64,000 nt of DNA, taken from the IMG/VR virus record IMGVR_UViG_3300033489_000001, positions 126,023 through 190,022 of that record, one strand, 5' to 3'. Of the stretch, positions 1 to 64,000 are shown piece by piece. The notes beneath the pieces are model-generated. The model ran no database searches, was not told where the DNA came from, and worked only from the letters and a program-made list of their open reading frames with translations. Each line of letters starts with the position of its first letter. Within the stretch, counting starts at the first letter, position 1. The DNA is from a virus (taxonomy: Duplodnaviria > Heunggongvirae > Uroviricota > Caudoviricetes). The position numbers were made by a program, and so were the translations under genes.

Positions 1-268
1 TGGAGTGAAAATAAAAATAAGCCGCAACGACAAGGGCAACAGCAAACCCTAAACCATATTTCAATCCCTGGAGCCTTGAGTAAGCCGCAAGGTTTCCCCC
101 ACAGCGGTTACATCTTATATTCTCATACTCTTCTATAAGTAAACTGCTTTTGCAATAAGGACAATTTGTATGAGCCATTGTTCACTTCCTTTACAACAAT
201 TCTATATTTAATGACACTACACCGGAAAAGGGTAAGTTTCAATAAGTTCGTTTATTTAAACGAACTGC

Positions 269-814
269 TCAGAGCTGTCTTAGAACTTCTTCTAGCTGTG
301 CAAGGGTAACCGGGCGATAATCCCAAGCGTCTACCCCCACATTAATCATGGGGGCACGAGAAGAAATCCTTTTGGGGCCATGTGTATGCCCGTGGATCAG
401 AACCTCGTTAGGGTCCAGCCTAACAGGATAGCGGTTTGAAGGAGGGTAGTTAGGATTTTTGTAAGGGTAATGACAAGCCCTGACCTTCCGGCCGCCGATT
501 TCTAAAAACAGTTCTCTCTTCACAACTTCTTCAAAACCTAACTTAGTCATGCGTGAAACGGATCGGTCATGGTTGCCAAGTATCAAAACCTTTCTTCCAT
601 TCAACCGACGCATAATCTCTTCGGCTTTGTCGAAGTGCATCAAAAAACAATCGCCAAGCCACAAACAGGGGTCCCGTGGGCCAACCATTTCATTGTAGTT
701 GGCGATCAAAGTCTCATTCATTTCTTCAACAGAACCGAAGGGCCTGTTTTCGTATTTGATGACGTTTGTATGCCCAAAGTGTGGGTCCGCGTAGAAGTAA
801 GAAAAACTTAGCAT
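269..814 (-). CDS. calcineurin-like metallophosphoesterase
   Basis: 181 aa; motifs DPHFGH, GDCF, LGNHD, HGHTHG typical of the metallophosphatase fold. Confidence 0.8.
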   Translation of the reverse strand: MLSFSYFYADPHFGHTNVIKYENRPFGSVEEMNETLIANYNEMVGPRDPCLWLGDCFLMHFDKAEEIMRRLNGRKVLILGNHDRSVSRMTKLGFEEVVKRELFLEIGGRKVRACHYPYKNPNYPPSNRYPVRLDPNEVLIHGHTHGPKRISSRAPMINVGVDAWDYRPVTLAQLEEVLRQL

Positions 815-818
815 TCGG

Positions 819-1061
819 CTATCTGATTTGGTAGCACTCGCCCCTAGACTGTCCTCCCTTTATCAAACACACACAACCATGCCCACAAGAACTAGCCCGA
901 ACACACGGGGCCGCAGAGCACGCCGCACAATGCCCTTTCGCGGGGACAGCCGCGTCACTGCCCAGTACAAGCATCGTGCCTATTAGAACCATTGTTACGA
1001 TAGAGAGGCTTCTCTTTCCTTTGGCTCTTTTACTTTCCACTTGACTATTCAGTCCTTTCAC
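819..1061 (-). CDS. hypothetical Cys-rich small protein
   Basis: 80 aa ORF, same strand as neighbours, several CxxC-like pairs. Confidence 0.4.
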   Translation of the reverse strand: MKGLNSQVESKRAKGKRSLSIVTMVLIGTMLVLGSDAAVPAKGHCAACSAAPCVRASSCGHGCVCLIKGGQSRGECYQIR

Positions 1062-1171
1062 CCGGCTCCTCGGTCACTTCTGCCCAGTAATCAAGCGCCG
1101 GTAGCGCCCCTTGACCAATTCCTGCCTTATTCACAGCATTGGCAATATTGGAACCTCTAACATCGGTTGTG

Positions 1172-1735
1172 TCACCATTGAGCCAATATAGGCGGTAATG
1201 TTTTAGTTTTATAGAATCCATACTTATTACTACACCGGAGAAAGGAAAAATTCAAGAATTTTTTACCTCCCACCCCTATTAACATTATTACAATGGCAGT
1301 GAAAAGTTCTAGTCCCTCGTATCCGGTGCGAACATCTCTTCGACAGAGGAATATAATTCTCTGTTTTGCCCCCTCAATGGGACGAAGAACCTCTTCCCCG
1401 TAGCCATATTCAATAACTTTGGCTATGGCATCATACACCATTCTTTCATGACTAAAAGTACGAGCATCTACCGGGTATTTTACAGGTATATCCGAAACAG
1501 CATAGAGGGGCGTTCCGTCACAGTCTCGTAAGTGCCCAACTACATAAAGCCTGCATTTACCCCTCAGGTCTACCTCAATTCTTTCTTCACACGAAGTTGA
1601 GTAAAGTTCCATTTCAACTTCTACGATAGTGCCAAGAGGGATCTTGTGCGTGCGGGCTAGATTATTCTCTCTAATGGTCTTGCCATTTTGTTCAACTAAG
1701 TCCCCAACAAAAACTACTCCAGGTATGTTTTGCAT
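1172..1735 (-). CDS. hypothetical protein
   Basis: 187 aa ORF; 3' end overlaps a conserved promoter motif. Confidence 0.5.
   Translation of the reverse strand: MQNIPGVVFVGDLVEQNGKTIRENNLARTHKIPLGTIVEVEMELYSTSCEERIEVDLRGKCRLYVVGHLRDCDGTPLYAVSDIPVKYPVDARTFSHERMVYDAIAKVIEYGYGEEVLRPIEGAKQRIIFLCRRDVRTGYEGLELFTAIVIMLIGVGGKKFLNFSFLRCSNKYGFYKTKTLPPILAQW
1222..1257 (-). promoter_or_regulatory. conserved promoter motif M1 (minus orientation)
   Basis: CATACTTATTACTACACCGGAG...ATTCAAG; reverse complement of TTGAAT-N18-AGTAAT. Confidence 0.55.
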
Positions 1736-1737
1736 AA

Positions 1738-1968
1738 CTAATTCAACGTCTCATCATAGGGTATGTCAACCGTTACTTTGCCCTCATCACATAGCGTCTG
1801 TATAATCTCTTCGCAAGTTATCAACAATTTGCCTGCTTCATTATAATGTTTAGCTCCCTTTTCTAAATGCTCAATTACAGATCTAACAAGAAGTGCAGGG
1901 TCCTCTGGCAATTGCTTGATTTGGACAGTCATAAAAATACCCACCTCTTCACTTGTGAAAACACTCAT
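1738..1968 (-). CDS. hypothetical protein
   Basis: 76 aa ORF in minus-strand operon. Confidence 0.45.
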   Translation of the reverse strand: MSVFTSEEVGIFMTVQIKQLPEDPALLVRSVIEHLEKGAKHYNEAGKLLITCEEIIQTLCDEGKVTVDIPYDETLN

Positions 1969-3397
1969 AGGCTTTCATAACACTCTCAACAGTTGCCTCA
2001 ACGGGCATACGTTCATCCGTATAACTATCTCTGCCCGCTTGGTCAGTCACGGCATCAATATACATGCCATGCGTTCCCTCAGTACGTCGGAGGAGGCGCT
2101 CATCAAAAACACCTTCAGGAACGCTCTTGGCTAAAGCCGTGTCAATGCCAACCCACCAAGCCTTCTTTACTAAGGGAGCCCAAACATCTACGTTGCTTTG
2201 AATAGGCGTCACCGGAGGCACATAACTAGACCCCCTACCGGATTCTTTATATCCAAGTAAAGTAAGCTTGATGCCTTCGTCATTACATAAATTGAGAATA
2301 GCTACGAACTCTTCGTCAGTAGCCGAACGCATTACATATTGTATACTGGCTAGCCCAAAAAATTCCGGCCGCGTTTTTTGTGATAGTTGATTAATCTCGT
2401 AGATGAAGTTCTTGACTTGCCCGACGTTATTGACAGAGTAAGCAAACCCGTGGTGATTCTTCACAATTAAATCAACGTGCTCAAAAAGCCACTTGAAATT
2501 CCGCGTGCTAAAATTGATCTTGAGGTCTACGTACCATTCTGCACTATGTTGAAGTATTCGCTCAAAATCAGGATGAAGAGTGGGCTCCCCACCGCCAATA
2601 GCAACTTCAAAAACTTGCATAAATTTAAGAGTCAACAACCATTGATCTACATTTACAGCGTGATCTCCTTGTAAACTGCTCCCCTGATAACAGAAGGCAC
2701 ATTCATATGGGCACCAGTCAGTGATTTTTAGATCAACCAACTCTGGCGAGTTGGCATAAAGTCTAGGCTTTGCATCATCTTTAAACGTCAGGGTTATCTT
2801 CTTCCCCGTGTGGGTATTAAACAGAACCCACCAATGCCCCTCTTGACGGCAAATCCATTCTTTATCGCTCACATCTTTCGGGATTTGAGAATACCAAAGA
2901 GGAGACTCAGTGCCTCCTAGATAAGCTCTCTGATAATCTTCACCTGAACCCTGATCATTTCCGCCAAGAATGACCACGTCATCCCGCAAAACGTAGTCCA
3001 ACATGTCTATGAAGAATTCCGGTGGAAATACTTTAGAGCCGTACCATCGGGGTATCAAAGGAACGGATTGGTGATCTATGTAACCTAAAGGCACATCTGC
3101 TATATGCACGTCAGCGGGTGTAACCTGAGCGATCATTGCTTCCATGGTGTGCTTATCATAATCGATCGGATCTTTTGTACCTAATATTCGTCCCGCAATC
3201 ACAGCCTTCATATAACTCAACTTGGCTGCCTTACTTGCCGCAATAAAAGGTTCCCACCCAAACTCACCCTCTTCGCATAAGTAGTCACTAGCAGGCTTCC
3301 AGCCAGGCTGGCGCATAGCGTTAGGTTGATAAACCACCACGCTATGCGTCGAACTGCTGTTGCAGGCAAACCCGTAACGTAAATTTGTTATTTTCAT
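1949..3397 (-). CDS. radical SAM domain protein
   Basis: 482 aa; CPYECAFCYQG (CxxxCxxC) cluster and GGGEPTLHP glycine-rich motif; N-terminal ~220 aa domain of unknown function. Confidence 0.8.
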   Translation of the reverse strand: MKITNLRYGFACNSSSTHSVVVYQPNAMRQPGWKPASDYLCEEGEFGWEPFIAASKAAKLSYMKAVIAGRILGTKDPIDYDKHTMEAMIAQVTPADVHIADVPLGYIDHQSVPLIPRWYGSKVFPPEFFIDMLDYVLRDDVVILGGNDQGSGEDYQRAYLGGTESPLWYSQIPKDVSDKEWICRQEGHWWVLFNTHTGKKITLTFKDDAKPRLYANSPELVDLKITDWCPYECAFCYQGSSLQGDHAVNVDQWLLTLKFMQVFEVAIGGGEPTLHPDFERILQHSAEWYVDLKINFSTRNFKWLFEHVDLIVKNHHGFAYSVNNVGQVKNFIYEINQLSQKTRPEFFGLASIQYVMRSATDEEFVAILNLCNDEGIKLTLLGYKESGRGSSYVPPVTPIQSNVDVWAPLVKKAWWVGIDTALAKSVPEGVFDERLLRRTEGTHGMYIDAVTDQAGRDSYTDERMPVEATVESVMKAYECFHK

Positions 3398-3417
3398 GTC
3401 TTGGAACTCATTTGATC

Positions 3418-3693
3418 TTACTTAACACCCTCCTCAAGAATTGACCGTGAAAGATCGAACATTGCCGAAGACGCCATCAATTGAGTTGCAAACGAAACGA
3501 GCATTTGGAACTGCTCCATCGGAATCTTTTCACGTTTCTTGTGTGCTTGTGCTATTACAGTAAGATGATCCCCCAGCGCCTTAATCAAATTCCCTCGATG
3601 AATTTCGGCCAAATTTGCCCGTGTGCCAAGAAGAGTAACCGTCTTGTCCGCTGTTGACTGTTTTCCCTCTGAACGTTTTTCTTTTGAAGCCAT
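3418..3693 (-). CDS. hypothetical protein
   Basis: 91 aa ORF. Confidence 0.45.
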   Translation of the reverse strand: MASKEKRSEGKQSTADKTVTLLGTRANLAEIHRGNLIKALGDHLTVIAQAHKKREKIPMEQFQMLVSFATQLMASSAMFDLSRSILEEGVK

Positions 3694-3814
3694 TTTGAGC
3701 CTCCCAATGAAATCTTATCCCCTCCTTATTACATCGAGGGGAGTTAAAATCCAAGGGCTCCTTTTGCCCTACAAATTCGGCTAGTTCTAATGGAGGTTCT
3801 AAAGAGATCCCGCT

Positions 3815-4195
3815 CTATTTGTCATGAACGCAGTAGTAAGGCATCCCTCCCGGCAACACTGACCACATAGCACGAGGAGCAAGACATTCTACTTTTCCGA
3901 TCCCCATCCCAAGAAGAAACAATTCTTCTATACGTTTATGGAAACCCGTCCACTGGTTACCTTGCTTGTCCGTGTCAGCTTGAAGAAAAGACCATCCGCC
4001 CCCGATAGACGCCTTGAACGGATCGGGAAGTTCACCAAGCATACTTTCGATTTCAGCCCGGTGCCCTTGCAACCGTTCCGGATGAAACCAAACGTTAGTA
4101 GTGATCCCCTCAATTTTGATAGGATCAGGAATCTCTTCCTTGTTTTTGCAAAGGCTGTCTTTGAAAATGTCTTCTAATTGGTTTGGATCTATCAT
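3815..4195 (-). CDS. hypothetical protein
   Basis: 126 aa ORF. Confidence 0.5.
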   Translation of the reverse strand: MIDPNQLEDIFKDSLCKNKEEIPDPIKIEGITTNVWFHPERLQGHRAEIESMLGELPDPFKASIGGGWSFLQADTDKQGNQWTGFHKRIEELFLLGMGIGKVECLAPRAMWSVLPGGMPYYCVHDK

Positions 4196-4260
4196 TCACA
4201 TTTACCTTTCATATCATCTTCATCTATTACTTCTTGAATCAACTGGGTTAATATCCCGTA

Positions 4261-4617
4261 CTAAAGATTGAAAGTTTTCAACATGCCTTGATGAAAGTCA
4301 GACTTGTGCATTTCATCAAGCATTGCAGCCTTTCGCTTCAAAGCTGTATCTATTGCGTCCCGCAAACCAATTCGTAGGTTAAGATCTAAAAAACAGCTCT
4401 CGTTATTAATCTCGGTTTTCGACTCCAAAAGAAAAGGCCAAGACAGAAGGTCAAAAGGCGTAAAGCCAGCTTCTTCCGCAGCTTTGATTATCGGTTTGAT
4501 TGCTGAAAAGTATTGCTCTGCTGTCATGTTCTTCTTTCGCCTTTCTACCCATCCCTCAATTAGCAAACGCACACTTAGCAACCCGAAAGATGACGTACAG
4601 TATGAGAAAGAGCACAC
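4261..4617 (-). CDS. hypothetical protein
   Basis: 118 aa ORF, strand-consistent; antisense ORF 4304-4639 rejected. Confidence 0.45.
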   Translation of the reverse strand: MCSFSYCTSSFGLLSVRLLIEGWVERRKKNMTAEQYFSAIKPIIKAAEEAGFTPFDLLSWPFLLESKTEINNESCFLDLNLRIGLRDAIDTALKRKAAMLDEMHKSDFHQGMLKTFNL

Positions 4618-4942
4618 CGAGCTGAGTGACCTTCCCTAATGTGTACCCCACCATCGCCCCAGACTTGGCCGCTTTTAGATTTCTTCTGATCATACCTTAC
4701 CTATCCTTTATTAATCCCTTTAGAGTAAGCCCCGGTTATTTCTCATGCCTCTACATCCAACCTAATACGTTCGCCGGTCCTAGTGTTGATCAACGTAAGG
4801 TAAAGGCAAAGGTCTAGCTCGCTGTTTACTCCTACCAATAAGAGGTCCTTACCCAAATCCGTAGTTGTGTAACACGAAGGTTGTTTTAGAGCAAACGTTC
4901 TACAATTGGCGGGATACGGCGGAAGAGGTACTTGTTTAATTT

Positions 4943-5389
4943 TCATACTTTTTTAGCGCTACGTTTCGGATTTTTTTCGCTCAGTAGAGTGTAGCCATAA
5001 GCATGGTAGGCGTACCCACTCATTCCGTTTACCCCAACAAGAATGTGCTCCAGTTTTACAGGCTCCCCGTGGAAAGCCGTTAGGTACTCTTGAAACCACC
5101 GGGCCGTCTTTCGCTTGGCCCCACTCCTATCGGCCGCCTCAGTAGCCTCAGTAGATATAATCCGGTCAGAATGATTGTAGAAAAGCCCCGCACGCTCCGA
5201 TCCAAAAACCGTCAACTTCTTGCCATGCTTGAACCGCTCATCCAAATAATGCGGGTCCAAATCGGGAAGCTCCTCGTCTAAATCCGTTTCGGTAATGGCA
5301 GGTTCTCGCTCTTGAAGATAGTAACCGCTACTCCAAGGATCTATCCCCATTGTGGTAGAAGTTGCTCTGCTCTTTTTCACTTTGTTCAT
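4943..5389 (-). CDS. hypothetical protein
   Basis: 148 aa ORF, 4-nt overlap with next gene. Confidence 0.5.
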   Translation of the reverse strand: MNKVKKSRATSTTMGIDPWSSGYYLQEREPAITETDLDEELPDLDPHYLDERFKHGKKLTVFGSERAGLFYNHSDRIISTEATEAADRSGAKRKTARWFQEYLTAFHGEPVKLEHILVGVNGMSGYAYHAYGYTLLSEKNPKRSAKKV

Positions 5390-5625
5390 TTTATTGCCTT
5401 CAGAAGCTTCTCCACGGGGAAATCTTTTATGTCCCCTGTCTCAATACAATACCTCTGTAAGGCTCCGGCTAAAGCCCATCCCTTGTCTGTAAGCCAAAAC
5501 ATGGGCCTTACGCTCGTTATCCAAGTAATCAGCCCAACTGCGACCTCAGTGTAAAGAAGAGCCGTAAGATGTGGCTCATCCCATAGCTCCGGGAGTATCA
5601 ACTCCCTTATTTCAGCATCAGTCAT
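5386..5625 (-). CDS. hypothetical protein
   Basis: 79 aa ORF downstream of promoter motif at 5725 and a 22-codon uORF. Confidence 0.5.
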   Translation of the reverse strand: MTDAEIRELILPELWDEPHLTALLYTEVAVGLITWITSVRPMFWLTDKGWALAGALQRYCIETGDIKDFPVEKLLKAIK

Positions 5626-5724
5626 AAAATTCCTTTCCCTTATACCTCACACGACTTATTTTGCTACCTCTAGCTTCCCCTTGAGCGCTCTGAGCCTGGC
5701 TCCGGTCCACAATTCAGTACCCAT

Positions 5725-5760
5725 ACTTATTACTACACCGAATAAAGAGGGATTTCAAGT
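5725..5760 (-). promoter_or_regulatory. M1 promoter motif
   Basis: TTATTACTACACCGAATAAAGAGGGATTTCAAG; followed by a 22-codon uORF. Confidence 0.5.
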
Positions 5761-5871
5761 TTTTTGTTCAAAGACGTCATAAATTAAAAAGCAGCAAAAT
5801 TAAAAGTGCTTCTGGCTTTTTTGGTGTAGAAGTTATTTCCCCTGTTATTTAGCTCTAACTGGAGATCAATC

Positions 5872-6897
5872 GTGTCAAACCAAGAATTGCTTACTCAATA
5901 CCAAGAGTTAACCGCCAAAATAAAGAAGCTCGAAGCCGCCGTGGAGCAGGTCAAGAAGATGCGTTCCGAAATAGCCAAAGCTCTTCTTGACGCAAATGGC
6001 AAAGATTATCTCTATGACCTTGGGGATGGAGCAAAATTATTCATTTCAGGGACCAAGAGCGGTACTTATTTCCTAGCCCCCAAAAAGTCCAAGGGGCAGA
6101 AGGATAAAACCGAAGGAGAGCCCACAGAAGCCGGGGAAGAGCCCACAGAAGTTAAAACCGAGCCTACAGCGGCCCCCGTCTCCGGTGGAGAAGCCAAGAA
6201 GCGGGGCCGGGGCAGACCGCCCCTCAAGCTCAAGAAAGTACTCATAGACGGTAAGATCGTTGAGATTCCGGTCACGGGCTCTGCCAAAGCCGCCCCTGGT
6301 CCAACAGAGAACTTGCCCCTCCATAAGCGTAACACGGAGCATCTTGAACGGAAAGCGGCCGGAACTCCGGCTGAGACCCCAAAAGAGACACCCCTATCTG
6401 CGAATCCCAAAGGACAAACGCCTGAAGCTAAAAAAGGGAACATTATCGAGGTTACAGCCACACTAAGACCGGCCTCTTCCGTTTCAATCCCCGAACCGGA
6501 ACCAAATGAAAAGACCCCCGACGTTCAAACCGAGCTAAGGCCCACGTCACACCCGGTTCTAAACGGTGATACGGCTTCTCTAGATATTCCTCCACAATCC
6601 CAGGCTTCCGCCCCAACAGAGAAGCCCTCGGTAGAAGCTGACTCAACCGGCAATATGGCTCCAATAACGCTTGATTCCTTTCCCCCAGTTGTCCACGTTG
6701 ATTCCCATACCATAGTTGCTTCCGCCGATACGGGAGATGTTACCATTGAGGAGGAGGATATCCTGGACTCTTCCAAAAGTGACTCTGAAGACCCTACGGA
6801 ACCCTCGGAAGACATTTCCAACGTGGCCCCCAATGAGCTACCCCAAGAGGAAGAAGACCCCCTAGCGGCGGCCCTAGCGAGTTTAGAAGTAGAATGA
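5872..6897 (+). CDS. acidic P/T/E-rich low-complexity protein with N-terminal coiled coil and AT-hook-like KKRGRGRPP
   Basis: 341 aa ORF with apparent GTG start after GGAGAT; extreme compositional bias. Confidence 0.5.
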   Translation: MSNQELLTQYQELTAKIKKLEAAVEQVKKMRSEIAKALLDANGKDYLYDLGDGAKLFISGTKSGTYFLAPKKSKGQKDKTEGEPTEAGEEPTEVKTEPTAAPVSGGEAKKRGRGRPPLKLKKVLIDGKIVEIPVTGSAKAAPGPTENLPLHKRNTEHLERKAAGTPAETPKETPLSANPKGQTPEAKKGNIIEVTATLRPASSVSIPEPEPNEKTPDVQTELRPTSHPVLNGDTASLDIPPQSQASAPTEKPSVEADSTGNMAPITLDSFPPVVHVDSHTIVASADTGDVTIEEEDILDSSKSDSEDPTEPSEDISNVAPNELPQEEEDPLAAALASLEVE

Positions 6898-6969
6898 CCC
6901 CTAAACTCGCATGTGCGCTTGACGCTGGAGCGGAACAGAGTTTTCTTGGTGGGGCTCGGCTACTAAGAT

Positions 6970-7203
6970 TTAGACCTGCTTAAGCGTCTTTTGAACCTGC
7001 TGAATTGAATCTTGAGCCCGCCTGACATAAACCATCGCCACTTTTGCCCATGTGTTAGCTTTCTGAGCATTTTCTTTAGCAGCCGCAAGCAACAGAATTA
7101 TTTTTTGCACTTCGGACATAGCGTTATACTTACCTTTCAATGAGCCTTTTTTTCTTACTCCGGCACTCTTTGCACTGGGGTTGATTTCGAAAAATATGGT
7201 CAC
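6970..7203 (-). CDS. hypothetical protein
   Basis: 77 aa ORF. Confidence 0.35.
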   Translation of the reverse strand: MTIFFEINPSAKSAGVRKKGSLKGKYNAMSEVQKIILLLAAAKENAQKANTWAKVAMVYVRRAQDSIQQVQKTLKQV

Positions 7204-7366
7204 CGGGTTTCATCCGGCGGAAACCGAACTCGGAAGCAGGTTTAATTTCTTCACACGAGGTGCAAATGGCCCCCATCCCGGTAAGCACTACAGTGAAGCC
7301 GTCGTAAGAAAACTCCACTCGGTTACGCTTCGGCGGTAGTATCTTTCTTACTTTGGGTCTTGACAT
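7130..7366 (-). CDS. Zn-ribbon small protein
   Basis: 78 aa, CxxC...CxxC. Confidence 0.4.
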   Translation of the reverse strand: MSRPKVRKILPPKRNRVEFSYDGFTVVLTGMGAICTSCEEIKPASEFGFRRMKPGDHIFRNQPQCKECRSKKKRLIER

Positions 7367-7436
7367 TTGTCTCCCTCTTCCATCCTTCGTATGTAGGCGT
7401 TATATTCACAATACTGAGCTTCGTGTGGAGGCATTT

Positions 7437-7658
7437 TTAACTCACCATTAGGCTCAAAACCACTTTCAGGAAGCGTGTCGGGTTTCTCTCATGCCACCAC
7501 TTCGTAATGTCTTCCCCACCATCATGTTTCAAAATGCGAACAGAGCTAACTTCAAAGTAGGTGGCTATAATTCGATTGACATTTGGCGGAACCGACGCGC
7601 GTCCGATGATTTGATTTGTTTCCCCTAGGCATATAAGGAATTCACGTTTTTTATTCAT
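7437..7658 (-). CDS. hypothetical protein
   Basis: 73 aa ORF. Confidence 0.4.
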   Translation of the reverse strand: MNKKREFLICLGETNQIIGRASVPPNVNRIIATYFEVSSVRILKHDGGEDITKWWHERNPTRFLKVVLSLMVS

Positions 7659-7691
7659 AAGACCCTTAGTACCTATCCCTGGGTCAGACGA

Positions 7692-8063
7692 TTAAGCTTT
7701 CCAACCCTTCGGCGGCGTCCAACCGGCCTCTAAAGCTTTCTTAGCCCATTCCGGAATCGGCTTTTTTTGCTTGATAGATTCTTTGATTGCTTTGAGCATC
7801 TTGGAAGCCGCCGTCCTGGAATCCCAATAAAATCCGAACGTGTCTATTTCAACACCCGCATCTTTGCACATCTTCTCCGCTATCCAACTCTCAAAAGTAT
7901 CTTCCGAGTCTTCCGGCGGAGTATCCGAGATGTTAGCTAACCCACTTTCACCTATGACCATCCCCAGGTCGCCCCAATCACCATCCTCTTCAGCAAGCTG
8001 CCACTGAATCCGGTATCCGTCTCCGCGTGCATTATCAACTACGATTAGTTTATCTTGTGCCAT
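7692..8063 (-). CDS. hypothetical acidic protein
   Basis: 123 aa; ATG immediately follows conserved promoter motif. Confidence 0.65.
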   Translation of the reverse strand: MAQDKLIVVDNARGDGYRIQWQLAEEDGDWGDLGMVIGESGLANISDTPPEDSEDTFESWIAEKMCKDAGVEIDTFGFYWDSRTAASKMLKAIKESIKQKKPIPEWAKKALEAGWTPPKGWKA

Positions 8064-8098
8064 ATCTATTACTACACCGGAGGGAGGAAAAATTCAAG
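8064..8098 (-). promoter_or_regulatory. M1 promoter motif
   Basis: CATATCTATTACTACACCGGAGGGAGGAAAAATTCAAG abutting ATG of 7692-8063. Confidence 0.7.
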
Positions 8099-8106
8099 TT
8101 TTTAAG

Positions 8107-8505
8107 TTAGACCCTGGAGGCATCAACCCAAATTCGGTGATCTTCATCGCCGTAAGTATAAAGCAGATCCAAGACCTCATCATACTCATCGGCGGTCGCG
8201 TCTTCCTTCTCAGCAAGGCACTTTAACTCATCAATGAGTGTGTCCAGCTCCGGGTCCGTAACGTAGGGGTTTTTAGTCAGCCGCCTGGCTACGATCTTCG
8301 CTACATCTTGGACGGTCATGGTTTTTTCCCGCAGCGCCGCGTGTAGATCTCCAACTTTTAGTACGGTTTTCCAGTTAGGCATTTGTTTTGAACTCCCTTC
8401 TTGACTTTCACTAGTGCGAGACCAGTTAGGTATTAGACACCCCTTGCTTAACGCGGGGATCCATCCCGCCAAATTCACAAGCCTCCCATGTCCGGCAAAA
8501 TCCAC
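8107..8505 (-). CDS. hypothetical protein (probable true start at internal Met near 8382)
   Basis: 132 aa ORF overlapping 8426-8614 in another frame. Confidence 0.4.
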   Translation of the reverse strand: MDFAGHGRLVNLAGWIPALSKGCLIPNWSRTSESQEGSSKQMPNWKTVLKVGDLHAALREKTMTVQDVAKIVARRLTKNPYVTDPELDTLIDELKCLAEKEDATADEYDEVLDLLYTYGDEDHRIWVDASRV

Positions 8506-8614
8506 ACAAATTCTTCTTGGCTAAACAAACACTGGGAAATTTCATCCCGATTGGAGTATCAGGCGAGTAGCAGGGATGCTTTGGTATGCGTTTTTGTTCT
8601 TTCTTGTTTCCCAT
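8426..8614 (-). CDS. hypothetical Cys-rich small protein
   Basis: 62 aa, ATG abuts promoter motif. Confidence 0.45.
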   Translation of the reverse strand: MGNKKEQKRIPKHPCYSPDTPIGMKFPSVCLAKKNLCGFCRTWEACEFGGMDPRVKQGVSNT

Positions 8615-8648
8615 ATCTATTACTACACCGGAGCGAGGAATAATTCAA
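8615..8648 (-). promoter_or_regulatory. M1 promoter motif
   Basis: Same consensus abutting ATG 8614. Confidence 0.65.
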
Positions 8649-8655
8649 GTTTTTA

Positions 8656-8874
8656 TTATGGGTCGGCGGCGGCCGGGGCGTAGTTATCGAAAGTCAGGAA
8701 GTTGTACGTCACAATTCCCAGTAAGGTTGCGTTTGGGTTTTGCTCTTTGAAGAGCTGGAGCACCCCGTCCTTTTGCGTGCCATGGGTATAAGCGTAATCG
8801 CCGTTCGGGTATGTACCGTAAGCAAGGTACATGAACCTTGGAATCTTCTTGAGATTGTCAATGAAATCGGTCAT
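8656..8874 (-). CDS. hypothetical protein
   Basis: 72 aa. Confidence 0.5.
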   Translation of the reverse strand: MTDFIDNLKKIPRFMYLAYGTYPNGDYAYTHGTQKDGVLQLFKEQNPNATLLGIVTYNFLTFDNYAPAAADP

Positions 8875-9081
8875 TTAGCACGCAACCATTAAGGCGAGTT
8901 GTTCCTCTTCTACTTGAGCTTGCGCCCGGCCTAAGTGAGCAACGATACGATTCCGATCTCTTTCCTCCATCACTGCAAGCTCATCGGGGCTTACATAGTC
9001 CGTCCGATGAATTACGGCTTGGCAATAATGCGAACGGTAACTAACTGTTCCGTCACTGTGTAGTATTGGTAAGTTCCTCAT
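8875..9081 (-). CDS. hypothetical protein
   Basis: 68 aa; GGGGAGG Shine-Dalgarno-like leader downstream of promoter motif. Confidence 0.55.
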   Translation of the reverse strand: MRNLPILHSDGTVSYRSHYCQAVIHRTDYVSPDELAVMEERDRNRIVAHLGRAQAQVEEEQLALMVAC

Positions 9082-9110
9082 ATTGACCTCCCCTTTGTTT
9101 TTCCTTCTAA

Positions 9111-9143
9111 CTATTACTACACCGGAGGAAGGATTAATTCAAG
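9111..9143 (-). promoter_or_regulatory. M1 promoter motif
   Basis: Consensus ~28 nt upstream of ATG 9081 with Shine-Dalgarno leader. Confidence 0.6.
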
Positions 9144-9162
9144 AATTTTCTACAACAAAATG

Positions 9163-9765
9163 TTACTGTGGCTTGTGGGACGTTAAAAACTCCTCTTTAT
9201 ATGATCTTAACTGCCCCGAGGATAGTCTTCCACTTTCGTAGTAAAAGTCCTTCAAGAAACGCTTCACTAGAGTAATGTAAGTTGGTTTACTTCGATGTAA
9301 GCCGAACATGCCGCATTCGGTTCTTGAAGCTTCCCGAGTGTGTTTCCCCCACACTTTATTAGAAGTGAGAAATAAAGCGTGGACCCAATCATCTTGTATC
9401 TCTAAAATAACCGCAAAATGCGTTTTTCCCCCATCATTGTGGACCGCGAAAGAACCCGCACCTATTTTTTGTAAGGGTAGCGGTTTAGAGTCTTCTACCG
9501 ATAACTCTTCAAGTTTTTTCGGTAATTGCTCAACAAATTCTTTCGATAGTTGCTCATTGGGTTTTACCAGTTTTCTAAACTTCTTTCGCAACTCTTGAGC
9601 CAAAGATAAGGCTTCTTCGCGGGTGGCTGCCCCCTCTTGTAAAATCACTACATCAGAAGGTATATTTAAGTCACCCTTTACAGTGACAAAAAGCCTTAAA
9701 TCCGAGCCTTTTCTCTGTACCCCACAAACGTAACTTACCGGCCACTCTTCTTTCCAACTCTGCAT
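9163..9765 (-). CDS. hypothetical protein
   Basis: 200 aa; ATG abuts promoter motif. Confidence 0.65.
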   Translation of the reverse strand: MQSWKEEWPVSYVCGVQRKGSDLRLFVTVKGDLNIPSDVVILQEGAATREEALSLAQELRKKFRKLVKPNEQLSKEFVEQLPKKLEELSVEDSKPLPLQKIGAGSFAVHNDGGKTHFAVILEIQDDWVHALFLTSNKVWGKHTREASRTECGMFGLHRSKPTYITLVKRFLKDFYYESGRLSSGQLRSYKEEFLTSHKPQ

Positions 9766-9800
9766 AATTACTACTACACCGGAGAACGGAGTAGTTCAAG
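9766..9800 (-). promoter_or_regulatory. M1 promoter motif
   Basis: Abuts ATG 9765. Confidence 0.65.
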
Positions 9801-9845
9801 AATTTTTAAGCCCCCTTCATTAACCTTGACGTGGGGCTCCGCCCT

Positions 9846-10127
9846 TCACGCTTGATGCCCGCACCTTCGGGCCATGTGAATTACTACCACCGGGCTACCA
9901 GATAGTGTCTCCGGGCTCCGTTTCACAAGGTCATCAAACTCGGCATTGTCCCACTCCCTCCACCTCTTGCCCGTTCGAATCTCATGGGCCTCTAGCGGAT
10001 CAAACTTCTGGTGCAGATCAGCAATGGCCGCCCGGTACTCGGTTGGGCTTTCATTTTCGCCAATGGACCGGTACTTCATCACCTCGGCTAGTTGGCGGAT
10101 TGTCTCGTCTTTGAAAGCGTCAGGCAT
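9846..10127 (-). CDS. hypothetical protein
   Basis: 93 aa. Confidence 0.45.
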   Translation of the reverse strand: MPDAFKDETIRQLAEVMKYRSIGENESPTEYRAAIADLHQKFDPLEAHEIRTGKRWREWDNAEFDDLVKRSPETLSGSPVVVIHMARRCGHQA

Positions 10128-10422
10128 TTGATTGCTCTCCTCTGTATTCCGGGGGCCACGGACGCTTACGGAACTCCATAGAATCTGAACCTGAATTGTA
10201 GGCTAAGTGACTCTCGATGGCTTTCCCATCCTCAATTACGATGATTGAATCGAGGTAGGAGAAGAAGAACACCCCTTCTTTTTCTGTGTGGCCGACCGGA
10301 CCACTGTAGCAATCTGGAATTAAATACTTCTCTCGCGCATCTCCCATGGTTTTTTCTCCTTGCCCACCTTCTTTAATGAGTGAGCCATCCCCCGTGTTCC
10401 CAACGCCCTTCCCCTTCGTCAA
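10120..10422 (-). CDS. hypothetical protein
   Basis: 100 aa. Confidence 0.45.
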   Translation of the reverse strand: MTKGKGVGNTGDGSLIKEGGQGEKTMGDAREKYLIPDCYSGPVGHTEKEGVFFFSYLDSIIVIEDGKAIESHLAYNSGSDSMEFRKRPWPPEYRGEQSNA

Positions 10423-10654
10423 TCAAGGCGGCCGTATGTTCGTCTTCTTCAAGCTCTCGGTTGATATGCCGAGCACTTACATCCATACGCTGACCAGCGG
10501 CGTCCAGGGCCTCTTGAGCCTTTCTGGTAGAATCCGCCAATCGGTCCAAGTCCGCTATCGCCTTTTTCATCGTGCGGATGACCGGCAAGGCTACCCCAAC
10601 CAGTATAAAAAGGCACAAGGCGAAAATAGCGAGTAGTGTTCCGTATGGTTGCAT
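10373..10654 (-). CDS. single-pass membrane protein
   Basis: 93 aa, N-terminal hydrophobic helix. Confidence 0.45.
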   Translation of the reverse strand: MQPYGTLLAIFALCLFILVGVALPVIRTMKKAIADLDRLADSTRKAQEALDAAGQRMDVSARHINRELEEDEHTAALIDEGEGRWEHGGWLTH

Positions 10655-10665
10655 TTGATCCCCTT

Positions 10666-10890
10666 TTAGTCGGATAATATGAAACCCTCAACTGCTAAAT
10701 GTTTGAGCTGCTTACGCACTTCGGCGGCTTCCGAGACCACAATCTCGTGAACCCACCAATATTGAGCAATGACGCCTAAAGCACAAGGTGCTCCGGCGGA
10801 TTTGAACCACATCTCCGCCACCTCTGGAGTCATTTTCATATCCCGGACAGCAATAGCTTTTAGCATTTCATTTAATTGAGTTCGGGTCAT
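10666..10890 (-). CDS. hypothetical protein
   Basis: 74 aa; ATG abuts promoter motif. Confidence 0.6.
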   Translation of the reverse strand: MTRTQLNEMLKAIAVRDMKMTPEVAEMWFKSAGAPCALGVIAQYWWVHEIVVSEAAEVRKQLKHLAVEGFILSD

Positions 10891-10925
10891 ATCTATTACT
10901 ACACCGGAGAGAGATTTAATTCAAG
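10891..10925 (-). promoter_or_regulatory. M1 promoter motif
   Basis: Abuts ATG 10890. Confidence 0.7.
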
Positions 10926-10991
10926 TTTATTTTTAGCTCGGAAATTCGAGGAGGTCATCAAATTAAAGTAAGCACACCTTAATGAGTGGGA

Positions 10992-11477
10992 CTATCGCCC
11001 ACACCCGTACTTGCACCCGGCCTGACAAGGAAGGCCCTGCATCATACGTTCTGTGGCTTCATCATCGGGAATTGGCCAACCATAGTGCTCACAAATGAAC
11101 TTGAGAACTGGGGCACCATATTGAGCATAGTTGTTTTCTCCTAAGAAGATAATTTGTGCTTCAACCTCGTCATCCCCGAGCAACCATGCCCATGCTTGCA
11201 TTTTATCCAGAGTTCGGCCAGCGCTTATGCCACGATGATCCTGACACTTCGGCCAGCCATATTGAGCCATGTAAATTCTAGCCTCCTCAAGAATATTTTC
11301 TCGCGTACACCCCAGGTGTCCGTCTTTGTCCCATTTTGTTTTTGTCACCGCTTGATCGGTCAGAAATTCTTTTGCAGCCTCAAACTCCAAGTAGCTGACT
11401 AAGACTTCCGGTTGAAAGCTTATCGTTTCTTTCATTTTTTCTCGAATTCGGAGCACGATCTCTTTTTGCGTTCTCAT
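10992..11477 (-). CDS. hypothetical protein
   Basis: 161 aa; partial promoter motif upstream. Confidence 0.55.
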   Translation of the reverse strand: MRTQKEIVLRIREKMKETISFQPEVLVSYLEFEAAKEFLTDQAVTKTKWDKDGHLGCTRENILEEARIYMAQYGWPKCQDHRGISAGRTLDKMQAWAWLLGDDEVEAQIIFLGENNYAQYGAPVLKFICEHYGWPIPDDEATERMMQGLPCQAGCKYGCGR

Positions 11478-11522
11478 GGTTTTCCCTTTTCCTAATGGAG
11501 AAGATTCAAGTTCTTGACTTTT

Positions 11523-12098
11523 TTAGACAGAGTACTCTACCACCTTGGCCGCATCCGCCTCGCAAATGGTTTTCCACTCGGCTTGAACGGCGTCTCTAAC
11601 CGAACGGATTCGGTCAAAAAAGCGTTCACAACCTTCTCCCCACCTCGTGGCATCTTCATCGGAATTCCCCTTCAGCTTACGAAAAGCTTCCCTCATTGCA
11701 CACTCGGCCGTAGCACACCGCTCAGCCACTTCTAAGTGGAGCTTGGCCGCAGCAATCCCTTCCAAGGTTGAACCACTAAAACTCGCCCATGACGGACGGC
11801 AACGGACAATAAGCCCTTCACGGCGGTCCCAACCCACAAAAACCTCCACGGAAATAGACATATAGAAGGCCACCTCTTGCTTGTAGGTGTATGTCAGGCC
11901 GCCAATTGAAGACACTTCCTTAAGCCGATGATCAAAACCCTGGTCTTCGTACAACTTTAACCACCTCGGATCGGCCTTCGTCGGATAAAATAGGTTGTAA
12001 AAGCCCGGCTCAAAATACCCGAAAGCCGTAACAAAAGCGTTCTCAATGACCGTAGCCACTACCTTGTCACTGAAATCCTTTACCGTCTTGTTAGACAT
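11523..12098 (-). CDS. hypothetical protein
   Basis: 191 aa; promoter motif plus Shine-Dalgarno-like leader. Confidence 0.65.
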   Translation of the reverse strand: MSNKTVKDFSDKVVATVIENAFVTAFGYFEPGFYNLFYPTKADPRWLKLYEDQGFDHRLKEVSSIGGLTYTYKQEVAFYMSISVEVFVGWDRREGLIVRCRPSWASFSGSTLEGIAAAKLHLEVAERCATAECAMREAFRKLKGNSDEDATRWGEGCERFFDRIRSVRDAVQAEWKTICEADAAKVVEYSV

Positions 12099-12150
12099 GA
12101 ATTTTTTCTCCTTCCCCTATTACTACACCGGAGGGAGGAAAAGTTCAAGG
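12099..12150 (-). promoter_or_regulatory. M1 promoter motif with short leader
   Basis: Consensus 18 nt upstream of ATG 12098. Confidence 0.6.
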
Positions 12151-12234
12151 AATTCTTAAAAATCCCCGCTTTTTTCTTTATTTATAAAGATCGCGGAAAT
12201 TATCACTCCCACCCTCTTTTCAAGATAAAAGCCC

Positions 12235-12903
12235 CTAATGCTTCCGGTGCATGTCTATGATCGACCGGAGAATAAACTTCAACTCCCTTATGTCCTTCAA
12301 AGAATGAGCATAAGGAATCAGATTTTGAAACTTTCGCTTGTCTTTCTCTATATCCCCTGGAGCCCACGCCGGATTGAGAACCATCCCCTCCCAATTAACC
12401 GAATCGTAAAGCTCTACTATATCAGCCTTTATCTTCGGCAGCTCCCTAATGAATCGCTCCGCAACTTCCTTATACCCCACCGCTAACCCTAGCATATCCC
12501 CAACCCGAGCTTGATCCCGCCTCTCCCTGAATAACCCCTGAATAGATGCTAACCCAGAAGCCCCCTCATCATATGAGGCCACAAACTCCTTAGCAGCATC
12601 CCCACGCTCAAAAAATCGGTCGCCAATGAATGGCCACCACGTTTTGAAAAGAAATCGACTCACCCCCCGTATATCAGCGTTCTTGCTCTTTTTAATAAGA
12701 AAAGTGCTGAAAATATCCTTCCCATCAACTCTATTAAAAGCTTCCTCTAATTCATTGAGCCGGTCACCAAGCTTCGCCGTCTCAGGCCCAACCCGCAATA
12801 TCTCGTCAGCTTTCATGAAGCGTGCCGCTACCCGTACATTAGATGCTGTTTCCATAACCCTAAGCGTACCATTAAATGAAAAATCTTGGCTTTTCGTTTG
12901 CAT
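12235..12903 (-). CDS. hypothetical protein
   Basis: 222 aa. Confidence 0.55.
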   Translation of the reverse strand: MQTKSQDFSFNGTLRVMETASNVRVAARFMKADEILRVGPETAKLGDRLNELEEAFNRVDGKDIFSTFLIKKSKNADIRGVSRFLFKTWWPFIGDRFFERGDAAKEFVASYDEGASGLASIQGLFRERRDQARVGDMLGLAVGYKEVAERFIRELPKIKADIVELYDSVNWEGMVLNPAWAPGDIEKDKRKFQNLIPYAHSLKDIRELKFILRSIIDMHRKH

Positions 12904-13139
12904 TTAATGGATTTCTAATACAACTTCAAAACAGACCCTAACAAAGGTCTACAGCTCTTTGAAAAAGATAAGCGGTTCTAAAGAAAGTCTTCCTTTAGGT
13001 AAAATCTGAAAAGCGAGAGCTGTTTGGAGAAGGTTTTATACCTTCGCCGATAATTGAAACGTCCAGAAATTACCGGCCCTAAAAAATTTCCGCTTTCTCA
13101 AAAACCCCTACACCATTTCAAAAAAGGGGTATCCCCCAC

Positions 13140-14500
13140 GAAAATCAAAGAGCCTATTTATAGCCTCTAGGTTCGTTTTTTCCTTCCGCCCACTAACGAG
13201 CGAAGCGAGTATCAGCCAAAAGCCGAGAGGAGCCTATTTATGTCCCACTCATAAAGAAAGTGGGCTTTCTTTGTAGCTGCACTCTATCCAAAAGAAGATA
13301 AAAATCAAACCGTTTATTTATCAAGATCCGTACTGGACCATATAATCTGCCCCCTAAGCGTCACCTCCAACCCTCCTTCCCGCTCACAAACCCCAAAAGT
13401 ACCCTGCCTCGTCTCTACCCCAACTACATCGTATACCCTGGAAAGTAATACGTTTTGCGTCGTTTCAATCGCTACTAAATGCTTACCGTCACCTATCCGT
13501 ATCTTCATGGCGTTCCCTCTCATATCTAGGTGAAAAGACCTATACCCCAAAATCCCCCTATCCGAAAATTTCAACCATAAAAAAATTCCGCCTCCCCCTG
13601 AAAACCTACCCCTTTCTAAAAAGACCCCCTCCCCTTTATCTCGCTCCCTATGTAACTCGCTAACGCTCAAACCTTTCCTTAAATGACCTTTCAGAATTCC
13701 TCCGTTTAAGACCATGCGTATACTGAATGTGCCAATTACGGATAATAGCAAATTTTAAAAAAATAATGAAGCGGTTTTCCCCAATTTTTACCGCAAATAT
13801 CTTTATAAATAAAGATGGGATTAATCCGAGTAAATGGTATGGATCTTGATCATATAGCAACTGTAGTTGATCAAATCAAGATCAGCATACAACGAGTAAA
13901 TGGCACGGATCTTGATGATATTACAACTGTAGTTGATCAAATCAAGATCGAGGAACAAGGGCGATGGCACGACTATGCCCCTTCGGGGCGGGTCAAGCCG
14001 TGGCCATAGTTGTTCGATGATCTTTATTTATAAAGACTGTAGGTCATTAAAATAAATAAGGCCGATCTTGATGATATTGCAACTGTAGTTGATATGATCA
14101 AGATCGCGGGGGCTTAAAAGAGGCGGTGGTATAAAGGGAAAAGGGCATAGTCAAGCCCCTTAGTATACCTCCGGCCCTTCGGGCCGGGCAAGAACCGGTG
14201 GGCATAGACCATGCCAAGGATTATTGAAACCGATCTTTATTTATAAAGATCAGAAAAAATAAATTGGCATGGATCTTTATTTATAAAGATGGGGGCTATT
14301 ATTTGAAGCCAAGCTTGTGTTGGGCCTCGTGCGGCATAGATACCGGCTCCGGGAGCCGGGTCAGGGCGGCCTCCGGCCGCCAAGGACTAAGGCATCTGGC
14401 TATAGGGCTACTGGTTTCTTGCCCCTACCATCTGGGCGATAGGCTAGGGGCTTCGGGGGCACTATGTTAAGGGCCTCGAGCCGGACGATGTCCTTCTGTA
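13140..14500. repeat. repeat-dense non-coding region A
   Basis: 3 copies of a 42 bp GATCTTGAT...ATCAAGATC palindrome (13842-13883, 13908-13949, 14055-14106), >=4 M2 palindromes, UUCG-loop GC hairpins; no convincing CDS. Confidence 0.7.
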
Positions 14501-14819
14501 ACTCTAGTTTGTTACTGATGGCTGCCACCTTCCGCCCCCGGTCATTGGAGACAGGTCCTTCCATGATTTGGTCTAGAGCAGTTACCGCTTGCTGGATGAA
14601 GTCCGTAAACTCCTCCAAGGTCCTTCTCTGCTTTAGGGCTTCACACCGCCACGCCTTAGCATCATCTAGGGGAATGTTTGGGTTTTTTCCTTTTAGTTTT
14701 TTTACGCATAGTTCTTTCGGTAGTATACTGACCTTTAGAGGAAGCTGTAAAGGCTGCCTCTGTAATTGAAACATGCGGACGCCCTGACCTGGAAGCCGCC
14801 CAAGAGCGATTGCCTTCAA
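14400..14819 (-). CDS. hypothetical protein
   Basis: 139 aa; 3' end runs into the repeat-rich region. Confidence 0.35.
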   Translation of the reverse strand: MKAIALGRLPGQGVRMFQLQRQPLQLPLKVSILPKELCVKKLKGKNPNIPLDDAKAWRCEALKQRRTLEEFTDFIQQAVTALDQIMEGPVSNDRGRKVAAISNKLELQKDIVRLEALNIVPPKPLAYRPDGRGKKPVAL

Positions 14820-14874
14820 CCTCCACTCTATGAAAAGCGTGGAGATTGAAGATTATTTTACCTTTTCAGAGAGT

Positions 14875-15507
14875 TTATTTACGCCTTTCTTTGGCTTCCC
14901 GACGCTCTCGAGCCTCAATCAAATCTCTGCCCCATGAGCCTTGCTCATCGCACCTTTTGCCATACCGGCGATGCAAGGTTTTCATAGTTTCTAAGTTATC
15001 ACCGCAAAGGTGATCCCAGATGTCGTACCACGCCGTATGGAATCTTTGGCCCTTAGCGGGTTTCCAAATCAAGGCATCCGCATGGACGATGGTTAGGACC
15101 TTCCCGGCTCTTTCGGCCACCTGGGACAGCCAGGTGCTTACTAACGTAATGACATCGGCATCTAGTTCTATCACGGTCACGCTTTGAACTTCGGGCGTTA
15201 AGAGACAGGCACGGGTCACCATACCAAGGCCTAAGCCAGCGATTAGAACATGCCCGTGGGCGCTTCTAATAAACCCCAGGTGGTCACTAATCTCATCCGG
15301 GGTATCGCTCATGACTACGCCCCGTTGAGTGTGGTAAAGCCCCGTATAAGTCCCCTCCGGCACCCCCCGGCCCCGGCTGCTACTAATGGCCGCTCGCAGC
15401 TCTTCAAACTTTGCCGCTTCTGCACTCACAGTAAACCGTCTGATGCTCCACTGCCCCAATTGCCCCACCGGTACGTCAACCTTATATTGGTCCGTGTATC
15501 GTTCCAT
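14875..15507 (-). CDS. class I SAM-dependent methyltransferase-like (spermidine-synthase-like fold)
   Basis: 210 aa; VLIAGLGLG glycine motif and VTVIELD acidic strand; ATG abuts promoter motif. Confidence 0.65.
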   Translation of the reverse strand: MERYTDQYKVDVPVGQLGQWSIRRFTVSAEAAKFEELRAAISSSRGRGVPEGTYTGLYHTQRGVVMSDTPDEISDHLGFIRSAHGHVLIAGLGLGMVTRACLLTPEVQSVTVIELDADVITLVSTWLSQVAERAGKVLTIVHADALIWKPAKGQRFHTAWYDIWDHLCGDNLETMKTLHRRYGKRCDEQGSWGRDLIEARERREAKERRK

Positions 15508-15542
15508 ATCTATTACTACACCGGAGGGGAGAATAATTCAAG
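15508..15542 (-). promoter_or_regulatory. M1 promoter motif
   Basis: Abuts ATG 15507. Confidence 0.7.
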
Positions 15543-15545
15543 TTT

Positions 15546-15974
15546 TTACGTCATTTTCTTGATATTTCGGGCTATAGCTTGAAACAGCAAGAAAGCTACC
15601 ATAAACCCCATGAAATTCCTAGGTTCAAGGAACACGCAGGAAAGAGCGTTAAGGGCCATCAAGCCAAGGTACAGGTAACCAGCCCATTTCTTCATGAACC
15701 ACATACCAACCACACAAATTGAGAGGAGTACTACTCCAATTATGATTAGTATGGGGGATAGTTGCAGTCTCTCCATTACAGATGCGTCGGCAACAGCAAA
15801 GCTAATAAGGAGTAGTACTGAGGCGACGACGCTAAGGATGCACACTACGGTCACTCCGAGTGGGCGTTCTAAAGTGCCTACCTTCTGCACTGGTGGGGCT
15901 CCTGGTTCAGGTGCAACTGTAGTAGTAGCTATGGGTTGGATTTCGGACGAATCATTTTTTTGTTCGTTGGGCAT
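15546..15974 (-). CDS. multi-pass membrane protein
   Basis: 142 aa, 3-4 hydrophobic helices; 3x18 bp tandem repeat upstream. Confidence 0.55.
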   Translation of the reverse strand: MPNEQKNDSSEIQPIATTTVAPEPGAPPVQKVGTLERPLGVTVVCILSVVASVLLLISFAVADASVMERLQLSPILIIIGVVLLSICVVGMWFMKKWAGYLYLGLMALNALSCVFLEPRNFMGFMVAFLLFQAIARNIKKMT

Positions 15975-16011
15975 ATCTTTATTTCCTCGTTTTTAGGTTA
16001 TTCTCTCTAAA

Positions 16012-16065
16012 TTATCTTTCCTAATGATGTTATCTTTCCTAATGATGTTATCTTTCCTAATGATG
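16012..16065. repeat. 3 perfect tandem copies of 18 bp TTATCTTTCCTAATGATG
   Basis: Directly upstream of minus-strand membrane-protein gene 15546-15974. Confidence 0.85.
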
Positions 16066-16094
16066 TTATTTTTTTGAATGCTTCGTGAGTTCAA

Positions 16095-16367
16095 TCATTT
16101 CTCTACCCCTTTGCTCTCGGTAAATGTGAAAGTACCATCATCTTGAGAGACATAACCCTTTACACGCTTACCTTTGATTATCCTGTAAGCGGGTATTGTA
16201 AAATAGGTGTCGGGTATTCCACAGCGCACGGCACGGATGATGTGATCAGCACAAAGGCACCTTGCTTTACGTGTCATGCCTCCCCTTGAATAGGCGGCTT
16301 CTTCAGATTGCACCCATGTGTTATTGAGCCCTTCTATAATGTATACTTTGTAAACCATGGGTTTCAC
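16095..16367 (-). CDS. hypothetical protein
   Basis: 90 aa. Confidence 0.5.
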   Translation of the reverse strand: MKPMVYKVYIIEGLNNTWVQSEEAAYSRGGMTRKARCLCADHIIRAVRCGIPDTYFTIPAYRIIKGKRVKGYVSQDDGTFTFTESKGVEK

Positions 16368-16675
16368 TCAAAGTAAAAGGCCGTTACGCGGGCGTTTTGA
16401 TAATCGTAAGGCTCATGATGAATGAGTACGCCATCCAGGTTCTTGTACTCTCCACGGGCTATGTTCCGCCACTTCTCTACGCGGGAACAGTTCTGAGCAA
16501 GTGCAAAGCCGATAGGGCTCGTGCTCTGTGTAAACCCGTAGACATAGCCGTTCTTTTCCAGGTGCTTCTCTGCCTCAACCTTCGAAGCGAAAATCTCCGC
16601 CTTTTGGATTTTCTTGCCCGCGATTTTGGCAATCTCTTCCGCCGCATTCCTAACTTTTTCTACTATGGTCGGCAT
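16364..16675 (-). CDS. hypothetical protein
   Basis: 103 aa; promoter motif upstream. Confidence 0.55.
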   Translation of the reverse strand: MPTIVEKVRNAAEEIAKIAGKKIQKAEIFASKVEAEKHLEKNGYVYGFTQSTSPIGFALAQNCSRVEKWRNIARGEYKNLDGVLIHHEPYDYQNARVTAFYFE

Positions 16676-16722
16676 ATCTAACTCCTTTCTTGTTACTACA
16701 CCGGAGGGGAGAATAATTCAAG
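16676..16722 (-). promoter_or_regulatory. M1 promoter motif
   Basis: Upstream of ATG 16675. Confidence 0.6.
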
Positions 16723-17018
16723 TTTTTAGAGAGCTTCTTGAGTGGCGGCAATACATTCAAGATGGCGGCCCACGGAGGGCAACGGATCCGTCCCCTCGTA
16801 ATGTTTACTGCCATCCTTACCATTTCGAATGTAGTCCGGCCGTCCAATCCTGAATAAAAGGCATTCAGGCCGACCGCTCACGCCGGTTCGAATTAAGAAA
16901 CGACATTTCCCACAAAAAGGTCCCGTGGCCTCTATCTTTAAACCATATACAGTTAAAAGAATCATCTAAATCTCCCTCAAAAATTGAGCTTTTCGATTAT
17001 ACCCCCGCCAGTATTCGT

Positions 17019-17237
17019 TTACTTTACGTCTACGTACTCAAACACCATCGCAAGCACGTCATCGTAGCTGCCTGCCGCTATAGCGCGATTTCTAAACTCT
17101 TGAGCTTTTTCTGCTTGCCCAGCACGCTTGAGTACATTGCTTACCCGGCCAATAATGGCAAATACGTTGCCGTCTTCACCTATCAATTTGCACACGGGCT
17201 TGGTTTCTGCATTTACATTTTGAGCATTTTGTTTCAT
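17019..17237 (-). CDS. hypothetical protein
   Basis: 72 aa; ATG abuts promoter motif. Confidence 0.6.
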   Translation of the reverse strand: MKQNAQNVNAETKPVCKLIGEDGNVFAIIGRVSNVLKRAGQAEKAQEFRNRAIAAGSYDDVLAMVFEYVDVK

Positions 17238-17270
17238 CTATTACTACACCGAGAGAAGGAATAATTCAAG
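17238..17270 (-). promoter_or_regulatory. M1 promoter motif
   Basis: Abuts ATG 17237. Confidence 0.7.
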
Positions 17271-17348
17271 TTTTTTAAGAATTTGCTTTGTACCCAGCTA
17301 ATGTTTAATGTAACTTAGCGGAGAGGGAATCTAAAAATTCCTCGATAA

Positions 17349-17459
17349 TTGAAATTGCCTAAGGTTTCTTTTATTATAAGCTGCTCATTAGGGGAGCCCC
17401 TGTCGCGTCTCATGGACCTCCCCCGATCCCGGACGCTCTGACGGGGCTCCCCTTTTTAT
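17349..17459 (+). ncRNA. candidate small structured RNA: promoter TTGAAA-N17-TATTAT, then long GC-rich hairpin with T5 tail
   Basis: -35 at 17349-17354, -10 at 17372-17377; imperfect stem GGGGAGCCCCTGTCGCGTC/GACGCTCTGACGGGGCTCCCC (17391-17452) then TTTTTAT. Confidence 0.4.
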
Positions 17460-17527
17460 CCGTATGAATGTTTTTGACTCTATAGGGGGCAAGGTCGGAT
17501 AAAAATTCTTCACTCAATTCTAAGAAC

Positions 17528-17561
17528 TTGAATTATTCTTTCCCCCGGTGTAGTAATAGTT
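17528..17561 (+). promoter_or_regulatory. M1 promoter motif (plus orientation)
   Basis: TTGAATTATTCTTTCCCCCGGTGTAGTAATAGTT then ATG 17562. Confidence 0.7.
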
Positions 17562-17894
17562 ATGCCAAATAACTATGGGGAGGTTGTAATGAGGGAAGAG
17601 AAACTTGTTGAGCGAAGAGGTAAGACAGACTGTGCCGACGAAGAAGTTCGCGTTCAAGTAACCAGGCTTGGGGATGATTACAAAGTGTCAATACAATCTA
17701 CCAAGACAATTTCGACCGTAACCGCGACTTCTAACAGTACGTTAGCACCTGCCTTCACCGCTGCTCTTAGGGCTGCCATCTTGCAAGGCATCAGCTTTTC
17801 TTCGGCTGTGATAACCACAAAACGTGCCTATCAAGCGGCCGGAAACGTGCTTTTTTCAGATGAGCCCTCTTATGACTGTTATAAAACAAGCTAA
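17562..17894 (+). CDS. hypothetical protein
   Basis: 110 aa; ATG abuts promoter motif. Confidence 0.6.
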   Translation: MPNNYGEVVMREEKLVERRGKTDCADEEVRVQVTRLGDDYKVSIQSTKTISTVTATSNSTLAPAFTAALRAAILQGISFSSAVITTKRAYQAAGNVLFSDEPSYDCYKTS

Positions 17895-18159
17895 AATAAG
17901 AATCAAGCCGGACGCCCAACGCTTAGAACAAGCTATTGTTATACATGAGGTATCCACTGGGTATTTGGCCCGTTTGGGCCGTCAAGAAATATCTCGTGAT
18001 TCAAGTCTTGACCGGGTTATGAAAGATGTGCAGTCATGGTGCAAAATAAGATGTGCGTCTAATTATCCCGAGATATACATTGTAAATCTTCCTAGTAGCA
18101 TTGCTTTACTTGACCCACAAGGCAATCAATTGACGGAATGGCGCATAAACTCTCATTAG
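17824..18159 (+). CDS. hypothetical protein
   Basis: 111 aa; may start at a later Met. Confidence 0.45.
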   Translation: MPIKRPETCFFQMSPLMTVIKQAKIRIKPDAQRLEQAIVIHEVSTGYLARLGRQEISRDSSLDRVMKDVQSWCKIRCASNYPEIYIVNLPSSIALLDPQGNQLTEWRINSH

Positions 18160-18172
18160 GAAAAAAGGAAAT

Positions 18173-18385
18173 ATGAAAAACTACATTACTCACGACGGAA
18201 AAACGGTATCGAGTGCAGAGGTACGAAGAGCAAGTGCAGAGGACCATTGTTGGAAGTGCGGTAAGCCCCTGGCAATCATCCGTAACAAGGATGCTTATGA
18301 CAGCATTGAAGAATGCATAGCTGACGGCCTAGATCCTAACAAGGAGTGCGGAGCCGCCTGTATAAATTGCGGAGCTGAATCCTAA
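18173..18385 (+). CDS. Zn-ribbon small protein
   Basis: 70 aa, CWKCG...CINCG. Confidence 0.5.
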   Translation: MKNYITHDGKTVSSAEVRRASAEDHCWKCGKPLAIIRNKDAYDSIEECIADGLDPNKECGAACINCGAES

Positions 18386-18470
18386 GCATCACTTTTTCCC
18401 CGGCGTCCGAATCTTAGTTTATTCTTCTTCAATCCCTCCTAGCTCAATTACATCTTACCTTCGAAAAAAC

Positions 18471-18545
18471 TTGAATTAATTCCCCCACCGGTGTAGTAAT
18501 AAAAGTAAAGTAAAATTCTACTAACAATCTAACAGGGAGATCAGT
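18471..18545 (+). promoter_or_regulatory. M1 promoter motif with ~45 nt Shine-Dalgarno-containing leader
   Basis: TTGAATTAATTCCCCCACCGGTGTAGTAAT. Confidence 0.6.
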
Positions 18546-19133
18546 ATGTCAAAGTCAGTGAAAGAGATAATTGAGGGACAGGTAGATGAACTTCGAGTAG
18601 CCACTATGGAAGTTCACAAAATACAGGAGGCCAGTGCCAAGCAGTTGGAAGGCGTAACTAAAGCGATAGGGGAGAGCCTCAAGTCCCCTATAAGGCGGAT
18701 GTGGGCCAAGTTGGCCGGTAAAGAAGCCACTCTTGCGCCTCTAGAAGAGATCGTGATGGACTTAGGGGAAGTTACGAATTCGTTAACGGAGTGTGTACAT
18801 GCCGTGGATTCGATAGAAGCGATCGGTCCCGGAAACATGCTGAAAGCCGTCACGGAAATTCATGAGGTGGCCGAAAGAAGCACGCTGCGGCTCAGGACCT
18901 TAACCTTAACCATGGAAGAAACTCTCAAGTCGCCCGTAGCGAAGTTAGCGGCCATGGCGACCGGGAAGAGGGCATTCTTCAACAAGCTGATTGACATAGA
19001 GAATAATCAAGCTTCGATCGTGGCTTGCCTAGCAGATTGCGTCAGCGGCGTGGCACAGATGAAGGAAGTTGCGGATGTGCAACGCGGAGTGACCTCCATT
19101 CCGGCTCCGGCCGCCGCCCAAGAGGGCAAGTAA
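18546..19133 (+). CDS. hypothetical protein
   Basis: 195 aa; promoter motif and GGGAG Shine-Dalgarno upstream. Confidence 0.65.
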   Translation: MSKSVKEIIEGQVDELRVATMEVHKIQEASAKQLEGVTKAIGESLKSPIRRMWAKLAGKEATLAPLEEIVMDLGEVTNSLTECVHAVDSIEAIGPGNMLKAVTEIHEVAERSTLRLRTLTLTMEETLKSPVAKLAAMATGKRAFFNKLIDIENNQASIVACLADCVSGVAQMKEVADVQRGVTSIPAPAAAQEGK

Positions 19134-19218
19134 AGCTAAACGTTTCCGGCTGGGGTGTGTCTCCCCCAGCCCAATTCGTGTTTCAAACAGAAATCCTATG
19201 TAGTCTGAGGTGCCTTAG

Positions 19219-19461
19219 ATGACAGATCACTTTTCCATTGGTAATGACGAACTTGAAAAGCTGCCCGAGGCGGAAGAGCTGGCTCAATGTCCGCGTTGCT
19301 TAGGCGTGCATCCCATCGTGTGGAGCACCGATCCCAAAGGGCAGCCAACTCGCGTCTTGGGGACCGTTCTATGTGAAGGAAAGCACTGGTTGGTGGCCGT
19401 GGCCGGGAAGTTAATACCACCCAACACATTCAAGAGCCCGAAGAGAGCCGCGACGGCCTGA
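19219..19461 (+). CDS. hypothetical protein
   Basis: 80 aa. Confidence 0.45.
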   Translation: MTDHFSIGNDELEKLPEAEELAQCPRCLGVHPIVWSTDPKGQPTRVLGTVLCEGKHWLVAVAGKLIPPNTFKSPKRAATA

Positions 19462-19469
19462 AGTAAGAG

Positions 19470-19787
19470 TTGAGTATGTCTAAAAAACCTGACGAAACAG
19501 TTAGAATGATCTGGATCTATCTCGAAGTAAAACGGCAGTTTCTAGAACTCAAGCGTACCGATCCCCGGTTGGATTGGAATTACCCTCCTACGCCTCCAGG
19601 AAAGGTCTACTTTCGCAAAGGCTATAACCCAAAGAGTGGATTTAATTATTGCTGCTGGGGCCATACCAAAGCCGAAGCGGCGGCCAAATACAATGAACTG
19701 TGGTTGAAACAAATCAAAGAGATCCAGGAACGAGCGGACAGAGAAATAGCCGAGCTACGAAAGCGGCTTGCAGCCGAAAACGTTTAA
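19470..19787 (+). CDS. hypothetical protein
   Basis: 105 aa. Confidence 0.5.
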   Translation: MSMSKKPDETVRMIWIYLEVKRQFLELKRTDPRLDWNYPPTPPGKVYFRKGYNPKSGFNYCCWGHTKAEAAAKYNELWLKQIKEIQERADREIAELRKRLAAENV

Positions 19788-19788
19788 G

Positions 19789-19989
19789 TTATGCCCTCAT
19801 GAAAAGAGCGTTCAACTCCGCCTTTAGGTCTTCCGTAGTAGGGGCCACACGACTGAAATCGTCCAAAAGGGCCAGCACTAACACAACGTCGATGGTGTTT
19901 ACAGTCACATCATACCCAAGCTCTTTGCAATATCGGGCGAAACGAACCTCAGTGGGATTTTTTGGGTCAATTTTCAGTATAGCTTCCAT
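19789..19989 (-). CDS. hypothetical protein (paralog of 30955-31155, shared YCKELGYD)
   Basis: 66 aa; ATG abuts promoter motif. Confidence 0.6.
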   Translation of the reverse strand: MEAILKIDPKNPTEVRFARYCKELGYDVTVNTIDVVLVLALLDDFSRVAPTTEDLKAELNALFMRA

Positions 19990-20024
19990 ATCTATTACTA
20001 CACCGGAGAGAGAAAAAATTCAAG
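19990..20024 (-). promoter_or_regulatory. M1 promoter motif
   Basis: Abuts ATG 19989. Confidence 0.7.
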
Positions 20025-20025
20025 T

Positions 20026-20268
20026 TTAAAGGCAGGGGTTTAGGTGTTTAAAGATAGAAAGCTGGCCGCCTTTTTTCTGTTGACAATACAGCTCGTTAGC
20101 GTGCCTTACGGCGACGGTTTTATTATTGAATCGCTGATCGGATTGCCCGGCCGGAGTGAAGACGCTCCACTTGGAATCATCCAAGCTAAGAATGAGATCG
20201 TAATAGAATCCGCCCCAAACGCGAGCTGTCAAACCCGTACGAGTCTTTTTCCAACTAAGCCGGTCCAT
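20026..20268 (-). CDS. hypothetical protein
   Basis: 80 aa; ATG abuts promoter motif. Confidence 0.55.
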   Translation of the reverse strand: MDRLSWKKTRTGLTARVWGGFYYDLILSLDDSKWSVFTPAGQSDQRFNNKTVAVRHANELYCQQKKGGQLSIFKHLNPCL

Positions 20269-20342
20269 ATCTATTACTACACTGAAAACCGAGAAAATTC
20301 AAGATCAAAAACTTGAATTATTCCCTTCTCCGGTGTAGTAAT
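20269..20342. promoter_or_regulatory. back-to-back divergent M1 promoter pair
   Basis: -35 elements form the inverted repeat ATTCAAGATCAAAAACTTGAAT; minus-side ATG 20268; plus side has no gene for ~200 bp. Confidence 0.65.
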
Positions 20343-20538
20343 AGAAGAGTACTAAGGACAAGTTAAACTTGAACGGGTGAGTCATTCTTAGTGACACAGA
20401 CAGCGTAGGGATGTGTATGATAATGATGACTGCTTCCTTACTAAATTGTGTTTTACCCTATAAGAAAACAAACTTGTGGTGTACAACTCTTTCTCACTCC
20501 CGGCTGTATTAAGGGATAACTTATGAAGGAATCTAGCA

Positions 20539-20727
20539 ATGTCTATAGCAATCTATGAAGAGGGACAAGAGATAGATCGAGTATCCGAAATGCCTAAAGC
20601 ATATGATGTAATAACGAACCGCTTAGAAGTAAGTTCCATACGCTTGCTGTTACAAGAAAACTTAGAACAAGGCGTTCGCTGGACCCATCAAGGCTCGGGT
20701 CGTTCTATTGAAGTGCTCTTCGAATAA
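20539..20727 (+). CDS. hypothetical protein
   Basis: 62 aa. Confidence 0.4.
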   Translation: MSIAIYEEGQEIDRVSEMPKAYDVITNRLEVSSIRLLLQENLEQGVRWTHQGSGRSIEVLFE

Positions 20728-20750
20728 CAAAAACCTAAGATCAGAAAAAG

Positions 20751-21044
20751 ATGAAAATAAACATCCTAAAAATAAATATCCTAAAAATATACCGCCGAAT
20801 CATAAAAGCTTCGATTCATAATAGGGGTGTACGATTAGTAAGGGACGACATTGTAAATTTAGGAATACGTTCCTTAGGCAAATCCGACGAAGTCTGGCAA
20901 AAGGTGTTTCAAGCTTACTTCCACTTAGAAGGAAAGCTCACTTTAACCAAGGAAGAAGTCGCCCACCTGGCCAAAACTATTGAACTACGAGACACCCTGA
21001 GGCCGCCCGCCATGAGAGGGAAGAGCCTGTGGCCGTTAGCCTAA
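20751..21044 (+). CDS. hypothetical protein
   Basis: 97 aa; 5' end contains a 17-nt direct repeat. Confidence 0.4.
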   Translation: MKINILKINILKIYRRIIKASIHNRGVRLVRDDIVNLGIRSLGKSDEVWQKVFQAYFHLEGKLTLTKEEVAHLAKTIELRDTLRPPAMRGKSLWPLA

Positions 21045-21078
21045 GCAAAGCGTAATATACTATCAAAGGAATTTTGAT

Positions 21079-21282
21079 ATGGGTGACATTACTATATTTT
21101 TCAAAGATGGCCACGTTATTGGCTCCTGCCCTGTTGGTCACGAACAGGAGTGGGTCCAGCCTGGGAAAGGTAGGGAATCACAGAGCTATAACTCTACTAA
21201 ACGCTCAACCGATGAATGTTGGCATAATTGGGCAAGGGCTCGTGTTCACGTATCTGAAGAAATAGCCCAACGGGAACTTTGA
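21079..21282 (+). CDS. hypothetical protein
   Basis: 67 aa. Confidence 0.35.
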   Translation: MGDITIFFKDGHVIGSCPVGHEQEWVQPGKGRESQSYNSTKRSTDECWHNWARARVHVSEEIAQREL

Positions 21283-21317
21283 CAGCTAAAGCCGTGTTTT
21301 AGCCACAACCAGTTCAT

Positions 21318-21391
21318 ATCTATTATTACAAAAAGAGAATAATTCAAAATCAAAAACTTGAATTATTCTCTTCTGCGGTGTAGTAATAGAT
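21318..21391. promoter_or_regulatory. back-to-back divergent M1 promoter pair
   Basis: ATTCAAAATCAAAAACTTGAAT; plus-side ATG 21392; minus side followed by only a 23-codon ORF. Confidence 0.65.
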
Positions 21392-21580
21392 ATGGCAAAT
21401 TCATGTCTATGCCCAGACGCACGAATGGTACACAAAATCCGTGAACTCTATACGGCCGTGACGTCTAATTGTGAGCAAGACCTTCAAAATCGCTGCCACA
21501 TTGGAACGTGGCTATGCCCTCTTTTTATAGAACCCCCTATAGTGATTGATGAGAGAAAAGAAGACCATGAAAAGGTATAA
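21392..21580 (+). CDS. hypothetical protein
   Basis: 62 aa; ATG abuts promoter motif. Confidence 0.55.
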   Translation: MANSCLCPDARMVHKIRELYTAVTSNCEQDLQNRCHIGTWLCPLFIEPPIVIDERKEDHEKV

Positions 21581-21800
21581 TTACCCTCTGGTTTGCAAAG
21601 CCACCTCGAGGGTTGGAAGCTGCCACATCAACCGGACGATCGGAGGCCAGGGGTTGTCTTACAACGAGGTCCTAAAGAAAATTACTATGGAGCGCGAGCG
21701 GGATATGCATGACATTCGGGAGTTTGAAGGTCAGATGTTGAGCATTCAAGACCTTACCGGCGCGGTGCATCAACGGAAGATTACACTAGACTTAGCTTGA
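21546..21800 (+). CDS. hypothetical protein
   Basis: 84 aa. Confidence 0.45.
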   Translation: MMREKKTMKRYNYPLVCKATSRVGSCHINRTIGGQGLSYNEVLKKITMERERDMHDIREFEGQMLSIQDLTGAVHQRKITLDLA

Positions 21801-21807
21801 GAAAAAC

Positions 21808-21841
21808 TTGAATTATTCTCTTCCTCGGTGTAGTAATAGAT
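21808..21841 (+). promoter_or_regulatory. M1 promoter motif
   Basis: Abuts ATG 21842. Confidence 0.7.
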
Positions 21842-22129
21842 ATGGGTAAAGACGAAAGAATTCCATTGAAGATTAAAGTGGGGGAGCTGTTTACCGGTCG
21901 CAAATCATTGCGTCCTTATAAGACCTGCTACAGCATAACGTCTACCTATATGGACGAAGTTTATACACACGGCTATCACGTTACCGCCGAATCCAAAACC
22001 GATATTACGATGGTGTTACGGGCGTTACTCATACGTCAAGGGACCACTTGGGCAGAAGCTAACAAACGGGCGGTGGCCGTTGCTAAAATGACTCCGACCA
22101 GCTGGGGCACCTATGATACCCTCTTGTAA
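21842..22129 (+). CDS. hypothetical protein
   Basis: 95 aa; ATG abuts promoter motif. Confidence 0.6.
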   Translation: MGKDERIPLKIKVGELFTGRKSLRPYKTCYSITSTYMDEVYTHGYHVTAESKTDITMVLRALLIRQGTTWAEANKRAVAVAKMTPTSWGTYDTLL

Positions 22130-22148
22130 AAAAGAAAGAATCTAACCG

Positions 22149-22445
22149 ATGGTTATAAAGTTTCGAGTAACAACCCATGACGGAGAAAATTATGTGGGGC
22201 CAATTCAAGGGAACGGCGGAAAGATAGGCAACTCCGCTCTTTACTTAGGATTGGCCGCCACCCGTGATATCGCTTTGAGGGACCTGCGTAAGCAAATTGG
22301 ACGGGCTAAAGACCATAGAAGCATACAGATCTACGAGCCTAAGCCGTTCCACGTGGCTATCTATCCGGACTACAGTGACGAGGGCGATGGAGAGCCCTTA
22401 GCTGTCAGTCTGCTCGATGATCACTTTGAACTAGCTCCGGAGTGA
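22149..22445 (+). CDS. hypothetical protein
   Basis: 98 aa. Confidence 0.5.
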   Translation: MVIKFRVTTHDGENYVGPIQGNGGKIGNSALYLGLAATRDIALRDLRKQIGRAKDHRSIQIYEPKPFHVAIYPDYSDEGDGEPLAVSLLDDHFELAPE

Positions 22446-22461
22446 GCCTAAAGGATAGGCG

Positions 22462-22845
22462 ATGGCTTACTGCAAACGCTCTGGATATTGCTGCATCATG
22501 TATGACGTAATTATTGCCATCGAAGAGCCAGATTGTCAGCTCGGACTTTATCACAAACCTACTGGCGTTCGTTGCCCGCACCTGAGCTTCGAGCCGGAAA
22601 CTGGAGACGCCGTCTGTGCTGTTCATGATGAACCTTGGTTCCCACAAACCCCGTGCTACTCTTTTAATAACCCGGACATTGATCCGGACGCCTGCTGTCA
22701 TAAAGGCGGCTGCCGCATTGGACCGTACGTAAGGGAAAAAGAAGGTGGCTGCTTAGCCGAGTTCATGCAAGTCCACTCTAAAGGTCAAGTTGAAAGGTTA
22801 GGTGCTTGGTCGGACTGGCAAGATGGCGTAGAAGAAGATGATTAA
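22462..22845 (+). CDS. Cys-rich hypothetical protein
   Basis: 127 aa, many Cys/His. Confidence 0.5.
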   Translation: MAYCKRSGYCCIMYDVIIAIEEPDCQLGLYHKPTGVRCPHLSFEPETGDAVCAVHDEPWFPQTPCYSFNNPDIDPDACCHKGGCRIGPYVREKEGGCLAEFMQVHSKGQVERLGAWSDWQDGVEEDD

Positions 22846-23040
22846 AACGCTTGGAGTTCAAAGCCCAAATTGTATCGATTGTCTCCTTTCTTTTAGGGAT
22901 TATAAGAAGCGTGCTCGTTGCAATCATCCCGAAGCCAATAGGATGAAAGTACGCATCTATTGGTCGGAGCCCCCGGAGAACTGCCCTCTAAGAAAAGGGC
23001 CTTTAATCATTAAACGGGTCTTCTAATTGGAGAAACACAG

Positions 23041-23232
23041 ATGACGCTCTTTGCAGTAATTTATGATAAACTCTTTCCTACATGTGATTGTTGCGGCAAA
23101 AAAGTGCTCAGATGGACTAAGCTTGTTGAATATACCCCTTGCATAATACGTGCTCATGGTTGTGGGCCTATTGATTATTTCAAAAGCAAGAAGCTTTGTT
23201 TGAGATGTAATAAATATTTTGAGTACTTTTAG
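23041..23232 (+). CDS. Zn-ribbon small protein
   Basis: 63 aa, CDCCGKK...CLRC. Confidence 0.4.
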   Translation: MTLFAVIYDKLFPTCDCCGKKVLRWTKLVEYTPCIIRAHGCGPIDYFKSKKLCLRCNKYFEYF

Positions 23233-23335
23233 ATTGTATTGGAAAGTCCTTCCTCCTAAGCGATGATAGTCCCGGCTCACTTGACCAAAACAGGCTTGTG
23301 GGCTATCCCCAAACAAATCTTAAGGAGTAAACTCA

Positions 23336-23692
23336 ATGCCTGAAGATAAAGACCTCGCCTACCGTCTTCAAAAAATAGTCTCTAATATCCCTGACCTCAA
23401 CTCCAGAGCTAAGATCTTCCTTGAACAGACGCTTATACCAACCCTAGAAGCCTTCATGGACCAAGACCTGGATTTCTTATCTATAGTGGCCCTGAGCCAT
23501 GACCTCGCCATTCAAGATTGGTTCCATACCGATTATGATAATGTCCTCTATGAAGCTTCCGGCCGCCTCCAAGCCATCGCTGGGCTACTATCCGCTTATG
23601 CCCTCCAGAGCGATATGAAGCCCTCTGAAGAAGATTGTGAAGCTTGCAACTGCCCTGATTGCTCTCCTACCGAAAAAGAGGGCGCTAACTAA
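23336..23692 (+). CDS. hypothetical protein (paralog of 27311-27652)
   Basis: 118 aa; shared RLQxIV...VQDWFH...YEASGRLQA...CxCPxCS...KEGAN. Confidence 0.55.
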   Translation: MPEDKDLAYRLQKIVSNIPDLNSRAKIFLEQTLIPTLEAFMDQDLDFLSIVALSHDLAIQDWFHTDYDNVLYEASGRLQAIAGLLSAYALQSDMKPSEEDCEACNCPDCSPTEKEGAN

Positions 23693-23707
23693 AAAAGGAG
23701 AGTACTC

Positions 23708-24112
23708 ATGACCTGTCATTACCCTACCCTATTAGCAGAAGCCGAAAGCAAACTCCTAAAACTTGGATGGGAAAAAACCAATGGCTCCTATTCTTCGGGT
23801 AAAGATAAAAGCATAGGTTACCCCCTAACCCTAGCTCTGGAAGCTGAAAGCAAACTCCTAACTCAAATGGTGCTCGACTTGAAAAACTTCGCCCCACAAG
23901 AACCCGCTTCCATAGAAAAGGTCAACACTACATATCAGCATGAGGATGTCCTTACACGCCTCCATAGCCTAGAACTCAGCATGGCCGCCCATAAACAACA
24001 AATAAGTAAGCTCGATACGTTTAGAGCAACCCTCCTTCAAGGAATAAAAGCGTCCCTCCTCCCGGATGCCCAAGAGTGGCTTGCAGAAGAAAACCCAAAG
24101 CCAAATAAATAA
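23708..24112 (+). CDS. KLGW-family protein (paralog family A)
   Basis: 134 aa; LxKLGW...Y...ALEAE motif shared with 27695, 35847, 36324, 38405, 39621. Confidence 0.55.
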   Translation: MTCHYPTLLAEAESKLLKLGWEKTNGSYSSGKDKSIGYPLTLALEAESKLLTQMVLDLKNFAPQEPASIEKVNTTYQHEDVLTRLHSLELSMAAHKQQISKLDTFRATLLQGIKASLLPDAQEWLAEENPKPNK

Positions 24113-25150
24113 ATAAATAGCCTCATCTTTATTTATAAAGATCCCTACCCTTTATTTATAGCCTCATCTTTATTTATAGCCTCTGGCTATTTTTTAATTT
24201 CAAAAATCCGTACCTCCCTATTTTTATAATTGGATAGCCGCAATAAATGGTACGGATCTTGATTTGATCAACTACAGTTGCTATATCATCAAGATGGGGC
24301 TATTTACTCTCTCTATTCCGATCTTGATTTGATCAACTACAGTTGCTATATCATCAAGATCCCTCGAACGACAATGGCATAACCTTTGCCCGGCCTTCGG
24401 GCCGGGCGTGGTGAGCCTTAGGTCACTCGAATATTCTTCCTATCTTTATTTATAAAGATCCTCATAATTATTTTCATCTTTATTTATAAAGATCCCACGT
24501 ATACACGAGCCATGCTCCGCCCCGTAGGGGCGGCTGGCATTGTCAATGTAAAATTCACATGCCTGCTGAATAAAATTGTCAGGCCGGAAATACCGTTACC
24601 ATTGTAATCTAACAGTGCGAAATCATTTATTGTTTTGTACAAGAACCATGCCAATATATTTTCCATATTTTCCAACCTTTTCAGAAAATAAGTTTACATT
24701 CTGACTGTACAGGATCTTGATAAATAGGGTTTTGAAAAATAGAAGTAATCAAATAAATTGGATCAATCTTTATAAATAAAGACAGGATGAATAATCTGAG
24801 GGTAATGGGGCTTACCCGGCCGGGCCTTCGGGGGGCACGGCAAGGTTATTCCCATTACCTAGACTACCGTAGAGTGGAAGGAGGTGCATAAGCGACAACC
24901 GAGGCATGGCCCTGGGGCTGGGTGATAAGGCTTAGGGCGTGTCATAGAGGCTTGGGGGCGGAATTGACGCTGTTACTAGTACTAGATAGGGTTTAGGGCG
25001 GGATTAGGGGATTGAGGGGGCTCTGATAGGGGTATGGAAGGCTTTAGGCAACCTTCTTGGAACAAAGGGGGGGGTTGATTAAATAAAAGGTCAAAGGCAA
25101 ACTAGCTTGGTGTTATTTAGAGATTGGAAAGAGCAAGGTTGAGAAAGGGA
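24113..25150. repeat. repeat-dense non-coding region B, inverted relative to region A, followed by a G-rich tract
   Basis: 42 bp palindromes in opposite orientation at 24255-24295 and 24311-24352, >=4 M2 palindromes, UUCG hairpins, TTAGGG-like G-runs at 24850-25090. Confidence 0.7.
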
Positions 25151-25160
25151 TAAAGTTGCT

Positions 25161-25427
25161 GTGTTCAGATTCCACATAAAGGATTACATAGGGCAAAGAG
25201 TCTGCGAGCACGTTAGACTAAAACTAGATTTTCCTACTGATGTACAAAATGCGGGTGAAAAGGTTAGGTACACCTTGGGTCACGAAGGAACTCAATGCTT
25301 CTGTAATTTGAGACTTCTTACGGGGCTTTCAGGGGAAGATTTGTTTCAAGCTTTAGAGGAGCTTAGGGACAAAGGAGTGGTTATTTTCTTAGGGGGGCCT
25401 TTTCGACTATTTAGTGGGAAAAGTTAG
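25161..25427 (+). CDS. hypothetical protein
   Basis: 88 aa ORF after G-rich tract. Confidence 0.3.
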   Translation: MFRFHIKDYIGQRVCEHVRLKLDFPTDVQNAGEKVRYTLGHEGTQCFCNLRLLTGLSGEDLFQALEELRDKGVVIFLGGPFRLFSGKS

Positions 25428-25643
25428 TTGGGAGATATGAATGACGCGGCGTAAGAAAGCTCCTCCTCCCCCTCTTGGCATCATTGTTCCCTATGTGAGT
25501 TTCCTTTACGCTATTGCCTGGGGCTTCTTTCTATCTTCGGGAGACGTGATTCTGTCCGACGTGTGGTTTTCATTATATGCCTAGGGAGCTTCCCCCTGCT
25601 TTGGGACAGCTTTTAAACTGGCTAGAGCATCCGCATAAAAGGG

Positions 25644-25678
25644 CATCTTTATTTATAAAGATAATTACGGGATTTTTT
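25644..25678 (+). promoter_or_regulatory. M2 palindromic motif ATCTTTATTTATAAAGAT + AATTACGGGATTTTT
   Basis: Second conserved upstream element class. Confidence 0.45.
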
Positions 25679-25734
25679 GAAATAAGGGAAGCTGAACCTT
25701 GATAGGCCAGGGTTCCGGTGTAATACTAGCTTGT

Positions 25735-25768
25735 GATCTTTATTTATAAAGATAATTACGGGATTTTT
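25735..25768 (+). promoter_or_regulatory. M2 motif
   Basis: Repeat of the 25644 element, ~70 nt upstream of ATG 25810. Confidence 0.45.
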
Positions 25769-25809
25769 GGGTTAGGCAGAGGTGCAGAATCTTTTCTTTT
25801 TTAGGAATT

Positions 25810-26196
25810 ATGAATACAAAGCGTCCTGATTGTTTAGCTTGTGGGGTATGTTGTTGGGCTATGGAAGAGGCCAAGCTACTGGATTCTTGGGGTCGGAAGC
25901 ACATTGTAGAGGTTCCCTGGAATGATCCTCACGCTTGGGTAGGGACTTACGGAGCCATTGAGACCAAGTGGCGAACGATGAAGGCTGGTCCTTTGAAAGG
26001 GCGGGAGATTCTTATTTGTGAAGCTTTACGAGGCTCGATGCTTCATCGAGTTAAATGCAGTATTTATGAAAAGAGGCCTTCGGTTTGTAAGGTGACTTTT
26101 CGGCCTGGGGACTTAGCATGTTTGAAGTTGAGGAGGAGGCTTGTAAGTGAAACATACAAGGTGTCTAGACAAGAAGACGCCACAAGAGGTCCTTGA
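25810..26196 (+). CDS. YkgJ-family CxxCxxCC zinc/iron-chelating domain protein
   Basis: 128 aa; CLACGVCC ... CSIYEKRPSVC pattern. Confidence 0.6.
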   Translation: MNTKRPDCLACGVCCWAMEEAKLLDSWGRKHIVEVPWNDPHAWVGTYGAIETKWRTMKAGPLKGREILICEALRGSMLHRVKCSIYEKRPSVCKVTFRPGDLACLKLRRRLVSETYKVSRQEDATRGP

Positions 26197-26334
26197 GGTT
26201 TTAGAGCCTTTAGAAAGCCTCCAGTTCCTATCTTAGATGAACAGAGCTAATCTTGGCTTTTCCGCCTATAAAGGCAAAGGGGAGCCATTTAGAGCAAGTG
26301 CTGGGCATTACGAAAGCGATTAGAAAGGAAAGAT

Positions 26335-26604
26335 ATGATTCCGAAACATCTTCTTCCGCGTACCGTGTTACTAGAAGTTGTCAACCACGAGGAGTACGTT
26401 GAATACGAATCTGAACTTGACCCTGACGGCAAACAAACTTTGAAGCGTAGCCTTGATGGCAAGCCCATTAAAATTGAAGGTTCCGAAACCGCTTTCCTTC
26501 ATTTGAAAGCCCTTGATGGTAAAATCATTCGAGCGCAGATCTCGCATGAAAATCTTGACAAAATCTTAGCTCTCAGATTTCCTGAAGACTTTGACAAGAA
26601 ATAA
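26335..26604 (+). CDS. hypothetical protein
   Basis: 89 aa. Confidence 0.45.
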   Translation: MIPKHLLPRTVLLEVVNHEEYVEYESELDPDGKQTLKRSLDGKPIKIEGSETAFLHLKALDGKIIRAQISHENLDKILALRFPEDFDKK

Positions 26605-26607
26605 AGG

Positions 26608-26636
26608 CTATTTATAAAGATAATTGCGGGCTTTTT
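26608..26636 (+). promoter_or_regulatory. M2 motif (half palindrome) + GGTGTAGAGCTATT
   Basis: Upstream of ATG 26668. Confidence 0.45.
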
Positions 26637-26667
26637 CGGTGTAGAGCTATTATGGAAGCTCCAAATT

Positions 26668-26937
26668 ATGACGAAAGACAAGTTTGAGACCTTAATGCGT
26701 GAGATCACTATAGCGAAGGCGAAGCTTGAAGCTGCTAATATGGCCGTAGATCGAATATGTCTTTCCGAGAAATACCTAGATGCCGTCCGTGGCCATCTAG
26801 GTCATTTTAAGAGAATTAATGGCAAACGGTCTTTACTTGGGTATCCGGTTTACAGGTCCTTGGGTTCTTACGTTAGGTCTTCGGCTAAATTTGGCAAGAA
26901 GGCCATGTATATAGAGTTTTCAGGGCTAGCGGATTAA
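26668..26937 (+). CDS. hypothetical protein (MTKDKFETLM paralog 1)
   Basis: 89 aa; tandem paralog of 26996-27265; palindromic promoter motif upstream. Confidence 0.55.
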   Translation: MTKDKFETLMREITIAKAKLEAANMAVDRICLSEKYLDAVRGHLGHFKRINGKRSLLGYPVYRSLGSYVRSSAKFGKKAMYIEFSGLAD

Positions 26938-26943
26938 TTCATG

Positions 26944-26995
26944 CATCTTTATAAATAAAGATATTTAGCGGGTTTTTGAGGTGTAGAGCTATTGC
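26944..26995 (+). promoter_or_regulatory. M2 motif + GGTGTAGAGCTATTGC -10-like box
   Basis: CATCTTTATAAATAAAGATATTTAGCGGGTTTTTGAGGTGTAGAGCTATTGC then ATG. Confidence 0.5.
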
Positions 26996-27265
26996 ATGAC
27001 AAAAGACAAATTTGAGACTTTGATGTCCGAGATAGCTAAGGCGAAGAGCAAGCTTGAAGCTGCTGATGTTCCGGTGGATCGTATATACATCACCAAGGAG
27101 TACCTAGATGCCATTCGTGGTTATGTAGGGCATTTAGAGAGGCTTGAGGGTAAGCCATCTTTATTTGGGCATCCGGTTTTTAGGGGGCCGGAATCGTTAG
27201 TTACCTCTTCGGCTAAGTTTGGCCTCCGGTGTGTGAAGATAGAGTTTTCGAGGCTAGAGGATTAA
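26996..27265 (+). CDS. hypothetical protein (MTKDKFETLM paralog 2)
   Basis: 89 aa; tandem paralog. Confidence 0.55.
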   Translation: MTKDKFETLMSEIAKAKSKLEAADVPVDRIYITKEYLDAIRGYVGHLERLEGKPSLFGHPVFRGPESLVTSSAKFGLRCVKIEFSRLED

Positions 27266-27272
27266 TTCCAGC

Positions 27273-27310
27273 CATCTTTATAAATAAAGATATTTAGCGG
27301 ATTTTTCAAG
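27273..27310 (+). promoter_or_regulatory. M2 motif
   Basis: Same palindrome before ATG 27311. Confidence 0.45.
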
Positions 27311-27652
27311 ATGACTAAAGACGAAGAACTAACCGTACGCCTCCAACAAATAGTCAAACGTATTCCTGAGCTTCCCCCTGGAGCCCAAGCCTTCATTGAA
27401 AGGAACATTTTACCGGCCTTGGAAGCCATCTTAAACGATGACCTAGCTTTCCTTGCTATCGTAGCTTTGGGTGAAAACACTACAGTCCAAGATTGGTTCC
27501 ACCTTGATATTGAGGGGGTCTTATATGAAGCCTCTGGCCGCCTCCAAGCTCTCTCTAATGCCCTTACCACCTGCGCTATGCATGTAGCCTTGAAAGACGA
27601 ACAGGAGCCTTGTGACTGCCCTGAATGCTCTAAAAAAGAGGGCGCTAACTAG
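27311..27652 (+). CDS. hypothetical protein (paralog of 23336-23692)
   Basis: 113 aa. Confidence 0.55.
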   Translation: MTKDEELTVRLQQIVKRIPELPPGAQAFIERNILPALEAILNDDLAFLAIVALGENTTVQDWFHLDIEGVLYEASGRLQALSNALTTCAMHVALKDEQEPCDCPECSKKEGAN

Positions 27653-27694
27653 ATCCCCTTATGGACAAAGGAGTTTTATGCCAGAGGATGATTT

Positions 27695-28081
27695 ATGATT
27701 AATCTCTTTAGGAAGGTTTTGTCTCTTTTCAAGCTTCGCCGGGTTACGATTGAAGAGTCTTTGAGCAATCCGGTTAGGAAGCCTCTTGAGGAAGGCTTCA
27801 CTGATAAAGCTCCTAACTGGCTCATAGCCCTAGAAGCCCATAACTTCCTAGTCCGGCAAGGTTGGATAAAGGACCAAGACTACTATCTTCCGCATAAAGA
27901 CGCCAAAATCCGATACCCTTTAATCAAGGCTCTGGAAACCGAAAGCGAACGCCTAACCGACTTAATCACCACGCTCAAAGAAGCCCCTGCATCCTTCGAT
28001 CCTAAGGACCCTCTTTCTTTAGAAGGGATTTTGGATCAAATAAACAAGTCGGTTGCGTTTCAATTACGGAAGAGATCTTAG
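27695..28081 (+). CDS. KLGW-family protein (divergent)
   Basis: 128 aa; YPLIKALETESERL resembles YPLTLALEAESKLL of 23708. Confidence 0.5.
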   Translation: MINLFRKVLSLFKLRRVTIEESLSNPVRKPLEEGFTDKAPNWLIALEAHNFLVRQGWIKDQDYYLPHKDAKIRYPLIKALETESERLTDLITTLKEAPASFDPKDPLSLEGILDQINKSVAFQLRKRS

Positions 28082-28113
28082 GATCACTCCCTAGTCTTCT
28101 CTAAGGCAATTAC

Positions 28114-28410
28114 ATGAAGCGTTATGTTATTCGGCAAGTTTTACTTCGGAGTGATGGGTTTGTAGGGGAGATGGTTATTATTAGGGAAGGTATTTCTACC
28201 CTACTGGAGAGGTATTTAATGCCGTCCAGGGGCGGTTCTATAGGTGCGGGCGATTTTTATGGGTGGGAGACTGAGGTAGAGGCTATTAAGGCGTTGGAGA
28301 GCTTTCTAAAGGCTAATCCGAAGGATTTAAGAGGTACAACCAAGTTTTATCTCGTTGAGATTGATTTTAGCGATAAGGGGAGGATTGATCGGGAGGTGCG
28401 GGAGATATGA
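28114..28410 (+). CDS. hypothetical protein (MKxYIIxQV paralog family B)
   Basis: 98 aa; paralogs at 29842 and 30674. Confidence 0.55.
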   Translation: MKRYVIRQVLLRSDGFVGEMVIIREGISTLLERYLMPSRGGSIGAGDFYGWETEVEAIKALESFLKANPKDLRGTTKFYLVEIDFSDKGRIDREVREI

Positions 28411-28712
28411 GTGCGAAGCCTAAGATTTACAAGTGCAAGGTAACGATTGAGTACATGGCTCTAGCTACATGTGAGAAAGACGCAATAGAGCTTGCTGAGG
28501 AAGCCGTTCGGACGGACGGCGTACATGGGGGCGTAGTAGCCGAGCCTTACCGAGGGGTAATGGCGGATGGTTGGAGCCTACCTTGTTTACTTTACCACCC
28601 GGCTATAATCATTAGCGGGAAGGAGTACGCCAAGGAAGACGAGATAGAACTTGGGGCTGCTCTTGAATTGCTGAAGGTTTCCGCCACCGTTATAACCAAG
28701 GAACAAGCATGA
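28407..28712 (+). CDS. hypothetical protein
   Basis: 101 aa, ATGA overlap with upstream gene. Confidence 0.5.
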   Translation: MSAKPKIYKCKVTIEYMALATCEKDAIELAEEAVRTDGVHGGVVAEPYRGVMADGWSLPCLLYHPAIIISGKEYAKEDEIELGAALELLKVSATVITKEQA

Positions 28713-28844
28713 CGAACGGTGAGTCCCACTCAATAAGTAGGTGGGCTTACTTTGATTTTGATGAACCTCATTCTGTAAAAGAAGATGAGGCATCAGCGGT
28801 TAATTTGTCTCAAGAAGGATAAAAGTCAAGAGGGACCTTTTGGC

Positions 28845-28881
28845 TTGAACTTCTCTTTTCTTCGGTGTAATAATAGGAGTT
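28845..28881 (+). promoter_or_regulatory. M1 promoter motif (variant TTGAAC / TAATAAT)
   Basis: Abuts ATG 28882. Confidence 0.55.
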
Positions 28882-29160
28882 ATGCTAGAAAAAGAGATAA
28901 GAGTAGAGATAGAGGAAGTTCTAAAAAGTCTACTAATGTCGGGGTGGCATAGGAAATTATTATCTTACCTTTTGTTTTTTATCAACTTGAGAGAGTACGT
29001 TGAAGAGCGGCCCTTACTATCGGCCATTGTTCTTCATGAAGGGGGCTCTGAGCCAGGGGTTGGATTTTTCAAGCTTGCGGAATTTCTGGATTTAGACTGT
29101 TCAGATCGTGTTAAGTTCCATAGCGAAGAGATGAAGCGAGTGATGGCTTATTGGCAGTAA
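28882..29160 (+). CDS. hypothetical protein
   Basis: 92 aa; ATG abuts promoter motif. Confidence 0.55.
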   Translation: MLEKEIRVEIEEVLKSLLMSGWHRKLLSYLLFFINLREYVEERPLLSAIVLHEGGSEPGVGFFKLAEFLDLDCSDRVKFHSEEMKRVMAYWQ

Positions 29161-29191
29161 GCAACATATCTTGTGAAAATAGGTACTTTCG

Positions 29192-29599
29192 TTGAGGGCT
29201 TGTGAAATGACAAACAAAAAGCAAGAGAAGGCATTTCCGCTCAAAAAAGGGCGAACTAAAAAACTTGATGGATCAAGCATAGTTTCTGGACCTTTAACAA
29301 AGGAGGGAGCAACTTTTTTCGCCTCAGTGCGAAGAGGCTATGCTGCAAGTGCTTGTTTAACTCCAAGTAAAAACAGAGTCCGAGTTGGTCTCATATCTCC
29401 TGGTGGTGAAACTAACTTAGCGTTGAGTGCTGAACAAGCTTTAAAGTTTGGCCAACAAATCATTGATTTGGCTAAAACTATGCTTCCTCAAGGAAACACT
29501 CTCAACTCCTCTTACAATGAAACGAAGGGCCAACCGCAAAAATCGGCGGCTTTGGAATGGATCAATAGTATTGATCCAGGATTTTTAGGTAACCCATGA
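29192..29599 (+). CDS. hypothetical protein
   Basis: 135 aa. Confidence 0.45.
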   Translation: MRACEMTNKKQEKAFPLKKGRTKKLDGSSIVSGPLTKEGATFFASVRRGYAASACLTPSKNRVRVGLISPGGETNLALSAEQALKFGQQIIDLAKTMLPQGNTLNSSYNETKGQPQKSAALEWINSIDPGFLGNP

Positions 29600-29659
29600 A
29601 ATTTCAGCGTCAATTCAGGCTTTTTTCTTTGCTTACCGGAGCACGGTGTTCCAGCATAA

Positions 29660-29845
29660 ATGAGTAACGAAGCTAAGGAGCGCCTCTTTTATCATCCTGA
29701 GTCCGATTGCGCGATGTTTTATACGGACGAAGAGGTTCGTCAATCAAATGACCTTGATTTCATGCAACTGGTAGAGGTCATTGAAGGCGATCCTATATAC
29801 CCGCGTGTGTACCAGCTTGCAATTAAAGGCACGGTAGCGAAATGA
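29660..29845 (+). CDS. hypothetical protein
   Basis: 61 aa. Confidence 0.45.
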   Translation: MSNEAKERLFYHPESDCAMFYTDEEVRQSNDLDFMQLVEVIEGDPIYPRVYQLAIKGTVAK

Positions 29846-30099
29846 AATCCTTCATTATAAGACGGGTTGAGAAGGACGAAAAGGGGAGGGAAGGAGAGAG
29901 GTTTTTATCCCCTCTTGCAGACTATCGGGGGCAGCATCCTGACTTTCCTGGTTGGGTGACCGAAGCTGAAGCTCTTGAAGCGTTGAAGGTGTATTTACGA
30001 GCTTTGCCAGGCGGGGGTATTGATGAGAGGAAGCGTTATCGTTTCATTCTAGTTGCGGTGTACGTTACCCGGACGGATCGAGACGTAAGGGAGCTTTAG
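29842..30099 (+). CDS. hypothetical protein (family B paralog)
   Basis: 85 aa. Confidence 0.55.
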   Translation: MKSFIIRRVEKDEKGREGERFLSPLADYRGQHPDFPGWVTEAEALEALKVYLRALPGGGIDERKRYRFILVAVYVTRTDRDVREL

Positions 30100-30105
30100 G
30101 GGTCT

Positions 30106-30366
30106 ATGCCTACTGTGATTATAACGAAAGAGGAGTCGTTGAAGGTAGAGACGTGGGAGTTTACTTGCTACGATCACACTTTATGTCTTGACAGTTACAG
30201 GTGCGAAAGACGCAAGACTGCTAGGCATAAGTTTAGGCTTGCGTCTCGATATGATTCTAGTGACCGGCGTGGGTACGCTCAATCGTTAAGGGCTCCCTAC
30301 CTTCCTTTAGAGATTGCGGCTGAGGCCTTAGATAAGTTCCGGGGTTCCCTTTTTATTGGAGTTTGA
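30106..30366 (+). CDS. hypothetical protein
   Basis: 86 aa. Confidence 0.45.
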   Translation: MPTVIITKEESLKVETWEFTCYDHTLCLDSYRCERRKTARHKFRLASRYDSSDRRGYAQSLRAPYLPLEIAAEALDKFRGSLFIGV

Positions 30367-30677
30367 AAATGACCGAATGTTCAGATTGCACCTTGGATTG
30401 CGATATGCGTTCCGATCGAATTGGCAAGGGGGAGTTCAAGATTAGGGGCCAGCATAACGGAATCATAGATAAGGTCACTCCCACGGATCTGTACTATGAT
30501 CTGAATGTTGGAAGACCTCTTTCCTATGACCTTAGAGATCTTTCTGTTGCGGATAAAGAGAAAGCGGTTGTAGGGGCTAAATTCAGGATGTGTTTTGGTG
30601 TTTATGATAGTCCATCGGGCCAGCGTATGTTTGTAAATACGTTTAGGTTTCTACCAACAGACATTGGAAGCCCATGA
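30363..30677 (+). CDS. hypothetical protein
   Basis: 104 aa. Confidence 0.45.
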   Translation: MKMTECSDCTLDCDMRSDRIGKGEFKIRGQHNGIIDKVTPTDLYYDLNVGRPLSYDLRDLSVADKEKAVVGAKFRMCFGVYDSPSGQRMFVNTFRFLPTDIGSP

Positions 30678-30958
30678 AATCTTACATTATAAAGCAAGTT
30701 GAGCGAGAGGAAGAAGCGGCTAAAGTCCAAGAGGAGGGCCTCTTTACGAGAATACCCGCCATACCTCGTGGGGATCGATATTTCATACCGAACGAAACGT
30801 ATCATGAAGAGCATCCAGGTTCCTATGGATGGGAAACTCAAGAGGACGCTCTTGAGTTCTTTGAGAGGTATTTAAAGGAACTTGAGCTGTCAGGTGGGAG
30901 GGATAAGTTCCGATACTTTTTGGTAGAGGTTACCTGGGAGGATTTGAGGGAAGTTTGA
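30674..30958 (+). CDS. hypothetical protein (family B paralog)
   Basis: 94 aa. Confidence 0.55.
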   Translation: MKSYIIKQVEREEEAAKVQEEGLFTRIPAIPRGDRYFIPNETYHEEHPGSYGWETQEDALEFFERYLKELELSGGRDKFRYFLVEVTWEDLREV

Positions 30959-31155
30959 AGCTTTTAGTAAAAATAAACGGGAATAACCATACGCAAGTTA
31001 AGTTTGAGGCTTACTGCAAAGAGCTAGGTTATGATCTTTCCCACATAAGTTATGCTGAATTGGAGCAACTTATAGAGAAGTTTTGCAAAGCGGCTCCTGA
31101 CGGGTATGATGTAACGAGGTATCGTTTACTCGTTTTAGCTTGGGACCCTACGTGA
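30955..31155 (+). CDS. hypothetical protein (paralog of 19789-19989)
   Basis: 66 aa. Confidence 0.5.
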   Translation: MKLLVKINGNNHTQVKFEAYCKELGYDLSHISYAELEQLIEKFCKAAPDGYDVTRYRLLVLAWDPT

Positions 31156-31188
31156 GATGATTTTACAGACATAAATGGAGAACCTTTA

Positions 31189-31386
31189 ATGATACAAATT
31201 GAAATAGATAAAGGTCAATCGTATATCAAGTGTAACGGGGAGCTGGTTGGTTTCTTTTCCACTTTTATTGTAAGCGGGGACAAATGTTATGCCTTGGCAA
31301 ATGTGACTGTTGATAGTAAGGGATACCCTTGCATACCCGAAGCACTTAAAACGTTTGCCGCATTGTTGGAGAAAGAGGGGGTTTAG
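31189..31386 (+). CDS. hypothetical protein
   Basis: 65 aa. Confidence 0.45.
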   Translation: MIQIEIDKGQSYIKCNGELVGFFSTFIVSGDKCYALANVTVDSKGYPCIPEALKTFAALLEKEGV

Positions 31387-31561
31387 GTATACTATATGCT
31401 TCCTAGCGATTCAGTGACGCTCAAAGGAAAAGAAATCCCCAAAGAAACGATAATTGAAATATAAATTCAGGCGTTTTCTTTATTTCCATTGGTATTTTTT
31501 CATCCGGTGTATAAAGGCCGGTGTAGTATTTTCCACAAATTCAAGAGGAGATTAGAATCAG

Positions 31562-32449
31562 ATGAAGATGAGATTTTTTTCTATAGTAGCGGTACTTAGT
31601 TTCTTAGGATTACTGGGGTGTGCTCAAGACGTACCGCAAGCGCACAAGGGCCAGATGTTTGGCAAGACTGGGCCACTCTGTCTTTGGCAAGGGACGGTTG
31701 GTCTCAACGGGCCGGTAGTTGAACCGGGGACGCACTTTACGGGTTACTATGACGAGATCAAACTTTTAGAGTGTGGTGAGAAGACAATAAAGGAGCCTTT
31801 GACGGCTTTGACCAAGGACAACGTTCAGTTTTCCTTGGATGTCTACATTCGCTATAATCCCAATTGTACTGACCTTGCGGCCGTGCAGTTTTTACTAGCG
31901 AGGATAGCGCCTAAGGATGAGGGCAGCCGAACGATAACGGCCATACAGGTATACGAGACTTACGTACGCCCAGTCATAGGCGAAGCGGTACGTGAGGCGG
32001 TACAGCCAATTATAGCCAACGACATAAATGACAAGCGGGACGCTATATTTGCTTCAATTCGAAAGAAGTTCAGTGACGCTCTTAATCAGCATAAGCCCCT
32101 ACTTGTTATCACGTCGATCAACCTTTCTAATCTCAACCCTCCATCCGGGGTTTTGACGGCTAACACGAACCGAGCCTTGCAAGCGATTTACAAAGATACA
32201 GCCATAGCGGAACGGGAAGCGGTAAACGCTCAATTTGACACTGCGGTAATACGTAACAAGTTAGCGGAGCAAGAAGGTAAGAATGAGGCCATCCGGATTG
32301 ACAAGATAGGATCGGCGCTTCAACGCAATCCTGAGTATTTGCAGTACGATTTACAGCAAAGGATGCAGGGGATTTACAAGACGGCCGGGGAAAAGGGCAA
32401 TATGATTATTGCGGCTCCGAGCCCTCAGGTTATCATAAACCGCAAGTAG
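31562..32449 (+). CDS. SPFH/band-7 domain lipoprotein
   Basis: 295 aa; signal peptide with LLGC lipobox; VVEPGTHF and TKDNVQFSLDVYIRY resemble SPFH core. Confidence 0.6.
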   Translation: MKMRFFSIVAVLSFLGLLGCAQDVPQAHKGQMFGKTGPLCLWQGTVGLNGPVVEPGTHFTGYYDEIKLLECGEKTIKEPLTALTKDNVQFSLDVYIRYNPNCTDLAAVQFLLARIAPKDEGSRTITAIQVYETYVRPVIGEAVREAVQPIIANDINDKRDAIFASIRKKFSDALNQHKPLLVITSINLSNLNPPSGVLTANTNRALQAIYKDTAIAEREAVNAQFDTAVIRNKLAEQEGKNEAIRIDKIGSALQRNPEYLQYDLQQRMQGIYKTAGEKGNMIIAAPSPQVIINRK

Positions 32450-32478
32450 GTTTTCAAAACTAATACTTAGGAGGGATT

Positions 32479-33090
32479 GTGAAATCATTCGAGGTTTCGA
32501 GATTTTTAAAACTATCTACCGCTTGCCTACTTGTTTTCGTGTTCTGTAGTGGTGAAAGTGGCTGCGATGATACTTCTGAAATCAAGAAAGCGAACAGTGC
32601 TAAGATAGAGCAGGTTAATAACTTGCTCGTAAAGCAACCAGCAACAACAGTAAAATTCTCCATGGATCGTTATATACTGAACGAGAGAAATGTCAGGTTC
32701 AACGATCCAAACAAGATGTGCTACCTTTACGTCGTTATGAGTGATGGGACTTGGTTGAAGGTTACTATTGTAGGTAAGGTAACAAGCACAAGTAAGAGGT
32801 TAAGCTCACCTACTATGGAATACTCAGTGTATGGGAACAACAATCCCCTTGGTCCAGCACCAGATGATATGGGAGTGTTTGGTGAGTCTGTCGGTGCGCA
32901 TGTTGGACTAACAACGATTGGCAGTATGATTGAATTCGGAGGTTTTATTTCTTACATCTATTCCGAAGTACCCCTTCCTTTTACTGGTCTTGCTAAACAG
33001 ATAGTCGAGATCAAAGTTGAGGCAAGTCAGGAAGAAAGAACAGAAATGATGCGCAAACTCGAGGATCTAAAAAAGAGGGCGAAACAATGA
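32479..33090 (+). CDS. secreted protein or lipoprotein
   Basis: 203 aa; N-terminal signal peptide with Cys at mature N-terminus. Confidence 0.55.
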   Translation: MKSFEVSRFLKLSTACLLVFVFCSGESGCDDTSEIKKANSAKIEQVNNLLVKQPATTVKFSMDRYILNERNVRFNDPNKMCYLYVVMSDGTWLKVTIVGKVTSTSKRLSSPTMEYSVYGNNNPLGPAPDDMGVFGESVGAHVGLTTIGSMIEFGGFISYIYSEVPLPFTGLAKQIVEIKVEASQEERTEMMRKLEDLKKRAKQ

Positions 33091-33476
33091 AAACTTTAGG
33101 CTTAGCCTTCGCTGTTATTTTGGGCATCATAGCTCTTGTTGCACTCGGCTTGGTGTGCAGAAGTTATGACACAGCCAATAAGATGGCTGACAGGACAGTC
33201 TTCAACGCTGACCAGCATGTTTGGAGCTATGAGGAATTCTACAAAAAGTATAACGCTTACGTTGTGTATCAAAAACAAGTTGCTGACGCGGAGGCTAGTA
33301 TAAAAGAATATGATTCTAAGGGAATTACTGGAAGTGCCGAGAGAGATAATCTGGTAATGACCCGTGAGGGCTCAAAGCAGATGATGAACCGAATCGCTAT
33401 GGATTATAACGCCATGTCCCAAATCGCCTATCAGAAGATTTGGAAGGGAAAAGGGCTTCCTGAGAAGTTGGAATAG
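33087..33476 (+). CDS. membrane-anchored hypothetical protein
   Basis: 129 aa; N-terminal TM helix. Confidence 0.5.
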   Translation: MKTLGLAFAVILGIIALVALGLVCRSYDTANKMADRTVFNADQHVWSYEEFYKKYNAYVVYQKQVADAEASIKEYDSKGITGSAERDNLVMTREGSKQMMNRIAMDYNAMSQIAYQKIWKGKGLPEKLE

Positions 33477-33487
33477 GGGACAATAGT

Positions 33488-33832
33488 TTGGAAGCTCAAA
33501 AAGTGACTAAAGAGACAACTGCGATTATGACCGGGATAGACCCTGTTGAGGCGGTACGCCTCAGGTATGCCATTCCAGCGATGGAAAAGACAAAGCAAGA
33601 ATGGGCAATAACACTTAGATTCGCAGTGTGGTGCCTTAGCCTTGTACTTATTCCATTACTTACGTTGGTTATTATTCCGGTTATTACAAAGATACAAACA
33701 GCGGAAAAAATTGCCATAACAATGATCTGGGCGTTAGCTGGGATTTGGATTGCACATGATCTCTTTGATATTGTAAAACTGTTGTTAGATCGCATCTGCC
33801 CACAAAAGAAATCAATTACCAATGATTTATAA
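33488..33832 (+). CDS. multi-pass membrane protein
   Basis: 114 aa. Confidence 0.45.
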   Translation: MEAQKVTKETTAIMTGIDPVEAVRLRYAIPAMEKTKQEWAITLRFAVWCLSLVLIPLLTLVIIPVITKIQTAEKIAITMIWALAGIWIAHDLFDIVKLLLDRICPQKKSITNDL

Positions 33833-34136
33833 AGCGTATTTAGTTCAAGAAGGCGGCGGTTGTGACTATACAATTGGTTGTGGAGTTAGGGTAATGGATT
33901 TAAAGGTGACTACGCTTGAGCAAGCCGTCACTGAGCTAGAGGGAATTGTGAAAGACTTCACTGCCGAGAGTAGTTTACAGTCCGCTGAGGTTTTTGCAAT
34001 TGAGGAAGTAGTGGCGGTAGACACTAAACGTATTTATGCAGATCTCGCACGTGAGCGTCAAAGGAAGATTGAAATAAGACAGGAAGCCTCAGACCGATTG
34101 GAGTATGCCAGGCTCAAGGCGAAGTTTGGGGGTTAG
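33822..34136 (+). CDS. hypothetical protein
   Basis: 104 aa. Confidence 0.45.
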   Translation: MIYKAYLVQEGGGCDYTIGCGVRVMDLKVTTLEQAVTELEGIVKDFTAESSLQSAEVFAIEEVVAVDTKRIYADLARERQRKIEIRQEASDRLEYARLKAKFGG

Positions 34137-34144
34137 GAGGGTTA

Positions 34145-34339
34145 TTGATGTATTGTTCAGAAGATGTCGAGTGTGCAAGGAGAAATGAATGTGAACACGA
34201 AGAGATGAAACGGCGGGAGGAACTTAAATATAGTCCGACTTACGATAACGCTGGGCCATTTACAATTATTTGGGGTATTGTTGTTACAGTATCCATAGTT
34301 ATAATCGCTATTGGTATGATTTATGATTTCTTAAAATAG
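34145..34339 (+). CDS. small C-terminally anchored membrane protein
   Basis: 64 aa. Confidence 0.4.
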   Translation: MMYCSEDVECARRNECEHEEMKRREELKYSPTYDNAGPFTIIWGIVVTVSIVIIAIGMIYDFLK

Positions 34340-34385
34340 ATAGGTTTGATAGATCTTTTCACTTTTTAACATCCACAGAGGTTCC

Positions 34386-34691
34386 TTGAAAAGAATGATA
34401 ACAATATCTGATGAGCTTTTTGCTTGTCCCGCTCCGGAAGCTGCGGTTGATTTAGTGATTAATCAACTAAGGGGGTCATTGCCCACCCCTATTGATGACG
34501 ATGTAAAAGGAGTTATAAAAAAGAGTTTTCTATTAGGGGTAGCATACGAAAAAAATAAGAAAACGGACAAAGGTTATATAGAGGGGTTAGAGCTTCAAGT
34601 AAGCAAAAGCGATCCAGACCATGAAGTTCACATAGCTCCGGGCCGGTGTTATAGCGATGATGATGAGACAATACTAGAGAGCGAGACTTAG
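34386..34691 (+). CDS. hypothetical protein
   Basis: 101 aa. Confidence 0.4.
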   Translation: MKRMITISDELFACPAPEAAVDLVINQLRGSLPTPIDDDVKGVIKKSFLLGVAYEKNKKTDKGYIEGLELQVSKSDPDHEVHIAPGRCYSDDDETILESET

Positions 34692-34706
34692 CTTACGGTC
34701 ACTCTT

Positions 34707-34907
34707 ATGAAAAAAGGGGAGAATGGTCTTGATAAGGGGGCTGTATCTCACAATACGTGGTACAATGTTTGGTTTGTCTACAATCCGATTGACAGGCTCT
34801 ATGCTGGTTTACTGAGCCTTAGCCCTTATACCCCTGAGCTTCCTCCAGGTTATACCAAGAAGAGGCGGCTTGGGCACTTCTATCCGCCGAAAAAGCGGGA
34901 GGCATAA
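34707..34907 (+). CDS. hypothetical protein
   Basis: 66 aa. Confidence 0.35.
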   Translation: MKKGENGLDKGAVSHNTWYNVWFVYNPIDRLYAGLLSLSPYTPELPPGYTKKRRLGHFYPPKKREA

Positions 34908-34912
34908 TTTAT

Positions 34913-35143
34913 ATGTCGACTCCTTATCAACTTGAATTGATGAGGCACGCCCTTGGGATGGCTTCAAAGCATCCGGGGTATCGTAATTACTTTGACGCCG
35001 AACCGGGTGGCGAAGACAATAGGCAATGGGCCTTGTTGGTAAAGGAGGGTTTAGCAGTTGTTACTCGTGAACCTTCCGACCTTTTCCCAGGCAGGATTTA
35101 TGCGGTAAGCGATGCAGGTAAGAAAACTTTATTTCCACAATAG
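34913..35143 (+). CDS. hypothetical protein
   Basis: 76 aa. Confidence 0.4.
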   Translation: MSTPYQLELMRHALGMASKHPGYRNYFDAEPGGEDNRQWALLVKEGLAVVTREPSDLFPGRIYAVSDAGKKTLFPQ

Positions 35144-35153
35144 AGGGCTCTAC

Positions 35154-35351
35154 TTAAGGAGTTTCGTATCCTACAATTCCTTTGCAGTTTTCGCAGATAA
35201 GGGCGCAATAGGTCTGCGGTTTTCGAAGCCAGAATGTCCTTTTGGATCTTTGTACAATGCCCCGTAAAAAAGGTTTGAAGGGGGCCTTACATTTTGGGCA
35301 GTTTTTTAACGGCACCGGAGCGTTTAGCAGTTGTTGGTACTCAATTGGCAT
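35154..35351 (-). CDS. Zn-ribbon small protein
   Basis: 65 aa; CPKC...CENC. Confidence 0.4.
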   Translation of the reverse strand: MPIEYQQLLNAPVPLKNCPKCKAPFKPFLRGIVQRSKRTFWLRKPQTYCALICENCKGIVGYETP

Positions 35352-35362
35352 TGCTCATTTCA

Positions 35363-35761
35363 CTATGGTCTTAGGTCGTTCTTTACTTTTTCAATTATAG
35401 GTAAAGCTTCTTGCCAAGCTAGGGCCAAATCGAGACACATTTTACTTGCTCGTGGTGGTAGGTCATTAATCATCCCTTTGGGGAGCTTATTGAGATACTG
35501 TTCATGTGCAACTTTTTCCGCTATAATTAATCTTGCGTTTTCTTTGGTCAGCTTTTCAACCTGGCTTTTGGATGCTTTCAGCTCTGCGGTTAGTTTTACT
35601 ATTTGGGCTTGTTGGGCTTTTTGCAGTGTCATTGCTTCATTGTGGGCATCGTAAGATCCAATAGTGTAAAGTCCAAAGCAAAATCCACATGCTAGAATAG
35701 CAAAAACCAGCTTATAGCTTGTAGAAGTTTCCATTGCACTTCCTTTGGCTTGATCTTTCAA
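35363..35761 (-). CDS. membrane-anchored coiled-coil protein
   Basis: 132 aa. Confidence 0.5.
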   Translation of the reverse strand: MKDQAKGSAMETSTSYKLVFAILACGFCFGLYTIGSYDAHNEAMTLQKAQQAQIVKLTAELKASKSQVEKLTKENARLIIAEKVAHEQYLNKLPKGMINDLPPRASKMCLDLALAWQEALPIIEKVKNDLRP

Positions 35762-35846
35762 TTTTTTGCACGATAGTTTTAGCCCAAAGGCGGCTTCCCA
35801 GCTTGTAAAAAAGCGATGTAACTTTACACCGATTTGAGCTTAGAGT

Positions 35847-36293
35847 ATGGAAAAGTTGAAACTCAATCCCTTAATAATTGAGGCCAAAGAGATTTTAGTC
35901 CGGCTTGGATGGGAAAAGGCCGGAGATTACTACCTCTTGGGAGGTAATCCAAGAACTCATTATCCCTTATTGGCAGCCCTAGAAGCCGAGAAAGAACGTT
36001 TGGCTGACCTGATTCGAGGGATAAAAGGCGGAGCCAACCAAGAGGCAGCTAGTGCGGCTGATGAGCAATGTCGTAAGGATCTTGAGCAAAAGATAGCCCT
36101 AATTGAGATGGAAAGAAACCATCCTCTTCATAGGTTGCAAAGACAATTTGAAACCGCATTGAGGGCATTAGCGAAGAGGTTTAAAGGTTTGCCCCCGACT
36201 TTGCTGCCCTTAGAAAAAGATCTTCCTTTTGATGAGAACAACCCTACGAGAATATCTGATATACCTATTCCTAAGGAGGCCAGAAAAGGCTGA
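35847..36293 (+). CDS. KLGW-family protein
   Basis: 148 aa; LVRLGWEKAGDYYLLGG...LAALEAEKERL. Confidence 0.55.
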   Translation: MEKLKLNPLIIEAKEILVRLGWEKAGDYYLLGGNPRTHYPLLAALEAEKERLADLIRGIKGGANQEAASAADEQCRKDLEQKIALIEMERNHPLHRLQRQFETALRALAKRFKGLPPTLLPLEKDLPFDENNPTRISDIPIPKEARKG

Positions 36294-36323
36294 CCCAAGC
36301 TTTATTGAAGAAAGATCAAAAGA

Positions 36324-36848
36324 ATGACAAATGAAAATAAGGCAAGTGACAGTTTTGAATTCGTGGCTTTCCACATACTAACCAAGTTAGGCTGGCAACA
36401 AGAAGGGGAATATTATACTCTTGGGGGAGGGGATTTCTGCACGGTAAGCGATGCCTTAAGGCAAGAAGCTCAACGGTTGTTAGATCTTGCCAAGGCGTTA
36501 GAAAAGCCAAAGGGTAATGTTTTTATTCCTCAAGAAGATAAACAAGAGTCGATAGAGTTCACTCAATTTTTGCTACCTAATGGGCGTCGTGAGCAGGTTC
36601 GCATTCCGGTTGATAAAGAGATCTATGGTCTTGCTTCGCAACTAACTACCAAGGGATATCGTTTTGAGATAGAAGTCCTTAGGACGGGGCATGTGTCTAT
36701 GGAGGTATGCCGAGAGACGGAAGAGGGGGAAGCAGAGGTTTTGGCTAACGAGATAGTTCCTAACGGCCCCGAAATACCAGAGGCCGTTAACCGGATGATT
36801 CGATCGGCTACGACAGCATTAAAATCCAAAGCACTTCAAATGCAGTAA
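36324..36848 (+). CDS. KLGW-family protein
   Basis: 174 aa; LTKLGWQQEGEYYTLGG. Confidence 0.55.
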   Translation: MTNENKASDSFEFVAFHILTKLGWQQEGEYYTLGGGDFCTVSDALRQEAQRLLDLAKALEKPKGNVFIPQEDKQESIEFTQFLLPNGRREQVRIPVDKEIYGLASQLTTKGYRFEIEVLRTGHVSMEVCRETEEGEAEVLANEIVPNGPEIPEAVNRMIRSATTALKSKALQMQ

Positions 36849-37037
36849 TCCAAAACGAAGCGTACTATTGGCTGTTTGCTTGTGGGCATTTTTTAAGTTC
36901 ACAATAAACTTTTGAACGTCACTAAAATCCCGCATCGTTACTTGAATATCGGTTGTAGCCGCACCTAATCGTCTTACTATGTTCTCGGTCATCTTTATTG
37001 GATTGGGCAAGTCTTTTGAAGGTTTCATTATGTGCTT

Positions 37038-37256
37038 CTAGGTTAGTTCTAGCGTTGCAGTTTCCAGGTCATACCCTATTACAGAATCTTTTGTGTAACG
37101 AATCAAACCACGGGCTATGAGGACGTCTCGAGCCCTACCCAGTTCGGTGAAGCCATAGCCGGTTTCCATGGAAACCTGGACTAAGCTAGAGATAGAATAT
37201 CTCAAGATGTTTTCGTATAAGAGGAGGGTTATTTTTTGTTCTTTAGTTAGCCACAT
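37038..37256 (-). CDS. possible winged-helix DNA-binding protein
   Basis: 72 aa; helix-turn-helix-like GFTELGRARDVLIARGLI. Confidence 0.35.
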   Translation of the reverse strand: MWLTKEQKITLLLYENILRYSISSLVQVSMETGYGFTELGRARDVLIARGLIRYTKDSVIGYDLETATLELT

Positions 37257-37257
37257 A

Positions 37258-37557
37258 CTAAACAGATTTACGAATAAATAATTTTAGAACTGCCAATTCC
37301 CGAGCAACACCACGACCGAGTCTGTTCTCATGTTGAATGAGAGTATCGAAAGTAGCGGTGATAAGGTCTTTTAAGTTTCTGACTGCCTCGTCTGCGGTTT
37401 CTCCAAAAGCAGTCAAGTTTGCATCCCAGAAATCTGCTCGAAACTCATTTTCGTAGGGCTGAACGGTAACTTGAATTGGCTTGATAACCTCTAGGTTCTC
37501 CGCTGGGGCCATCGTAGTAAAGCTCACAATAAGCGAAGTGTTTGAGTCATGGAGCAT
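37258..37557 (-). CDS. hypothetical protein
   Basis: 99 aa. Confidence 0.45.
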   Translation of the reverse strand: MLHDSNTSLIVSFTTMAPAENLEVIKPIQVTVQPYENEFRADFWDANLTAFGETADEAVRNLKDLITATFDTLIQHENRLGRGVARELAVLKLFIRKSV

Positions 37558-37595
37558 GAGCGGGAGCCTTTTAAAAGTGTACTTACATTTAAATT

Positions 37596-37820
37596 TTAGA
37601 CTATCACTCGGTCTCTTACTACTGAGAACAGTTCATGTAGTTGGACTGCATATTCTAGTTCGTCATTGTCACAAATGCGAAGGGCAATAAGCTTTGGGTG
37701 ATGCCCGCGATGCATGACAGGTTGACAGTATTTCCAGCAAATGTGGGGCTCGCCTTTGACCTGATTTTGTTCGGTTGGATCTAAGTGAGGGCAGTTAGGT
37801 TTACAGTATCTTGCAGTCAT
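37596..37820 (-). CDS. Cys/His-rich small protein
   Basis: 74 aa. Confidence 0.4.
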   Translation of the reverse strand: MTARYCKPNCPHLDPTEQNQVKGEPHICWKYCQPVMHRGHHPKLIALRICDNDELEYAVQLHELFSVVRDRVIV

Positions 37821-38083
37821 TTTAGTCTCGGATCATGGAGTTCTTTAGAAGCACATTTACTTCCGTAATAGCCGTAGTAGGGGCAGCTTATGCATCTTAT
37901 AGCTATCTGGAATATTCTCAGGTGCTTTTTTGCAAATATCATGCCCATGCCGGTACATGCGGTCCAAGACAGTATCCAGACTTCGCCTGGTAGGACTTGG
38001 GGATTGAAAAACGGATAGACAACCCACAGAACTGGGATGAGTAACCCTAGGATAAAGAAGTAATGGTGTGTTCTACTGGTCAA
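37817..38083 (-). CDS. small membrane protein
   Basis: 88 aa. Confidence 0.4.
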   Translation of the reverse strand: MTSRTHHYFFILGLLIPVLWVVYPFFNPQVLPGEVWILSWTACTGMGMIFAKKHLRIFQIAIRCISCPYYGYYGSKCASKELHDPRLK

Positions 38084-38404
38084 AAGGAGTCTAGTTTTTC
38101 TTTGGCTAATACGTGAGCCCGTTGAGTGATGGGAGCATCTTCAGGACTTGGATAGAACCATTTTGGAAAGGTCCATTTCAATTACAGGAGAGACCTAAGT
38201 CTCTCCCTGATCTTCCCTAAAGGAAGGTTCACTTGATTCCTTAAGTTTTTTACTACAACAAGGATTAATGCTGTAAACCCAATAAACTTGCTTTTTCAAG
38301 GAGCAACTAAACTAGGTTTAGTCCGAGATCAATAGTTTGAATGAAGATGTATAAGAGGTCAAGAGCAACTTTTCCGGTGTATCTAAGGGGATAAGGAGCA
38401 TTCT

Positions 38405-39313
38405 ATGGCACATCTTGGGGACAAAGTTTTAGGTGATCCCATTGCACGGGCTGTTGATTCTCTGACCAAACTTGGGTGGAAGAGCGATAATAACTATCGT
38501 TATTATATGCCCTTAGCGTACGGCCAACTAACCCGAACATATACCATTAGGGACGCTTTAGAGATTGAAGCACAGTTCCTTTTAGGTTTACGAGAGCAAA
38601 TTGAGGGATTAAAGGAAAAGGATGTCCCTCCTAGTGGTTCAGCCGAAGAGTCTGCTACCAATCTAGAGAAAACGTTACCTAAAGACCTCCTAGCGGCTCT
38701 TAGAACGATTTTTAGCCGGTTGGTGGAGTTAGAGGCTTACAAGGAAACCGCCGTTGGGATTACGAATAAATTGATAGAGCGATCACAGTACTTTGAGCGT
38801 AAGCTTTCGGAATCTGAGTCAAAAGCCGAGACTCCTGAACCTTCTGGTAGTTCCAAAGAAGACCCCGCCACCAAGTTAAAGGACGAGCGATTGGAGCACC
38901 TTAAGAAAAAGGCACAAGAAACGTTAGAGAAGTTGGGGTGGAAAAGAGATGGGGATTGGTATCATATGCTCTGGCGGGAAGGTTTCCCCAGTTATCCCCC
39001 CTACTCACCTGTATCTGCTTTAATTTTTGAGAAAGATCAGATAATCAATTTATTAACGGCCTTCGAATCGCTTTCCAAGTCTCCTGAATCCTCTACTGGT
39101 TCAGAAGAATCTTCTGTCCCTCCTATTAGCCCCAAGGAAACGCTCCCTATCAATAAGCTAGAGGATATGATATCCGAAACCCTTCTACAGACTCTCAGAG
39201 GAAATAGGCCTGGTTGCACGGAGTGGGAAAAACAAGCAGCGTTAGAGGAAGTACTAGGGGAGCTTTATAGCCGAAGTTTCAATTACAGGAGAGATCCTAA
39301 GATCCCTCCCTAA
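38405..39313 (+). CDS. KLGW-family protein with two KLGW modules
   Basis: 302 aa; LTKLGWKSDNNY and LEKLGWKRDGDWY modules; S/E-rich linker. Confidence 0.6.
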   Translation: MAHLGDKVLGDPIARAVDSLTKLGWKSDNNYRYYMPLAYGQLTRTYTIRDALEIEAQFLLGLREQIEGLKEKDVPPSGSAEESATNLEKTLPKDLLAALRTIFSRLVELEAYKETAVGITNKLIERSQYFERKLSESESKAETPEPSGSSKEDPATKLKDERLEHLKKKAQETLEKLGWKRDGDWYHMLWREGFPSYPPYSPVSALIFEKDQIINLLTAFESLSKSPESSTGSEESSVPPISPKETLPINKLEDMISETLLQTLRGNRPGCTEWEKQAALEEVLGELYSRSFNYRRDPKIPP

Positions 39314-39620
39314 TCTTTCCTAAGAGAAAGGTTCACTTGATTCCTCAAGTTTTTTACTACAGCAAGGATTAGTGCTGCAAACCCAATAAACTTGTTTTTC
39401 AAGGAGCAACTAAACCAAAGTTTAGTCCGAGATCAAAAGCCTGAATTAAGGTAAAGGAAAAGTCAAGAGTACCTTTTGTGTAAAGTCTAAGGTGTACCTA
39501 TATCAACGGTGTAAACATTTTCTATAGATCCATGCCTGTCTTTTCTTTGACTCTGAGAAAGACTTAACGAAGGATACAGATCCTACATTTCACAAAGGGC
39601 AATGGAGATAAGGACTAGTT

Positions 39621-40382
39621 ATGGCTTACCCTTATGACAAAATTATTTGTGATCCTCTAAAGTGGGCTAGACTTTATCTGTTTAAGTTGGGTTGGACACA
39701 AAACGGTGATGAGTATTACATAGAGCCCGACCAACTTCAAGGAAGGACATATAAGCTTCGGGAGGCGTTAGAGATTGAGGCGGAGTTTCTTTTACGCTTA
39801 CGGAAGCAGCTTATGCCGGATTTGTGTGCAAAGCCCCATGATTCAGAGGAGGAAGAAACTAAAGGCAACCTAGAGGCTCCTGAGCCAATGCCTGGCACTA
39901 TGGAACTAGCTTGCACTCAAGCTCAATCTGTCTTGTCTAAATTGGGTTGGGCAGTACGTGGTGACCGTTACTATGTACCGGGGGATCCGCTTAATTCTAA
40001 ACGAAATTTTTCAATTGAGGGAGCTTTAGAAAGGGTCAAGTTGATGATAATCAATTTACAGAAGGCTTTTGGACCTCTCCCTGTATCTTTTATTAAAGAC
40101 GTTCCAGATGCTTTTAAAGTTATAGAATTAGAGGAACTTTCTCACCCTAAAGACAAACCCGGTAGGAAGAAAGTGAAGCTTACCGGAGCGGCCGAAGGTG
40201 GAAGGACTATTGTTGCGGGTCAATGTGCAATGGTAAGCGACTTCCGAACTTGCGGAGAGAAGTGTCCATTTTTTTATGTGACGGAAAGCCGGGGAGCTAC
40301 GGTAGTGGAGTTACGTTGCGTTTCGGCATCCGATCCAACTCTCTTAGATGTAGAGGGTTTCGTGCCTATTACGGAGAAATAG
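39621..40382 (+). CDS. KLGW-family protein with two KLGW modules
   Basis: 253 aa; LFKLGWTQNGDEYY and LSKLGWAVRGDRYY modules; upstream ~120 bp duplicated from 38.2 kb. Confidence 0.6.
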   Translation: MAYPYDKIICDPLKWARLYLFKLGWTQNGDEYYIEPDQLQGRTYKLREALEIEAEFLLRLRKQLMPDLCAKPHDSEEEETKGNLEAPEPMPGTMELACTQAQSVLSKLGWAVRGDRYYVPGDPLNSKRNFSIEGALERVKLMIINLQKAFGPLPVSFIKDVPDAFKVIELEELSHPKDKPGRKKVKLTGAAEGGRTIVAGQCAMVSDFRTCGEKCPFFYVTESRGATVVELRCVSASDPTLLDVEGFVPITEK

Positions 40383-40603
40383 ACTACCTTATACGGCTGG
40401 TTGTACTTGTCAAAATGACAGCTAATTACGATGAGAGTATTCAAGATTGGGATGAAGAGGTACAGGGCTGGCAATTAATATGGTACCTATTAATTGATAT
40501 AGCTTTGAACGCCGATAAGCTACCGAAAGAGGAAGTTATTAGGCAATCGCAGGCTTGGCGTTCATTTTTAAAGTTGTCTTTCAATTGCTAAATGAAGTGA
40601 GTC

Positions 40604-40834
40604 ATGGCCATAGGCGAAACAATTCAAATAACTCATGAGAACGTCTATCAATGCCGTGACGCCTTAGGGGAGCTAGAGAAGCGGACAGATGAGTTTGCTA
40701 AGATGACCCGGCGGTATCCGATTGAGTGTGAGTTCGCGGGTTATAGGTTCGTGTTCGCAAATAGAGGGGATATAAATTCTCTTATCTCTACGCTCAAAGG
40801 CAAGGTTGAGAGGTACTTAAAATGTCTAGATTGA
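40604..40834 (+). CDS. hypothetical protein
   Basis: 76 aa. Confidence 0.45.
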   Translation: MAIGETIQITHENVYQCRDALGELEKRTDEFAKMTRRYPIECEFAGYRFVFANRGDINSLISTLKGKVERYLKCLD

Positions 40835-41031
40835 TACCTAGCGCTCGGTACTCAAATGAGTGTCTTACAGAGTATCGCCCTTGGGCGACGGATTTACAGC
40901 AATGGCAAAGGCTATGGTACCAATTGTTTGCGTTGGCTTTAAACCCTGATGGGATTCCTCAGGAAGAGGTTGCTCGACTTATGGACAGTGTTTATTGGAC
41001 CCTAGGTGTAAGGTTTGGTTGTTGGTGTTAG
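40822..41031 (+). CDS. hypothetical protein
   Basis: 69 aa. Confidence 0.4.
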   Translation: MSRLIPSARYSNECLTEYRPWATDLQQWQRLWYQLFALALNPDGIPQEEVARLMDSVYWTLGVRFGCWC

Positions 41032-41366
41032 AAGACTTAATCCTGAGGGAGAAGGTTAAAGGGTGGCTTATGCTGACAATCCAAGGAAATTGCTCTGTTT
41101 GCGGTTCATATCATTCCGGAACTGGCCTTTGTTATGGAACTAGTTTTTATCATAGTTTGACTGCTCTTCCGACCTATATTTATGGGCCTAAGATCAATTT
41201 GGTTATTACCCCAACTCGTTACGGGTACGTCCCGGAGTATGAGCCGTGTCCGAGTTGTTATGGGACGGGTATCTGTACTTATTTGACTACGAACATTTGG
41301 GACCCCATACCTTGTTTCATGTGCAGTGGAAGCGGGCGGAGGTTCGTTAGGTGGAAACCTCTATGA
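40995..41366 (+). CDS. Cys-rich putative Zn-binding protein
   Basis: 123 aa; multiple CxxC. Confidence 0.45.
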   Translation: MDPRCKVWLLVLEDLILREKVKGWLMLTIQGNCSVCGSYHSGTGLCYGTSFYHSLTALPTYIYGPKINLVITPTRYGYVPEYEPCPSCYGTGICTYLTTNIWDPIPCFMCSGSGRRFVRWKPL

Positions 41367-41644
41367 TGTTTACGTCATCGGTGGGGACAATAGGGATAAA
41401 AGTTAGAGTTCCTGCTTATGGTTGTGTTGGTTGTCAATTCTTAGGAAAAAGATTCTTTGGATTACAACGAGTATGCCGTCTTGGTAAGCCACAAAAGTTG
41501 GTAACATTCACCAAATTCAATCTAACGATATTTTACCATGATGGGAGAAAGAAACCTCTCGTTATAGTGGAAACAGAATCTTGTAAAGAACGAAAACGTA
41601 ATTCAGGCGAGCTATTTGAATTTCCTCCTCAACGTAAGAATTAG
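41351..41644 (+). CDS. hypothetical protein
   Basis: 97 aa. Confidence 0.4.
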   Translation: METSMMFTSSVGTIGIKVRVPAYGCVGCQFLGKRFFGLQRVCRLGKPQKLVTFTKFNLTIFYHDGRKKPLVIVETESCKERKRNSGELFEFPPQRKN

Positions 41645-41654
41645 CTAGAAACTT

Positions 41655-42098
41655 ATGCCTATTTTTTCCCTCACTCCCCGGCAAAGGAAAGCTTTTGAAG
41701 TTCTTACCTGGCTTCACTCAGTTGATGATTCTTCTCGTAGAACAGGGCGTTCTTTCGTGATGGCCTTGAGCCTTCTTCATGAGATGGTAGTTACTCAACG
41801 TTACCACTGGATTGATATTGTTGACCATGTTGCAACCCATGGGAGTAATAACTTTCTAAAAGAAGGCGTTCTTCAAATAGCAGAGGGCCTTGGAATTTTT
41901 TCAAGTATTGAGCAAAACAGAACTAGTGTAGCTAGGATACGGATACGGCCTGGTTATCAAATTCCTCCGGAAGTTATAGAGGCTCTTACAGTGTTTGGAA
42001 ATATAGCAGAAACGGTTCCTATGTTTCCAACTCCCGAGCAGGAAGCTTTAGAACCTAAGAGGACTCTATGGGATTGTCTTACGGAGGAAGAGGACTAA
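41655..42098 (+). CDS. hypothetical protein
   Basis: 147 aa. Confidence 0.5.
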   Translation: MPIFSLTPRQRKAFEVLTWLHSVDDSSRRTGRSFVMALSLLHEMVVTQRYHWIDIVDHVATHGSNNFLKEGVLQIAEGLGIFSSIEQNRTSVARIRIRPGYQIPPEVIEALTVFGNIAETVPMFPTPEQEALEPKRTLWDCLTEEED

Positions 42099-42329
42099 AT
42101 GGAGATGGTTGAGTGTCCAGCTTTACACGCTCGAATTACATTAGCCTCTTGCATCAACCGATGGTGTTTAGCAAATGAACTATGGAGTAATAAGAATGGG
42201 TACAAAAAGGATTTACGATACTTAGTTAAGTACGGTTGTTCTAAGTGTGAACTAGGAGAAGAAAGAAGAGGTCTCGCACTAAAAGCTGGCAAACAAATCT
42301 TGAAGCGAAAGTATCTAAGTAATCTGTAG
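42099..42329 (+). CDS. Zn-ribbon small protein
   Basis: 76 aa. Confidence 0.45.
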   Translation: MEMVECPALHARITLASCINRWCLANELWSNKNGYKKDLRYLVKYGCSKCELGEERRGLALKAGKQILKRKYLSNL

Positions 42330-42370
42330 GTATTGGGTATAAACAATTCGGAAAGAAAAGAAGGAGTTTT

Positions 42371-42625
42371 ATGAAGCAATTCAAGTTTGCGTTAGGTGAA
42401 TTGGTGAAGGATAGAGTAACTGGTTTTTCGGGCGTGGTAGTATGTCAATCCACGTACTTAACAGGATGCTTGCGGTATTCTATTCAATCGCAAAAACTGG
42501 AAAAGGGAGTGCCCACTGATTGGGTACAGCTTGATGAAGACCAGTTAGTTTCGTTGAAAAAGAATATAGATCTCAAAGTGAAAACCCCCGCTGGTCCTCC
42601 TAGATTCGAAGCTGAAAGAAGATAA
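42371..42625 (+). CDS. hypothetical protein
   Basis: 84 aa. Confidence 0.45.
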   Translation: MKQFKFALGELVKDRVTGFSGVVVCQSTYLTGCLRYSIQSQKLEKGVPTDWVQLDEDQLVSLKKNIDLKVKTPAGPPRFEAERR

Positions 42626-42656
42626 GGATATAAACTCACAAAAAAGAGTAAGAGCG

Positions 42657-42884
42657 ATGTCACTAGCTGAAGAAGCAATGGAAGGGTACTGTTGTAGTCG
42701 TTGTGGGACGAAGTTTATAGCTCCGCACGGCTACCCAGTACTCTGTAAAAGCTGTTACCAGTGGGTCCCGCTCATTAAAGAAGGCGGGCTTACTTTGATT
42801 GATGAACCTTACTCTGTAAAAGAAGGTAAGGCATCAAGTAGGCAATGTCCCTCAAAAAGAATGAAAGTCAAGGTATTCTCATGA
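42657..42884 (+). CDS. Zn-ribbon small protein
   Basis: 75 aa; CCSRCG...CKSC; 3' end overlaps conserved non-coding-like block. Confidence 0.4.
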   Translation: MSLAEEAMEGYCCSRCGTKFIAPHGYPVLCKSCYQWVPLIKEGGLTLIDEPYSVKEGKASSRQCPSKRMKVKVFS

Positions 42885-43687
42885 AACCGATAGTTCTAAT
42901 GCGATCTTCTTTAGCCGAACAAGCTGAAAAAGAAGAAGCAGAGCGCCACTTTCAGGTTATAGAAAGGCGAACGCTAATCCCTTCCAACCGGTTGGTCATT
43001 TGCCGGTATTCGGCATTACCTTACTACAAAGAGTTAGAAGAGGATGTCAAAGAATTGGGTAGTCAACTGATCAACAGTTACAACCAACACTTGTTCGTAG
43101 CAGACATGAAGAACTGGTACCCTATATTGGAAGAGTATACCCCTATGACATGGTTTACTCTTGCAGAAGTTCCTTATGGAAGCGGCCCATTTGTTTTGAA
43201 AGGAGCTACTAACTCAAAAAAGAATCAATTTTTCACTCATATGTTTGCCAAAGATAAGCGGGAGGCAATCGAGGTTTTTGGCCGTTTAAGCGATGATGGT
43301 TTTGTGGGTTACCAATCTATTTATATTAGACAATACGCTCGTTTAAGGAAGTTATGTGCCCCAATCACGTCTAACTCTCCGCCGGTCAGTGAGGAGTACC
43401 GGTTCTTCGTTCTGGATGGCCGGATTCTATGCGGGGGCTTTTATTGGAGCGAGTACTTAGATGCTATCCCTGAGAAAGAACAGATAGGGATCAACCAGGT
43501 GCCACTTAACTTCTTGCAAGAAGTTGTCGATTTAGTAGCACCTCACATTCGTTTTTTTGTGCTAGACGTGGCTCGAAGGTTCGATGATCATTGGATCGTA
43601 ATTGAGTTGAATGACGGACAGCAATCTGGTTTATCTTCTATTTCGCTCGCTGAGCTTTATGCCCCCTTAGCGGCTATGCTGGCCTAA
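42845..43687 (+). CDS. ATP-grasp fold enzyme-like protein (probable start at Met 42881)
   Basis: 280 aa; PFVLKGATNS...VGYQSIYIRQY...RFFVLDGRIL...FFVLDVARRFDDHWIVIELNDGQQSG resembles ATP-grasp nucleotide-binding core. Confidence 0.5.
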   Translation: MSLKKNESQGILMKPIVLMRSSLAEQAEKEEAERHFQVIERRTLIPSNRLVICRYSALPYYKELEEDVKELGSQLINSYNQHLFVADMKNWYPILEEYTPMTWFTLAEVPYGSGPFVLKGATNSKKNQFFTHMFAKDKREAIEVFGRLSDDGFVGYQSIYIRQYARLRKLCAPITSNSPPVSEEYRFFVLDGRILCGGFYWSEYLDAIPEKEQIGINQVPLNFLQEVVDLVAPHIRFFVLDVARRFDDHWIVIELNDGQQSGLSSISLAELYAPLAAMLA

Positions 43688-43758
43688 GCTTTTGATAACT
43701 AGACTAGAGGAGTGAACGGGTTTTTTCTATATTACAAATCTAACAAAAGAGGTGACTT

Positions 43759-44721
43759 ATGAGCAATACAAACACTGAAAGACCGCAAGATTTGCTGATC
43801 TATTATGGTTGGTTGAACTCTTTCAACTCAGTCATTAACGGTTGGAGTAATGAGCAGGTTGCTCAGGATATGGCTAAGTATTCGTTGATCGTTCTAGGCG
43901 ATGGCATTCAAGATCCAACGCATGGTGATTATGCTAATTCTTCAATCATTATCCCGCGTATTATGGAACTAAATCCCCATACCCAAATATTTGGGTATGT
44001 TACGGTTAAGCAAGCCCTCACTTCTTTCCAAACCAAGGTTGACCAATGGAACTTGCTAAAGGTTGCGGGCATCTTTATGGACGAAGCAGGTTACGATTAT
44101 GGAACCACACGTATTGTCTTTAACACACTTGTTGACTTCGTTCACGGACGCTCTAAAGCCAACAAATGCTTTGTGAATGCGTGGAATATGGATCACATAC
44201 TCGGAAAAACGGAAGACCCGAGCTACCCAAATTCCATTTGGAACTCCACACTAACCGGATCGCATCTAAACCACGAGGATTGGTACTTGTTAGAAAGCTT
44301 CCCTATCAATACAGCGGCATATGCCGGTAGTTCCGGGTATGAGCCGGTAGCCGATTGGTTCGCACGTGGTCAAAAGGCGAGCCAAAAGAGAACTAAATAC
44401 AGGATCAATATCGCTTCCGTAGGCGTAATTGATAACACAGCTCCTAATGCTCAAACGTTGTTCGATTTTCAGTTCACTTCGGCTATGATGTTCCAGCATC
44501 AAGCTAACGGCTCAAGTGATATAAATTATGGAGCTGGAAGCGCTGTGGTTACATTCTGGACTAGGCCGGACATCTTAGGTCTTGGGAAAGTAACTAGGAA
44601 CGTCCCTCAAGTAGTTGTTGATGCTAGCAACCCAAATGTCTATCTAAAGTACACAGAGTTTGGACGGCTTAGTGCTGACTTTAGTCCAAGTGCTCAGAAT
44701 AGTTCCATAGAGAGTTGGTAG
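43759..44721 (+). CDS. hypothetical protein
   Basis: 320 aa. Confidence 0.55.
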   Translation: MSNTNTERPQDLLIYYGWLNSFNSVINGWSNEQVAQDMAKYSLIVLGDGIQDPTHGDYANSSIIIPRIMELNPHTQIFGYVTVKQALTSFQTKVDQWNLLKVAGIFMDEAGYDYGTTRIVFNTLVDFVHGRSKANKCFVNAWNMDHILGKTEDPSYPNSIWNSTLTGSHLNHEDWYLLESFPINTAAYAGSSGYEPVADWFARGQKASQKRTKYRINIASVGVIDNTAPNAQTLFDFQFTSAMMFQHQANGSSDINYGAGSAVVTFWTRPDILGLGKVTRNVPQVVVDASNPNVYLKYTEFGRLSADFSPSAQNSSIESW

Positions 44722-44847
44722 AGGTCATTAATGACCCTCGTCGATCCGAAAATGGGTTTATAAGAAAGAATCGACTTAAACGCGCGTGTTTGGATCGACG
44801 AGGTGTCCTAATCTTAGTAGTAAAAAATAAATATTATGGATAGATAA

Positions 44848-45243
44848 ATGGTCAAGCGCGTATTAATCTGTGGATCGAGAAATTTTTCAAACAAGACAGT
44901 CATTGAAAACATTATGAAAGGCTTCCTCTCTGATACGGTCATCATTCAAGGTGGGGCTAGAGGAGCCGACGCTTTAGCTAAAGAGATAGCTAAAGCCCTT
45001 CACTTGACTTGCGTGGAGTATCCCGCTGATTGGGCTAAGCATGGCAAAGCTGCGGGGGCTATTCGTAACGCGCAAATGCTGAAGGAAGGCAAGCCTAATA
45101 TTGTCTACGCTTTTTATGAGGTTTATGGGAATAGCCCTGGCACGAGGGACATGGTAACTAAAGCTGAAAAAGCCAAGATTTGTGTCTACGAGTATTCCTC
45201 AGAGGGACCTATAAGCGTTAGCAATTCGGGGAGTGTCTTATGA
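44848..45243 (+). CDS. SLOG-superfamily (DUF2493/YpsA-like) protein
   Basis: 131 aa; ICGSRNF...VIIQGGARGADALA...HGKAAGAIRN pattern. Confidence 0.6.
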   Translation: MVKRVLICGSRNFSNKTVIENIMKGFLSDTVIIQGGARGADALAKEIAKALHLTCVEYPADWAKHGKAAGAIRNAQMLKEGKPNIVYAFYEVYGNSPGTRDMVTKAEKAKICVYEYSSEGPISVSNSGSVL

Positions 45244-45428
45244 GTGCTGAATACTCTGATTGGACCGATGATTCACCAAAGTGTGAATGTGGTCGTCCGT
45301 TATTTGATATTGGAGAACTTCCGATTTTTGACTCTTCTGGGAAGGCAATAGTAAAATGTGACTATTGTGGGCATCCTTACAGCATTGTGCTCAGCATATC
45401 TGTGAGCTATAGCGCGATGAGACTGTGA
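45240..45428 (+). CDS. Zn-ribbon small protein
   Basis: 62 aa; CECG...CDYCG. Confidence 0.4.
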   Translation: MSAEYSDWTDDSPKCECGRPLFDIGELPIFDSSGKAIVKCDYCGHPYSIVLSISVSYSAMRL

Positions 45429-45443
45429 GACAAGAGTCAAGAA

Positions 45444-45737
45444 ATGAAGGCTATTGAGTACGCCAAAAGATTTAAAGACGCCGAAATCCCTTACGATGAA
45501 TTAGATATCATTGTGATGGATTTCATTAGGGAGTCCAAAATCCTCATCAAAGCTCGTAACTGTCAAAGTGATTCTGGTTTAATTTCAATCATCAAAGAAC
45601 TGGATGACAAGTACAGAACCTTTGTGAGACTAACGGGGGATAAGAGGTTGAAACCTAATGGTTTCGTTGCCCTAGTAGGTAAAATGAGTGAGATTGATTT
45701 TGAATCACTCCCCAACAAGCGTACCTCCAATGGGTAG
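45444..45737 (+). CDS. hypothetical protein
   Basis: 97 aa. Confidence 0.45.
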   Translation: MKAIEYAKRFKDAEIPYDELDIIVMDFIRESKILIKARNCQSDSGLISIIKELDDKYRTFVRLTGDKRLKPNGFVALVGKMSEIDFESLPNKRTSNG

Positions 45738-46112
45738 TTCGACGGGATCGGCAGTATACACATAATCGGCAGAGTATTTGTATATGTCTCCGTTGTACCC
45801 GCAAAAATAGCCTTCATTGTCTTTTAGCAAGTGATTACGGCAATACTGAAGCTCATATTCCGAGTGTTTTAATTTCGCTCTTAGACGGGATACTTCCAAG
45901 TTTTTTAGTTGTTGTTCCCGGCAGTACGTGAGCTGTTTTCTCACTTCTCTCAGTCTCATATTTAGACTGGACACTTCCAATTGTAATCCGACAACGGTAA
46001 CCGTAATAGATATCAGACAGCCTGCAACAAGCACCCACGGGGGTATCTTACTTACTAGTTTTCGGAACGTTACCATTTTTCCCCTTGGCTTATTCGAGTA
46101 CGGGTTAAGCAA
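45705..46112 (-). CDS. membrane-anchored coiled-coil protein
   Basis: 135 aa. Confidence 0.45.
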   Translation of the reverse strand: MLNPYSNKPRGKMVTFRKLVSKIPPWVLVAGCLISITVTVVGLQLEVSSLNMRLREVRKQLTYCREQQLKNLEVSRLRAKLKHSEYELQYCRNHLLKDNEGYFCGYNGDIYKYSADYVYTADPVELPIGGTLVGE

Positions 46113-46225
46113 TCCGGAGTCTCCTTAGATACACCATTCATTTTTATCATTAGGTTTAGCTCGTGAATTGTTTTTTAGTGCTACTAAGAAAAGGTAGGCA
46201 TTTCAAATGAATCTTAGTAGTCTTT

Positions 46226-46585
46226 ATGTACTGGCCTTTTGAATGGGATGGGTCTAAGAACTTTTCTATTCCTTTTTATGAGGGGGACGTGGAGAAGCTT
46301 GAGACTACTAGTTTAATTGTCAAGCGTAGATGCGTGGGGCTTTTGAATAGGCTCTTTAGGAATTCCTTTTTAGTTCCTAGTTCAATCAAGAGTTTGCCCG
46401 GCGGGATCCTTTGTTTTATTTATGTTTACCGGACACGGTTGTTGATGGTAGAGATTTGTGAAGATGGGTACACTTCTTTAATCGTGACCGAAGGTGAAGA
46501 TCAAAGGGTCATTCACAAGGAATCCATGGTGGGGGCAGATTTAGAGCAGGCGATGAAGATTTTGGCTAATGGGTTGCGTTCTTAG
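46226..46585 (+). CDS. hypothetical protein
   Basis: 119 aa. Confidence 0.4.
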   Translation: MYWPFEWDGSKNFSIPFYEGDVEKLETTSLIVKRRCVGLLNRLFRNSFLVPSSIKSLPGGILCFIYVYRTRLLMVEICEDGYTSLIVTEGEDQRVIHKESMVGADLEQAMKILANGLRS

Positions 46586-46589
46586 AGAT

Positions 46590-46835
46590 TTATGTAGCTT
46601 CGTCATCACCAGCCGATGTTCCGTAATGAGGCTTTTCTTTTGGGCAATTATGTTTACGTGCCCATAGAATACCCTCTTCAAACATCATTATTGATATCTC
46701 AGAAAGCAGGGCCGTAATTTCTTTGTTAAGATTTATACATGTTGCTGCCACAAATTTTCGAATGAGATCTGAAGCTGCTTCTGCGTCAGAACAACTTTGT
46801 AAACCATTAATCAAAAGTTTTCTAGGAATACTCAT
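46590..46835 (-). CDS. hypothetical protein
   Basis: 81 aa. Confidence 0.4.
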   Translation of the reverse strand: MSIPRKLLINGLQSCSDAEAASDLIRKFVAATCINLNKEITALLSEISIMMFEEGILWARKHNCPKEKPHYGTSAGDDEAT

Positions 46836-46993
46836 TTTTTATCTTGCTCTGTGTCTCGTTCTAAAAAAGTTGGTGAGCTAGTTATGTTGGCTAAAAAGGT
46901 ACTGAAAGAATTCATAAGAGTCAAGAAGCGCAAGCTCCCTTTCTAATGGTTTTATCTTTTAACTCTTAGAAATGATCCTTAGGAAAAATTCTC

Positions 46994-47302
46994 ATGCCTA
47001 TTTCAGAAACAAGGGTGAGGTGTATCGACCTCATCAACAAATTTTATGAGGAGAATGGCCTCTCACCGTCCTCCGTTGGAACTTTTAATATAGGAGATGA
47101 TAAAGAAGGAGGTTTTTGTCTCACATATAATTACAAAACGGACCAAGTAGACCGATCGCTTATAATTGAGGTTTACGATGACGGGGACGTTGCGGTAATC
47201 GTGATTGATAACCTAATAAAAACGACTATTTACAATGAAGATATAATCGAAATGAATTTTGAAAAGGCAATTTTTCAATTTATTGGAAAAGAAAGGTTGT
47301 AG
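46994..47302 (+). CDS. hypothetical protein
   Basis: 102 aa. Confidence 0.45.
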   Translation: MPISETRVRCIDLINKFYEENGLSPSSVGTFNIGDDKEGGFCLTYNYKTDQVDRSLIIEVYDDGDVAVIVIDNLIKTTIYNEDIIEMNFEKAIFQFIGKERL

Positions 47303-47304
47303 CT

Positions 47305-47991
47305 TTGCCAAAAAATGATGTAGAAAATATAATTGGTGAATTGTCTTTAGCTTTTATTGATTCTTCTTTATATGTATTAGGCCTGAGAGATTCTTACACA
47401 TCTAGTCATTGTGCGAATGTAGGCATGATATCCGCGAAGATAGCCCAGAATATGGGACTTTCGGATGAGTTTTCTGAAGAGATAGCTCTAGCGGGTAGGG
47501 CTCACGATATTGGTAAGATTGTTTGGCCCGATCGTTGTTTTACGGATGCCAAATTAGAAGACCTTTGTGACTGTAAGCTTTTGATGGCAGAGCATCCAAC
47601 TTACAGCAAGGCTTATTTGTGTAAAGCTTTGGAGCCTTTGTATCGTGACAAATGCAAGCCTAGGTGGGTGCATTGGGTGTGGTTGCATCATTGGGGGTAC
47701 AGTGAAGAGTTTCATAAGAATCCAAAACCAAGCGATGTCACTTCTCAAGTACATTTGGATGAGGAGTTCGAGTTAGGTTTCTGTATACTTCATGTGGCAG
47801 ATGCTTTTCACGCGGGGACCTCTGTACGAAAGTATCGAGGTGCTGATCCAAAGGATGTTAGAGTTGTGTTAGATGAGTTGATAACCGGGAGTGGGACTAA
47901 TTACAACCCGGAAGTTGTCGCACAAATGCTAAAAATGGAGAAATGGTTAAACGGAGTATGTGATTACAACAACCGAGGTAGGGTATCATGA
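47305..47991 (+). CDS. HD-domain phosphohydrolase, HD-GYP-like with degenerate GYP motif
   Basis: 228 aa; H...GRAHDIGKI and HVADAFHAGTSVRKYRG resemble HD-GYP; WLHHWGYSE in place of HHExxDGxGYP. Confidence 0.6.
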   Translation: MPKNDVENIIGELSLAFIDSSLYVLGLRDSYTSSHCANVGMISAKIAQNMGLSDEFSEEIALAGRAHDIGKIVWPDRCFTDAKLEDLCDCKLLMAEHPTYSKAYLCKALEPLYRDKCKPRWVHWVWLHHWGYSEEFHKNPKPSDVTSQVHLDEEFELGFCILHVADAFHAGTSVRKYRGADPKDVRVVLDELITGSGTNYNPEVVAQMLKMEKWLNGVCDYNNRGRVS

Positions 47992-48239
47992 ATCTTTTGT
48001 GTCCAAAAATAATCTGTGCTGGCGAGATGAAACAAAACGGCGGCGGTAGGCACATATGCAAAAAATGTGGACTAGAGGTTGGGGATCAAGACGATTGGTG
48101 GAATAAGGCAGAACAGTTTCAAAAAGAAGCCTGTATTAAAGTCTTAGGCCAATCTAACGGGAAAAACGGTACAGGGAAAAGATCCTCTAATCCTTCCAAA
48201 CCCTCTAGACCTTCCCGTCCTACTACTATCCCCGTTTAA
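47988..48239 (+). CDS. Zn-ribbon protein with basic/Pro-rich tail
   Basis: 83 aa. Confidence 0.45.
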   Translation: MNLLCPKIICAGEMKQNGGGRHICKKCGLEVGDQDDWWNKAEQFQKEACIKVLGQSNGKNGTGKRSSNPSKPSRPSRPTTIPV

Positions 48240-48250
48240 TTTTAATCCCC

Positions 48251-48538
48251 TTAGCTATCATCATCCATTTGCGGCCTGTAATCAGGATCCCGGTAGCCAC
48301 GATTTTCTCCAAACTTTTTCTTGAGCCTCTCTTGTCTAGGACCAAGAACATCCCAATTGTATTTAGTCCCCGGCCGCTCAGAGATTGTTACCCATGTGGC
48401 ACAAGAATCAATGGTGATAGTTTGAACACGGACCTTACCCCCTTGAAAGTCATGACGGCCGTAACTTAAATAGGCAGAAGTGTCCACGTATATTTCATCG
48501 CCAACATTGGGGATTGGAATTCTTTTATCACTAGGCAT
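48251..48538 (-). CDS. hypothetical protein
   Basis: 95 aa. Confidence 0.45.
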   Translation of the reverse strand: MPSDKRIPIPNVGDEIYVDTSAYLSYGRHDFQGGKVRVQTITIDSCATWVTISERPGTKYNWDVLGPRQERLKKKFGENRGYRDPDYRPQMDDDS

Positions 48539-48725
48539 TCACTACCTCCAATTCTACGTCGGTTACCGTTGATTCGTGGTGGGCACATTCTTCACATAGG
48601 TACCAACCATTCCCTAAACAATCAGGCACATTGCCTAGGATTGATTCTGGGGTAAAAGATTCGCAAGCATCTTCTACAGACACTCTCTTAGGGAAGGCAT
48701 ATGTCGCTCTACGATAGCAGCTCAT
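48531..48725 (-). CDS. Cys-rich small protein
   Basis: 64 aa. Confidence 0.4.
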   Translation of the reverse strand: MSCYRRATYAFPKRVSVEDACESFTPESILGNVPDCLGNGWYLCEECAHHESTVTDVELEVVNA

Positions 48726-48897
48726 GGAGTTACCTCTTCTTACGATGGAGCCTAGTCAGACCTTTTATGAAAGGGTTGTCCGTTTCTTTCGCCTGCGGGG
48801 GGCATTGTGCCTGTAGTCAAGATTGTACTGACCATGCCTAAAGCACGGAGCTGTCTGTTTTCTATTCTGAGTAACTCTATTAATTCTGATTGAGGCA

Positions 48898-49236
48898 TTA
48901 GTTTTTACCCTGGTTGTTAAAGCAAACAAGGCAGATAATCCTTACTTTGTTTTTGAGTTGGGCTCGTTGGGCGAGAATCTCCTGACTAGAAGGGGAAATG
49001 CTGATTTTGTTTTTACAGATTTCACAAACTCCGGTGGTTGATCCTTCAACAATCGCCGGGTCCCCTTCCACATGTCGCAAATACAGCATGATAAGAGGTT
49101 TTGAGTTTTCAACAAGTTCTTCCGTGCTCTTAACTCTTACGCCTAATTGACCCAACCTTTCACGAATTTTGTTCTCAATTAGTTCTTTCGTTGCGTCTTC
49201 TTCTGTTTTGGTGCGATCCATTATAGTCCTCTCCAT
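48898..49236 (-). CDS. hypothetical protein
   Basis: 112 aa; CxxC pairs. Confidence 0.45.
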   Translation of the reverse strand: MERTIMDRTKTEEDATKELIENKIRERLGQLGVRVKSTEELVENSKPLIMLYLRHVEGDPAIVEGSTTGVCEICKNKISISPSSQEILAQRAQLKNKVRIICLVCFNNQGKN

Positions 49237-49517
49237 TTGGATCTAGGCTTGGACGCTGGATAGTTAAGATCTCCCGGTAGTAGAATCACCAGGTCTTTAC
49301 ACTTACTATTCCCAGTTGTTCGTACGGTATGAATGCGTCCGCCTTTTTGTGGCTGATCTAAAGTCACTGAAACGTAGTCTTTTGTTCTTTGTTGCATATT
49401 GACTTGTTCTATGAGGGTAGCCGTGTTTTCGTAACGTCCACCTAATTTTTTAAGTACTCCGTCTTCATCAGCGTAGTACCATTTTCGTAAACTAACAGTC
49501 ATACTGGATCGTGTCAT
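49221..49517 (-). CDS. hypothetical protein
   Basis: 98 aa. Confidence 0.45.
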   Translation of the reverse strand: MTRSSMTVSLRKWYYADEDGVLKKLGGRYENTATLIEQVNMQQRTKDYVSVTLDQPQKGGRIHTVRTTGNSKCKDLVILLPGDLNYPASKPRSKWRGL

Positions 49518-49540
49518 TGGAGAGCTTGGGCTATAGCTTT

Positions 49541-50323
49541 TTACTCAGCCATAACCTTCCGCAGAGCTTTCTTATTGAAACCGTTTGAAGAAGACCAACA
49601 GTGCCTATCGTCAACATCCCAATTCAAGTTGTAAATACTGCTTTCATTTTCAGCATACAGTTCCCCGTTTGCTTCAACAATTGCGGCGGATATTAGACCC
49701 CCGAATAAAGATTGGAACACAACCTCAGTCCCAGGTTTCAAGGTTCTATCTTTAATGGGGCCTTCAAACTTAAGCTGCTTGAGATAGTTGTTCCATTCCT
49801 CTTCGGTCTTCGGCTTTGGTAGGTCAGGTTTATGGTAAACCTCTACGCCTTGATAATTCCGTACATAGAAGCCCACTTCTTCTGATGTGTGGCTTGGTTC
49901 TTGCTGGAGAGTACCTACAGGAGTAAGATCTCCTCCGTAAGGAGACCTTACCGAAACCTCAGCGCCTAGTTTAAAGCATATATCTTCATCCGGTTCTTGA
50001 GACTTTTTTGGTGCAGGTATAACCTCGATTAATCCACGTGGGGGCAGTACGCCAACATATTTGAGCGGTGCGGTTACGTAGTTTTCTTTTGAGCTGGACA
50101 TTTGTTCTTCGGGAGCTAAGACCCAAAACCAAGATGGATCCCATTTGTCATCAACATCAATGAGGGAATGGTCGTCAAAAGTCGTTAAGATGTTCCAGCC
50201 ATTTTTAGTGTCCACATGGCCGGTCCCAGAAATCCATTTGGCTGCTTTAGAGGGGTCGGGCCTAAGGATCACTATGTTCGCCCACTTATTAATGGTCAAT
50301 CTAGGATCAGTCGAATTCCACAT
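49541..50323 (-). CDS. hypothetical protein
   Basis: 260 aa. Confidence 0.55.
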   Translation of the reverse strand: MWNSTDPRLTINKWANIVILRPDPSKAAKWISGTGHVDTKNGWNILTTFDDHSLIDVDDKWDPSWFWVLAPEEQMSSSKENYVTAPLKYVGVLPPRGLIEVIPAPKKSQEPDEDICFKLGAEVSVRSPYGGDLTPVGTLQQEPSHTSEEVGFYVRNYQGVEVYHKPDLPKPKTEEEWNNYLKQLKFEGPIKDRTLKPGTEVVFQSLFGGLISAAIVEANGELYAENESSIYNLNWDVDDRHCWSSSNGFNKKALRKVMAE

Positions 50324-50339
50324 ATCTGTTTCTCCAAAA

Positions 50340-50639
50340 TTAAATCAGGCCACGCTTTCTGCCCCAAGCGAGCCACGCCTCAACCGCCTCAGTAAAGTTA
50401 GCCCCTGGTGGGACCGGATCTTCCCCGGTAATGGATTTAAGTGCCCAAAACCAGTGATCTGGTTGTCTCTGCAATTCTGCGAGGATAAGAGGAACTACGT
50501 CAGGCCCCAGCGCAATGATTTGTTGGTATGCAGGATGTCGAACAATACGCTCTAGCATGGATTGAGCGGCTGTATTGTGCTTCCAACTATTGGTTAACAG
50601 CCTAAATTCCTCCTCTAAGCTTTTGAGCGGCGGTGTCAT
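50340..50639 (-). CDS. hypothetical protein
   Basis: 99 aa. Confidence 0.45.
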   Translation of the reverse strand: MTPPLKSLEEEFRLLTNSWKHNTAAQSMLERIVRHPAYQQIIALGPDVVPLILAELQRQPDHWFWALKSITGEDPVPPGANFTEAVEAWLAWGRKRGLI

Positions 50640-50643
50640 TACA

Positions 50644-51531
50644 TTAATCAGTCCACATGACCCCGTTGCTCCCTAGCGCCCCACTGACCTCGTTGTTGCG
50701 TACTACTTCCCGCCATTGGCTGAAGGAAACGGTCTTGTGATCCTTATGACGAACCTTGCCTCGGATGAACACTTTTCTTTGCCGTACAGGAACTTGTCCC
50801 TTTTCGCTTCCGAGTGCGTTAAACTGGTCGCTGATATGAATCAGCTCATCGGCCGTGTGTGGATTGCCTTGCCGTCCCATGAACTTGCCGATGGACTGCT
50901 TGGGTTGAATGACCACTTTGTTGACCTTTAGTAGCTCCTCAAGGGTTTCCCGTTGCTCCCTCGTTGTTTCTAGGAAGAAATACTCGCCTTGCCGATCAAT
51001 GGAGGAGCCCCTTCTTTGGCCTTCTGCTAGTTGGATGCTTTTTCCTAAGAGCCTTCGAGCTTCTTCTACCGTGGTAGCCGGGCCGGTCAATTGAGCAATG
51101 AACAGTTGCCGTTCATCAACCCCCATCAAGAAATAGCGGGTAGCTTTAGGAGTGAAGCGCCTAAGAACAATGGTAGCTTTTTTTAGTTCAACCACATCCC
51201 TATTTGTTAAATTGTGTTCCGTTAGAAACTCTGGTAACCATCCCTTTTTTCTTTGCACGGATCTTATAGAAAGCTCTTCATGGAACTCTTGTTCGCCTTC
51301 TTTCACCAGAAGGACTAGTTGTCTTCGCTTTTTATCCGTGCCCCGAACTTGAAGGGTAGTTTCTTTTCCAGGATAGATCCGAAACCACTCTTCTCGGAGG
51401 GCATAATTTCTACGAGATCTTTGAATGTCAATTTGGACAATGTTTTCCATTCCGCGTCCAGTGCGGATAGGGTCGATCAAAACTTTCAAGACTAGACCGG
51501 CCTTTTTGAAGGCATTAATTAAACTTTCCAT
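50644..51531 (-). CDS. hypothetical protein
   Basis: 295 aa. Confidence 0.55.
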   Translation of the reverse strand: MESLINAFKKAGLVLKVLIDPIRTGRGMENIVQIDIQRSRRNYALREEWFRIYPGKETTLQVRGTDKKRRQLVLLVKEGEQEFHEELSIRSVQRKKGWLPEFLTEHNLTNRDVVELKKATIVLRRFTPKATRYFLMGVDERQLFIAQLTGPATTVEEARRLLGKSIQLAEGQRRGSSIDRQGEYFFLETTREQRETLEELLKVNKVVIQPKQSIGKFMGRQGNPHTADELIHISDQFNALGSEKGQVPVRQRKVFIRGKVRHKDHKTVSFSQWREVVRNNEVSGALGSNGVMWTD

Positions 51532-51610
51532 TGTACCTGCTCCAATTGGTAACCAGTGATATTACACCGATTTTTTAGAGCGTCCAACGAAATATTAAAT
51601 AGACGGCTTT

Positions 51611-52042
51611 CTAGTCGGACCAAATTTCTGGCCTAATTTCGAATGGGTCTACATCAACATTTGTGCTCTCAGCAAGCCGTAACGCCTTCCTAGCGCCCTC
51701 CAATTGCTCTTCTAATATTTTGATTTGACTACGCTTGCGTGCTTTGAAGGAGATTAGAGCTTCTTCTTTGGTCAAACAGGCGAACTTCTTTCGGGATTCA
51801 AATAGAACAAAACGTTTTAAGTGAGTAAATTTACTTATCAAGATCCAAACGCCTTTTGCCGTTTGTTTGAATACCGGGAATTCTCTTAGTTCTAGCTGTA
51901 CACTGCACCCTGGAATAGGATCATCCCACTCGTCCACGCCTAGGGAGTAGCGGACTTCTTCATACCTGTATAGGTACCCATCGTGTTTTTGGAGAAGGTG
52001 ATCCCAAAGAGTTTTAGGTTCTTCTTGCTCGGTTTCTGTCAT
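51611..52042 (-). CDS. hypothetical protein
   Basis: 143 aa. Confidence 0.5.
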   Translation of the reverse strand: MTETEQEEPKTLWDHLLQKHDGYLYRYEEVRYSLGVDEWDDPIPGCSVQLELREFPVFKQTAKGVWILISKFTHLKRFVLFESRKKFACLTKEEALISFKARKRSQIKILEEQLEGARKALRLAESTNVDVDPFEIRPEIWSD

Positions 52043-52060
52043 CCCAAGTTAGCTTCTTTT

Positions 52061-52564
52061 TCAGTATGGATCGCGAGATATAAGGATCGCTGGCCATATC
52101 CAAATACCTACGCCAAGGATAAAGACAAACCAATATTTCGTCCACATATAATCATCAGCAGGATTAGGTAACTCACGGATGGTTCCGCGAATATCGCTCA
52201 AAGCAACTTGGTACGCCGTTTCGTTTTTAGAGATATCCTTGATAGATTGCAACCGTTCTAAAATTCGGTTCAAAGCCTTGTAATGAAGAGCGAGGTCGTT
52301 GGCCGGAGTTGTAAAAACCAACGCGAAGTGCCCTGTGGTCATCTCCCTAGTCTCTAAGTTATGCTTGAGTTTCGAAAGGTACTCAACCATGTCTTCCCGA
52401 TCAGCAGCTACTTGAGCACGGTCTATCAAGGCATCCGTGTCATAATTGAGGCTATACCAGGTTGGAGTTATAAATAATACTACTAAAACCGTAACAATTG
52501 ACGAAACAATCAATGCAATTTTCATTTGAGAAAAACTTTTTCTTCGCCGTTTAGAGGGTTCCAT
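52061..52564 (-). CDS. two-TM membrane protein
   Basis: 167 aa; hydrophobic helices at both ends. Confidence 0.5.
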   Translation of the reverse strand: MEPSKRRRKSFSQMKIALIVSSIVTVLVVLFITPTWYSLNYDTDALIDRAQVAADREDMVEYLSKLKHNLETREMTTGHFALVFTTPANDLALHYKALNRILERLQSIKDISKNETAYQVALSDIRGTIRELPNPADDYMWTKYWFVFILGVGIWIWPAILISRDPY

Positions 52565-52692
52565 AGTGGCAAGCAGAATGGTTCATCTTTATGCTTATTA
52601 CACCGAAAATTTTAATGTGTCAAGTAAAGGTTTTTTCTGGTGTAACTAGCTTTTATCTTTATTGGATCTAGTATACCTAAAGCGAGAAACAA

Positions 52693-53211
52693 ATGACCAC
52701 AGAAACACAAACGAAAAAGACGAAAAATCGTAAAAGTCCATTTAAAGTTCTTACTAATAACCAACGTATTTTAGAGGAATTCAAGAAGAGATCACCGGAC
52801 GTCTGGTTTAATTTTGATGAGATAAACTCTTGGGCCTTTATCTCTGGCTTAAGTGCTGCTGTTAAGTCCGGTATTTTGCTCAAACTAACACAAGATGGTT
52901 TCCTTGAACGGAGAACAAAACTAAGGGGTATTGAGGGGCGGCACCCTTACGAGTACAGGTTCCGTAAAGGATCTATTCGGAATGCAAGCTATTACTTACG
53001 TCTACCTTATTCGCGAGTTTTTGTTCCAGAAGAATCTGGGGGTTTTTCTACAAGGATTTTAGAATTCCCTGGTTGTTTTTCTGAAGGCGAGACCTTAGAA
53101 GAAGCCTACAAGAATTTAGAGGAAGCAGCACGGTGCTGGTTGAATGCTTGCATTGCACAAGGTACTGCTATTCCTCTCCCCGGCATCCCCTGTTTTACTC
53201 GTATCCCCTAA
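52693..53211 (+). CDS. HicB-like (UPF0150) domain fusion protein
   Basis: 172 aa; C-terminal EFPGCFSEGETLEEAYKNLEEAARCWL typical of HicB antitoxin fold; basic N-terminal domain. Confidence 0.5.
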   Translation: MTTETQTKKTKNRKSPFKVLTNNQRILEEFKKRSPDVWFNFDEINSWAFISGLSAAVKSGILLKLTQDGFLERRTKLRGIEGRHPYEYRFRKGSIRNASYYLRLPYSRVFVPEESGGFSTRILEFPGCFSEGETLEEAYKNLEEAARCWLNACIAQGTAIPLPGIPCFTRIP

Positions 53212-53275
53212 TCCTTTAGGAAAAACAACATTCGTCTAATGTAAGCCCCTTTTATGGAGGAAAACGTATACCCTT

Positions 53276-53473
53276 ATGAGTCTATTGGACATACTAATAG
53301 TTTTAGTGATCGTGGGTGTAGTCCTGCATTTAGTTAATACGTATATACTCATGGCTCCTCAGATAAAAAAGATACTAAACTTTGTTGTTATACTCTTTGT
53401 ATGCTTATGGTTATTACAAGAGTTTGGGCTTCTCAATTCACTTGGAATCATTCACGTCGGGCAACATCGGTAG
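53276..53473 (+). CDS. small two-TM membrane protein
   Basis: 65 aa. Confidence 0.4.
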   Translation: MSLLDILIVLVIVGVVLHLVNTYILMAPQIKKILNFVVILFVCLWLLQEFGLLNSLGIIHVGQHR

Positions 53474-53620
53474 CGAAGTACGCTTTATAGAACGAGGCAA
53501 AAAAGTTTCCTCTTGACTTACTTCGCCCTTCTTGATACTCTTTTTGCTGGCTCTCAACGGTGAGCTTAAAAACTAAACGAGGTTGCGTTTGTAACCCAAC
53601 CTCGTAAAAAAGGAGTTCTT

Positions 53621-54244
53621 ATGTCAAACAATACCTCTATAACGGGGGAAATGTCTATTTTTGATTTTAGTTCGAATTTATCCATAAAGCCATCCTGTGT
53701 TTTGCAGGACAATTGTTGTCCAGAAAGAGTCTTTCACGATAAAAAAGTCAAAGATTTGCTAGACTGGACACCCACAAGCCTAGCCAAATTGAAAAATATG
53801 GGTAGAAAAAGTGTAAGAGAAATTCAAGAGGAATTGGCTAAGCATGGTTTGAAATTGAAAGAGGATCTTATTGAAGTAGTGGAACCCCCTCCTAAACAGT
53901 CAGCACAACTGCCCCCTATGCTCCAAAATGAAATGCTCTACGCCCTGACTTCGGCTGTTTTGAATGCTTTGGCGCTATCTGGCGAACCACAAATCTACAG
54001 CGACGTAGCCCCTATAATTGGCTACTACCATCGCGATCGAAACTTTCATATTCAGCTAGGGCGTTCTTTACGGGAAGATCATGCTAACGGCCGCCCTTTA
54101 CGGGCTTCTTTGGTTATAAACAAAGCCTTAGGTATGCCAGGTGATGCTTATTTTAAGGTGTGCCGGGAACTTGGCTATGTTATTCCGTCCGGAGATGAAG
54201 CTACATTTTGGGCCGAACAACTCAAGCGTCTTGAGAAAATTTGA
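53621..54244 (+). CDS. protein with RNA polymerase alpha-subunit C-terminal-domain-like HhH module
   Basis: 207 aa; VKDLLDWTPTSLAKLKNMGRKSVREIQEELAKHGLKL aligns with rpoA alpha-CTD (L..S.R..N.L...NLGKKSLTEIK..L...GL.L). Confidence 0.5.
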   Translation: MSNNTSITGEMSIFDFSSNLSIKPSCVLQDNCCPERVFHDKKVKDLLDWTPTSLAKLKNMGRKSVREIQEELAKHGLKLKEDLIEVVEPPPKQSAQLPPMLQNEMLYALTSAVLNALALSGEPQIYSDVAPIIGYYHRDRNFHIQLGRSLREDHANGRPLRASLVINKALGMPGDAYFKVCRELGYVIPSGDEATFWAEQLKRLEKI

Positions 54245-54252
54245 GTTTTGTC

Positions 54253-54300
54253 TTGAATTGTTTCTTTTGCCGGTGTAGTAATAGGGGGAAGAGGTAAAAG
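54253..54300 (+). promoter_or_regulatory. M1 promoter motif with Shine-Dalgarno leader
   Basis: TTGAATTGTTTCTTTTGCCGGTGTAGTAATAGGGGGAAGAGG. Confidence 0.65.
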
Positions 54301-55164
54301 ATGCACGTTCAACACGTGGTGTATGGTACCTTATCCGTAAATCTTGAGCCAGATATTACGGTTTTTGTCGGCCTTGAAGGCAAGACTCGGCTTTTAAGGG
54401 GTATCCATGAAGCTGTCCAAAGCCCTGACAAAAAAGTGTGGAACTGGGGAGAAATAAAACCAGAAAATCCTGACGTTTTGAAGCCCTTACTGCTTGACGT
54501 TGATCGCGCTAGGGACACTGGTTTCTATAATGAAAAATCGTTGAACTATTTACAACAGGCTGTTGCTAAAGCTGGCTTCCAACGGGGGCTTACGTTTTTT
54601 CCCACAGAGGAAGGAGTTAAGGTAGCCTTCAACGCATCCGAAGACGGGCAAGCACACTTACGGGTTATTTTCACAAGAATTGCCGAACATCTGTTCTCAT
54701 TGTTTGGAGACCAAAATCCGTTAGATGGTTACGCCCTTGTTCTCATCAATGAACTCGAGCTGTTGTTGCATCCCAAATTTCAATACAACCTTTTACCAAA
54801 ACTCAAGACCACTTTTCCAAAAGTTCAGTTTGTAGTTTCAACTAACTCGCCTTTGATTATATCCACCGTAGACGCTCGTTGTTTGAGGATTATAGAAGAT
54901 GAGAAGGTCTATTCTGTTGGTAGGTACACCTATGGACGTGACGCTAATTCTTTGCTGATTGAGGTTTTTGGTGCTCCAAATAGACCCGTAGAGATTGAGA
55001 AAAAGATTGACAACATTTCTCGGCTTATTGACAGAAATAAGTTAGAGGAGGCCAAGAAAGGCTTAGCCGAGTTGGAATCTATAGTTGGGCCTCACGACTC
55101 GGAAGTCTTGCGTATTAATACGCTTCTGCATTTTCTCGAAGACGATGGAGAATCACAAACATGA
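54301..55164 (+). CDS. AAA_21/ABC-type ATPase-like protein with degenerate Walker A/B
   Basis: 287 aa; C-terminal LVLINELELLLHP...QFVVSTNSPLII matches the AAA_21 signature (ilLiDEPE..LHP...QfiiTTHSP) but has N for D; N-terminal P-loop reduced to VGLEGKT. Confidence 0.6.
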   Translation: MHVQHVVYGTLSVNLEPDITVFVGLEGKTRLLRGIHEAVQSPDKKVWNWGEIKPENPDVLKPLLLDVDRARDTGFYNEKSLNYLQQAVAKAGFQRGLTFFPTEEGVKVAFNASEDGQAHLRVIFTRIAEHLFSLFGDQNPLDGYALVLINELELLLHPKFQYNLLPKLKTTFPKVQFVVSTNSPLIISTVDARCLRIIEDEKVYSVGRYTYGRDANSLLIEVFGAPNRPVEIEKKIDNISRLIDRNKLEEAKKGLAELESIVGPHDSEVLRINTLLHFLEDDGESQT

Positions 55165-55448
55165 GCGGCGGGCATTACGATTATGCACACGGCTATGTCA
55201 GTGACATGGCGGAGACTGTAGAAAAAGAGGCCAGTCACCATGTGGTGTGGGATGTTGGTGCATCTGGAAAAGAGAGCCTAGAGCCTCGTTCTCCTGAGGA
55301 AACAAAAGACCGCCTAGAGATGGCCGAAACATTAAAACGGGCTGCTGAGGCTATGCGGGCGTTGGAATGGTACGATTCCGGAGACAGTGGGGATTGGGAA
55401 GCCGTGAAGGCTGCTTTCAGGCACCTTACCTGTCCGGTCAAAAGTTAG
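55161..55448 (+). CDS. hypothetical acidic protein
   Basis: 95 aa; ATGA overlap suggests translational coupling with the ATPase-like gene. Confidence 0.45.
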   Translation: MSGGHYDYAHGYVSDMAETVEKEASHHVVWDVGASGKESLEPRSPEETKDRLEMAETLKRAAEAMRALEWYDSGDSGDWEAVKAAFRHLTCPVKS

Positions 55449-55706
55449 ATGGAGACTTTATTGACAATATTACGCTATATAGGACAAGGAGTACAAAACA
55501 TATTCCTGTTTCTACTGTTTTGGACTTTTCTGATTGATGTGGTGGGTATAGTTGTAGCTTTCTGCTTCAATAAGACTAAGCCTCCAGCGTTACTTGTTAA
55601 AGTGATGAGTACTTCTGTTATGGCCTTGGCATTATTTGGCTGTTTGTGCATCTTTTTCCATTTAGAGGGTATAGCCAAGTGGTAGTCTTAAACAGGTGAG
55701 CTTGCG

Positions 55707-56096
55707 TTGCGAGATATGAAACCCAACGTTTTATTAGTTGAGCGGCTCCGTCCCATGTGGGATCCGATGGAAGCTATCGGTTTCACACCGGACCTCTCAC
55801 AGATCGAACAGGTGGAACCCTTGCTGATGTTTCGTGAGCGACGTGGTCCTGTATACCATAGGAGACGCATCCGATACTTCATGGATTGCTTACGTAGGGG
55901 TCAAGAATTGGAACCCATTAATGTAGACAATTTTTGCGAAGGCGGATGTATCTATCCAACGCCGATTGTACTTGACGGAAACCATCGCTTCATAGCAGTG
56001 ATCCTTATGAAACAAGAAACGATTGAAGCTGACTATGGGGGCCGCGTTGACTTGTTACGTTACTTGGAAGGTAAGCGTAGAAATCCCCCTCTATAA
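55707..56096 (+). CDS. ParB/Sulfiredoxin-like nuclease-fold domain protein
   Basis: 129 aa; IVLDGNHRFIA matches the ParB-N DGxHR motif. Confidence 0.5.
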   Translation: MRDMKPNVLLVERLRPMWDPMEAIGFTPDLSQIEQVEPLLMFRERRGPVYHRRRIRYFMDCLRRGQELEPINVDNFCEGGCIYPTPIVLDGNHRFIAVILMKQETIEADYGGRVDLLRYLEGKRRNPPL

Positions 56097-56119
56097 GTTG
56101 AGGGAAAGGAGTGTAAAAG

Positions 56120-56470
56120 GTGTCTGATTGCATTTTACTTGAGCAAGATGGTATTGTTAATCTTGATTTTAGTGGAAAGAGTATTGTACTCGAAATACCA
56201 AGAGCGGAGCTGGTCGAGGGAAAGGTCTTTGACAAGTCTAATCCCACATACGATGAGACAATAAGGCTGTGGGTATCAGGCGATAGAATCTACGTTCTGC
56301 ATCTATTCGGTCATGACAGGGCATGGCCAAATACTGTGTATGAATTTCCTCTTGAGCAACCACCTAAACCAACGTATGGCTCAGCGCTAACTCAACCACT
56401 ATGCTGTACCCAACTTTGTGCTTGGCTAGCTCAAGGAAAAGGGATCCCTTCTGCGGCTAAGGAACAATAG
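56120..56470 (+). CDS. hypothetical protein
   Basis: 116 aa. Confidence 0.45.
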   Translation: MSDCILLEQDGIVNLDFSGKSIVLEIPRAELVEGKVFDKSNPTYDETIRLWVSGDRIYVLHLFGHDRAWPNTVYEFPLEQPPKPTYGSALTQPLCCTQLCAWLAQGKGIPSAAKEQ

Positions 56471-56830
56471 AAAAATGACAACAAAGCTATTAATCTACGT
56501 AGTGGTGCCAATACTTTGTGGGGCATTATATATCGTAGTTATGTTTCATTTGGGATACTAAAAGAGTCAGGAAGGGTATGCCAAAGCGTAATAAAAAACT
56601 GCCTCCACTCCCTGAAACAATTCCTACGGCTCTCTTATCCGATCCGGAGTTCCGGATTCGGGTCAAACGGCGGGTAGGACCTTCTTTCGGGGAATGGTTA
56701 GTTGTAGAAGACGTGTTGAATGCAACGTTGATTGTATTGAGAACAGCTCCCCCTAGATAAACCTGACCCATGGGCTCCAAAAAAGTAAGAAATGAGTTGT
56801 GATGATTAACCCAGTTCATATCGATTTAAC

Positions 56831-56864
56831 TTGAATTTTTCTCTTTTCCGGTGTAGTAATAAGT
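56831..56864 (+). promoter_or_regulatory. M1 promoter motif
   Basis: Abuts ATG 56865 (DUF262 gene). Confidence 0.7.
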
Positions 56865-57398
56865 ATGGGAAAGTTCACTTACGAGTCTATTGATAGATTT
56901 CCACAAGCCCATTACGAAATTGATTTGGATTGGGACTACTTAGAGGAATGGTTAGAAAGCCAAAAGAATACCAGGATACCTGAAAGTGGGATTGACCTTG
57001 ACCCTGATTTTCAGCGGGCTCACGTTTGGACACCGGAGCAACAAGTAAGTTACGTGGAGTTTATCCTTCGTGGGGGAGAGTCGGGCCGGGTGCTTTATTG
57101 GAACCACCCAAACTGGCAAGGAAGCTTCAAAGGCTATCTTACCTTAGTTGACGGAAAACAGCGCCTGGAGGCTGTAAGGGCGTTTCTGCGGAACGAAATT
57201 CCTGCTTTCGGTAGTCTACTAAAAGACATGGAGTCAAGATTTTTAAGAAAAACTGGTTCTGGTTTCAAAATGCGGATCGCTAGGCTCAAAACTCGTAAGG
57301 ACGTTCTGAACTGGTACCTCATGATCAACTCCGGCGGAACGCCGCATACCTCGGAAGAGTTAGATCGCGTGCGGGAGCTACTGAAAAAAGAAGCGTAA
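56865..57398 (+). CDS. DUF262 (GmrSD N-terminal, ParB-like NTPase/nuclease superfamily) stand-alone domain protein
   Basis: 177 aa; DLDPDFQRAHVW...ILRGG...LVDGKQRLEA matches the DUF262 DxxPxYQR / (I/V)DGQQR motifs; no DUF1524/HNH partner; ATG abuts promoter motif. Confidence 0.65.
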   Translation: MGKFTYESIDRFPQAHYEIDLDWDYLEEWLESQKNTRIPESGIDLDPDFQRAHVWTPEQQVSYVEFILRGGESGRVLYWNHPNWQGSFKGYLTLVDGKQRLEAVRAFLRNEIPAFGSLLKDMESRFLRKTGSGFKMRIARLKTRKDVLNWYLMINSGGTPHTSEELDRVRELLKKEA

Positions 57399-57402
57399 AA
57401 AT

Positions 57403-57588
57403 ATGAAAATCACCGATGAGAAAGATCTGAAAATCATCCGAGAGGCTTTGATTCAATATTCCCGGACAATGGAAGTAAAAGAAAGAACAAGCACCCCAAA
57501 AGAGAAGAAAGAGTGTGAGGAAACAGGCAGCCGCATCGAAAATCTATTAGCGGAAATCCATTTTGCTTTCTCTGGCAGAAAACCGTAA
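57403..57588 (+). CDS. hypothetical protein
   Basis: 61 aa. Confidence 0.35.
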   Translation: MKITDEKDLKIIREALIQYSRTMEVKERTSTPKEKKECEETGSRIENLLAEIHFAFSGRKP

Positions 57589-57618
57589 AGGAGAGGGTTT
57601 ACAACCTCAAACCGGCAT

Positions 57619-57765
57619 ATGAAAACGTCCAAATCAGTCAAGCCCCCTAGTCCTTGTACTAAGTGTGGGCTCGCCAAGAATAAGAGCCAATGTGCCCTTT
57701 ATAAGAACGGCGATTGCTGGTTCCAAACCGAAGATTCTGACCATAGCCCTAAAGGGAAAGATTAA
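57619..57765 (+). CDS. tiny Zn-ribbon protein (48 aa, below ORF-track cutoff)
   Basis: Manually translated: MKTSKSVKPPSPCTKCGLAKNKSQCALYKNGDCW... Confidence 0.3.
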   Translation: MKTSKSVKPPSPCTKCGLAKNKSQCALYKNGDCWFQTEDSDHSPKGKD

Positions 57766-57927
57766 ATGGCTAGAAAACTAAAAGAGGAAAGAGGATGTGA
57801 AACGTGTGGCGAACAGACAAGTTTTATCTATGTCTGCCACCGCTGTGGCAGAGAGGGATGTGATAATTGTATGCCAGGAGGCACCGGGGTTATGTGCCCA
57901 AAATGTGAAGAAGCGGAAGAAGACTGA
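57766..57927 (+). CDS. tiny Zn-ribbon protein (53 aa, below ORF-track cutoff)
   Basis: Manually translated: MARKLKEERGCETCGEQTSFIYVCHRCGREGCDNCMPGGTGVMCPKCEEAEED; starts on the codon after the previous stop. Confidence 0.35.
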   Translation: MARKLKEERGCETCGEQTSFIYVCHRCGREGCDNCMPGGTGVMCPKCEEAEED

Positions 57928-57960
57928 GTGGGCTTAGCTAAGAAATCTTTCGCAAAATCT

Positions 57961-57993
57961 TGAATTAATTCCTTCCCCGGTGTAGTAATAGTT
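57961..57993 (+). promoter_or_regulatory. M1 promoter motif
   Basis: Abuts ATG 57994. Confidence 0.7.
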
Positions 57994-58758
57994 ATGGAAA
58001 ACAATCTTAAAGCCACCATCCAAGACCTCATCCCGAAGCAACGTACGTTGAACGCGGCCGTTGAAAAAGGGGCTGCTCTAATTGAAGAACTTGAAGCGAA
58101 AATAGATGAGATAGTTAGAAAGAAACTTAGGACGGTCTACGCTACGGTTGACTATGGCGTCTTCTTTAAAATGGGTTTTCGTTCGGCAACTTGGCAACCC
58201 AAAGTGGAGATCAAGGGCGTCATTAATGGTGGCGGGATTTTCATCAAGGTACAGGGGCAATGGGTGTACCATATGGGGCATGAGGCCTATGGTAAAATCT
58301 ATCCTCACAGAATACGAAATAGGGCTATTCTTTTTGAGGTGCAAAAGCTTGAAGCGGCTTGCGCTGAACTAACTGAAGAGTTAGGTATCCCGGTTGTTAT
58401 CCAAGATCATGGGCTGGCGGAAGTGAAAGAGGACGAGTTGCGTACGGTGGATGACCTCCTGGTAAAGCATACCCACGGTAAAGTATTGGCCCAAGGAAAA
58501 GTTTGGTATACTGGATGGGACATAGCGGATGAGTGGGTCTTACTTCAAGATGAGGTGGGCATTCACGTCTACTTCAGCACCAACGGCCATGGATTTGGGT
58601 TTGACAGTTATGTGGCCCCCGGTGAAGATCTAACCGCCTTTGCGGACTTCCTACAACAAGAAAATAATAAGTTTCCGTCCGAGATCAAGAATCATCTGTT
58701 GACCTCGGAAGAACGTGGGCATACAACATTCTGCAAAGCGCTTTCATCCGATGGATAA
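57994..58758 (+). CDS. hypothetical protein
   Basis: 254 aa; ATG abuts promoter motif. Confidence 0.6.
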   Translation: MENNLKATIQDLIPKQRTLNAAVEKGAALIEELEAKIDEIVRKKLRTVYATVDYGVFFKMGFRSATWQPKVEIKGVINGGGIFIKVQGQWVYHMGHEAYGKIYPHRIRNRAILFEVQKLEAACAELTEELGIPVVIQDHGLAEVKEDELRTVDDLLVKHTHGKVLAQGKVWYTGWDIADEWVLLQDEVGIHVYFSTNGHGFGFDSYVAPGEDLTAFADFLQQENNKFPSEIKNHLLTSEERGHTTFCKALSSDG

Positions 58759-59200
58759 AGTTACACTCAGCCGATATACCCTATGGTTGGCCAGTTTTGA
58801 TAAGTGGTGCCGATCTTGGAACATAGATAGAAAGACTGGCCTTATTGTACTGGAAATTATCAGCAAGCTAGATGACGAGGGGCTCAGTCTTTTAAAATGG
58901 ACTGAGGTTCTTGTTTACCTTGAGCACCTCAAAAAAGACGAGCAATACGCAAGGAGAGACGAGGGGGCCGAAGTGAACACAGAGGGGGACTTTCAAAAAG
59001 GTGACCATCTCCGGGTTATGAAAGCCGTTCCTAAAGCGCCGGGTATAAGAGCACTAAAAGAGGGGGAGATAGTTGAATTTGTCCAATACTCTTCTGAGGA
59101 CAAGCAAATATCCCTGGTTGATTGTGAAACAGAGGATAGTGAATTGGCATTCACTTCTAAATATGTACCCACAGAATCCTTGGAGAAAGTTGTGGAATGA
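58715..59200 (+). CDS. hypothetical protein
   Basis: 161 aa. Confidence 0.45.
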   Translation: MGIQHSAKRFHPMDKVTLSRYTLWLASFDKWCRSWNIDRKTGLIVLEIISKLDDEGLSLLKWTEVLVYLEHLKKDEQYARRDEGAEVNTEGDFQKGDHLRVMKAVPKAPGIRALKEGEIVEFVQYSSEDKQISLVDCETEDSELAFTSKYVPTESLEKVVE

Positions 59201-59661
59201 AGAAAGAGTCAAACCCAAACTTCCCTATAGGGTCCCGCGTGGAACTAAAGCCGCACCTTGACAGTTGGATGCGCGGTGACCGGTATGGAGACGTAATAGG
59301 TTACAGGCCCGAATTTATTCGAGTTAAACTAGATAAATCCAAAGAGACACGGCTTTTCAAAGAAGAGGACCTTACGCTGGTTCCGGAATCTATGCAAGGT
59401 TTATTGAGCGTATTGAATGAGATATCTGCTGCTGAAAAAACAGGGGTAGATGCTTTGATTAAAGGAGACATGGACACGTTCAGTTCCGTGAATCAAAGTA
59501 TGAAGGACTTCAACGAGCGAGGAGTTGAAGCTGTTCACGCGCTGCTTGTTGAGCATCCGGAGCTTAGGCCCAATGGGTACGTTCCGGTCCCACTTATTAA
59601 AGAAGGTGGGCTTACTTTGGAAGAGGAAAAGATCATAGCCAAGAAAAGGGTAACTTTGTGA
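59197..59661 (+). CDS. hypothetical protein
   Basis: 154 aa; 3' end carries the conserved GGTGGGCTTACTTTG element. Confidence 0.5.
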   Translation: MKKESNPNFPIGSRVELKPHLDSWMRGDRYGDVIGYRPEFIRVKLDKSKETRLFKEEDLTLVPESMQGLLSVLNEISAAEKTGVDALIKGDMDTFSSVNQSMKDFNERGVEAVHALLVEHPELRPNGYVPVPLIKEGGLTLEEEKIIAKKRVTL

Positions 59662-60443
59662 CCGTGACCCTACGAGAAAACTATATCCAAGCCTTGAAAA
59701 GGCTTCCTATCCTCCGTCCTACGCCGGATGATGTGGCTCAGTTTTGCCCTTATTTACCGAGAGATATCATCGAAAACTTTTTAGCCGAAGGAGGGTACCT
59801 AACTTGTCCCCCTCTCAGGGTTCAGGATGCATTTCAAATCATCTCTTATGACAAAGACACTGGATGGCTCAATTATAACTTTGCGAGCCGTTTACAAGAT
59901 AGCTGGCTTCAAGCGTATGATAAAGAAGCTGTCAAGTTTGCAAATGATTATTGGCCAGCGGAGTTGATCGAAGACAATTGGGATGATATCCTTACCCTTT
60001 CTATTCAAGATCCTACTGACCTAAATCAGAACGGGAGCCCCAAAACAAAAACAAATCTCTATGTCTGTTTCAATCGTCCTTTTGGGGCCTTGATGGCTGA
60101 TTTGACTGAGCCTACAAGCGTGTTGATGGACAAAGCTATATGTGTAATGTCTCTTGATTCGTTTGTATACCGGGAACTCAAAGGGAGTCGGGGAGGGTAT
60201 GCTGATAACTGTTGCGCTTATTGTGGGCATGGTCTTAGTTTGGACGGGTGCCGTGGCTGCGGGCATAAGTTTACGGACAATGGAACTCGACACGGTTGGG
60301 GTACGCCCCTCTCACAAATGATGGTTGGCTTTCTTCAAGAACATGGCTTTACATTTAAACAAGGCCCAGAGATTGCCTGGAAACTCGAGGCAGAAAAATA
60401 TAAGGAACAAATAGAGAGAATAACCGCACGGATTGAGCTATAG
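59658..60443 (+). CDS. hypothetical protein with C-terminal Cys cluster
   Basis: 261 aa; CCAYCGHGLSLDGCRGCGHKF. Confidence 0.55.
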   Translation: MTVTLRENYIQALKRLPILRPTPDDVAQFCPYLPRDIIENFLAEGGYLTCPPLRVQDAFQIISYDKDTGWLNYNFASRLQDSWLQAYDKEAVKFANDYWPAELIEDNWDDILTLSIQDPTDLNQNGSPKTKTNLYVCFNRPFGALMADLTEPTSVLMDKAICVMSLDSFVYRELKGSRGGYADNCCAYCGHGLSLDGCRGCGHKFTDNGTRHGWGTPLSQMMVGFLQEHGFTFKQGPEIAWKLEAEKYKEQIERITARIEL

Positions 60444-60898
60444 GGGTTTTACATAGCAAAAGCTTACACGTCCCACACAATAAGGAGGTGGGTTTACTTT
60501 GATAGCATTGCAGAATCCAAGTGGTTAGCCTCTGTTCTGGAGAAAGTGTAAATTTTCCAATCACTGACTGAAAATTTCTTTTGAACGAAAGATAGCACAT
60601 GAAATACAAAATATGGATCGAAGGTTATAGGGCCACCGGAGGTCCCGCTCATTAAGTAGGCGGGTTTACTTTGAGTTCTTTATCTTATCGCTACTGTAGT
60701 TGATCAAATCAAGATGGGAATGGAGTCTAAGAATCATGACTTTTAATCATAGCCTGATCCTAGAGCAACCGTCTATGCTGTGCCTATCCCCCCTAGGCGC
60801 TCGGATGTGTGTAGCTCGATTGGGCTATGATTCAAGATCATGAGCCAATTTTCCAATCATTGATGGGAGACTTAGGACTATAACTGAGCAGAAAGCCA

Positions 60899-61507
60899 AT
60901 GAAACCGTTAGTGCAGCAATACCTTTTACTCAAAAAGAATTACGTGGACTATTACATTTTGGTTACTTGGCCAAAAAAGTTTATAGTAAAGAAAGATGGG
61001 GACATAGAACCTGTACCTAAAGTGCTTACTCCAAAACAACAGAAAATTCTAGATACCTCAAATGAAGCCATGGATTTCTTAGCTTCTAAGATGTCGTGTG
61101 AAGAAAGGTATCTTGCTGGCATTCCTAGAGGAGTTTATATGAGGGCGGAAGCTAAAGCATTACTCAAAGAATTACTTTGTCACCATAGAGTAGTAACCAA
61201 GCAAGACCCCCTTGAAAAAAATCTCATCATATCCCAGTACTTGATTTTTTATGGTGTGCTCTGTTCTAGAATTGGAGCACCTTGGTTGACACTTAGAATT
61301 GGCTCATTCTTGATGGAAATAGCTGAATGGTGTGCTGCAATGGGTTATCCGGCATTGAATGCTCTAGCGGTAAATCATGAAACAGGTTATCCTGATAGTA
61401 GTTATGATGGAGCCGGGGGATTTAAACTAAAGGATTGGGACAAAGAAGTTGAAAGGGTCATTCGGTTCACAAGCTATCCGATTGATCCTCCAGAAACAAT
61501 CAAGTAG
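60899..61507 (+). CDS. hypothetical protein
   Basis: 202 aa. Confidence 0.5.
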   Translation: MKPLVQQYLLLKKNYVDYYILVTWPKKFIVKKDGDIEPVPKVLTPKQQKILDTSNEAMDFLASKMSCEERYLAGIPRGVYMRAEAKALLKELLCHHRVVTKQDPLEKNLIISQYLIFYGVLCSRIGAPWLTLRIGSFLMEIAEWCAAMGYPALNALAVNHETGYPDSSYDGAGGFKLKDWDKEVERVIRFTSYPIDPPETIK

Positions 61508-61575
61508 GCAGAAGGTTACCTCAGTTCTCGCAGTCCCACACCTTAAAGAAGATGGGCTTACTTTGCTCGCTTAGT

Positions 61576-62952
61576 TTACCTAAGCTCCTTCATAATCTCG
61601 GTCACTTCCGGCGGTAGAGATTCCCCTAACATGTACAAAGAAAAAGCTTCGGCGAAATTCTCTAGCCAGCCCTTTTTAGCATAAGGGGTCACGGCGATAG
61701 GCTCACGAATAATCTTGTCCGTTCGTATCGTGATGTCCGCCTCGGAAGATAAAGCCATCCCATCCCGGAGAGCTTTACGGTTTGTCTCACTAGGGTCCTT
61801 CAAGAACTCTTGGGAAAGATCCCTGAGCTTAGGTCCATTTTTGTGAATGAGGTACTTTAGATATCGGGTAAGTAGGTCTGATTGTATGACCTTTTTACCT
61901 TGTGCTTGTGCCTCAGCAATTGCTAAAAACTCATCGGCCAGCTTAGCTCTGGTGACCTTGTCAAACACGATGGTGTCATAAACCGGGTTGACTGACAGCG
62001 CCCAAAAAGCGTCCCTTTGCCCTTTATCTTTCCAAAACTTGTGTGCGTAGCGGTGTCCGAACTCATGGCACAAAGAACGAACATCTCCCACCGTCTTTGA
62101 CGCCCGCAACCCAAGTTGTATGGTGTCTTGTCCGGCCACGTAAGAAGCAACCCCGCCTGACACCGTCCGGTTGATGTAAACCTTGCCGTAAAGTAGCTGG
62201 GAGAACTTGGGACGAATCGCTTCAGCGGCTTTATCTAAAGCCTCTAGGCAGTCCTTCATTTTGGGGCCAGACACACCCGGCATGGGTATGATGGTAAAGT
62301 CACCATGGGGGAACTCAGAGCCTTCAGCATTGACTTTACCGTCTAACCAAGAGGCTTCTCGAGCGAGTGCCTCAAAACGATTGATCAAACCATGTGGGAC
62401 AGGCCCCTCTGTTAGGTACTTGGGTAAAGATCGGCGAAGATCTTTGGCCTCTCTGATGATTTTTCTAACCTTATTTTGGATTTGGGGGCCTAGAGCGTAA
62501 AACCATTCGGCTTCCAAAACGATGGCATACCCTATTTCGGCTTCTACCTCTCCCACCTCTAGAAAGGTCCAGAAATCGTCCAGAGCTTTGATGGCTGCCT
62601 CTACATTGCCTTTTCGTAGTGAGGCCGCTCCAGCGTCCATAAGGCTGCCAAGATTACGTTTGGAGGTCAGGTAACGGGAGGCAACCCGTATGGCCGCCTC
62701 TGCCCTTGCCCTTTCAGCAATAGCCTTTTCCTTTACGTCGGCTCTCCAGATACGATACAGGCCTAAGACTTTGTTTTTCTTTCTGCCTTTGGGGATTGGT
62801 TCTATCTCGATCGTGGGGTTGCCATATTGATCAGCCCCAAAACCTACTACCCGGCCCCGATGGTTCTTCCATTTTCCGTAAAGAACTTCAGTTCCTATTG
62901 AGAAATAGGATGAGGCGAACCTCTTGAGAACTCTTAGTGCGGGGGTGTCCAC
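61576..62952 (-). CDS. HExxH zinc-metallopeptidase-motif protein
   Basis: 458 aa; LCHEFGHRYAHKFW contains HExxH; divergent from the adjacent repeat array. Confidence 0.6.
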   Translation of the reverse strand: MDTPALRVLKRFASSYFSIGTEVLYGKWKNHRGRVVGFGADQYGNPTIEIEPIPKGRKKNKVLGLYRIWRADVKEKAIAERARAEAAIRVASRYLTSKRNLGSLMDAGAASLRKGNVEAAIKALDDFWTFLEVGEVEAEIGYAIVLEAEWFYALGPQIQNKVRKIIREAKDLRRSLPKYLTEGPVPHGLINRFEALAREASWLDGKVNAEGSEFPHGDFTIIPMPGVSGPKMKDCLEALDKAAEAIRPKFSQLLYGKVYINRTVSGGVASYVAGQDTIQLGLRASKTVGDVRSLCHEFGHRYAHKFWKDKGQRDAFWALSVNPVYDTIVFDKVTRAKLADEFLAIAEAQAQGKKVIQSDLLTRYLKYLIHKNGPKLRDLSQEFLKDPSETNRKALRDGMALSSEADITIRTDKIIREPIAVTPYAKKGWLENFAEAFSLYMLGESLPPEVTEIMKELR

Positions 62953-63004
62953 ACTAAGAAGGGATGCAAAAGGAGTTTCTTAATGGCTCGTTGTTTGTTT
63001 GTTT

Positions 63005-64000
63005 ATTTCAATTACAGAGGGAAGGATTACCTCCCCTCCTTATTAAGCATAATAGAATGTCGAGAGTCATTTCAATTTCAGGGGGAGAATTACTCTCCCT
63101 CCTTTTGCTCCCCTCCTTCTGAGTGCTTTGAGTAGTGATGGTTTCAATTACAGAGGAAGAATTACTCTTCCTCCTTATGTGCGTCTCTTACAACAGACAC
63201 GTATGGCGTTTCAATTACAGAGGAAGAGTAATTCTTCCTCCTCCTTCGGCTACTGAGGACAATTGTCAGTTGCCAATTAGTTTCAATTTCAGAGGGATAT
63301 TTACTATCCCTCCTTGGGTGAGCTATCCATGCCGGTGTTCAATTACGTTGCAATTACAGAGGAAGAATTACTCTTCCTCCTTACAGATAACAAGCTTCGT
63401 CCACATTGCCTTGGTTGTTTCAATTCCAGAGAGAGTAAATATCCCTCTCCTTTAAGTATATTTTAACTATCGAAGGGTCGCAAGATCTGGGATTTCAATT
63501 CCGGAGGGAGAATTACTCTCCCTCCTTGCACTCGAGCGGATGCCGTGAGGGTTCTTTTGTTTCAATTTTAGAGAGATATTTACTATCCCTTCTTCTATTG
63601 CAAACGATATTACTTGTTACGGCGATCTCCGGTTTCAATTACAGAGGAAGAGGTATCCCTTCCTCCTTTACTCTATTCTAAAAGTTGAGCCAATGCATTA
63701 TTTCAATTTCAGAAGGAGAATTACTCTCCTTCCTTGCTCGTCAAAATGGATATGCGCTCTAAATCGATACTTGTTTCAATTACAGAGGAAGAGAAACCCT
63801 CCCTCCCTCCCTCCCTCCCTCCCTCTGGTAGATAAATCCTATAGTCTTTCCGGAATATTTTCTTTTCAATTACAGAGGAAGAGGTACCTCTTCCTCTCTC
63901 TTGGGTAATGTAAGAGCGTCCTCGATTGGTGTTTCAATTCCAGAGGGAGAATTACTCTCCCTCCTTAAGTTAGGAGTTGAGCGAGCTAGGCGGGAAGGGT
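63005..64000 (+). CRISPR. CRISPR-like array: >=14 degenerate ~36 bp hairpin repeats with 29-39 bp unique spacers, truncated by window end
   Basis: Consensus (G)TTTCAATTNCAGAGGAAGAATTACTCTTCCTCCTT; period 65-75 bp; stems covary; no cas genes in window. Confidence 0.45.
63797..63821. repeat. (CCCT)6 microsatellite inside one array repeat
   Basis: ccctccctccctccctccctccctc. Confidence 0.9.

Follow-up and report, generated by a model that had tools for sequence, protein, structure and literature searches.

Septu is a widespread defence system, as is the PtuAB module of type I-A retrons, and the structures of both have been solved recently. In both, PtuA, an ABC/SMC-type ATPase, is partnered by PtuB, an HNH nuclease. 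Neither PtuA nor PtuB is toxic without the other, and mutations in the PtuA active site abolish toxicity (PMC12640716); Walker A and Walker B mutations abolish Septu immunity (PMC13096335). The C-terminal triple helices of two PtuA subunits clamp the C-terminal domain of PtuB, and mutation of these helices abolishes defence (PMC12475279, PMC12673091). The known ways of escaping PtuAB are extra tRNAs and a few small proteins: the counter-measures described against Septu and type I-A retrons are Anhur and Svarog (Vibrio phages), phage tRNA-Tyr, and Rad (bioRxiv 10.1101/2024.06.14.598830; PMC11555353; 10.1101/2023.03.15.532788). For none of these has a derivation from PtuA been described, and the literature searched contained no mention of a truncated or PtuA-like phage inhibitor. 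Phages also carry orphan anti-defence genes of the antitoxin type, such as the DarTG1 counter-defence (PMC11825919), where the phage keeps the non-toxic, partner-binding half of a two-part host system.

We analysed a 64,000-nucleotide stretch of DNA (the window), in which a sequence-only reading had placed a gene for an ABC ATPase at 54301-55164. The ORF is real: it encodes 287 aa, has a Shine-Dalgarno-like AGAGG 5' of its ATG (with AAGGA at the matching position of a related contig, L001), and has no room for a 5' extension, as a stop codon and the end of the preceding gene lie at 54244. The GC content of the gene is that of its surroundings. The product, referred to below as mini-PtuA, is a homologue of PtuA. 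Its source is most likely a very large phage, represented by a 411-kb contig, with the gene in an accessory region. Viral origin is inferred from the PHROG families, the dense small orphan ORFs and the 411-kb size; no structural hallmark genes were found within the window. A host call from the nearest genomic PtuAs was rejected as uninformative, since the matches were at most 45% identical and scattered (Desulfobacterota, large sulfur bacteria, Myxococcota and others). The features of the locus are as follows.

54290-54294, + strand: Shine-Dalgarno-like AGAGG, 6 nt before the ATG (read from the sequence)
54301-55164, + strand: mini-PtuA ORF, 287 aa, truncated and motif-degenerate PtuA homologue (ORF list)
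54301-54420, + strand: aa 1-40, N-terminal beta-strands, P-loop remnant and helix alpha1 of the ABC head (AF2, alignment)
54370-54387, + strand: aa 24-29, degenerate Walker A GLEGKT, two residues fewer than GxNGxGK[S/T]
54421-54588, + strand: aa 41-96, deletion junction and short remnant of the helical insertion (alignments)
54634-54651, + strand: signature remnant ASEDGQ (QLSDGE in the family), Ser changed to Glu114 (alignment)
54733-54753, + strand: aa 145-151, Walker B ALVLINE, Asp changed to Asn150, catalytic Glu151 kept (alignment)
54832-54852, + strand: H-loop strand VVSTNSP, His changed to Asn182 (alignment)
54871-54987, + strand: aa 191-229, linker region, conserved at a family-typical level
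54988-55161, + strand: aa 230-287, C-terminal three-helix domain, or 'claw' (AF2, alignment)
55161-55448, + strand: 95-aa ORF of the phrog_6724 family, overlapping the mini-PtuA stop codon by 4 nt
55707-56096: small ParB/Srx-like protein
56865-57398: DUF262-only protein (PADLOC NsnA match, 1.3e-9)

The assignment of the superfamily (AAA_21/OLD/RecF-like ABC ATPase) in the sequence-only reading was correct, and can be narrowed to PtuA of Septu and type I-A retrons, with similarity far above what chance would give. The PADLOC PtuA model PDLC00271 matches at 2.3e-44 (aa 123-284 against model positions 257-419 of 421). NCBIfam PtuA (NF041760) matches at 1.2e-32 over aa 103-276 only, with 113.5 bits, below the equivalog cut-off of 500 bits. 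PtuA chains in the PDB (Retron-Eco7/Ec78/Ec83 and Septu) match at 1e-15 to 1e-19 (best 1.8e-19). The AF2 model of the protein is confident and compact (pLDDT 87.3, pTM 0.83), and the top 50 Foldseek hits found with it are all PtuA chains, matched over the whole length with TMq of about 0.7. The Pfam matches, to AAA_21 (PF13304; 21.7 bits) and AAA_15 (PF13175; 19.3 bits), are under their gathering thresholds (27 and 32.1) and cover just the last 45-50 profile positions. Viral structural analogues in BFVD were generic ABC ATPases only, at E of about 1e-4. In a neighbour-joining tree mini-PtuA falls inside the Septu PtuA branch with P0006 and P0009, to which its C-terminal 175 residues are 46-47% identical, compared with 30-40% for most other PtuAs. 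We also considered whether the 289-aa PADLOC model PDLC00286 represents a natural class of short PtuA; however, full-length P0003 aligns to it via residues 134-432, and the model is thus an N-terminally truncated one.

The best sequence and fold matches are the PtuAs of type I-A retrons (Retron-Eco7/Ec78 and Ec83; PDB 9kjx, 9n69, 9e8z, 22bu). Mini-PtuA shares with them the N-terminal beta-strand/P-loop/helix element, lobe II with the Walker B strand, D-loop and H-loop strand, the linker and the C-terminal triple helix. However, at 287 aa against about 550 aa, it is without the retron-specific N-terminal domain, at least about 125 aa of lobe I, and most of the coiled-coil insertion. Septu PtuAs (E. 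coli PDB 8EE4/8EEA; bacterial P0003, P0007 and L046) belong to the same family and are 400-475 aa long, with invariant GxNGxGK[ST], IDE and THS motifs, none of which is present in mini-PtuA.

The motifs were assessed in an alignment of mini-PtuA with 120 PtuA-family proteins. GxNGxGK[S/T] is found in all full-length relatives, whereas mini-PtuA reads GLE--GKT, so the P-loop is two residues short, as the sequence-only reading had stated. Among the changed or deleted positions is the Asn that corresponds to N95 of Eco7 PtuA, where N95A abolishes defence (PMC12673091). The earlier reading had named an intact Walker A further N-terminal as the result that would overturn it; GxxxxGK[ST] is absent throughout the protein, and the 903 stop-to-stop ORFs of the window contain neither a second PtuA-like gene nor a separate N-lobe fragment. 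The replacement of the Walker B Asp by Asn was likewise borne out; D[ED] is present at this site in 78 of the 80 genomic relatives. In the LELLLHP that comes after Walker B, Leu155 takes the place of the first D-loop His (the equivalent of Eco7 H400). In Eco7 PtuA, D395A abolishes ATPase activity and H400A abolishes defence (PMC12673091). The H-loop His, retained in all 80 genomic relatives, is lost from mini-PtuA, in which the string QFVVSTNSPLII is present at aa 176-187. Set against the family forms, Walker B hhhhDE has become LVLINE, the H-loop T-H-S/A-P has become STNSP, and the signature LSxGE has become SEDGQ. The losses of the H-loop His, signature Ser, D-loop His and about 125 aa of lobe I are defects beyond those listed in the earlier reading.

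The largest loss lies between helix alpha1 and the 'WF' motif of the family, where mini-PtuA is shorter than the closest full-length PtuAs by about 125 aa of lobe I. The missing part comprises the beta-subdomain, the conserved YYxxxR strand and the IS1/DNA-binding region, and the Q-loop-bearing subdomain is also gone (domain map of Eco7 PtuA from PMC12673091; roles of IS1 and IS2 from PMC12475279). In solved PtuA complexes this region serves nucleic-acid binding and dimer stabilization. The two-lobed ABC/SMC head with IS1 and IS2/coiled coil is thus incomplete, but both of its ends still align to PtuA chains in Foldseek. AF2 confidence is low at aa 50-75, in the remnant of the helical insertion. 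Altogether, 18 of the 51 columns that are at least 85% conserved in the 120 PtuAs are lost, mostly in or next to NFRGF, the P-loop, the signature, the Walker B Asp, the D-loop His and the H-loop His. Among about 320 relatives checked, this combination of defects is confined to mini-PtuA and an 88% identical relative, P0002, in which the P-loop remnant reads GLESKT, the Gly of GK[ST] also being lost. With at least five catalytic or nucleotide-contact positions and most of lobe I missing, the earlier suggestion of a pseudo-enzyme gains strong support, and mini-PtuA is very probably catalytically dead, judging by its sequence.

Constraint has shifted towards the C-terminal parts. We expressed it as an identity ratio (identity of mini-PtuA to full-length PtuAs divided by that of full-length PtuAs to each other), which was 0.66 for the N-terminus, 0.45 for the signature region, 0.83 from Walker B to the H-loop, 1.04 for the linker and 1.19 for the C-terminal domain. 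As judged from the alignment, lobe II, the linker and the claw are thus kept, with conservation of the linker and claw family-typical or better. From aa 183 on, all conserved columns are kept bar a conservative Val-to-Ile change at 186. The linker is 46-51% identical to the nearest PtuAs and keeps G212, D214, N216, L219 and R228; the C-terminal domain is 48-50% identical to P0006 and P0009, keeps A251, L258, G263 and D266, and is modelled as helices 230-244, 248-262 and 267-285 with pLDDT of about 98. The N-terminal element aligns to ITVxVGxNGxGKT of PtuAs and is modelled with pLDDT above 90 (strands 5-8, 11-14 and 19-24; helix 28-39).

Mini-PtuA is under purifying selection along its whole length. 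Relative to P0002, dN/dS was 0.168 overall and 0.12, 0.25 and 0.16 for successive thirds of the gene, values based on a single pair, as the lineage consists of two sequences in all databases searched. Synonymous sites differ at 37% between the two phages and the ORF is intact in both. P0002 was the only further member found in 5.8 billion clusters and 1.84 billion representatives, and no close members were found in IMG/VR, in two JGI metagenome scans, or by megablast against phage records. The N-terminal remnant is likewise under purifying selection (dN/dS 0.12).

PtuB directly downstream, together with intact motifs, is the arrangement in 61 of 80 bacterial relatives and in nearly all of the 32 IMG/VR relatives. 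In contrast, none of the 903 ORFs of the window is PtuB-like (best E with a PtuB HMM 0.44; positive controls 1e-13 to 1e-56), and no reverse transcriptase or ncRNA was found near mini-PtuA. Downstream of P0006, the closest full-length relative, lie a membrane protein and a UvrD-like helicase in place of PtuB; the ancestral partner of mini-PtuA, thus, may not have been a classical PtuB. The genes around mini-PtuA form one co-directional array with tiny gaps, and a scan for promoters and terminators gave no signal above chance. Mini-PtuA, the 95-aa gene, the ParB-like gene and a 116-aa gene form a block that is syntenic in L001.

The earlier reading had proposed the product of 55161-55448 as a co-translated partner. 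As a specific partner it is not supported, as the phrog_6724 family adjoins unrelated genes on other phage contigs and occurs elsewhere without any PtuA-like gene, and the 4-nt overlap is not conserved in L001. We also rejected the 95-aa protein as a remnant of PtuB or a dedicated partner, because it has no PADLOC or PtuB-HMM match and the fold matches of its AF2 model have E above 1. The surroundings also contain an orphan HicB-like domain and the DUF262-only protein, which are further partial copies of host or defence proteins.

What might a PtuA without its motifs and without PtuB do? We tentatively favour, at slightly under an even chance, the possibility that mini-PtuA is a dominant-negative decoy which captures host PtuB or PtuA and thereby disarms Septu or retron I-A. 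The linker and the PtuB-binding three-helix domain are kept and PtuB is absent from the window, which would fit such a role, as would the toxicity of PtuA and PtuB only when together and the loss of both toxicity and defence in ATPase-site mutants of PtuA. The purifying selection, the neighbouring partial copies and the existence of a second short orphan PtuA (P0005, below) also speak for it. After infection, the claw of mini-PtuA would bind the C-terminal domain of host PtuB, with mini-PtuA paired either with itself or with host PtuA. The resulting complexes would be unable to bind or hydrolyse ATP or to assemble further; the nuclease would be left unlicensed, and host tRNA or DNA would be spared. 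Under the decoy reading, Anhur, Svarog, tRNA-Tyr and Rad would share their target with mini-PtuA. The likeness to DarTG1 counter-defence is one of principle only; genes of that type are active antitoxin-like enzymes, not inactivated ATPases, and are without homology to mini-PtuA. The selection on the N-terminal remnant, which a decoy consisting of the claw only would not need, speaks against that simplest form. The genes that follow P0006 and the intact P-loop of P0005 also weigh against the decoy reading.

The same selection may suggest a need beyond the bare claw, as would be expected if mini-PtuA were instead an exapted, non-catalytic subunit of the phage's own system, serving phage-phage competition or DNA handling with no target in host defence. 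We consider this unlikely, though it deserves weight. Its candidate partners would be the 95-aa protein, the ParB/Srx-like protein (55707-56096) and the DUF262-only protein (56865-57398). The four-gene synteny in L001 and the closely spaced co-directional array lacking internal promoter or terminator signals above chance are consistent with it, and pairs of a DUF262-like protein with an AAA_21-type ATPase are a known PADLOC defence arrangement (NsnA, 1.3e-9; NsnB). However, L001 belongs to a close relative (88% identity), which means that its synteny carries no independent weight, and the family of the 95-aa protein stands elsewhere beside unrelated genes, without a PtuA-like gene. An ATPase-driven system is, moreover, hard to square with the loss of all nucleotide-handling motifs, and it is the PtuB-binding parts of known complexes that have stayed conserved.

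It is also conceivable, but improbable, that the gene is a decaying remnant of a captured Septu cassette with no function today. The large internal deletion, the loss of several motifs, the lack of PtuB in the window and the existence of just two sequences could all be read in this way; yet a decaying gene would hardly stay open in two phages at 37% synonymous divergence with dN/dS of 0.12-0.25 across three segments, keep the family-conserved positions of its C-terminal 105 residues and a confident, compact AF2 model, match its surroundings in GC, and have a ribosome-binding site in both contigs. Very improbable is that mini-PtuA is an active NTPase working with a shortened P-loop of non-canonical form and with Asn-Glu in Walker B. 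Variant motifs are tolerated in some P-loop-like proteins, and mini-PtuA retains Lys28-Thr29 in the P-loop and Glu151 in Walker B, but a loop two residues shorter than GxxxxGK[ST] cannot make the standard phosphate-binding turn. The Asp-to-Asn change removes a Mg2+ ligand, the H-loop His, signature Ser and Q-loop-bearing subdomain are gone, and the last P-loop Gly is Ser in P0002. In Eco7 PtuA, single mutations at the corresponding positions are enough to abolish activity or defence (PMC12673091).

Returning to the decoy reading, a motif-dead PtuA with a nuclease-binding claw offers a concrete hypothesis, dominant-negative capture of PtuB, which lends itself to a quick test, the joint expression of PtuA and PtuB being toxic in E. 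coli. If true, mini-PtuA would be without precedent among described anti-Septu proteins in being derived from the very system it counters, and would mean that inactivated defence subunits are reused by phages as inhibitors. A systematic search of phage genomes for motif-dead, partner-less copies of defence ATPases would then be justified, and mini-PtuA would provide a template for decoys of other ABC/SMC-ATPase defences (PARIS, Gabija, OLD, Lamassu). Even if it is not true, mini-PtuA shows cleanly, in a natural case, which stretches of PtuA are dispensable to a protein whose fold and C-terminal module are maintained by selection.

Another phage-like contig, L005, carries an orphan PtuA that is likewise short (P0005, 278 aa). 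It groups with P0158-P0161 (48% identity) and is 30% identical to mini-PtuA. P0005 lies on a different branch of PtuA, and shortening of PtuA has thus occurred at least twice. Like mini-PtuA, P0005 is short, lacks most of the same middle region, has Asn in place of the H-loop His, and is set among small orphan genes with no PtuB nearby. Unlike mini-PtuA, it has an intact P-loop (GDNGVGKT), and in its Walker B, I-D-D, the Glu is changed and the Asp is not. The retention of the P-loop indicates that miniaturization and the loss of nucleotide binding are separable. It is possible, if somewhat less likely than not, that large phages disarm Septu and type I-A retrons by means of a stripped PtuA, consisting of the claw on a lobe II scaffold, which arose at least twice independently from different PtuA branches; such a protein would poison or sequester the host PtuAB effector. 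A tblastn match in Vibrio phage PQ189325 was rejected as a further short form, since this filamentous phage carries a complete, intact retron I-A (RT, PtuA and PtuB). NsnB is among the PADLOC matches of P0005.

The open reading frame at 54301-55164 (+), noticed earlier as encoding a 287-aa ATPase-like protein, is real according to the ORF list, and an AGAGG ribosome-binding site can be read 6 nt 5′ of its ATG on the + strand. It lies within a long array of small co-directional genes with tiny gaps, its GC content (0.43-0.45) is the same as that of its surroundings, and a promoter and terminator scan around it gave no signal above chance. A protein identical to the product, which we call mini-PtuA, is recorded on a 411-kb metagenomic contig. 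Megablast of the window against known phage records gave no match, and no tRNA genes were found in the window. Several window ORFs, however, match phage families strongly (phrog_547, 1e-46; phrog_15480, 3e-43; phrog_5706, 6e-32; phrog_13631, 3e-25), orphan ORFs are dense, and there are three genes of an accessory type met in very large phages:

1949-3397 (-), radical-SAM protein (PF04055, 5.8e-10; phrog_16999, 3.9e-22)
31562-32449 (+), SPFH/Band 7 protein (PF01145, 9.4e-16)
42845-43687 (+), R2K-clade ATP-grasp protein (PF14243, 1.9e-20)

From these features we infer that the window comes from a very large phage or similar mobile element, and go no further because it contains no structural hallmark gene.

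The sequence-only reading assigned the protein to the AAA_21/OLD/RecF-like family. This holds and can be made more precise: Pfam AAA_21 and AAA_15 matches are sub-threshold and cover the last 45-50 positions only, and the defence-specific profiles are unambiguously PtuA, the ABC/SMC-type ATPase that partners the HNH nuclease PtuB in Septu and type I-A retron defence. PADLOC PtuA models (best 2.3e-44), NCBIfam 'retron Ec78 effector ATPase PtuA' (1.2e-32; 113 bits, far short of the equivalog cut-off of 500 bits) and solved PtuA chains (Retron-Eco7/Ec78, Ec83 and Septu; 1e-15 to 1.8e-19) match within aa ~100-284 of mini-PtuA and, on the target side, within the C-terminal 40%. Searching 1.84 billion representatives exhaustively with phmmer yielded 7,548 matches; the best 150 of these, apart from P0002 (an 88% identical relative on contig L001), are mostly PtuAs of ~400-460 aa, the others being shorter fragments or longer fusions, and align chiefly to the same C-terminal part. 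The AF2 model (122-sequence alignment) is confident (pLDDT 87.3, pTM 0.83), with only aa 50-75 poorly defined. All top 50 matches in a Foldseek search of the PDB are PtuA chains, and many of them align to both the strand/P-loop/helix element at the N-terminus and the last two-thirds of mini-PtuA (TMq ~0.7). The predicted structure places mini-PtuA on the PtuA fold.

Alignment bore out the non-canonical Walker A and B motifs described earlier. Since 'ITVFVGLE--GKTRLL' aligns to 'ITVxVGxNGxGK[ST]xxL', the P-loop is two residues short; the Walker B Asp is Asn150. In addition, the H-loop His is replaced by Asn182, the signature Ser by Glu114 (SEDGQ versus LSDGE in the family) and the first His downstream of Walker B by Leu155, the N-terminal NFRGF motif conserved in PtuAs is largely deleted, and ~125 residues are absent between helix α1 and the family 'WF' motif. 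No Walker A was found elsewhere in the protein, and no second PtuA-like fragment in the window. P0002 has all the same defects, and its GK[ST] remnant has in addition lost the Gly (GLESKT). Of 51 columns conserved in at least 85% of 120 other PtuAs, mini-PtuA keeps 33 and has lost 18, most of them in or adjoining nucleotide-handling elements; C-terminal of residue 182, all conserved columns are retained but for one conservative Val-to-Ile change. Equivalent changes do damage in Retron-Eco7 PtuA: N95A, E396A and H400A abolish defence, and with D395A ATPase activity is lost and PtuA-PtuB comes off the RT-msDNA scaffold (PMC12673091). Mini-PtuA lacks most features of a functional PtuA, namely Walker A, Walker B, the H-loop, a complete head and a PtuB neighbour.

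For 13 full-length PtuAs of the same branch, we divided their mean identity to mini-PtuA by their mean identity to one another. The ratio was 0.66 for the N-terminus, 0.45 for the signature region, 0.83 from Walker B to the H-loop, 1.04 for the linker and 1.19 for the C-terminal domain. Against the nearest full-length PtuAs, P0006 and P0009, the C-terminal domain is 48-50% identical and the N-terminal and signature regions 19-28%. In solved complexes, two PtuA subunits contribute their C-terminal triple helices to a claw that grips the PtuB C-terminal domain, claw mutations abolish defence, the linker stabilises the head-to-head PtuA dimer, and insertion sequences make nucleic-acid contacts and stabilise dimeric or higher assemblies (PMC12475279; PMC12673091). 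These insertions are missing from mini-PtuA. Comparison with the P0002 gene, a single sequence pair, gave dS 0.37, dN 0.063 and dN/dS 0.168 (57 synonymous versus 40 non-synonymous differences; 195 synonymous and 660 non-synonymous sites). Within the gene, aa 1-111 (the degenerate N-terminal remnant) gave a dN/dS of 0.12, aa 112-190 (lobe II) 0.25 and aa 191-285 (linker and C-terminal domain) 0.16. Judged from this pair, the gene is not a decaying pseudogene.

Among 80 bacterial genomic relatives, the ORF is at least 380 aa in 71, Walker A is intact in 69, a D[E/D] Walker B is present in 78 and the H-loop His in all 80, and a PtuB-like gene lies directly downstream in 61. Of the IMG/VR relatives, 30 of 32 are full-length (at least ~400 aa) and have their Walker A intact, the other two being shorter ORFs (152 and 343 aa), and a ~217-aa PtuB comes next in nearly all 32. 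An HMM built from 28 PtuBs, which recovered held-out PtuBs at 1e-13 to 1e-56, found no PtuB in the window, where the best E among 903 ORFs was 0.44. The mini-PtuA lineage comprises two sequences only across the databases searched, including IMG/VR and the 1.84 billion representatives. On contigs of the gut bacteria Collinsella and Acutalibacteraceae (L091, L096, L114, L121, L124, L125), PtuA relatives appear only as stop-to-stop ORFs of 102-261 aa without Walker A, some still followed by PtuB; frameshifts or splitting of PtuA genes may account for them.

The gene at 55161-55448 (+) had been suggested as a co-translated partner of mini-PtuA; we found no evidence that the two are specific partners. 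It overlaps the mini-PtuA stop codon by 4 nt, and the L001 counterparts lie 3 nt apart with no overlap. Its 95-aa product belongs to the phrog_6724 family (invariant EAMRALEWYDSGDxGDWE motif, MSGGHYDY N-terminus), relatives of which, such as P0157 with its CxxC...CxxC insertion, adjoin unrelated genes. It has no similarity to PtuB (PADLOC, PtuB HMM), and its AF2 model (pLDDT 81) no significant PDB match. A 122-aa relative (L043, 8001-8369) carries a zinc-ribbon-like CxxC...CxxC insertion, on a contig that also holds an AcrVA2-like gene. Other genes nearby are:

52693-53211 (+), 172-aa protein with a C-terminal HicB-like antitoxin domain (PF15919, 3.4e-9; phrog_497)
53621-54244 (+), 207-aa protein with an RNA polymerase alpha C-terminal-like domain (PF03118, aa 41-73)
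55707-56096 (+), small ParB/Srx-like protein ('LDGNHRF' motif; weak phrog_1033 and phrog_33277 matches only)
56865-57398 (+), 177-aa DUF262/GmrSD_N (ParB/Srx-like) protein (PF03235, 1.1e-11; PADLOC NsnA, 1.3e-9; phrog_1583, 3e-25)

The small ParB/Srx-like gene follows the 95-aa gene in the same order in L001 (1300-1650), from which the 78-aa membrane ORF at 55449-55685 is missing. The 177-aa protein has the DUF262/GmrSD_N domain only, with a DGKQR motif and without the DUF1524 nuclease half of GmrSD; encoded a few genes 3′ of mini-PtuA, it too copies a defence-type protein only in part. No HicA-like toxin gene is evident beside the HicB-like gene, which may represent counter-defence of the orphan-antitoxin type. 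The gene directly upstream of mini-PtuA encodes the alpha-like protein, where PF03118 scores 29.9 bits against a gathering score of 23.8 and the stretch is also matched by rpoA models of NCBIfam; the protein may mimic a host transcription-factor docking domain.

Toxicity requires PtuA and PtuB together and is abolished by PtuA active-site mutations (PMC12640716), and Walker A/B mutants abolish Septu immunity (PMC13096335). A PtuA that grips PtuB and is ATP-incompetent is therefore expected to be a competitive dominant-negative inhibitor. The best explanation, which we offer tentatively, is that mini-PtuA is a dominant-negative decoy that inhibits host PtuAB. Its claw would capture host PtuB, with mini-PtuA acting by itself or forming mixed dimers with PtuA of the host, and complexes containing it would be inert. 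All steps beyond the retained claw, the lost chemistry and the absence of its own PtuB are inferred. A supporting circumstance is P0005, a second short PtuA (278 aa) without PtuB, at 2809-3645 of L005 (Logan SRR28032194), an AT-rich phage-like contig unrelated to the window; its P-loop is intact, Walker B reads I-D-D and the H-loop residue is Asn. Since its place is in another branch of PtuA (48% identity there versus 30% to mini-PtuA), P0005 is independently derived, and PtuA shortening has arisen at least twice.

It is less likely that mini-PtuA is an exapted scaffold acting with neighbouring phage genes. L001 shares synteny over the block of four genes, and defence systems that pair DUF262-like with AAA_21-type proteins are known; however, L001 is closely related, and members of the 95-aa family also occur where there is no PtuA. 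The selection data contradict a functionless remnant, which seems very improbable, and a non-canonical NTPase that is still active, which the number and nature of the losses contradict, is slightly more improbable again. Functions outside those considered take up the remaining probability.

The published counter-measures to Septu and type I-A retrons that we found are phage tRNAs, Rad and the small proteins Anhur and Svarog, and a full-text literature search turned up no phage inhibitor described as truncated or as PtuA-like. Mini-PtuA is an anti-defence candidate that lends itself to direct testing. Its closest full-length relative, P0006 (376 aa; L039 309-2601, ENA ERZ27284293), has intact Walker A and B and an H-loop Asn. 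In place of PtuB, the genes after it encode a membrane protein of 90 aa and a UvrD/GajB-like helicase (PADLOC GajB, 9e-33; RTasHel, 2.5e-36), which may constitute an undescribed PtuA-helicase arrangement. A complete type I-A retron (RT, PtuA-type ATPase and PtuB), already in the record annotation, is carried by the 11.5-kb filamentous Vibrio phage 10N.261.55.B9_PE001 (Tubulavirales; L126, PQ189325.1).

What the first reader, a model, noticed from the sequence alone, without database searches (positions are those of the whole stretch)
63005..64000. CRISPR-like array of hairpin repeats with covarying stems
At least 14 units of a ~36 bp repeat recur every 65-75 bp, separated by unique 29-39 bp spacers. 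The repeat is GTTTCAATT(A/T/C)CAG + 8-9 bp stem + 4-5 nt loop + CC(TT). These are classical CRISPR dimensions, and the array is truncated by the window end. Unlike canonical CRISPR repeats, the stems differ between units but stay paired: GAGGAAGA/TCTTCCTC, GAGGGAGA/TCTCCCTC, GAAGGAGA/TCTCCTTC, GAGGGATA/TATCCCTC. Some hairpins are exact reverse complements of neighbours: unit at 63208 versus 63141, and 63418 versus 63281. The unit at 63858 is a perfect 22 bp palindrome. One unit has a (CCCT)6 expansion and one (63336) a partial duplication. The structure, rather than the sequence, appears to be conserved. This could be a degenerate orphan CRISPR array, an array of tandem small-RNA or terminator-like hairpins, or a structure-specific recombination or packaging array. 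It sits divergently next to an HExxH metallopeptidase gene, with no cas genes in the window.
Basis: seen in the sequence. Interest (0 to 1): 0.85.

Follow-up and report, generated by a model that had tools for sequence, protein, structure and literature searches.

The report
CRISPR array with hypervariable hairpin repeats
The repeats are the old (trailer) end of a real 65-unit CRISPR array whose cas genes lie just past the window edge; it is unusual because almost every repeat has a different sequence, yet all keep the same RNA hairpin and the same 11-base tail.

Summary
Window 63005-64000 holds 14 complete hairpin repeats, all different from one another. They are the trailer end of a 65-repeat, 4.6-kb CRISPR array that runs past the window end on a 411-kb metagenomic contig.

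The array reads on the window's minus strand. Each 36-nt repeat is a 9-bp hairpin followed by CUGUAAUUGAAAC. A conserved leader and a cas5d-cas8c-cas7-SF2 helicase operon lie 3.8-10.6 kb beyond the window. No cas1, cas2, cas4 or cas3 was found in 83 kb. This matches the "type I-C variant" reported from huge phages in 2020.

The unusual part is the repeats: 56 of 65 sequences are distinct. Even so, 94% of stem positions pair, 7 of 9 stem pairs show compensatory changes, and mismatches are mostly G·U on the transcribed strand. Handle positions 28-35 are 97-100% conserved. Three or four hairpins are inverted.

Relatives range from uniform arrays to kilobase tails where only the handle survives. 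The best reading is a Cas5d-processed array constrained on structure plus handle, not a relic or a non-CRISPR element.

Side findings are four solitary repeat units in the window and array units that match the cas5d upstream region in three family members.

The parts
63005..64000 (-). Trailer-end segment of a 65-repeat CRISPR array: units r65 to r52 plus 2 nt of r51. The whole array spans window-equivalent 63005-67605 (L001 5348-9948).
   Evidence: The strand is inferred from cas gene orientation, leader position, handle orientation and G·U asymmetry.
63005..63040 (-). Repeat r65, the last unit of the array: AGGAGGGGAGGTAATCCTTCCCTCTGTAATTGAAAT.
   Evidence: hairpin dG -17.4.
63069..63104 (-). 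Repeat r64.
63141..63176 (-). Repeat r63 (type A): AAGGAGGAAGAGTAATTCTTCCTCTGTAATTGAAAC. The 11-nt handle occupies 63141-63151.
63208..63243 (-). Repeat r62, a type A hairpin inverted relative to r63 (loop ATTAC instead of GTAAT).
   Evidence: (I2).
63280..63315 (-). Repeat r61 (type C): GAGGGATAGTAAATATCCCTC hairpin.
63336..63382 (-). Repeat r60, with a tandem duplication of the 11-nt handle.
63417..63452 (-). Repeat r59, partly inverted relative to type C.
   Evidence: (I6).
63492..63527 (-). Repeat r58, identical to r35 outside the window.
63559..63594 (-). Repeat r57, a weakened type C hairpin.
   Evidence: dG -7.2.
63632..63667 (-). Repeat r56 (type E).
63700..63735 (-). Repeat r55, with GAAGGAGA/TCTCCTTC stem.
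63773..63808 (-). Repeat r54. Its 5' hairpin arm has expanded into an (AGGG)n microsatellite, read as (CCCT)7.2 at 63797-63825 on the + strand.
63863..63898 (-). Repeat r53 (type E), a perfect 24-nt palindromic hairpin.
63931..63966 (-). Repeat r52.
39276..39312 (-). Solitary repeat unit (hairpin + CUGUAAUUGAAAC) outside the array, preceded by a ~170-nt module shared with the 38175 unit.
   Evidence: Covariance model R1: 26.1 bits, E 7e-4.
38175..38209 (-). Solitary repeat unit, paralogue of the 39276 unit. Similarity between the two ends exactly at the handle.
   Evidence: 25.3 bits, E 1e-3.
28057..28093 (-). Solitary repeat unit.
   Evidence: 18.9 bits, E 0.04.
14738..14772 (+). Solitary repeat unit on the opposite strand.
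   Evidence: 22.8 bits, E 4.5e-3.
61576..62952 (-). 458-aa ORF starting 52 nt after the last repeat, co-directional with the array. It contains HEFGH, is not conserved next to the arrays of relatives, and is probably not part of the system.
   Evidence: No family hits.

Best explanation
The window holds the oldest 14 units of a genuine 65-unit CRISPR array. The array belongs to a type I-C-variant CRISPR-Cas locus (cas5d-cas8c-cas7-SF2 helicase-256 aa-66 aa wHTH-like-leader-array) on a 411-kb element that looks like a huge phage.

The array is transcribed from the leader on the window's minus strand. This is inferred.

Each 36-nt repeat folds into a 9-bp hairpin. By analogy with type I-C, Cas5d would cut at the 3' base of that hairpin. 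The following guide would then carry the 11-nt handle GUAAUUGAAAC, and the preceding guide would keep the hairpin at its 3' end. The resulting crRNAs would load a Cas5-Cas8c-Cas7 Cascade. With a non-Cas3 helicase and no nuclease detected, that complex may interfere without cutting, as type IV-A systems do (inferred).

The repeats have diverged because the locus has no adaptation module of its own, so units persist for a long time instead of being renewed.

Selection keeps only what the proteins read, namely hairpin geometry and handle sequence. Stem sequences therefore drift through G·U intermediates and compensatory changes.

Hairpin-templated mutation also contributes. Three or four whole-hairpin inversions show this, and the process can fix both arms of a stem in one step.

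Repeat classes recur in blocks that have unrelated spacers. That points additionally to recombination between arrays or to spacer insertion at internal repeats.
For: Shown by tool results:
- The array continues to 65 repeats next to cas genes.
- Cas7c scores 1.6e-41 to 3.6e-47, Cas8c 1e-31 and Cas5d 9e-10. The helicase matches ResIII/DEAD only. There is no cas1, cas2, cas4 or Cas3 HD domain in 83 kb.
- The gene order matches the huge-phage 'type I-C variant' lacking Cas1 and Cas2, with a helicase instead of Cas3 (PMC7162821). The same operon occurs in seven other loci.
- 56 of 65 repeats are distinct. 94.2% of stem cells pair, and 7 of 9 pairs change on both sides. There are 58 compensatory cells, against 19.6±3.3 in shuffles (0 of 500 reach it) and at most 29 in the slid controls.
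- Handle columns 28-35 are 97-100% conserved. The conserved block begins at the hairpin's 3' base, which is where I-C Cas5c cleaves to leave an 11-nt handle (bioRxiv 10.1101/2024.12.27.630466).
- Stem mismatches are G·U 47 versus A·C 21.
- The sense-strand hairpin is the more stable one in 43 versus 8 distinct units here, 24 versus 1 in L003 and 29 versus 9 in L009.
- The trailer third still has 21 of 22 hairpins and 21 of 22 exact handles.
- The five leader-proximal repeats are identical. Leader motifs are conserved in three relatives.
- Hairpins r20, r30 and r62 are inverted, and r59 partly so.
- All spacers are unique apart from one diverged pair.
- Canonical arrays with the same handle are uniform; one Spirulina array has 51 of 51 identical repeats.
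Against: - There is no expression or processing data.
- No spacer matches any phage, plasmid or IMG/VR sequence, so no target or PAM is known.
- Without cas1 and cas2 nearby, the way spacers are added is unknown.
- Stems are purine-rich on one arm and pyrimidine-rich on the other, so 85% pairing arises in shuffles. Repeats are also related by descent, so the counts are not independent events.
- Hairpin-templated mutation can produce 'compensatory' changes without selection.
- Spacer length variance rises towards the trailer, SD 2.5 to 6.2, and relatives have clearly decayed tails. Some of the old units may therefore be non-functional.
- Phage identity is not demonstrated. No capsid, terminase or tRNA genes appear in the 83 kb examined.
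Confidence: 0.85

Rival explanations
1. Decaying relic. With no adaptation genes the array is no longer used. The units drift neutrally, and hairpins persist only because palindromes self-correct through template switching.
For: - No cas1 or cas2 was found.
- No spacer has a target.
- Spacer lengths become erratic towards the trailer.
- Hairpin inversions show that templated mutation operates.
- Relatives L009 and L053/L054 have kilobase tails that are clearly degenerate.
Against: - Handle positions 28-35 are 97-100% identical in all 65 units, while adjacent stem and loop positions vary by 15-45%. Templated mutation cannot maintain the unpaired handle.
- The G·U over A·C bias and the sense-strand stability bias occur in three arrays, which indicates selection on the RNA.
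- The trailer third is as intact as the leader third.
- The cas genes are intact ORFs conserved across relatives.
Confidence: 0.12
2. Mosaic origin. The diversity mostly reflects recombination among several arrays, each with its own repeat class (A, B, C, D, E), or spacer insertion next to internal repeats. In-place point mutation would then be a minor contributor.
For: - The class map AAAAAAAABBBBFAAAACCGCBBBBACDAHAAAIAAAAADAJAABBKCCALAEAAECAMACAAAN shows class B at three separate places and class C at four or more. The spacers in those blocks are unrelated, so this is not segmental duplication.
- The five leader repeats are identical, as expected if each insertion copies the neighbouring repeat.
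- L055 carries two arrays with different repeat classes around one operon.
- L003 and L009 each switch repeat class partway along the array.
Against: - Within each class the repeats still differ from one another, so 56 of 65 distinct sequences requires much point change as well.
- No second array or donor with these repeat classes was found in 83 kb or in the GTDB representative genomes.
- This complements the best explanation rather than excluding it.
Confidence: 0.4
3. Adaptive diversification. Non-identical repeats are favoured because they suppress repeat-repeat recombination and so spacer loss in a highly recombinogenic large phage genome, or because they help escape repeat-mimicking RNA anti-CRISPRs.
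For: - The array is long (65 units), whereas phage arrays have a median of 6 repeats (PMC7162821).
- Diversity extends to within 6 units of the leader.
- RNA anti-CRISPRs that mimic repeats exist (PMC10651486).
- Heterogeneous arrays recur in the family.
Against: - Family member L055 keeps a uniform 15-repeat array, and L009 a near-uniform 30-repeat block. Diversification is therefore not required.
- There is no direct test, and the pattern is equally well explained by age plus relaxed sequence constraint.
Confidence: 0.1
4. Not CRISPR. The region is a tandem array of small-RNA or terminator hairpins, a TIGR-type guide array, or a recombination or packaging signal array.
For: - Repeat identity is far below what CRISPR finders expect.
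- TIGR arrays are likewise described as lacking sequence conservation (bioRxiv 10.64898/2026.09.09.750476, abstract).
- No Rfam CRISPR-DR family matches.
Against: - The array adjoins a cas5d-cas8c-cas7 operon and shares its direction, and this arrangement recurs in relatives.
- The repeats end in the class 1 ATTGAAAC handle.
- Repeats are 36 nt and unique spacers about 36 nt.
- No T-tract follows the hairpins.
Confidence: 0.02

Closest known systems
Huge-phage 'type I-C variant' CRISPR-Cas (Al-Shayeb et al. 2020, PMC7162821)
   Same: - Cas5d-like, Cas8c and Cas7, with an unidentified SF2 helicase in place of Cas3.
- No Cas1, Cas2 or Cas6.
- Located on contigs of more than 300 kb.
- Relative L055 is an NCBI-deposited 349-kb contig with the same operon.
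   Different: That paper does not describe array-wide repeat heterogeneity and reports phage arrays as compact, with a median of 6 repeats. This array has 65 units, 56 of them distinct. The co-occurring Cas-phi system of the published phages was not looked for, because only 83 kb of the contig was readable. Phage identity of this contig is not shown.
Canonical type I-C arrays and Cas5c/Cas5d processing
   Same: The repeat is a 3' hairpin followed by an 11-nt handle ending ATTGAAAC. Conservation starts exactly at the hairpin's 3' base (for the I-C cleavage site).
   Different: - Canonical arrays have near-identical repeats. Arrays found with the same handle pattern were 51 of 51 and 15 of 15 identical.
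- Canonical loci carry cas3, cas4, cas1 and cas2.
- The repeat here is 36 nt rather than about 32 nt (the canonical length is from my own knowledge).
Trailer-end repeat degeneration in ordinary CRISPR arrays (general knowledge)
   Same: The oldest units diverge from the consensus. In relatives L003, L009 and L053/L054 the divergence increases towards the trailer.
   Different: Ordinarily only the last one or a few repeats are affected and structure is lost. Here divergence begins at repeat 6 of 65, while hairpin and handle are retained throughout.
Compensatory base changes between CRISPR repeat families (Kunin et al. 2007, PMC1896005)
   Same: The repeat stem-loop is preserved through compensatory substitutions (abstract).
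   Different: Kunin et al. compared repeats from different genomes and arrays. Here the covariation is among units of a single array.
Solitary repeat units, crRNA-like regulatory RNAs and CreR (bioRxiv 10.1101/2024.12.27.630466; PMC12737573) and RNA anti-CRISPRs (PMC10651486)
   Same: - Four solitary hairpin-plus-handle units lie outside the array.
- Array units share 17-19 nt with the cas5d upstream region in three family members.
- Solitary repeat units upstream of cas5c, and guides with only partial promoter matches, are described for I-C.
   Different: - No second-site targets were found for the solitary units.
- The promoter-matching units sit inside long arrays rather than as stand-alone mini-arrays.
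- The 5' flanks are TTA or TTG rather than the canonical I-C TTC (the canonical PAM is from my own knowledge).
- The matches may be paralogous repeat remnants rather than guide-target pairs.
Type IV-A CRISPR-Cas (DinG helicase, no adaptation module)
   Same: A class 1 effector is paired with a non-Cas3 helicase, has no adaptation genes of its own, and is carried by a mobile element. Type IV-A interference is nuclease-independent, and spacers are acquired in trans (abstracts of PMC11519345 and bioRxiv 10.1101/2023.06.23.546257).
   Different: The Cas proteins differ: the Cas5d, Cas8c and Cas7c families here, versus Csf. The helicase is not DinG. The functional analogy is inference only.

Membership tests
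CRISPR array (generic) | Regularly spaced direct repeats of 23-50 nt separated by unique spacers of similar length | tested here: met
   There are 65 repeats of 36 nt. Spacers have a median of 36 nt (range 19-54). All spacers are unique except one diverged pair.
CRISPR array (generic) | Repeats (near-)identical within one array | tested here: not met
   56 distinct sequences among 65 repeats, with mean column identity 82%. Control arrays with the same handle are uniform.
CRISPR array (generic) | Adjacent cas genes and a leader upstream of the first repeat | tested here: met
   The cas5d-cas8c-cas7-helicase operon ends 200 nt before repeat 1. The roughly 200-nt leader shares a GCGCTCGCAAA-like motif (twice) and CTCTTTGACAA with relatives. 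No canonical sigma-70 promoter was flagged.
CRISPR array (generic) | Spacers derived from mobile elements (protospacer matches) | tested here: inconclusive
   There are no credible hits in the phage or plasmid collections, and none for the three newest spacers in IMG/VR. Same-sample contigs could not be searched.
CRISPR array (generic) | Transcribed and processed into crRNAs | not testable with these tools
   This needs RNA-seq or biochemistry. The only indirect evidence is the strand-specific G·U bias.
Type I-C CRISPR-Cas (canonical) | Cas5c/Cas5d, Cas8c and Cas7c effector genes, with no Cas6 | tested here: met
   PF09704 scores 8.7e-10 and PF09709 9.9e-32. TIGR02589 scores 1.6e-41, below NCBIfam's curated cut-off. 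PADLOC Cas7c/Cas7b models score 4e-45 to 4e-47. No Cas6 appears among the called genes.
Type I-C CRISPR-Cas (canonical) | Cas3 with an HD nuclease plus helicase | tested here: not met
   The 771-aa protein matches only ResIII/DEAD. It has no HD or Cas3 model hit and no PDB relative. A separate 228-aa generic HD protein lies about 21 kb from the helicase gene and is not matched to Cas3 models.
Type I-C CRISPR-Cas (canonical) | Adaptation module: cas4, cas1 and cas2 | tested here: not met
   None is present in the 83 kb read (record positions 158,449-241,413). The other 328 kb of the contig could not be read.
Type I-C CRISPR-Cas (canonical) | Repeat with a hairpin followed by an 11-nt handle ending ATTGAAAC | tested here: met
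   The consensus is AAGGAGGGAGAGTAATTCTCCCTCTGTAATTGAAAC, with the hairpin at columns 3-25 and the handle at columns 26-36.
Huge-phage type I-C variant (Al-Shayeb 2020) | Cas5d-like, Cas8c and Cas7 with a helicase instead of Cas3, lacking Cas1 and Cas2 | tested here: met
   The helicase family is tiny: 12 representatives at E<=1e-30 among 1.84 billion proteins. Seven of the eight relatives' loci fetched here show at least part of the cas operon beside the helicase gene; L052 is cut before it.
Huge-phage type I-C variant (Al-Shayeb 2020) | Carried by a phage genome of more than 200 kb | tested here: inconclusive
   The contig is 411 kb and densely packed with short ORFs of unknown function. Relatives sit on contigs of 349-453 kb. 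No capsid, terminase, portal or tRNA genes were seen in the part read.
CreR / crRNA-like regulatory RNA | A repeat-flanked guide with partial, seed-anchored complementarity to a promoter of its own cas operon | tested here: inconclusive
   Matches occur upstream of cas5d in three family members:
- This contig: 18 of 19 nt, 62-80 nt upstream.
- L009: 16 of 17 nt, 61-77 nt upstream.
- L054: 16 of 17 nt, 26-42 nt upstream.
Each starts at guide nt 1, with its single mismatch at nt 12, 6 and 12 respectively. Shuffles reach these scores in 0, 0 and 1 of 400 trials.
Against this, L003 has no such match. In L055 the match includes a handle. The units also look like collapsed repeats.
Solitary repeat units / RNA anti-CRISPR | Isolated CRISPR-repeat mimics in a viral genome that match a host CRISPR repeat | tested here: inconclusive
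   Four solitary units match the element's own repeat model. The host is unknown, and no genome among the GTDB species representatives has this hairpin.
TIGR-Tas | An array associated with a Tas (Nop-domain) effector gene | tested here: not met
   No such gene appears among the called genes. The array is flanked by cas5d, cas8c and cas7.

The most novel reading that the evidence does not exclude
In this rare family of large mobile elements, CRISPR arrays would be maintained for very long periods without an adaptation module of their own. They would serve as guide libraries in which only RNA geometry and the 11-nt handle are read. Repeats would then be free, or even favoured, to become non-identical. 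Some old units would have been co-opted as crRNA-like regulators: units matching the cas5d upstream region in three relatives, and solitary units scattered through the genome. The array would then be a natural 'non-repetitive' CRISPR array combining defence guides with built-in self-regulation.
Probability: 0.25. Interest if true: 0.8.

Novelty: new variant of a known kind. Interest (0 to 1): 0.6.

Why it matters
Four things follow if this reading holds.

1. The array is a natural mutational scan of what a Cas5d-type processing enzyme and its Cascade need. It offers 56 different repeats, including inverted hairpins and duplicated handles, all sharing one geometry and one handle.

2. Arrays like this fall below the repeat-identity thresholds of standard CRISPR finders. 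CRISPR content of large phages and plasmids may therefore be under-counted.

3. It gives a testable case of how arrays evolve when the element has no cas1 or cas2. The candidate processes are drift under structural constraint, hairpin-templated mutation and recombination. It also shows how old units might become regulators.

4. Naturally non-repetitive arrays are of practical interest, because identical repeats make synthetic multiplex arrays unstable and hard to build.

Tried and rejected
- **Rfam.** Neither the gathering nor the E-value threshold gave a CRISPR-DR family. The only hits were spurious miRNA matches caused by adjacent inverted hairpins.
- **Megablast of window 40-64 kb** against the phage and plasmid collections found nothing.
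- **Spacer targets.** I searched the whole array against phages and plasmids with blastn, and the three newest spacers against IMG/VR. There were no credible hits; the few 27-35-nt hits had E >= 0.1, and the two I mapped back overlap repeat sequence.
- **IMG/VR scan for two spaced handles.** This returned four small contigs that are coding repeats in a repetitive protein, not CRISPR.
- **GTDB genome scan for the handle pair.** This found canonical uniform arrays, mostly cyanobacterial, with a different hairpin. They serve as a baseline but give no host candidate.
- **Cas7 relatives in IMG/VR.** None were found.
- **Word-indexed homologue searches** with Cas7, helicase and Cas8c returned almost only the query itself. 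The full-library helicase search was what opened up the family.
- **Structure of the 458-aa HExxH neighbour.** The model had pLDDT 44.8 and is unusable, so no fold search was run. PDB sequence searches for it, the helicase and the 256-aa protein found nothing significant.
- **Second-site targets for the solitary-unit guides.** None were found in 82 kb.
- **A second assembly of this same array** (Logan or JGI copy) could not be fetched, because the look-up tool collapses similar places.
- **Sample accessions** were not found in the literature library.
- **TIGR-Tas, terminator-array and packaging-array readings** were rejected on the cas context.
Full report

Yes. Reading window 62000-64000 shows the units directly, and the repeat finder returns 13-copy families spaced 64-75 nt apart. 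The motif GTTTCAATTNCAGAG with up to 2 mismatches occurs 14 times in 63005-63945. The whole window would give 0.84 by chance, and 0 of 100 shuffles reached the observed count.

- The covarying stems are present.
- The hairpin of the 63208 unit is the exact 21-nt reverse complement of the 63141 unit's hairpin (I2).
- One unit is a perfect palindrome.
- The CCCT run is 7.2 copies at 63797-63825.
- The 63336 unit carries a partial duplication.

Two details need correcting. The 63418/63281 pair is 90% complementary rather than exact (I6). In-window spacers span 20-54 nt rather than 29-39.

**2. What lies beyond the window**

An exact look-up of the neighbouring 458-aa protein places the window on ENA metagenome contig ERZ27256988:k141_5351839, which is 411,476 bp (window position w = record position 159,268 + w).

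The repeats continue for another 3.6 kb. The whole array has 65 repeats (L001 5348-9948, window-equivalent 63005-67605). The window therefore holds the last 14 units plus 2 nt of a 15th.

Upstream of the first repeat lies a leader of about 200 nt. Before that come six co-directional genes: cas5d (212 aa), cas8c/csd1 (566 aa), cas7 (311 aa), a 771-aa ResIII/DEAD helicase, a 256-aa protein and a 66-aa protein with a weak wHTH-like match. The supporting scores are:
- Cas7c: 1.6e-41 in NCBIfam and up to 3.6e-47 in PADLOC.
- Cas8c: 1e-31.
- Cas5d: 9e-10.

The helicase matches no Cas3 or HD model and has no PDB relative. No cas1, cas2, cas4 or cas6 appears in the 83 kb I could read.

**3. Orientation**

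Four observations say the functional strand is the minus strand:
- The cas genes and the leader lie on that side and run in that direction.
- On that strand the repeat ends in ...CUGUAAUUGAAAC, the class 1 handle.
- Stem mismatches are G·U 47 versus A·C 21 on that strand.
- The hairpin is more stable on that strand in 43 versus 8 distinct units here, 24 versus 1 in L003 and 29 versus 9 in L009.

Leaders of three relatives share a GCGCTCGCAAA-like motif, present twice, and a CTCTTTGACAA motif. The simple sigma-70 scan flagged no promoter there.

Read this way, the 458-aa HEFGH-containing gene is co-directional with the array and starts 52 nt after it. It is not divergent from the array.

**4. 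Anatomy and conservation**

The consensus repeat is AAGGAGGGAGAGTAATTCTCCCTCTGTAATTGAAAC. Columns 3-11 pair with columns 17-25, giving a 9-bp stem and a 5-nt loop. Columns 26-36 are the tail.

Of the 65 repeats, 56 are distinct. On the 56 distinct sequences:
- 94.2% of stem cells form standard pairs.
- 7 of 9 stem pairs change on both sides.
- 58 cells carry compensatory double changes, against 19.6±3.3 in column shuffles (0 of 500 reach it) and 5-29 when the 3' partner is slid by 1-3 columns.

Two caveats apply. The stem is purine-rich on one arm and pyrimidine-rich on the other, so shuffles already pair 85% of cells. The repeats are also related by descent, so the counts are not independent events.

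Columns 28-35 (AATTGAAA) are 97-100% conserved, G26 is 95% and C24/T25 are 98%/92%. Stem and loop columns have minor-allele frequencies of 15-45%.

The conserved block thus begins exactly at the 3' base of the hairpin. That is where type I-C Cas5c cleaves to leave an 11-nt 5' handle (bioRxiv 10.1101/2024.12.27.630466).

The trailer third, which includes the window, is as intact as the leader third: 21 of 22 units keep a hairpin and 21 of 22 keep an exact ATTGAAA.

**5. How the diversity is arranged**

The five leader-proximal repeats are identical. This is expected if each insertion copies the adjacent repeat, which is established Cas1-Cas2 biology and my own knowledge rather than a result here.

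After that the repeat classes run as follows:

AAAAAAAABBBBFAAAACCGCBBBBACDAHAAAIAAAAADAJAABBKCCALAEAAECAMACAAAN

Class B appears in three separate blocks and class C at four or more places. Yet the spacers are all unrelated, apart from one diverged pair, spacers 27 and 39. The blocks are therefore not segmental duplications. This points to recombination between arrays with different repeat classes, or to insertion at internal repeats.

Three hairpins (r20, r30, r62) are whole-hairpin inversions of their class, and r59 is partly so. That is the signature of intramolecular template switching in quasi-palindromes, a mechanism I know from the literature and did not test here. The same process can copy a change from one arm to the other, so part of the "covariation" may be mutational rather than selective.

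Six repeats carry a tandem duplication of exactly the 11-nt handle. One 5' arm has expanded into (AGGG)n. Spacer length spread grows towards the trailer, from SD 2.5 to 6.2.

**6. Relatives**

The family is very rare. A full HMMER scan of 1.84 billion representative proteins finds only 12 helicase relatives at E<=1e-30. Word-indexed searches with Cas7, helicase and Cas8c found almost only the query.

| Locus | Source and contig size | Array |
|---|---|---|
| L003 | JGI, 453 kb | About 50 units, 36 distinct: 8 near-identical repeats, then a block of a second class, then an increasingly degenerate tail |
| L009 | 165 kb | 30 near-uniform repeats, then about 3.5 kb where a second class decays until only GATTGAAAC survives |
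| L053 = L054 | 94-kb contig and 420-kb scaffold from two datasets, 100% identical over 22 kb | 3 identical repeats, 2 variants, then about 4 kb with dozens of handle-only motifs |
| L055 | NCBI GCA_902730355.1, 349 kb | A uniform 15-repeat array downstream of the operon, plus a 9-repeat heterogeneous array with covarying stems and a triplicated handle upstream of cas5d |
| L051 | 43 kb | Operon present, no array within 10 kb |

Array heterogeneity is therefore a recurrent but not universal family trait, and this contig is the extreme case. The L053/L054 identity also shows that such structures are reproducible and not assembly noise.

As a baseline, canonical arrays retrieved from GTDB genomes with the same handle pattern are uniform. 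One Spirulina array has 51 of 51 identical repeats.

**7. What kind of replicon is it?**

The 83 kb read is packed with short, co-directional ORFs that have almost no Pfam hits. The few hits are radical SAM, a methyltransferase, Band_7, R2K ATP-grasp, an HD domain, GmrSD_N and a HicB-like protein. There are no tRNAs and no near matches in the phage or plasmid collections.

Relatives share R2K ATP-grasp and GmrSD_N genes. L053/L054 carry aminoacyl-tRNA-synthetase-like, Ro60/TROVE and VapE-like genes.

A huge-phage-like element is the likeliest reading. I saw no capsid, terminase or portal gene, so this remains inference.

**8. How it most likely works**

Shown:
- This is a CRISPR array next to a type I-C-variant effector operon.
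- Hairpin geometry and handle sequence are conserved while stem sequence is free.
- There is strand-specific G·U tolerance.

Inferred:
- The array is transcribed from the leader.
- Cas5d cleaves at the hairpin base, giving crRNAs with the 11-nt handle GUAAUUGAAAC.
- Those crRNAs assemble into a Cas5-Cas8c-Cas7 complex.
- With a non-Cas3 helicase and no nuclease detected, interference may be nuclease-independent, as in type IV-A (PMC11519345 abstract).
- Spacer addition, if it still happens, must use adaptation proteins supplied in trans (compare bioRxiv 10.1101/2023.06.23.546257) or recombination.

No spacer target was found, so the targets and the PAM are unknown.

**9. Rivals**

- **Pure decay.** This is contradicted by the near-invariant unpaired handle in all 65 units and by the RNA-strand bias. 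It may still apply to some old units, and it clearly applies to the tails of relatives.
- **Mosaic origin.** This is probably part of the truth and complements the best explanation rather than excluding it.
- **Adaptive diversification** against recombination or repeat-mimicking RNA anti-CRISPRs. This is possible but untested. Uniform arrays in L055 and L009 argue it is not required.
- **Non-CRISPR readings** (terminator array, packaging array, TIGR). These are excluded by the cas context.

**10. Side findings**

(a) Solitary repeat units. A covariance model of the repeat finds four solitary hairpin-plus-handle units elsewhere in the window, at 39276-39312(-), 38175-38209(-), 14738-14772(+) and 28057-28093(-), plus a weak fifth. 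The 39276 and 38175 units share a conserved upstream module of about 170 nt whose similarity stops exactly at the end of the handle. Their downstream pseudo-guides have no second match in 82 kb.

(b) Units matching the cas5d upstream region. Spacer 39 lies just outside the window (window-equivalent 64816-64841). It matches 18 of 19 nt between a -35-like and a -10-like hexamer, 62-80 nt upstream of cas5d. The match starts at guide nt 1 and its mismatch is at nt 12. It is the only extended seed-anchored self-match among the 64 spacers, and 0 of 400 shuffles reach it.
- L009 has an analogous 16-of-17 match, 61-77 nt upstream, with the mismatch at nt 6 (0 of 400 shuffles).
- L054 has one 26-42 nt upstream, with the mismatch at nt 12 (1 of 400 shuffles).
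- The 5' flanks are TTA, TTG and TTG.
- Positions 6 and 12 are flipped out of the guide-target duplex in type I Cascade. This is my own knowledge.

This resembles CreR or crRNA-like autoregulation (PMC12737573). There is a serious alternative, however:
- Spacers 39 and 27 look like hairpin-collapsed class D repeats.
- The L009 guide resembles the 5' part of its own repeats.
- In L055 the corresponding match includes a handle and adjoins an upstream array.
- L003 shows no such match.

The matches may therefore be paralogous repeat remnants rather than guide-target pairs. I cannot separate these two readings computationally.

**11. Novelty and score**

The kind of object (a CRISPR array) and the system type (huge-phage I-C variant) are both known.

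What I did not find described is an array in which nearly every repeat differs while hairpin and handle are kept. Kilobase handle-only tails in relatives also appear undescribed. Two full-text searches returned only between-genome covariation (Kunin 2007, PMC1896005) and ordinary terminal-repeat degeneration. The literature library is incomplete, so prior description cannot be excluded.

I rate this a new variant of a known kind, with interest 0.6.

Noticed in passing
window 39276-39312(-), 38175-38209(-), 28057-28093(-), 14738-14772(+); weak 17321-17355(+): Solitary repeat units (hairpin + CUGUAAUUGAAAC) lie scattered outside the array. The 39276 and 38175 units share a ~170-nt upstream module that ends exactly at the handle, and they flank the 302-aa gene 38405-39313. 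They may be crRNA-like regulators, decoys or cassette boundaries. No second-site targets were found in 82 kb.
   Followed up: partly
just outside the window: window-equivalent 64816-64841 (L001 8112-8137), matching window-equivalent 74659-74677 (L002 7469-7487): Spacer 39 matches 18 of 19 nt between -35-like and -10-like hexamers 62-80 nt upstream of cas5d. The match starts at guide nt 1 and the mismatch is at nt 12. Analogous matches occur in relatives L009 (19065-19081 vs 7551-7567) and L054 (17716-17732 vs 6330-6346), but not in L003. They are either CreR-like self-regulating guides or paralogous collapsed-repeat remnants.
   Followed up: partly
window 63336-63382, plus five units outside the window (L001 5781-5827, 6590-6636, 7345-7391, 7569-7615, 8356-8402): Six repeats carry a tandem duplication of exactly the 11-nt handle (for example ATTGAAATGTAATTGAAAC). 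L055's upstream array ends in a triple handle, and L009 has a 20-nt duplication. This looks like recurrent slippage or imprecise insertion at the handle.
   Followed up: no
L009 15700-19220; L053/L054 13600-17750: Relatives have 3.5-4 kb array tails in which hairpins are lost and spacing shrinks to 25-60 nt. The handle motif (GATTGAAAC, or GGAAATTGTAAT/GGAGATTGCAAT) still recurs dozens of times. It is unexplained why only the handle survives.
   Followed up: partly
L055 5440-6090 and 13430-14480 (NCBI GCA_902730355.1, CACVFJ010000001.1): One operon is flanked by two arrays. The upstream 9-repeat array is heterogeneous with covarying stems, and the downstream 15-repeat array is uniform with a different hairpin. 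The last two downstream spacers differ by a single base.
   Followed up: partly
window 61576-62952(-): A 458-aa ORF with an HEFGH motif starts 52 nt after the last repeat. It has no hit in Pfam, NCBIfam, PADLOC or PHROGs and nothing significant in PDB. The single-sequence AlphaFold model is unusable (pLDDT 44.8). It is not found next to the arrays of relatives.
   Followed up: yes
window 42845-43687(+), 44848-45243(+), 47305-47991(+), 56865-57398(+): The window encodes R2K-clade ATP-grasp, YspA/SLOG, stand-alone HD-domain and GmrSD_N/DUF262 proteins. R2K and GmrSD_N genes also occur near the cas operon in relatives L051, L053/L054 and L055, which suggests these elements are related beyond the CRISPR locus.
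   Followed up: no
L012 (Logan SRR10376092 contig, 18.9 kb), corresponding to window ~1-11000: A close variant of the left end of the window occurs in a second sequencing run, with some gene differences. The cluster records also list a 411,618-bp copy of the contig, 142 bp (about two array units) longer than this one. I could not fetch it to compare the arrays.
   Followed up: no
L001 6670-6759 (window-equivalent 66194-66283): There is a spurious sub-threshold Rfam mir-30 hit (37 bits). Adjacent repeats r19 and r20 carry mutually inverted hairpins, so together they can form a long inter-repeat duplex enclosing spacer 19.
   Followed up: no
L002 7405-7447 (window-equivalent 74699-74741): A perfect 18-bp hairpin followed by a T-tract, a strong terminator-like site, separates the upstream Myb-like gene from the cas5d promoter region. 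This implies the cas operon has its own promoter.
   Followed up: no
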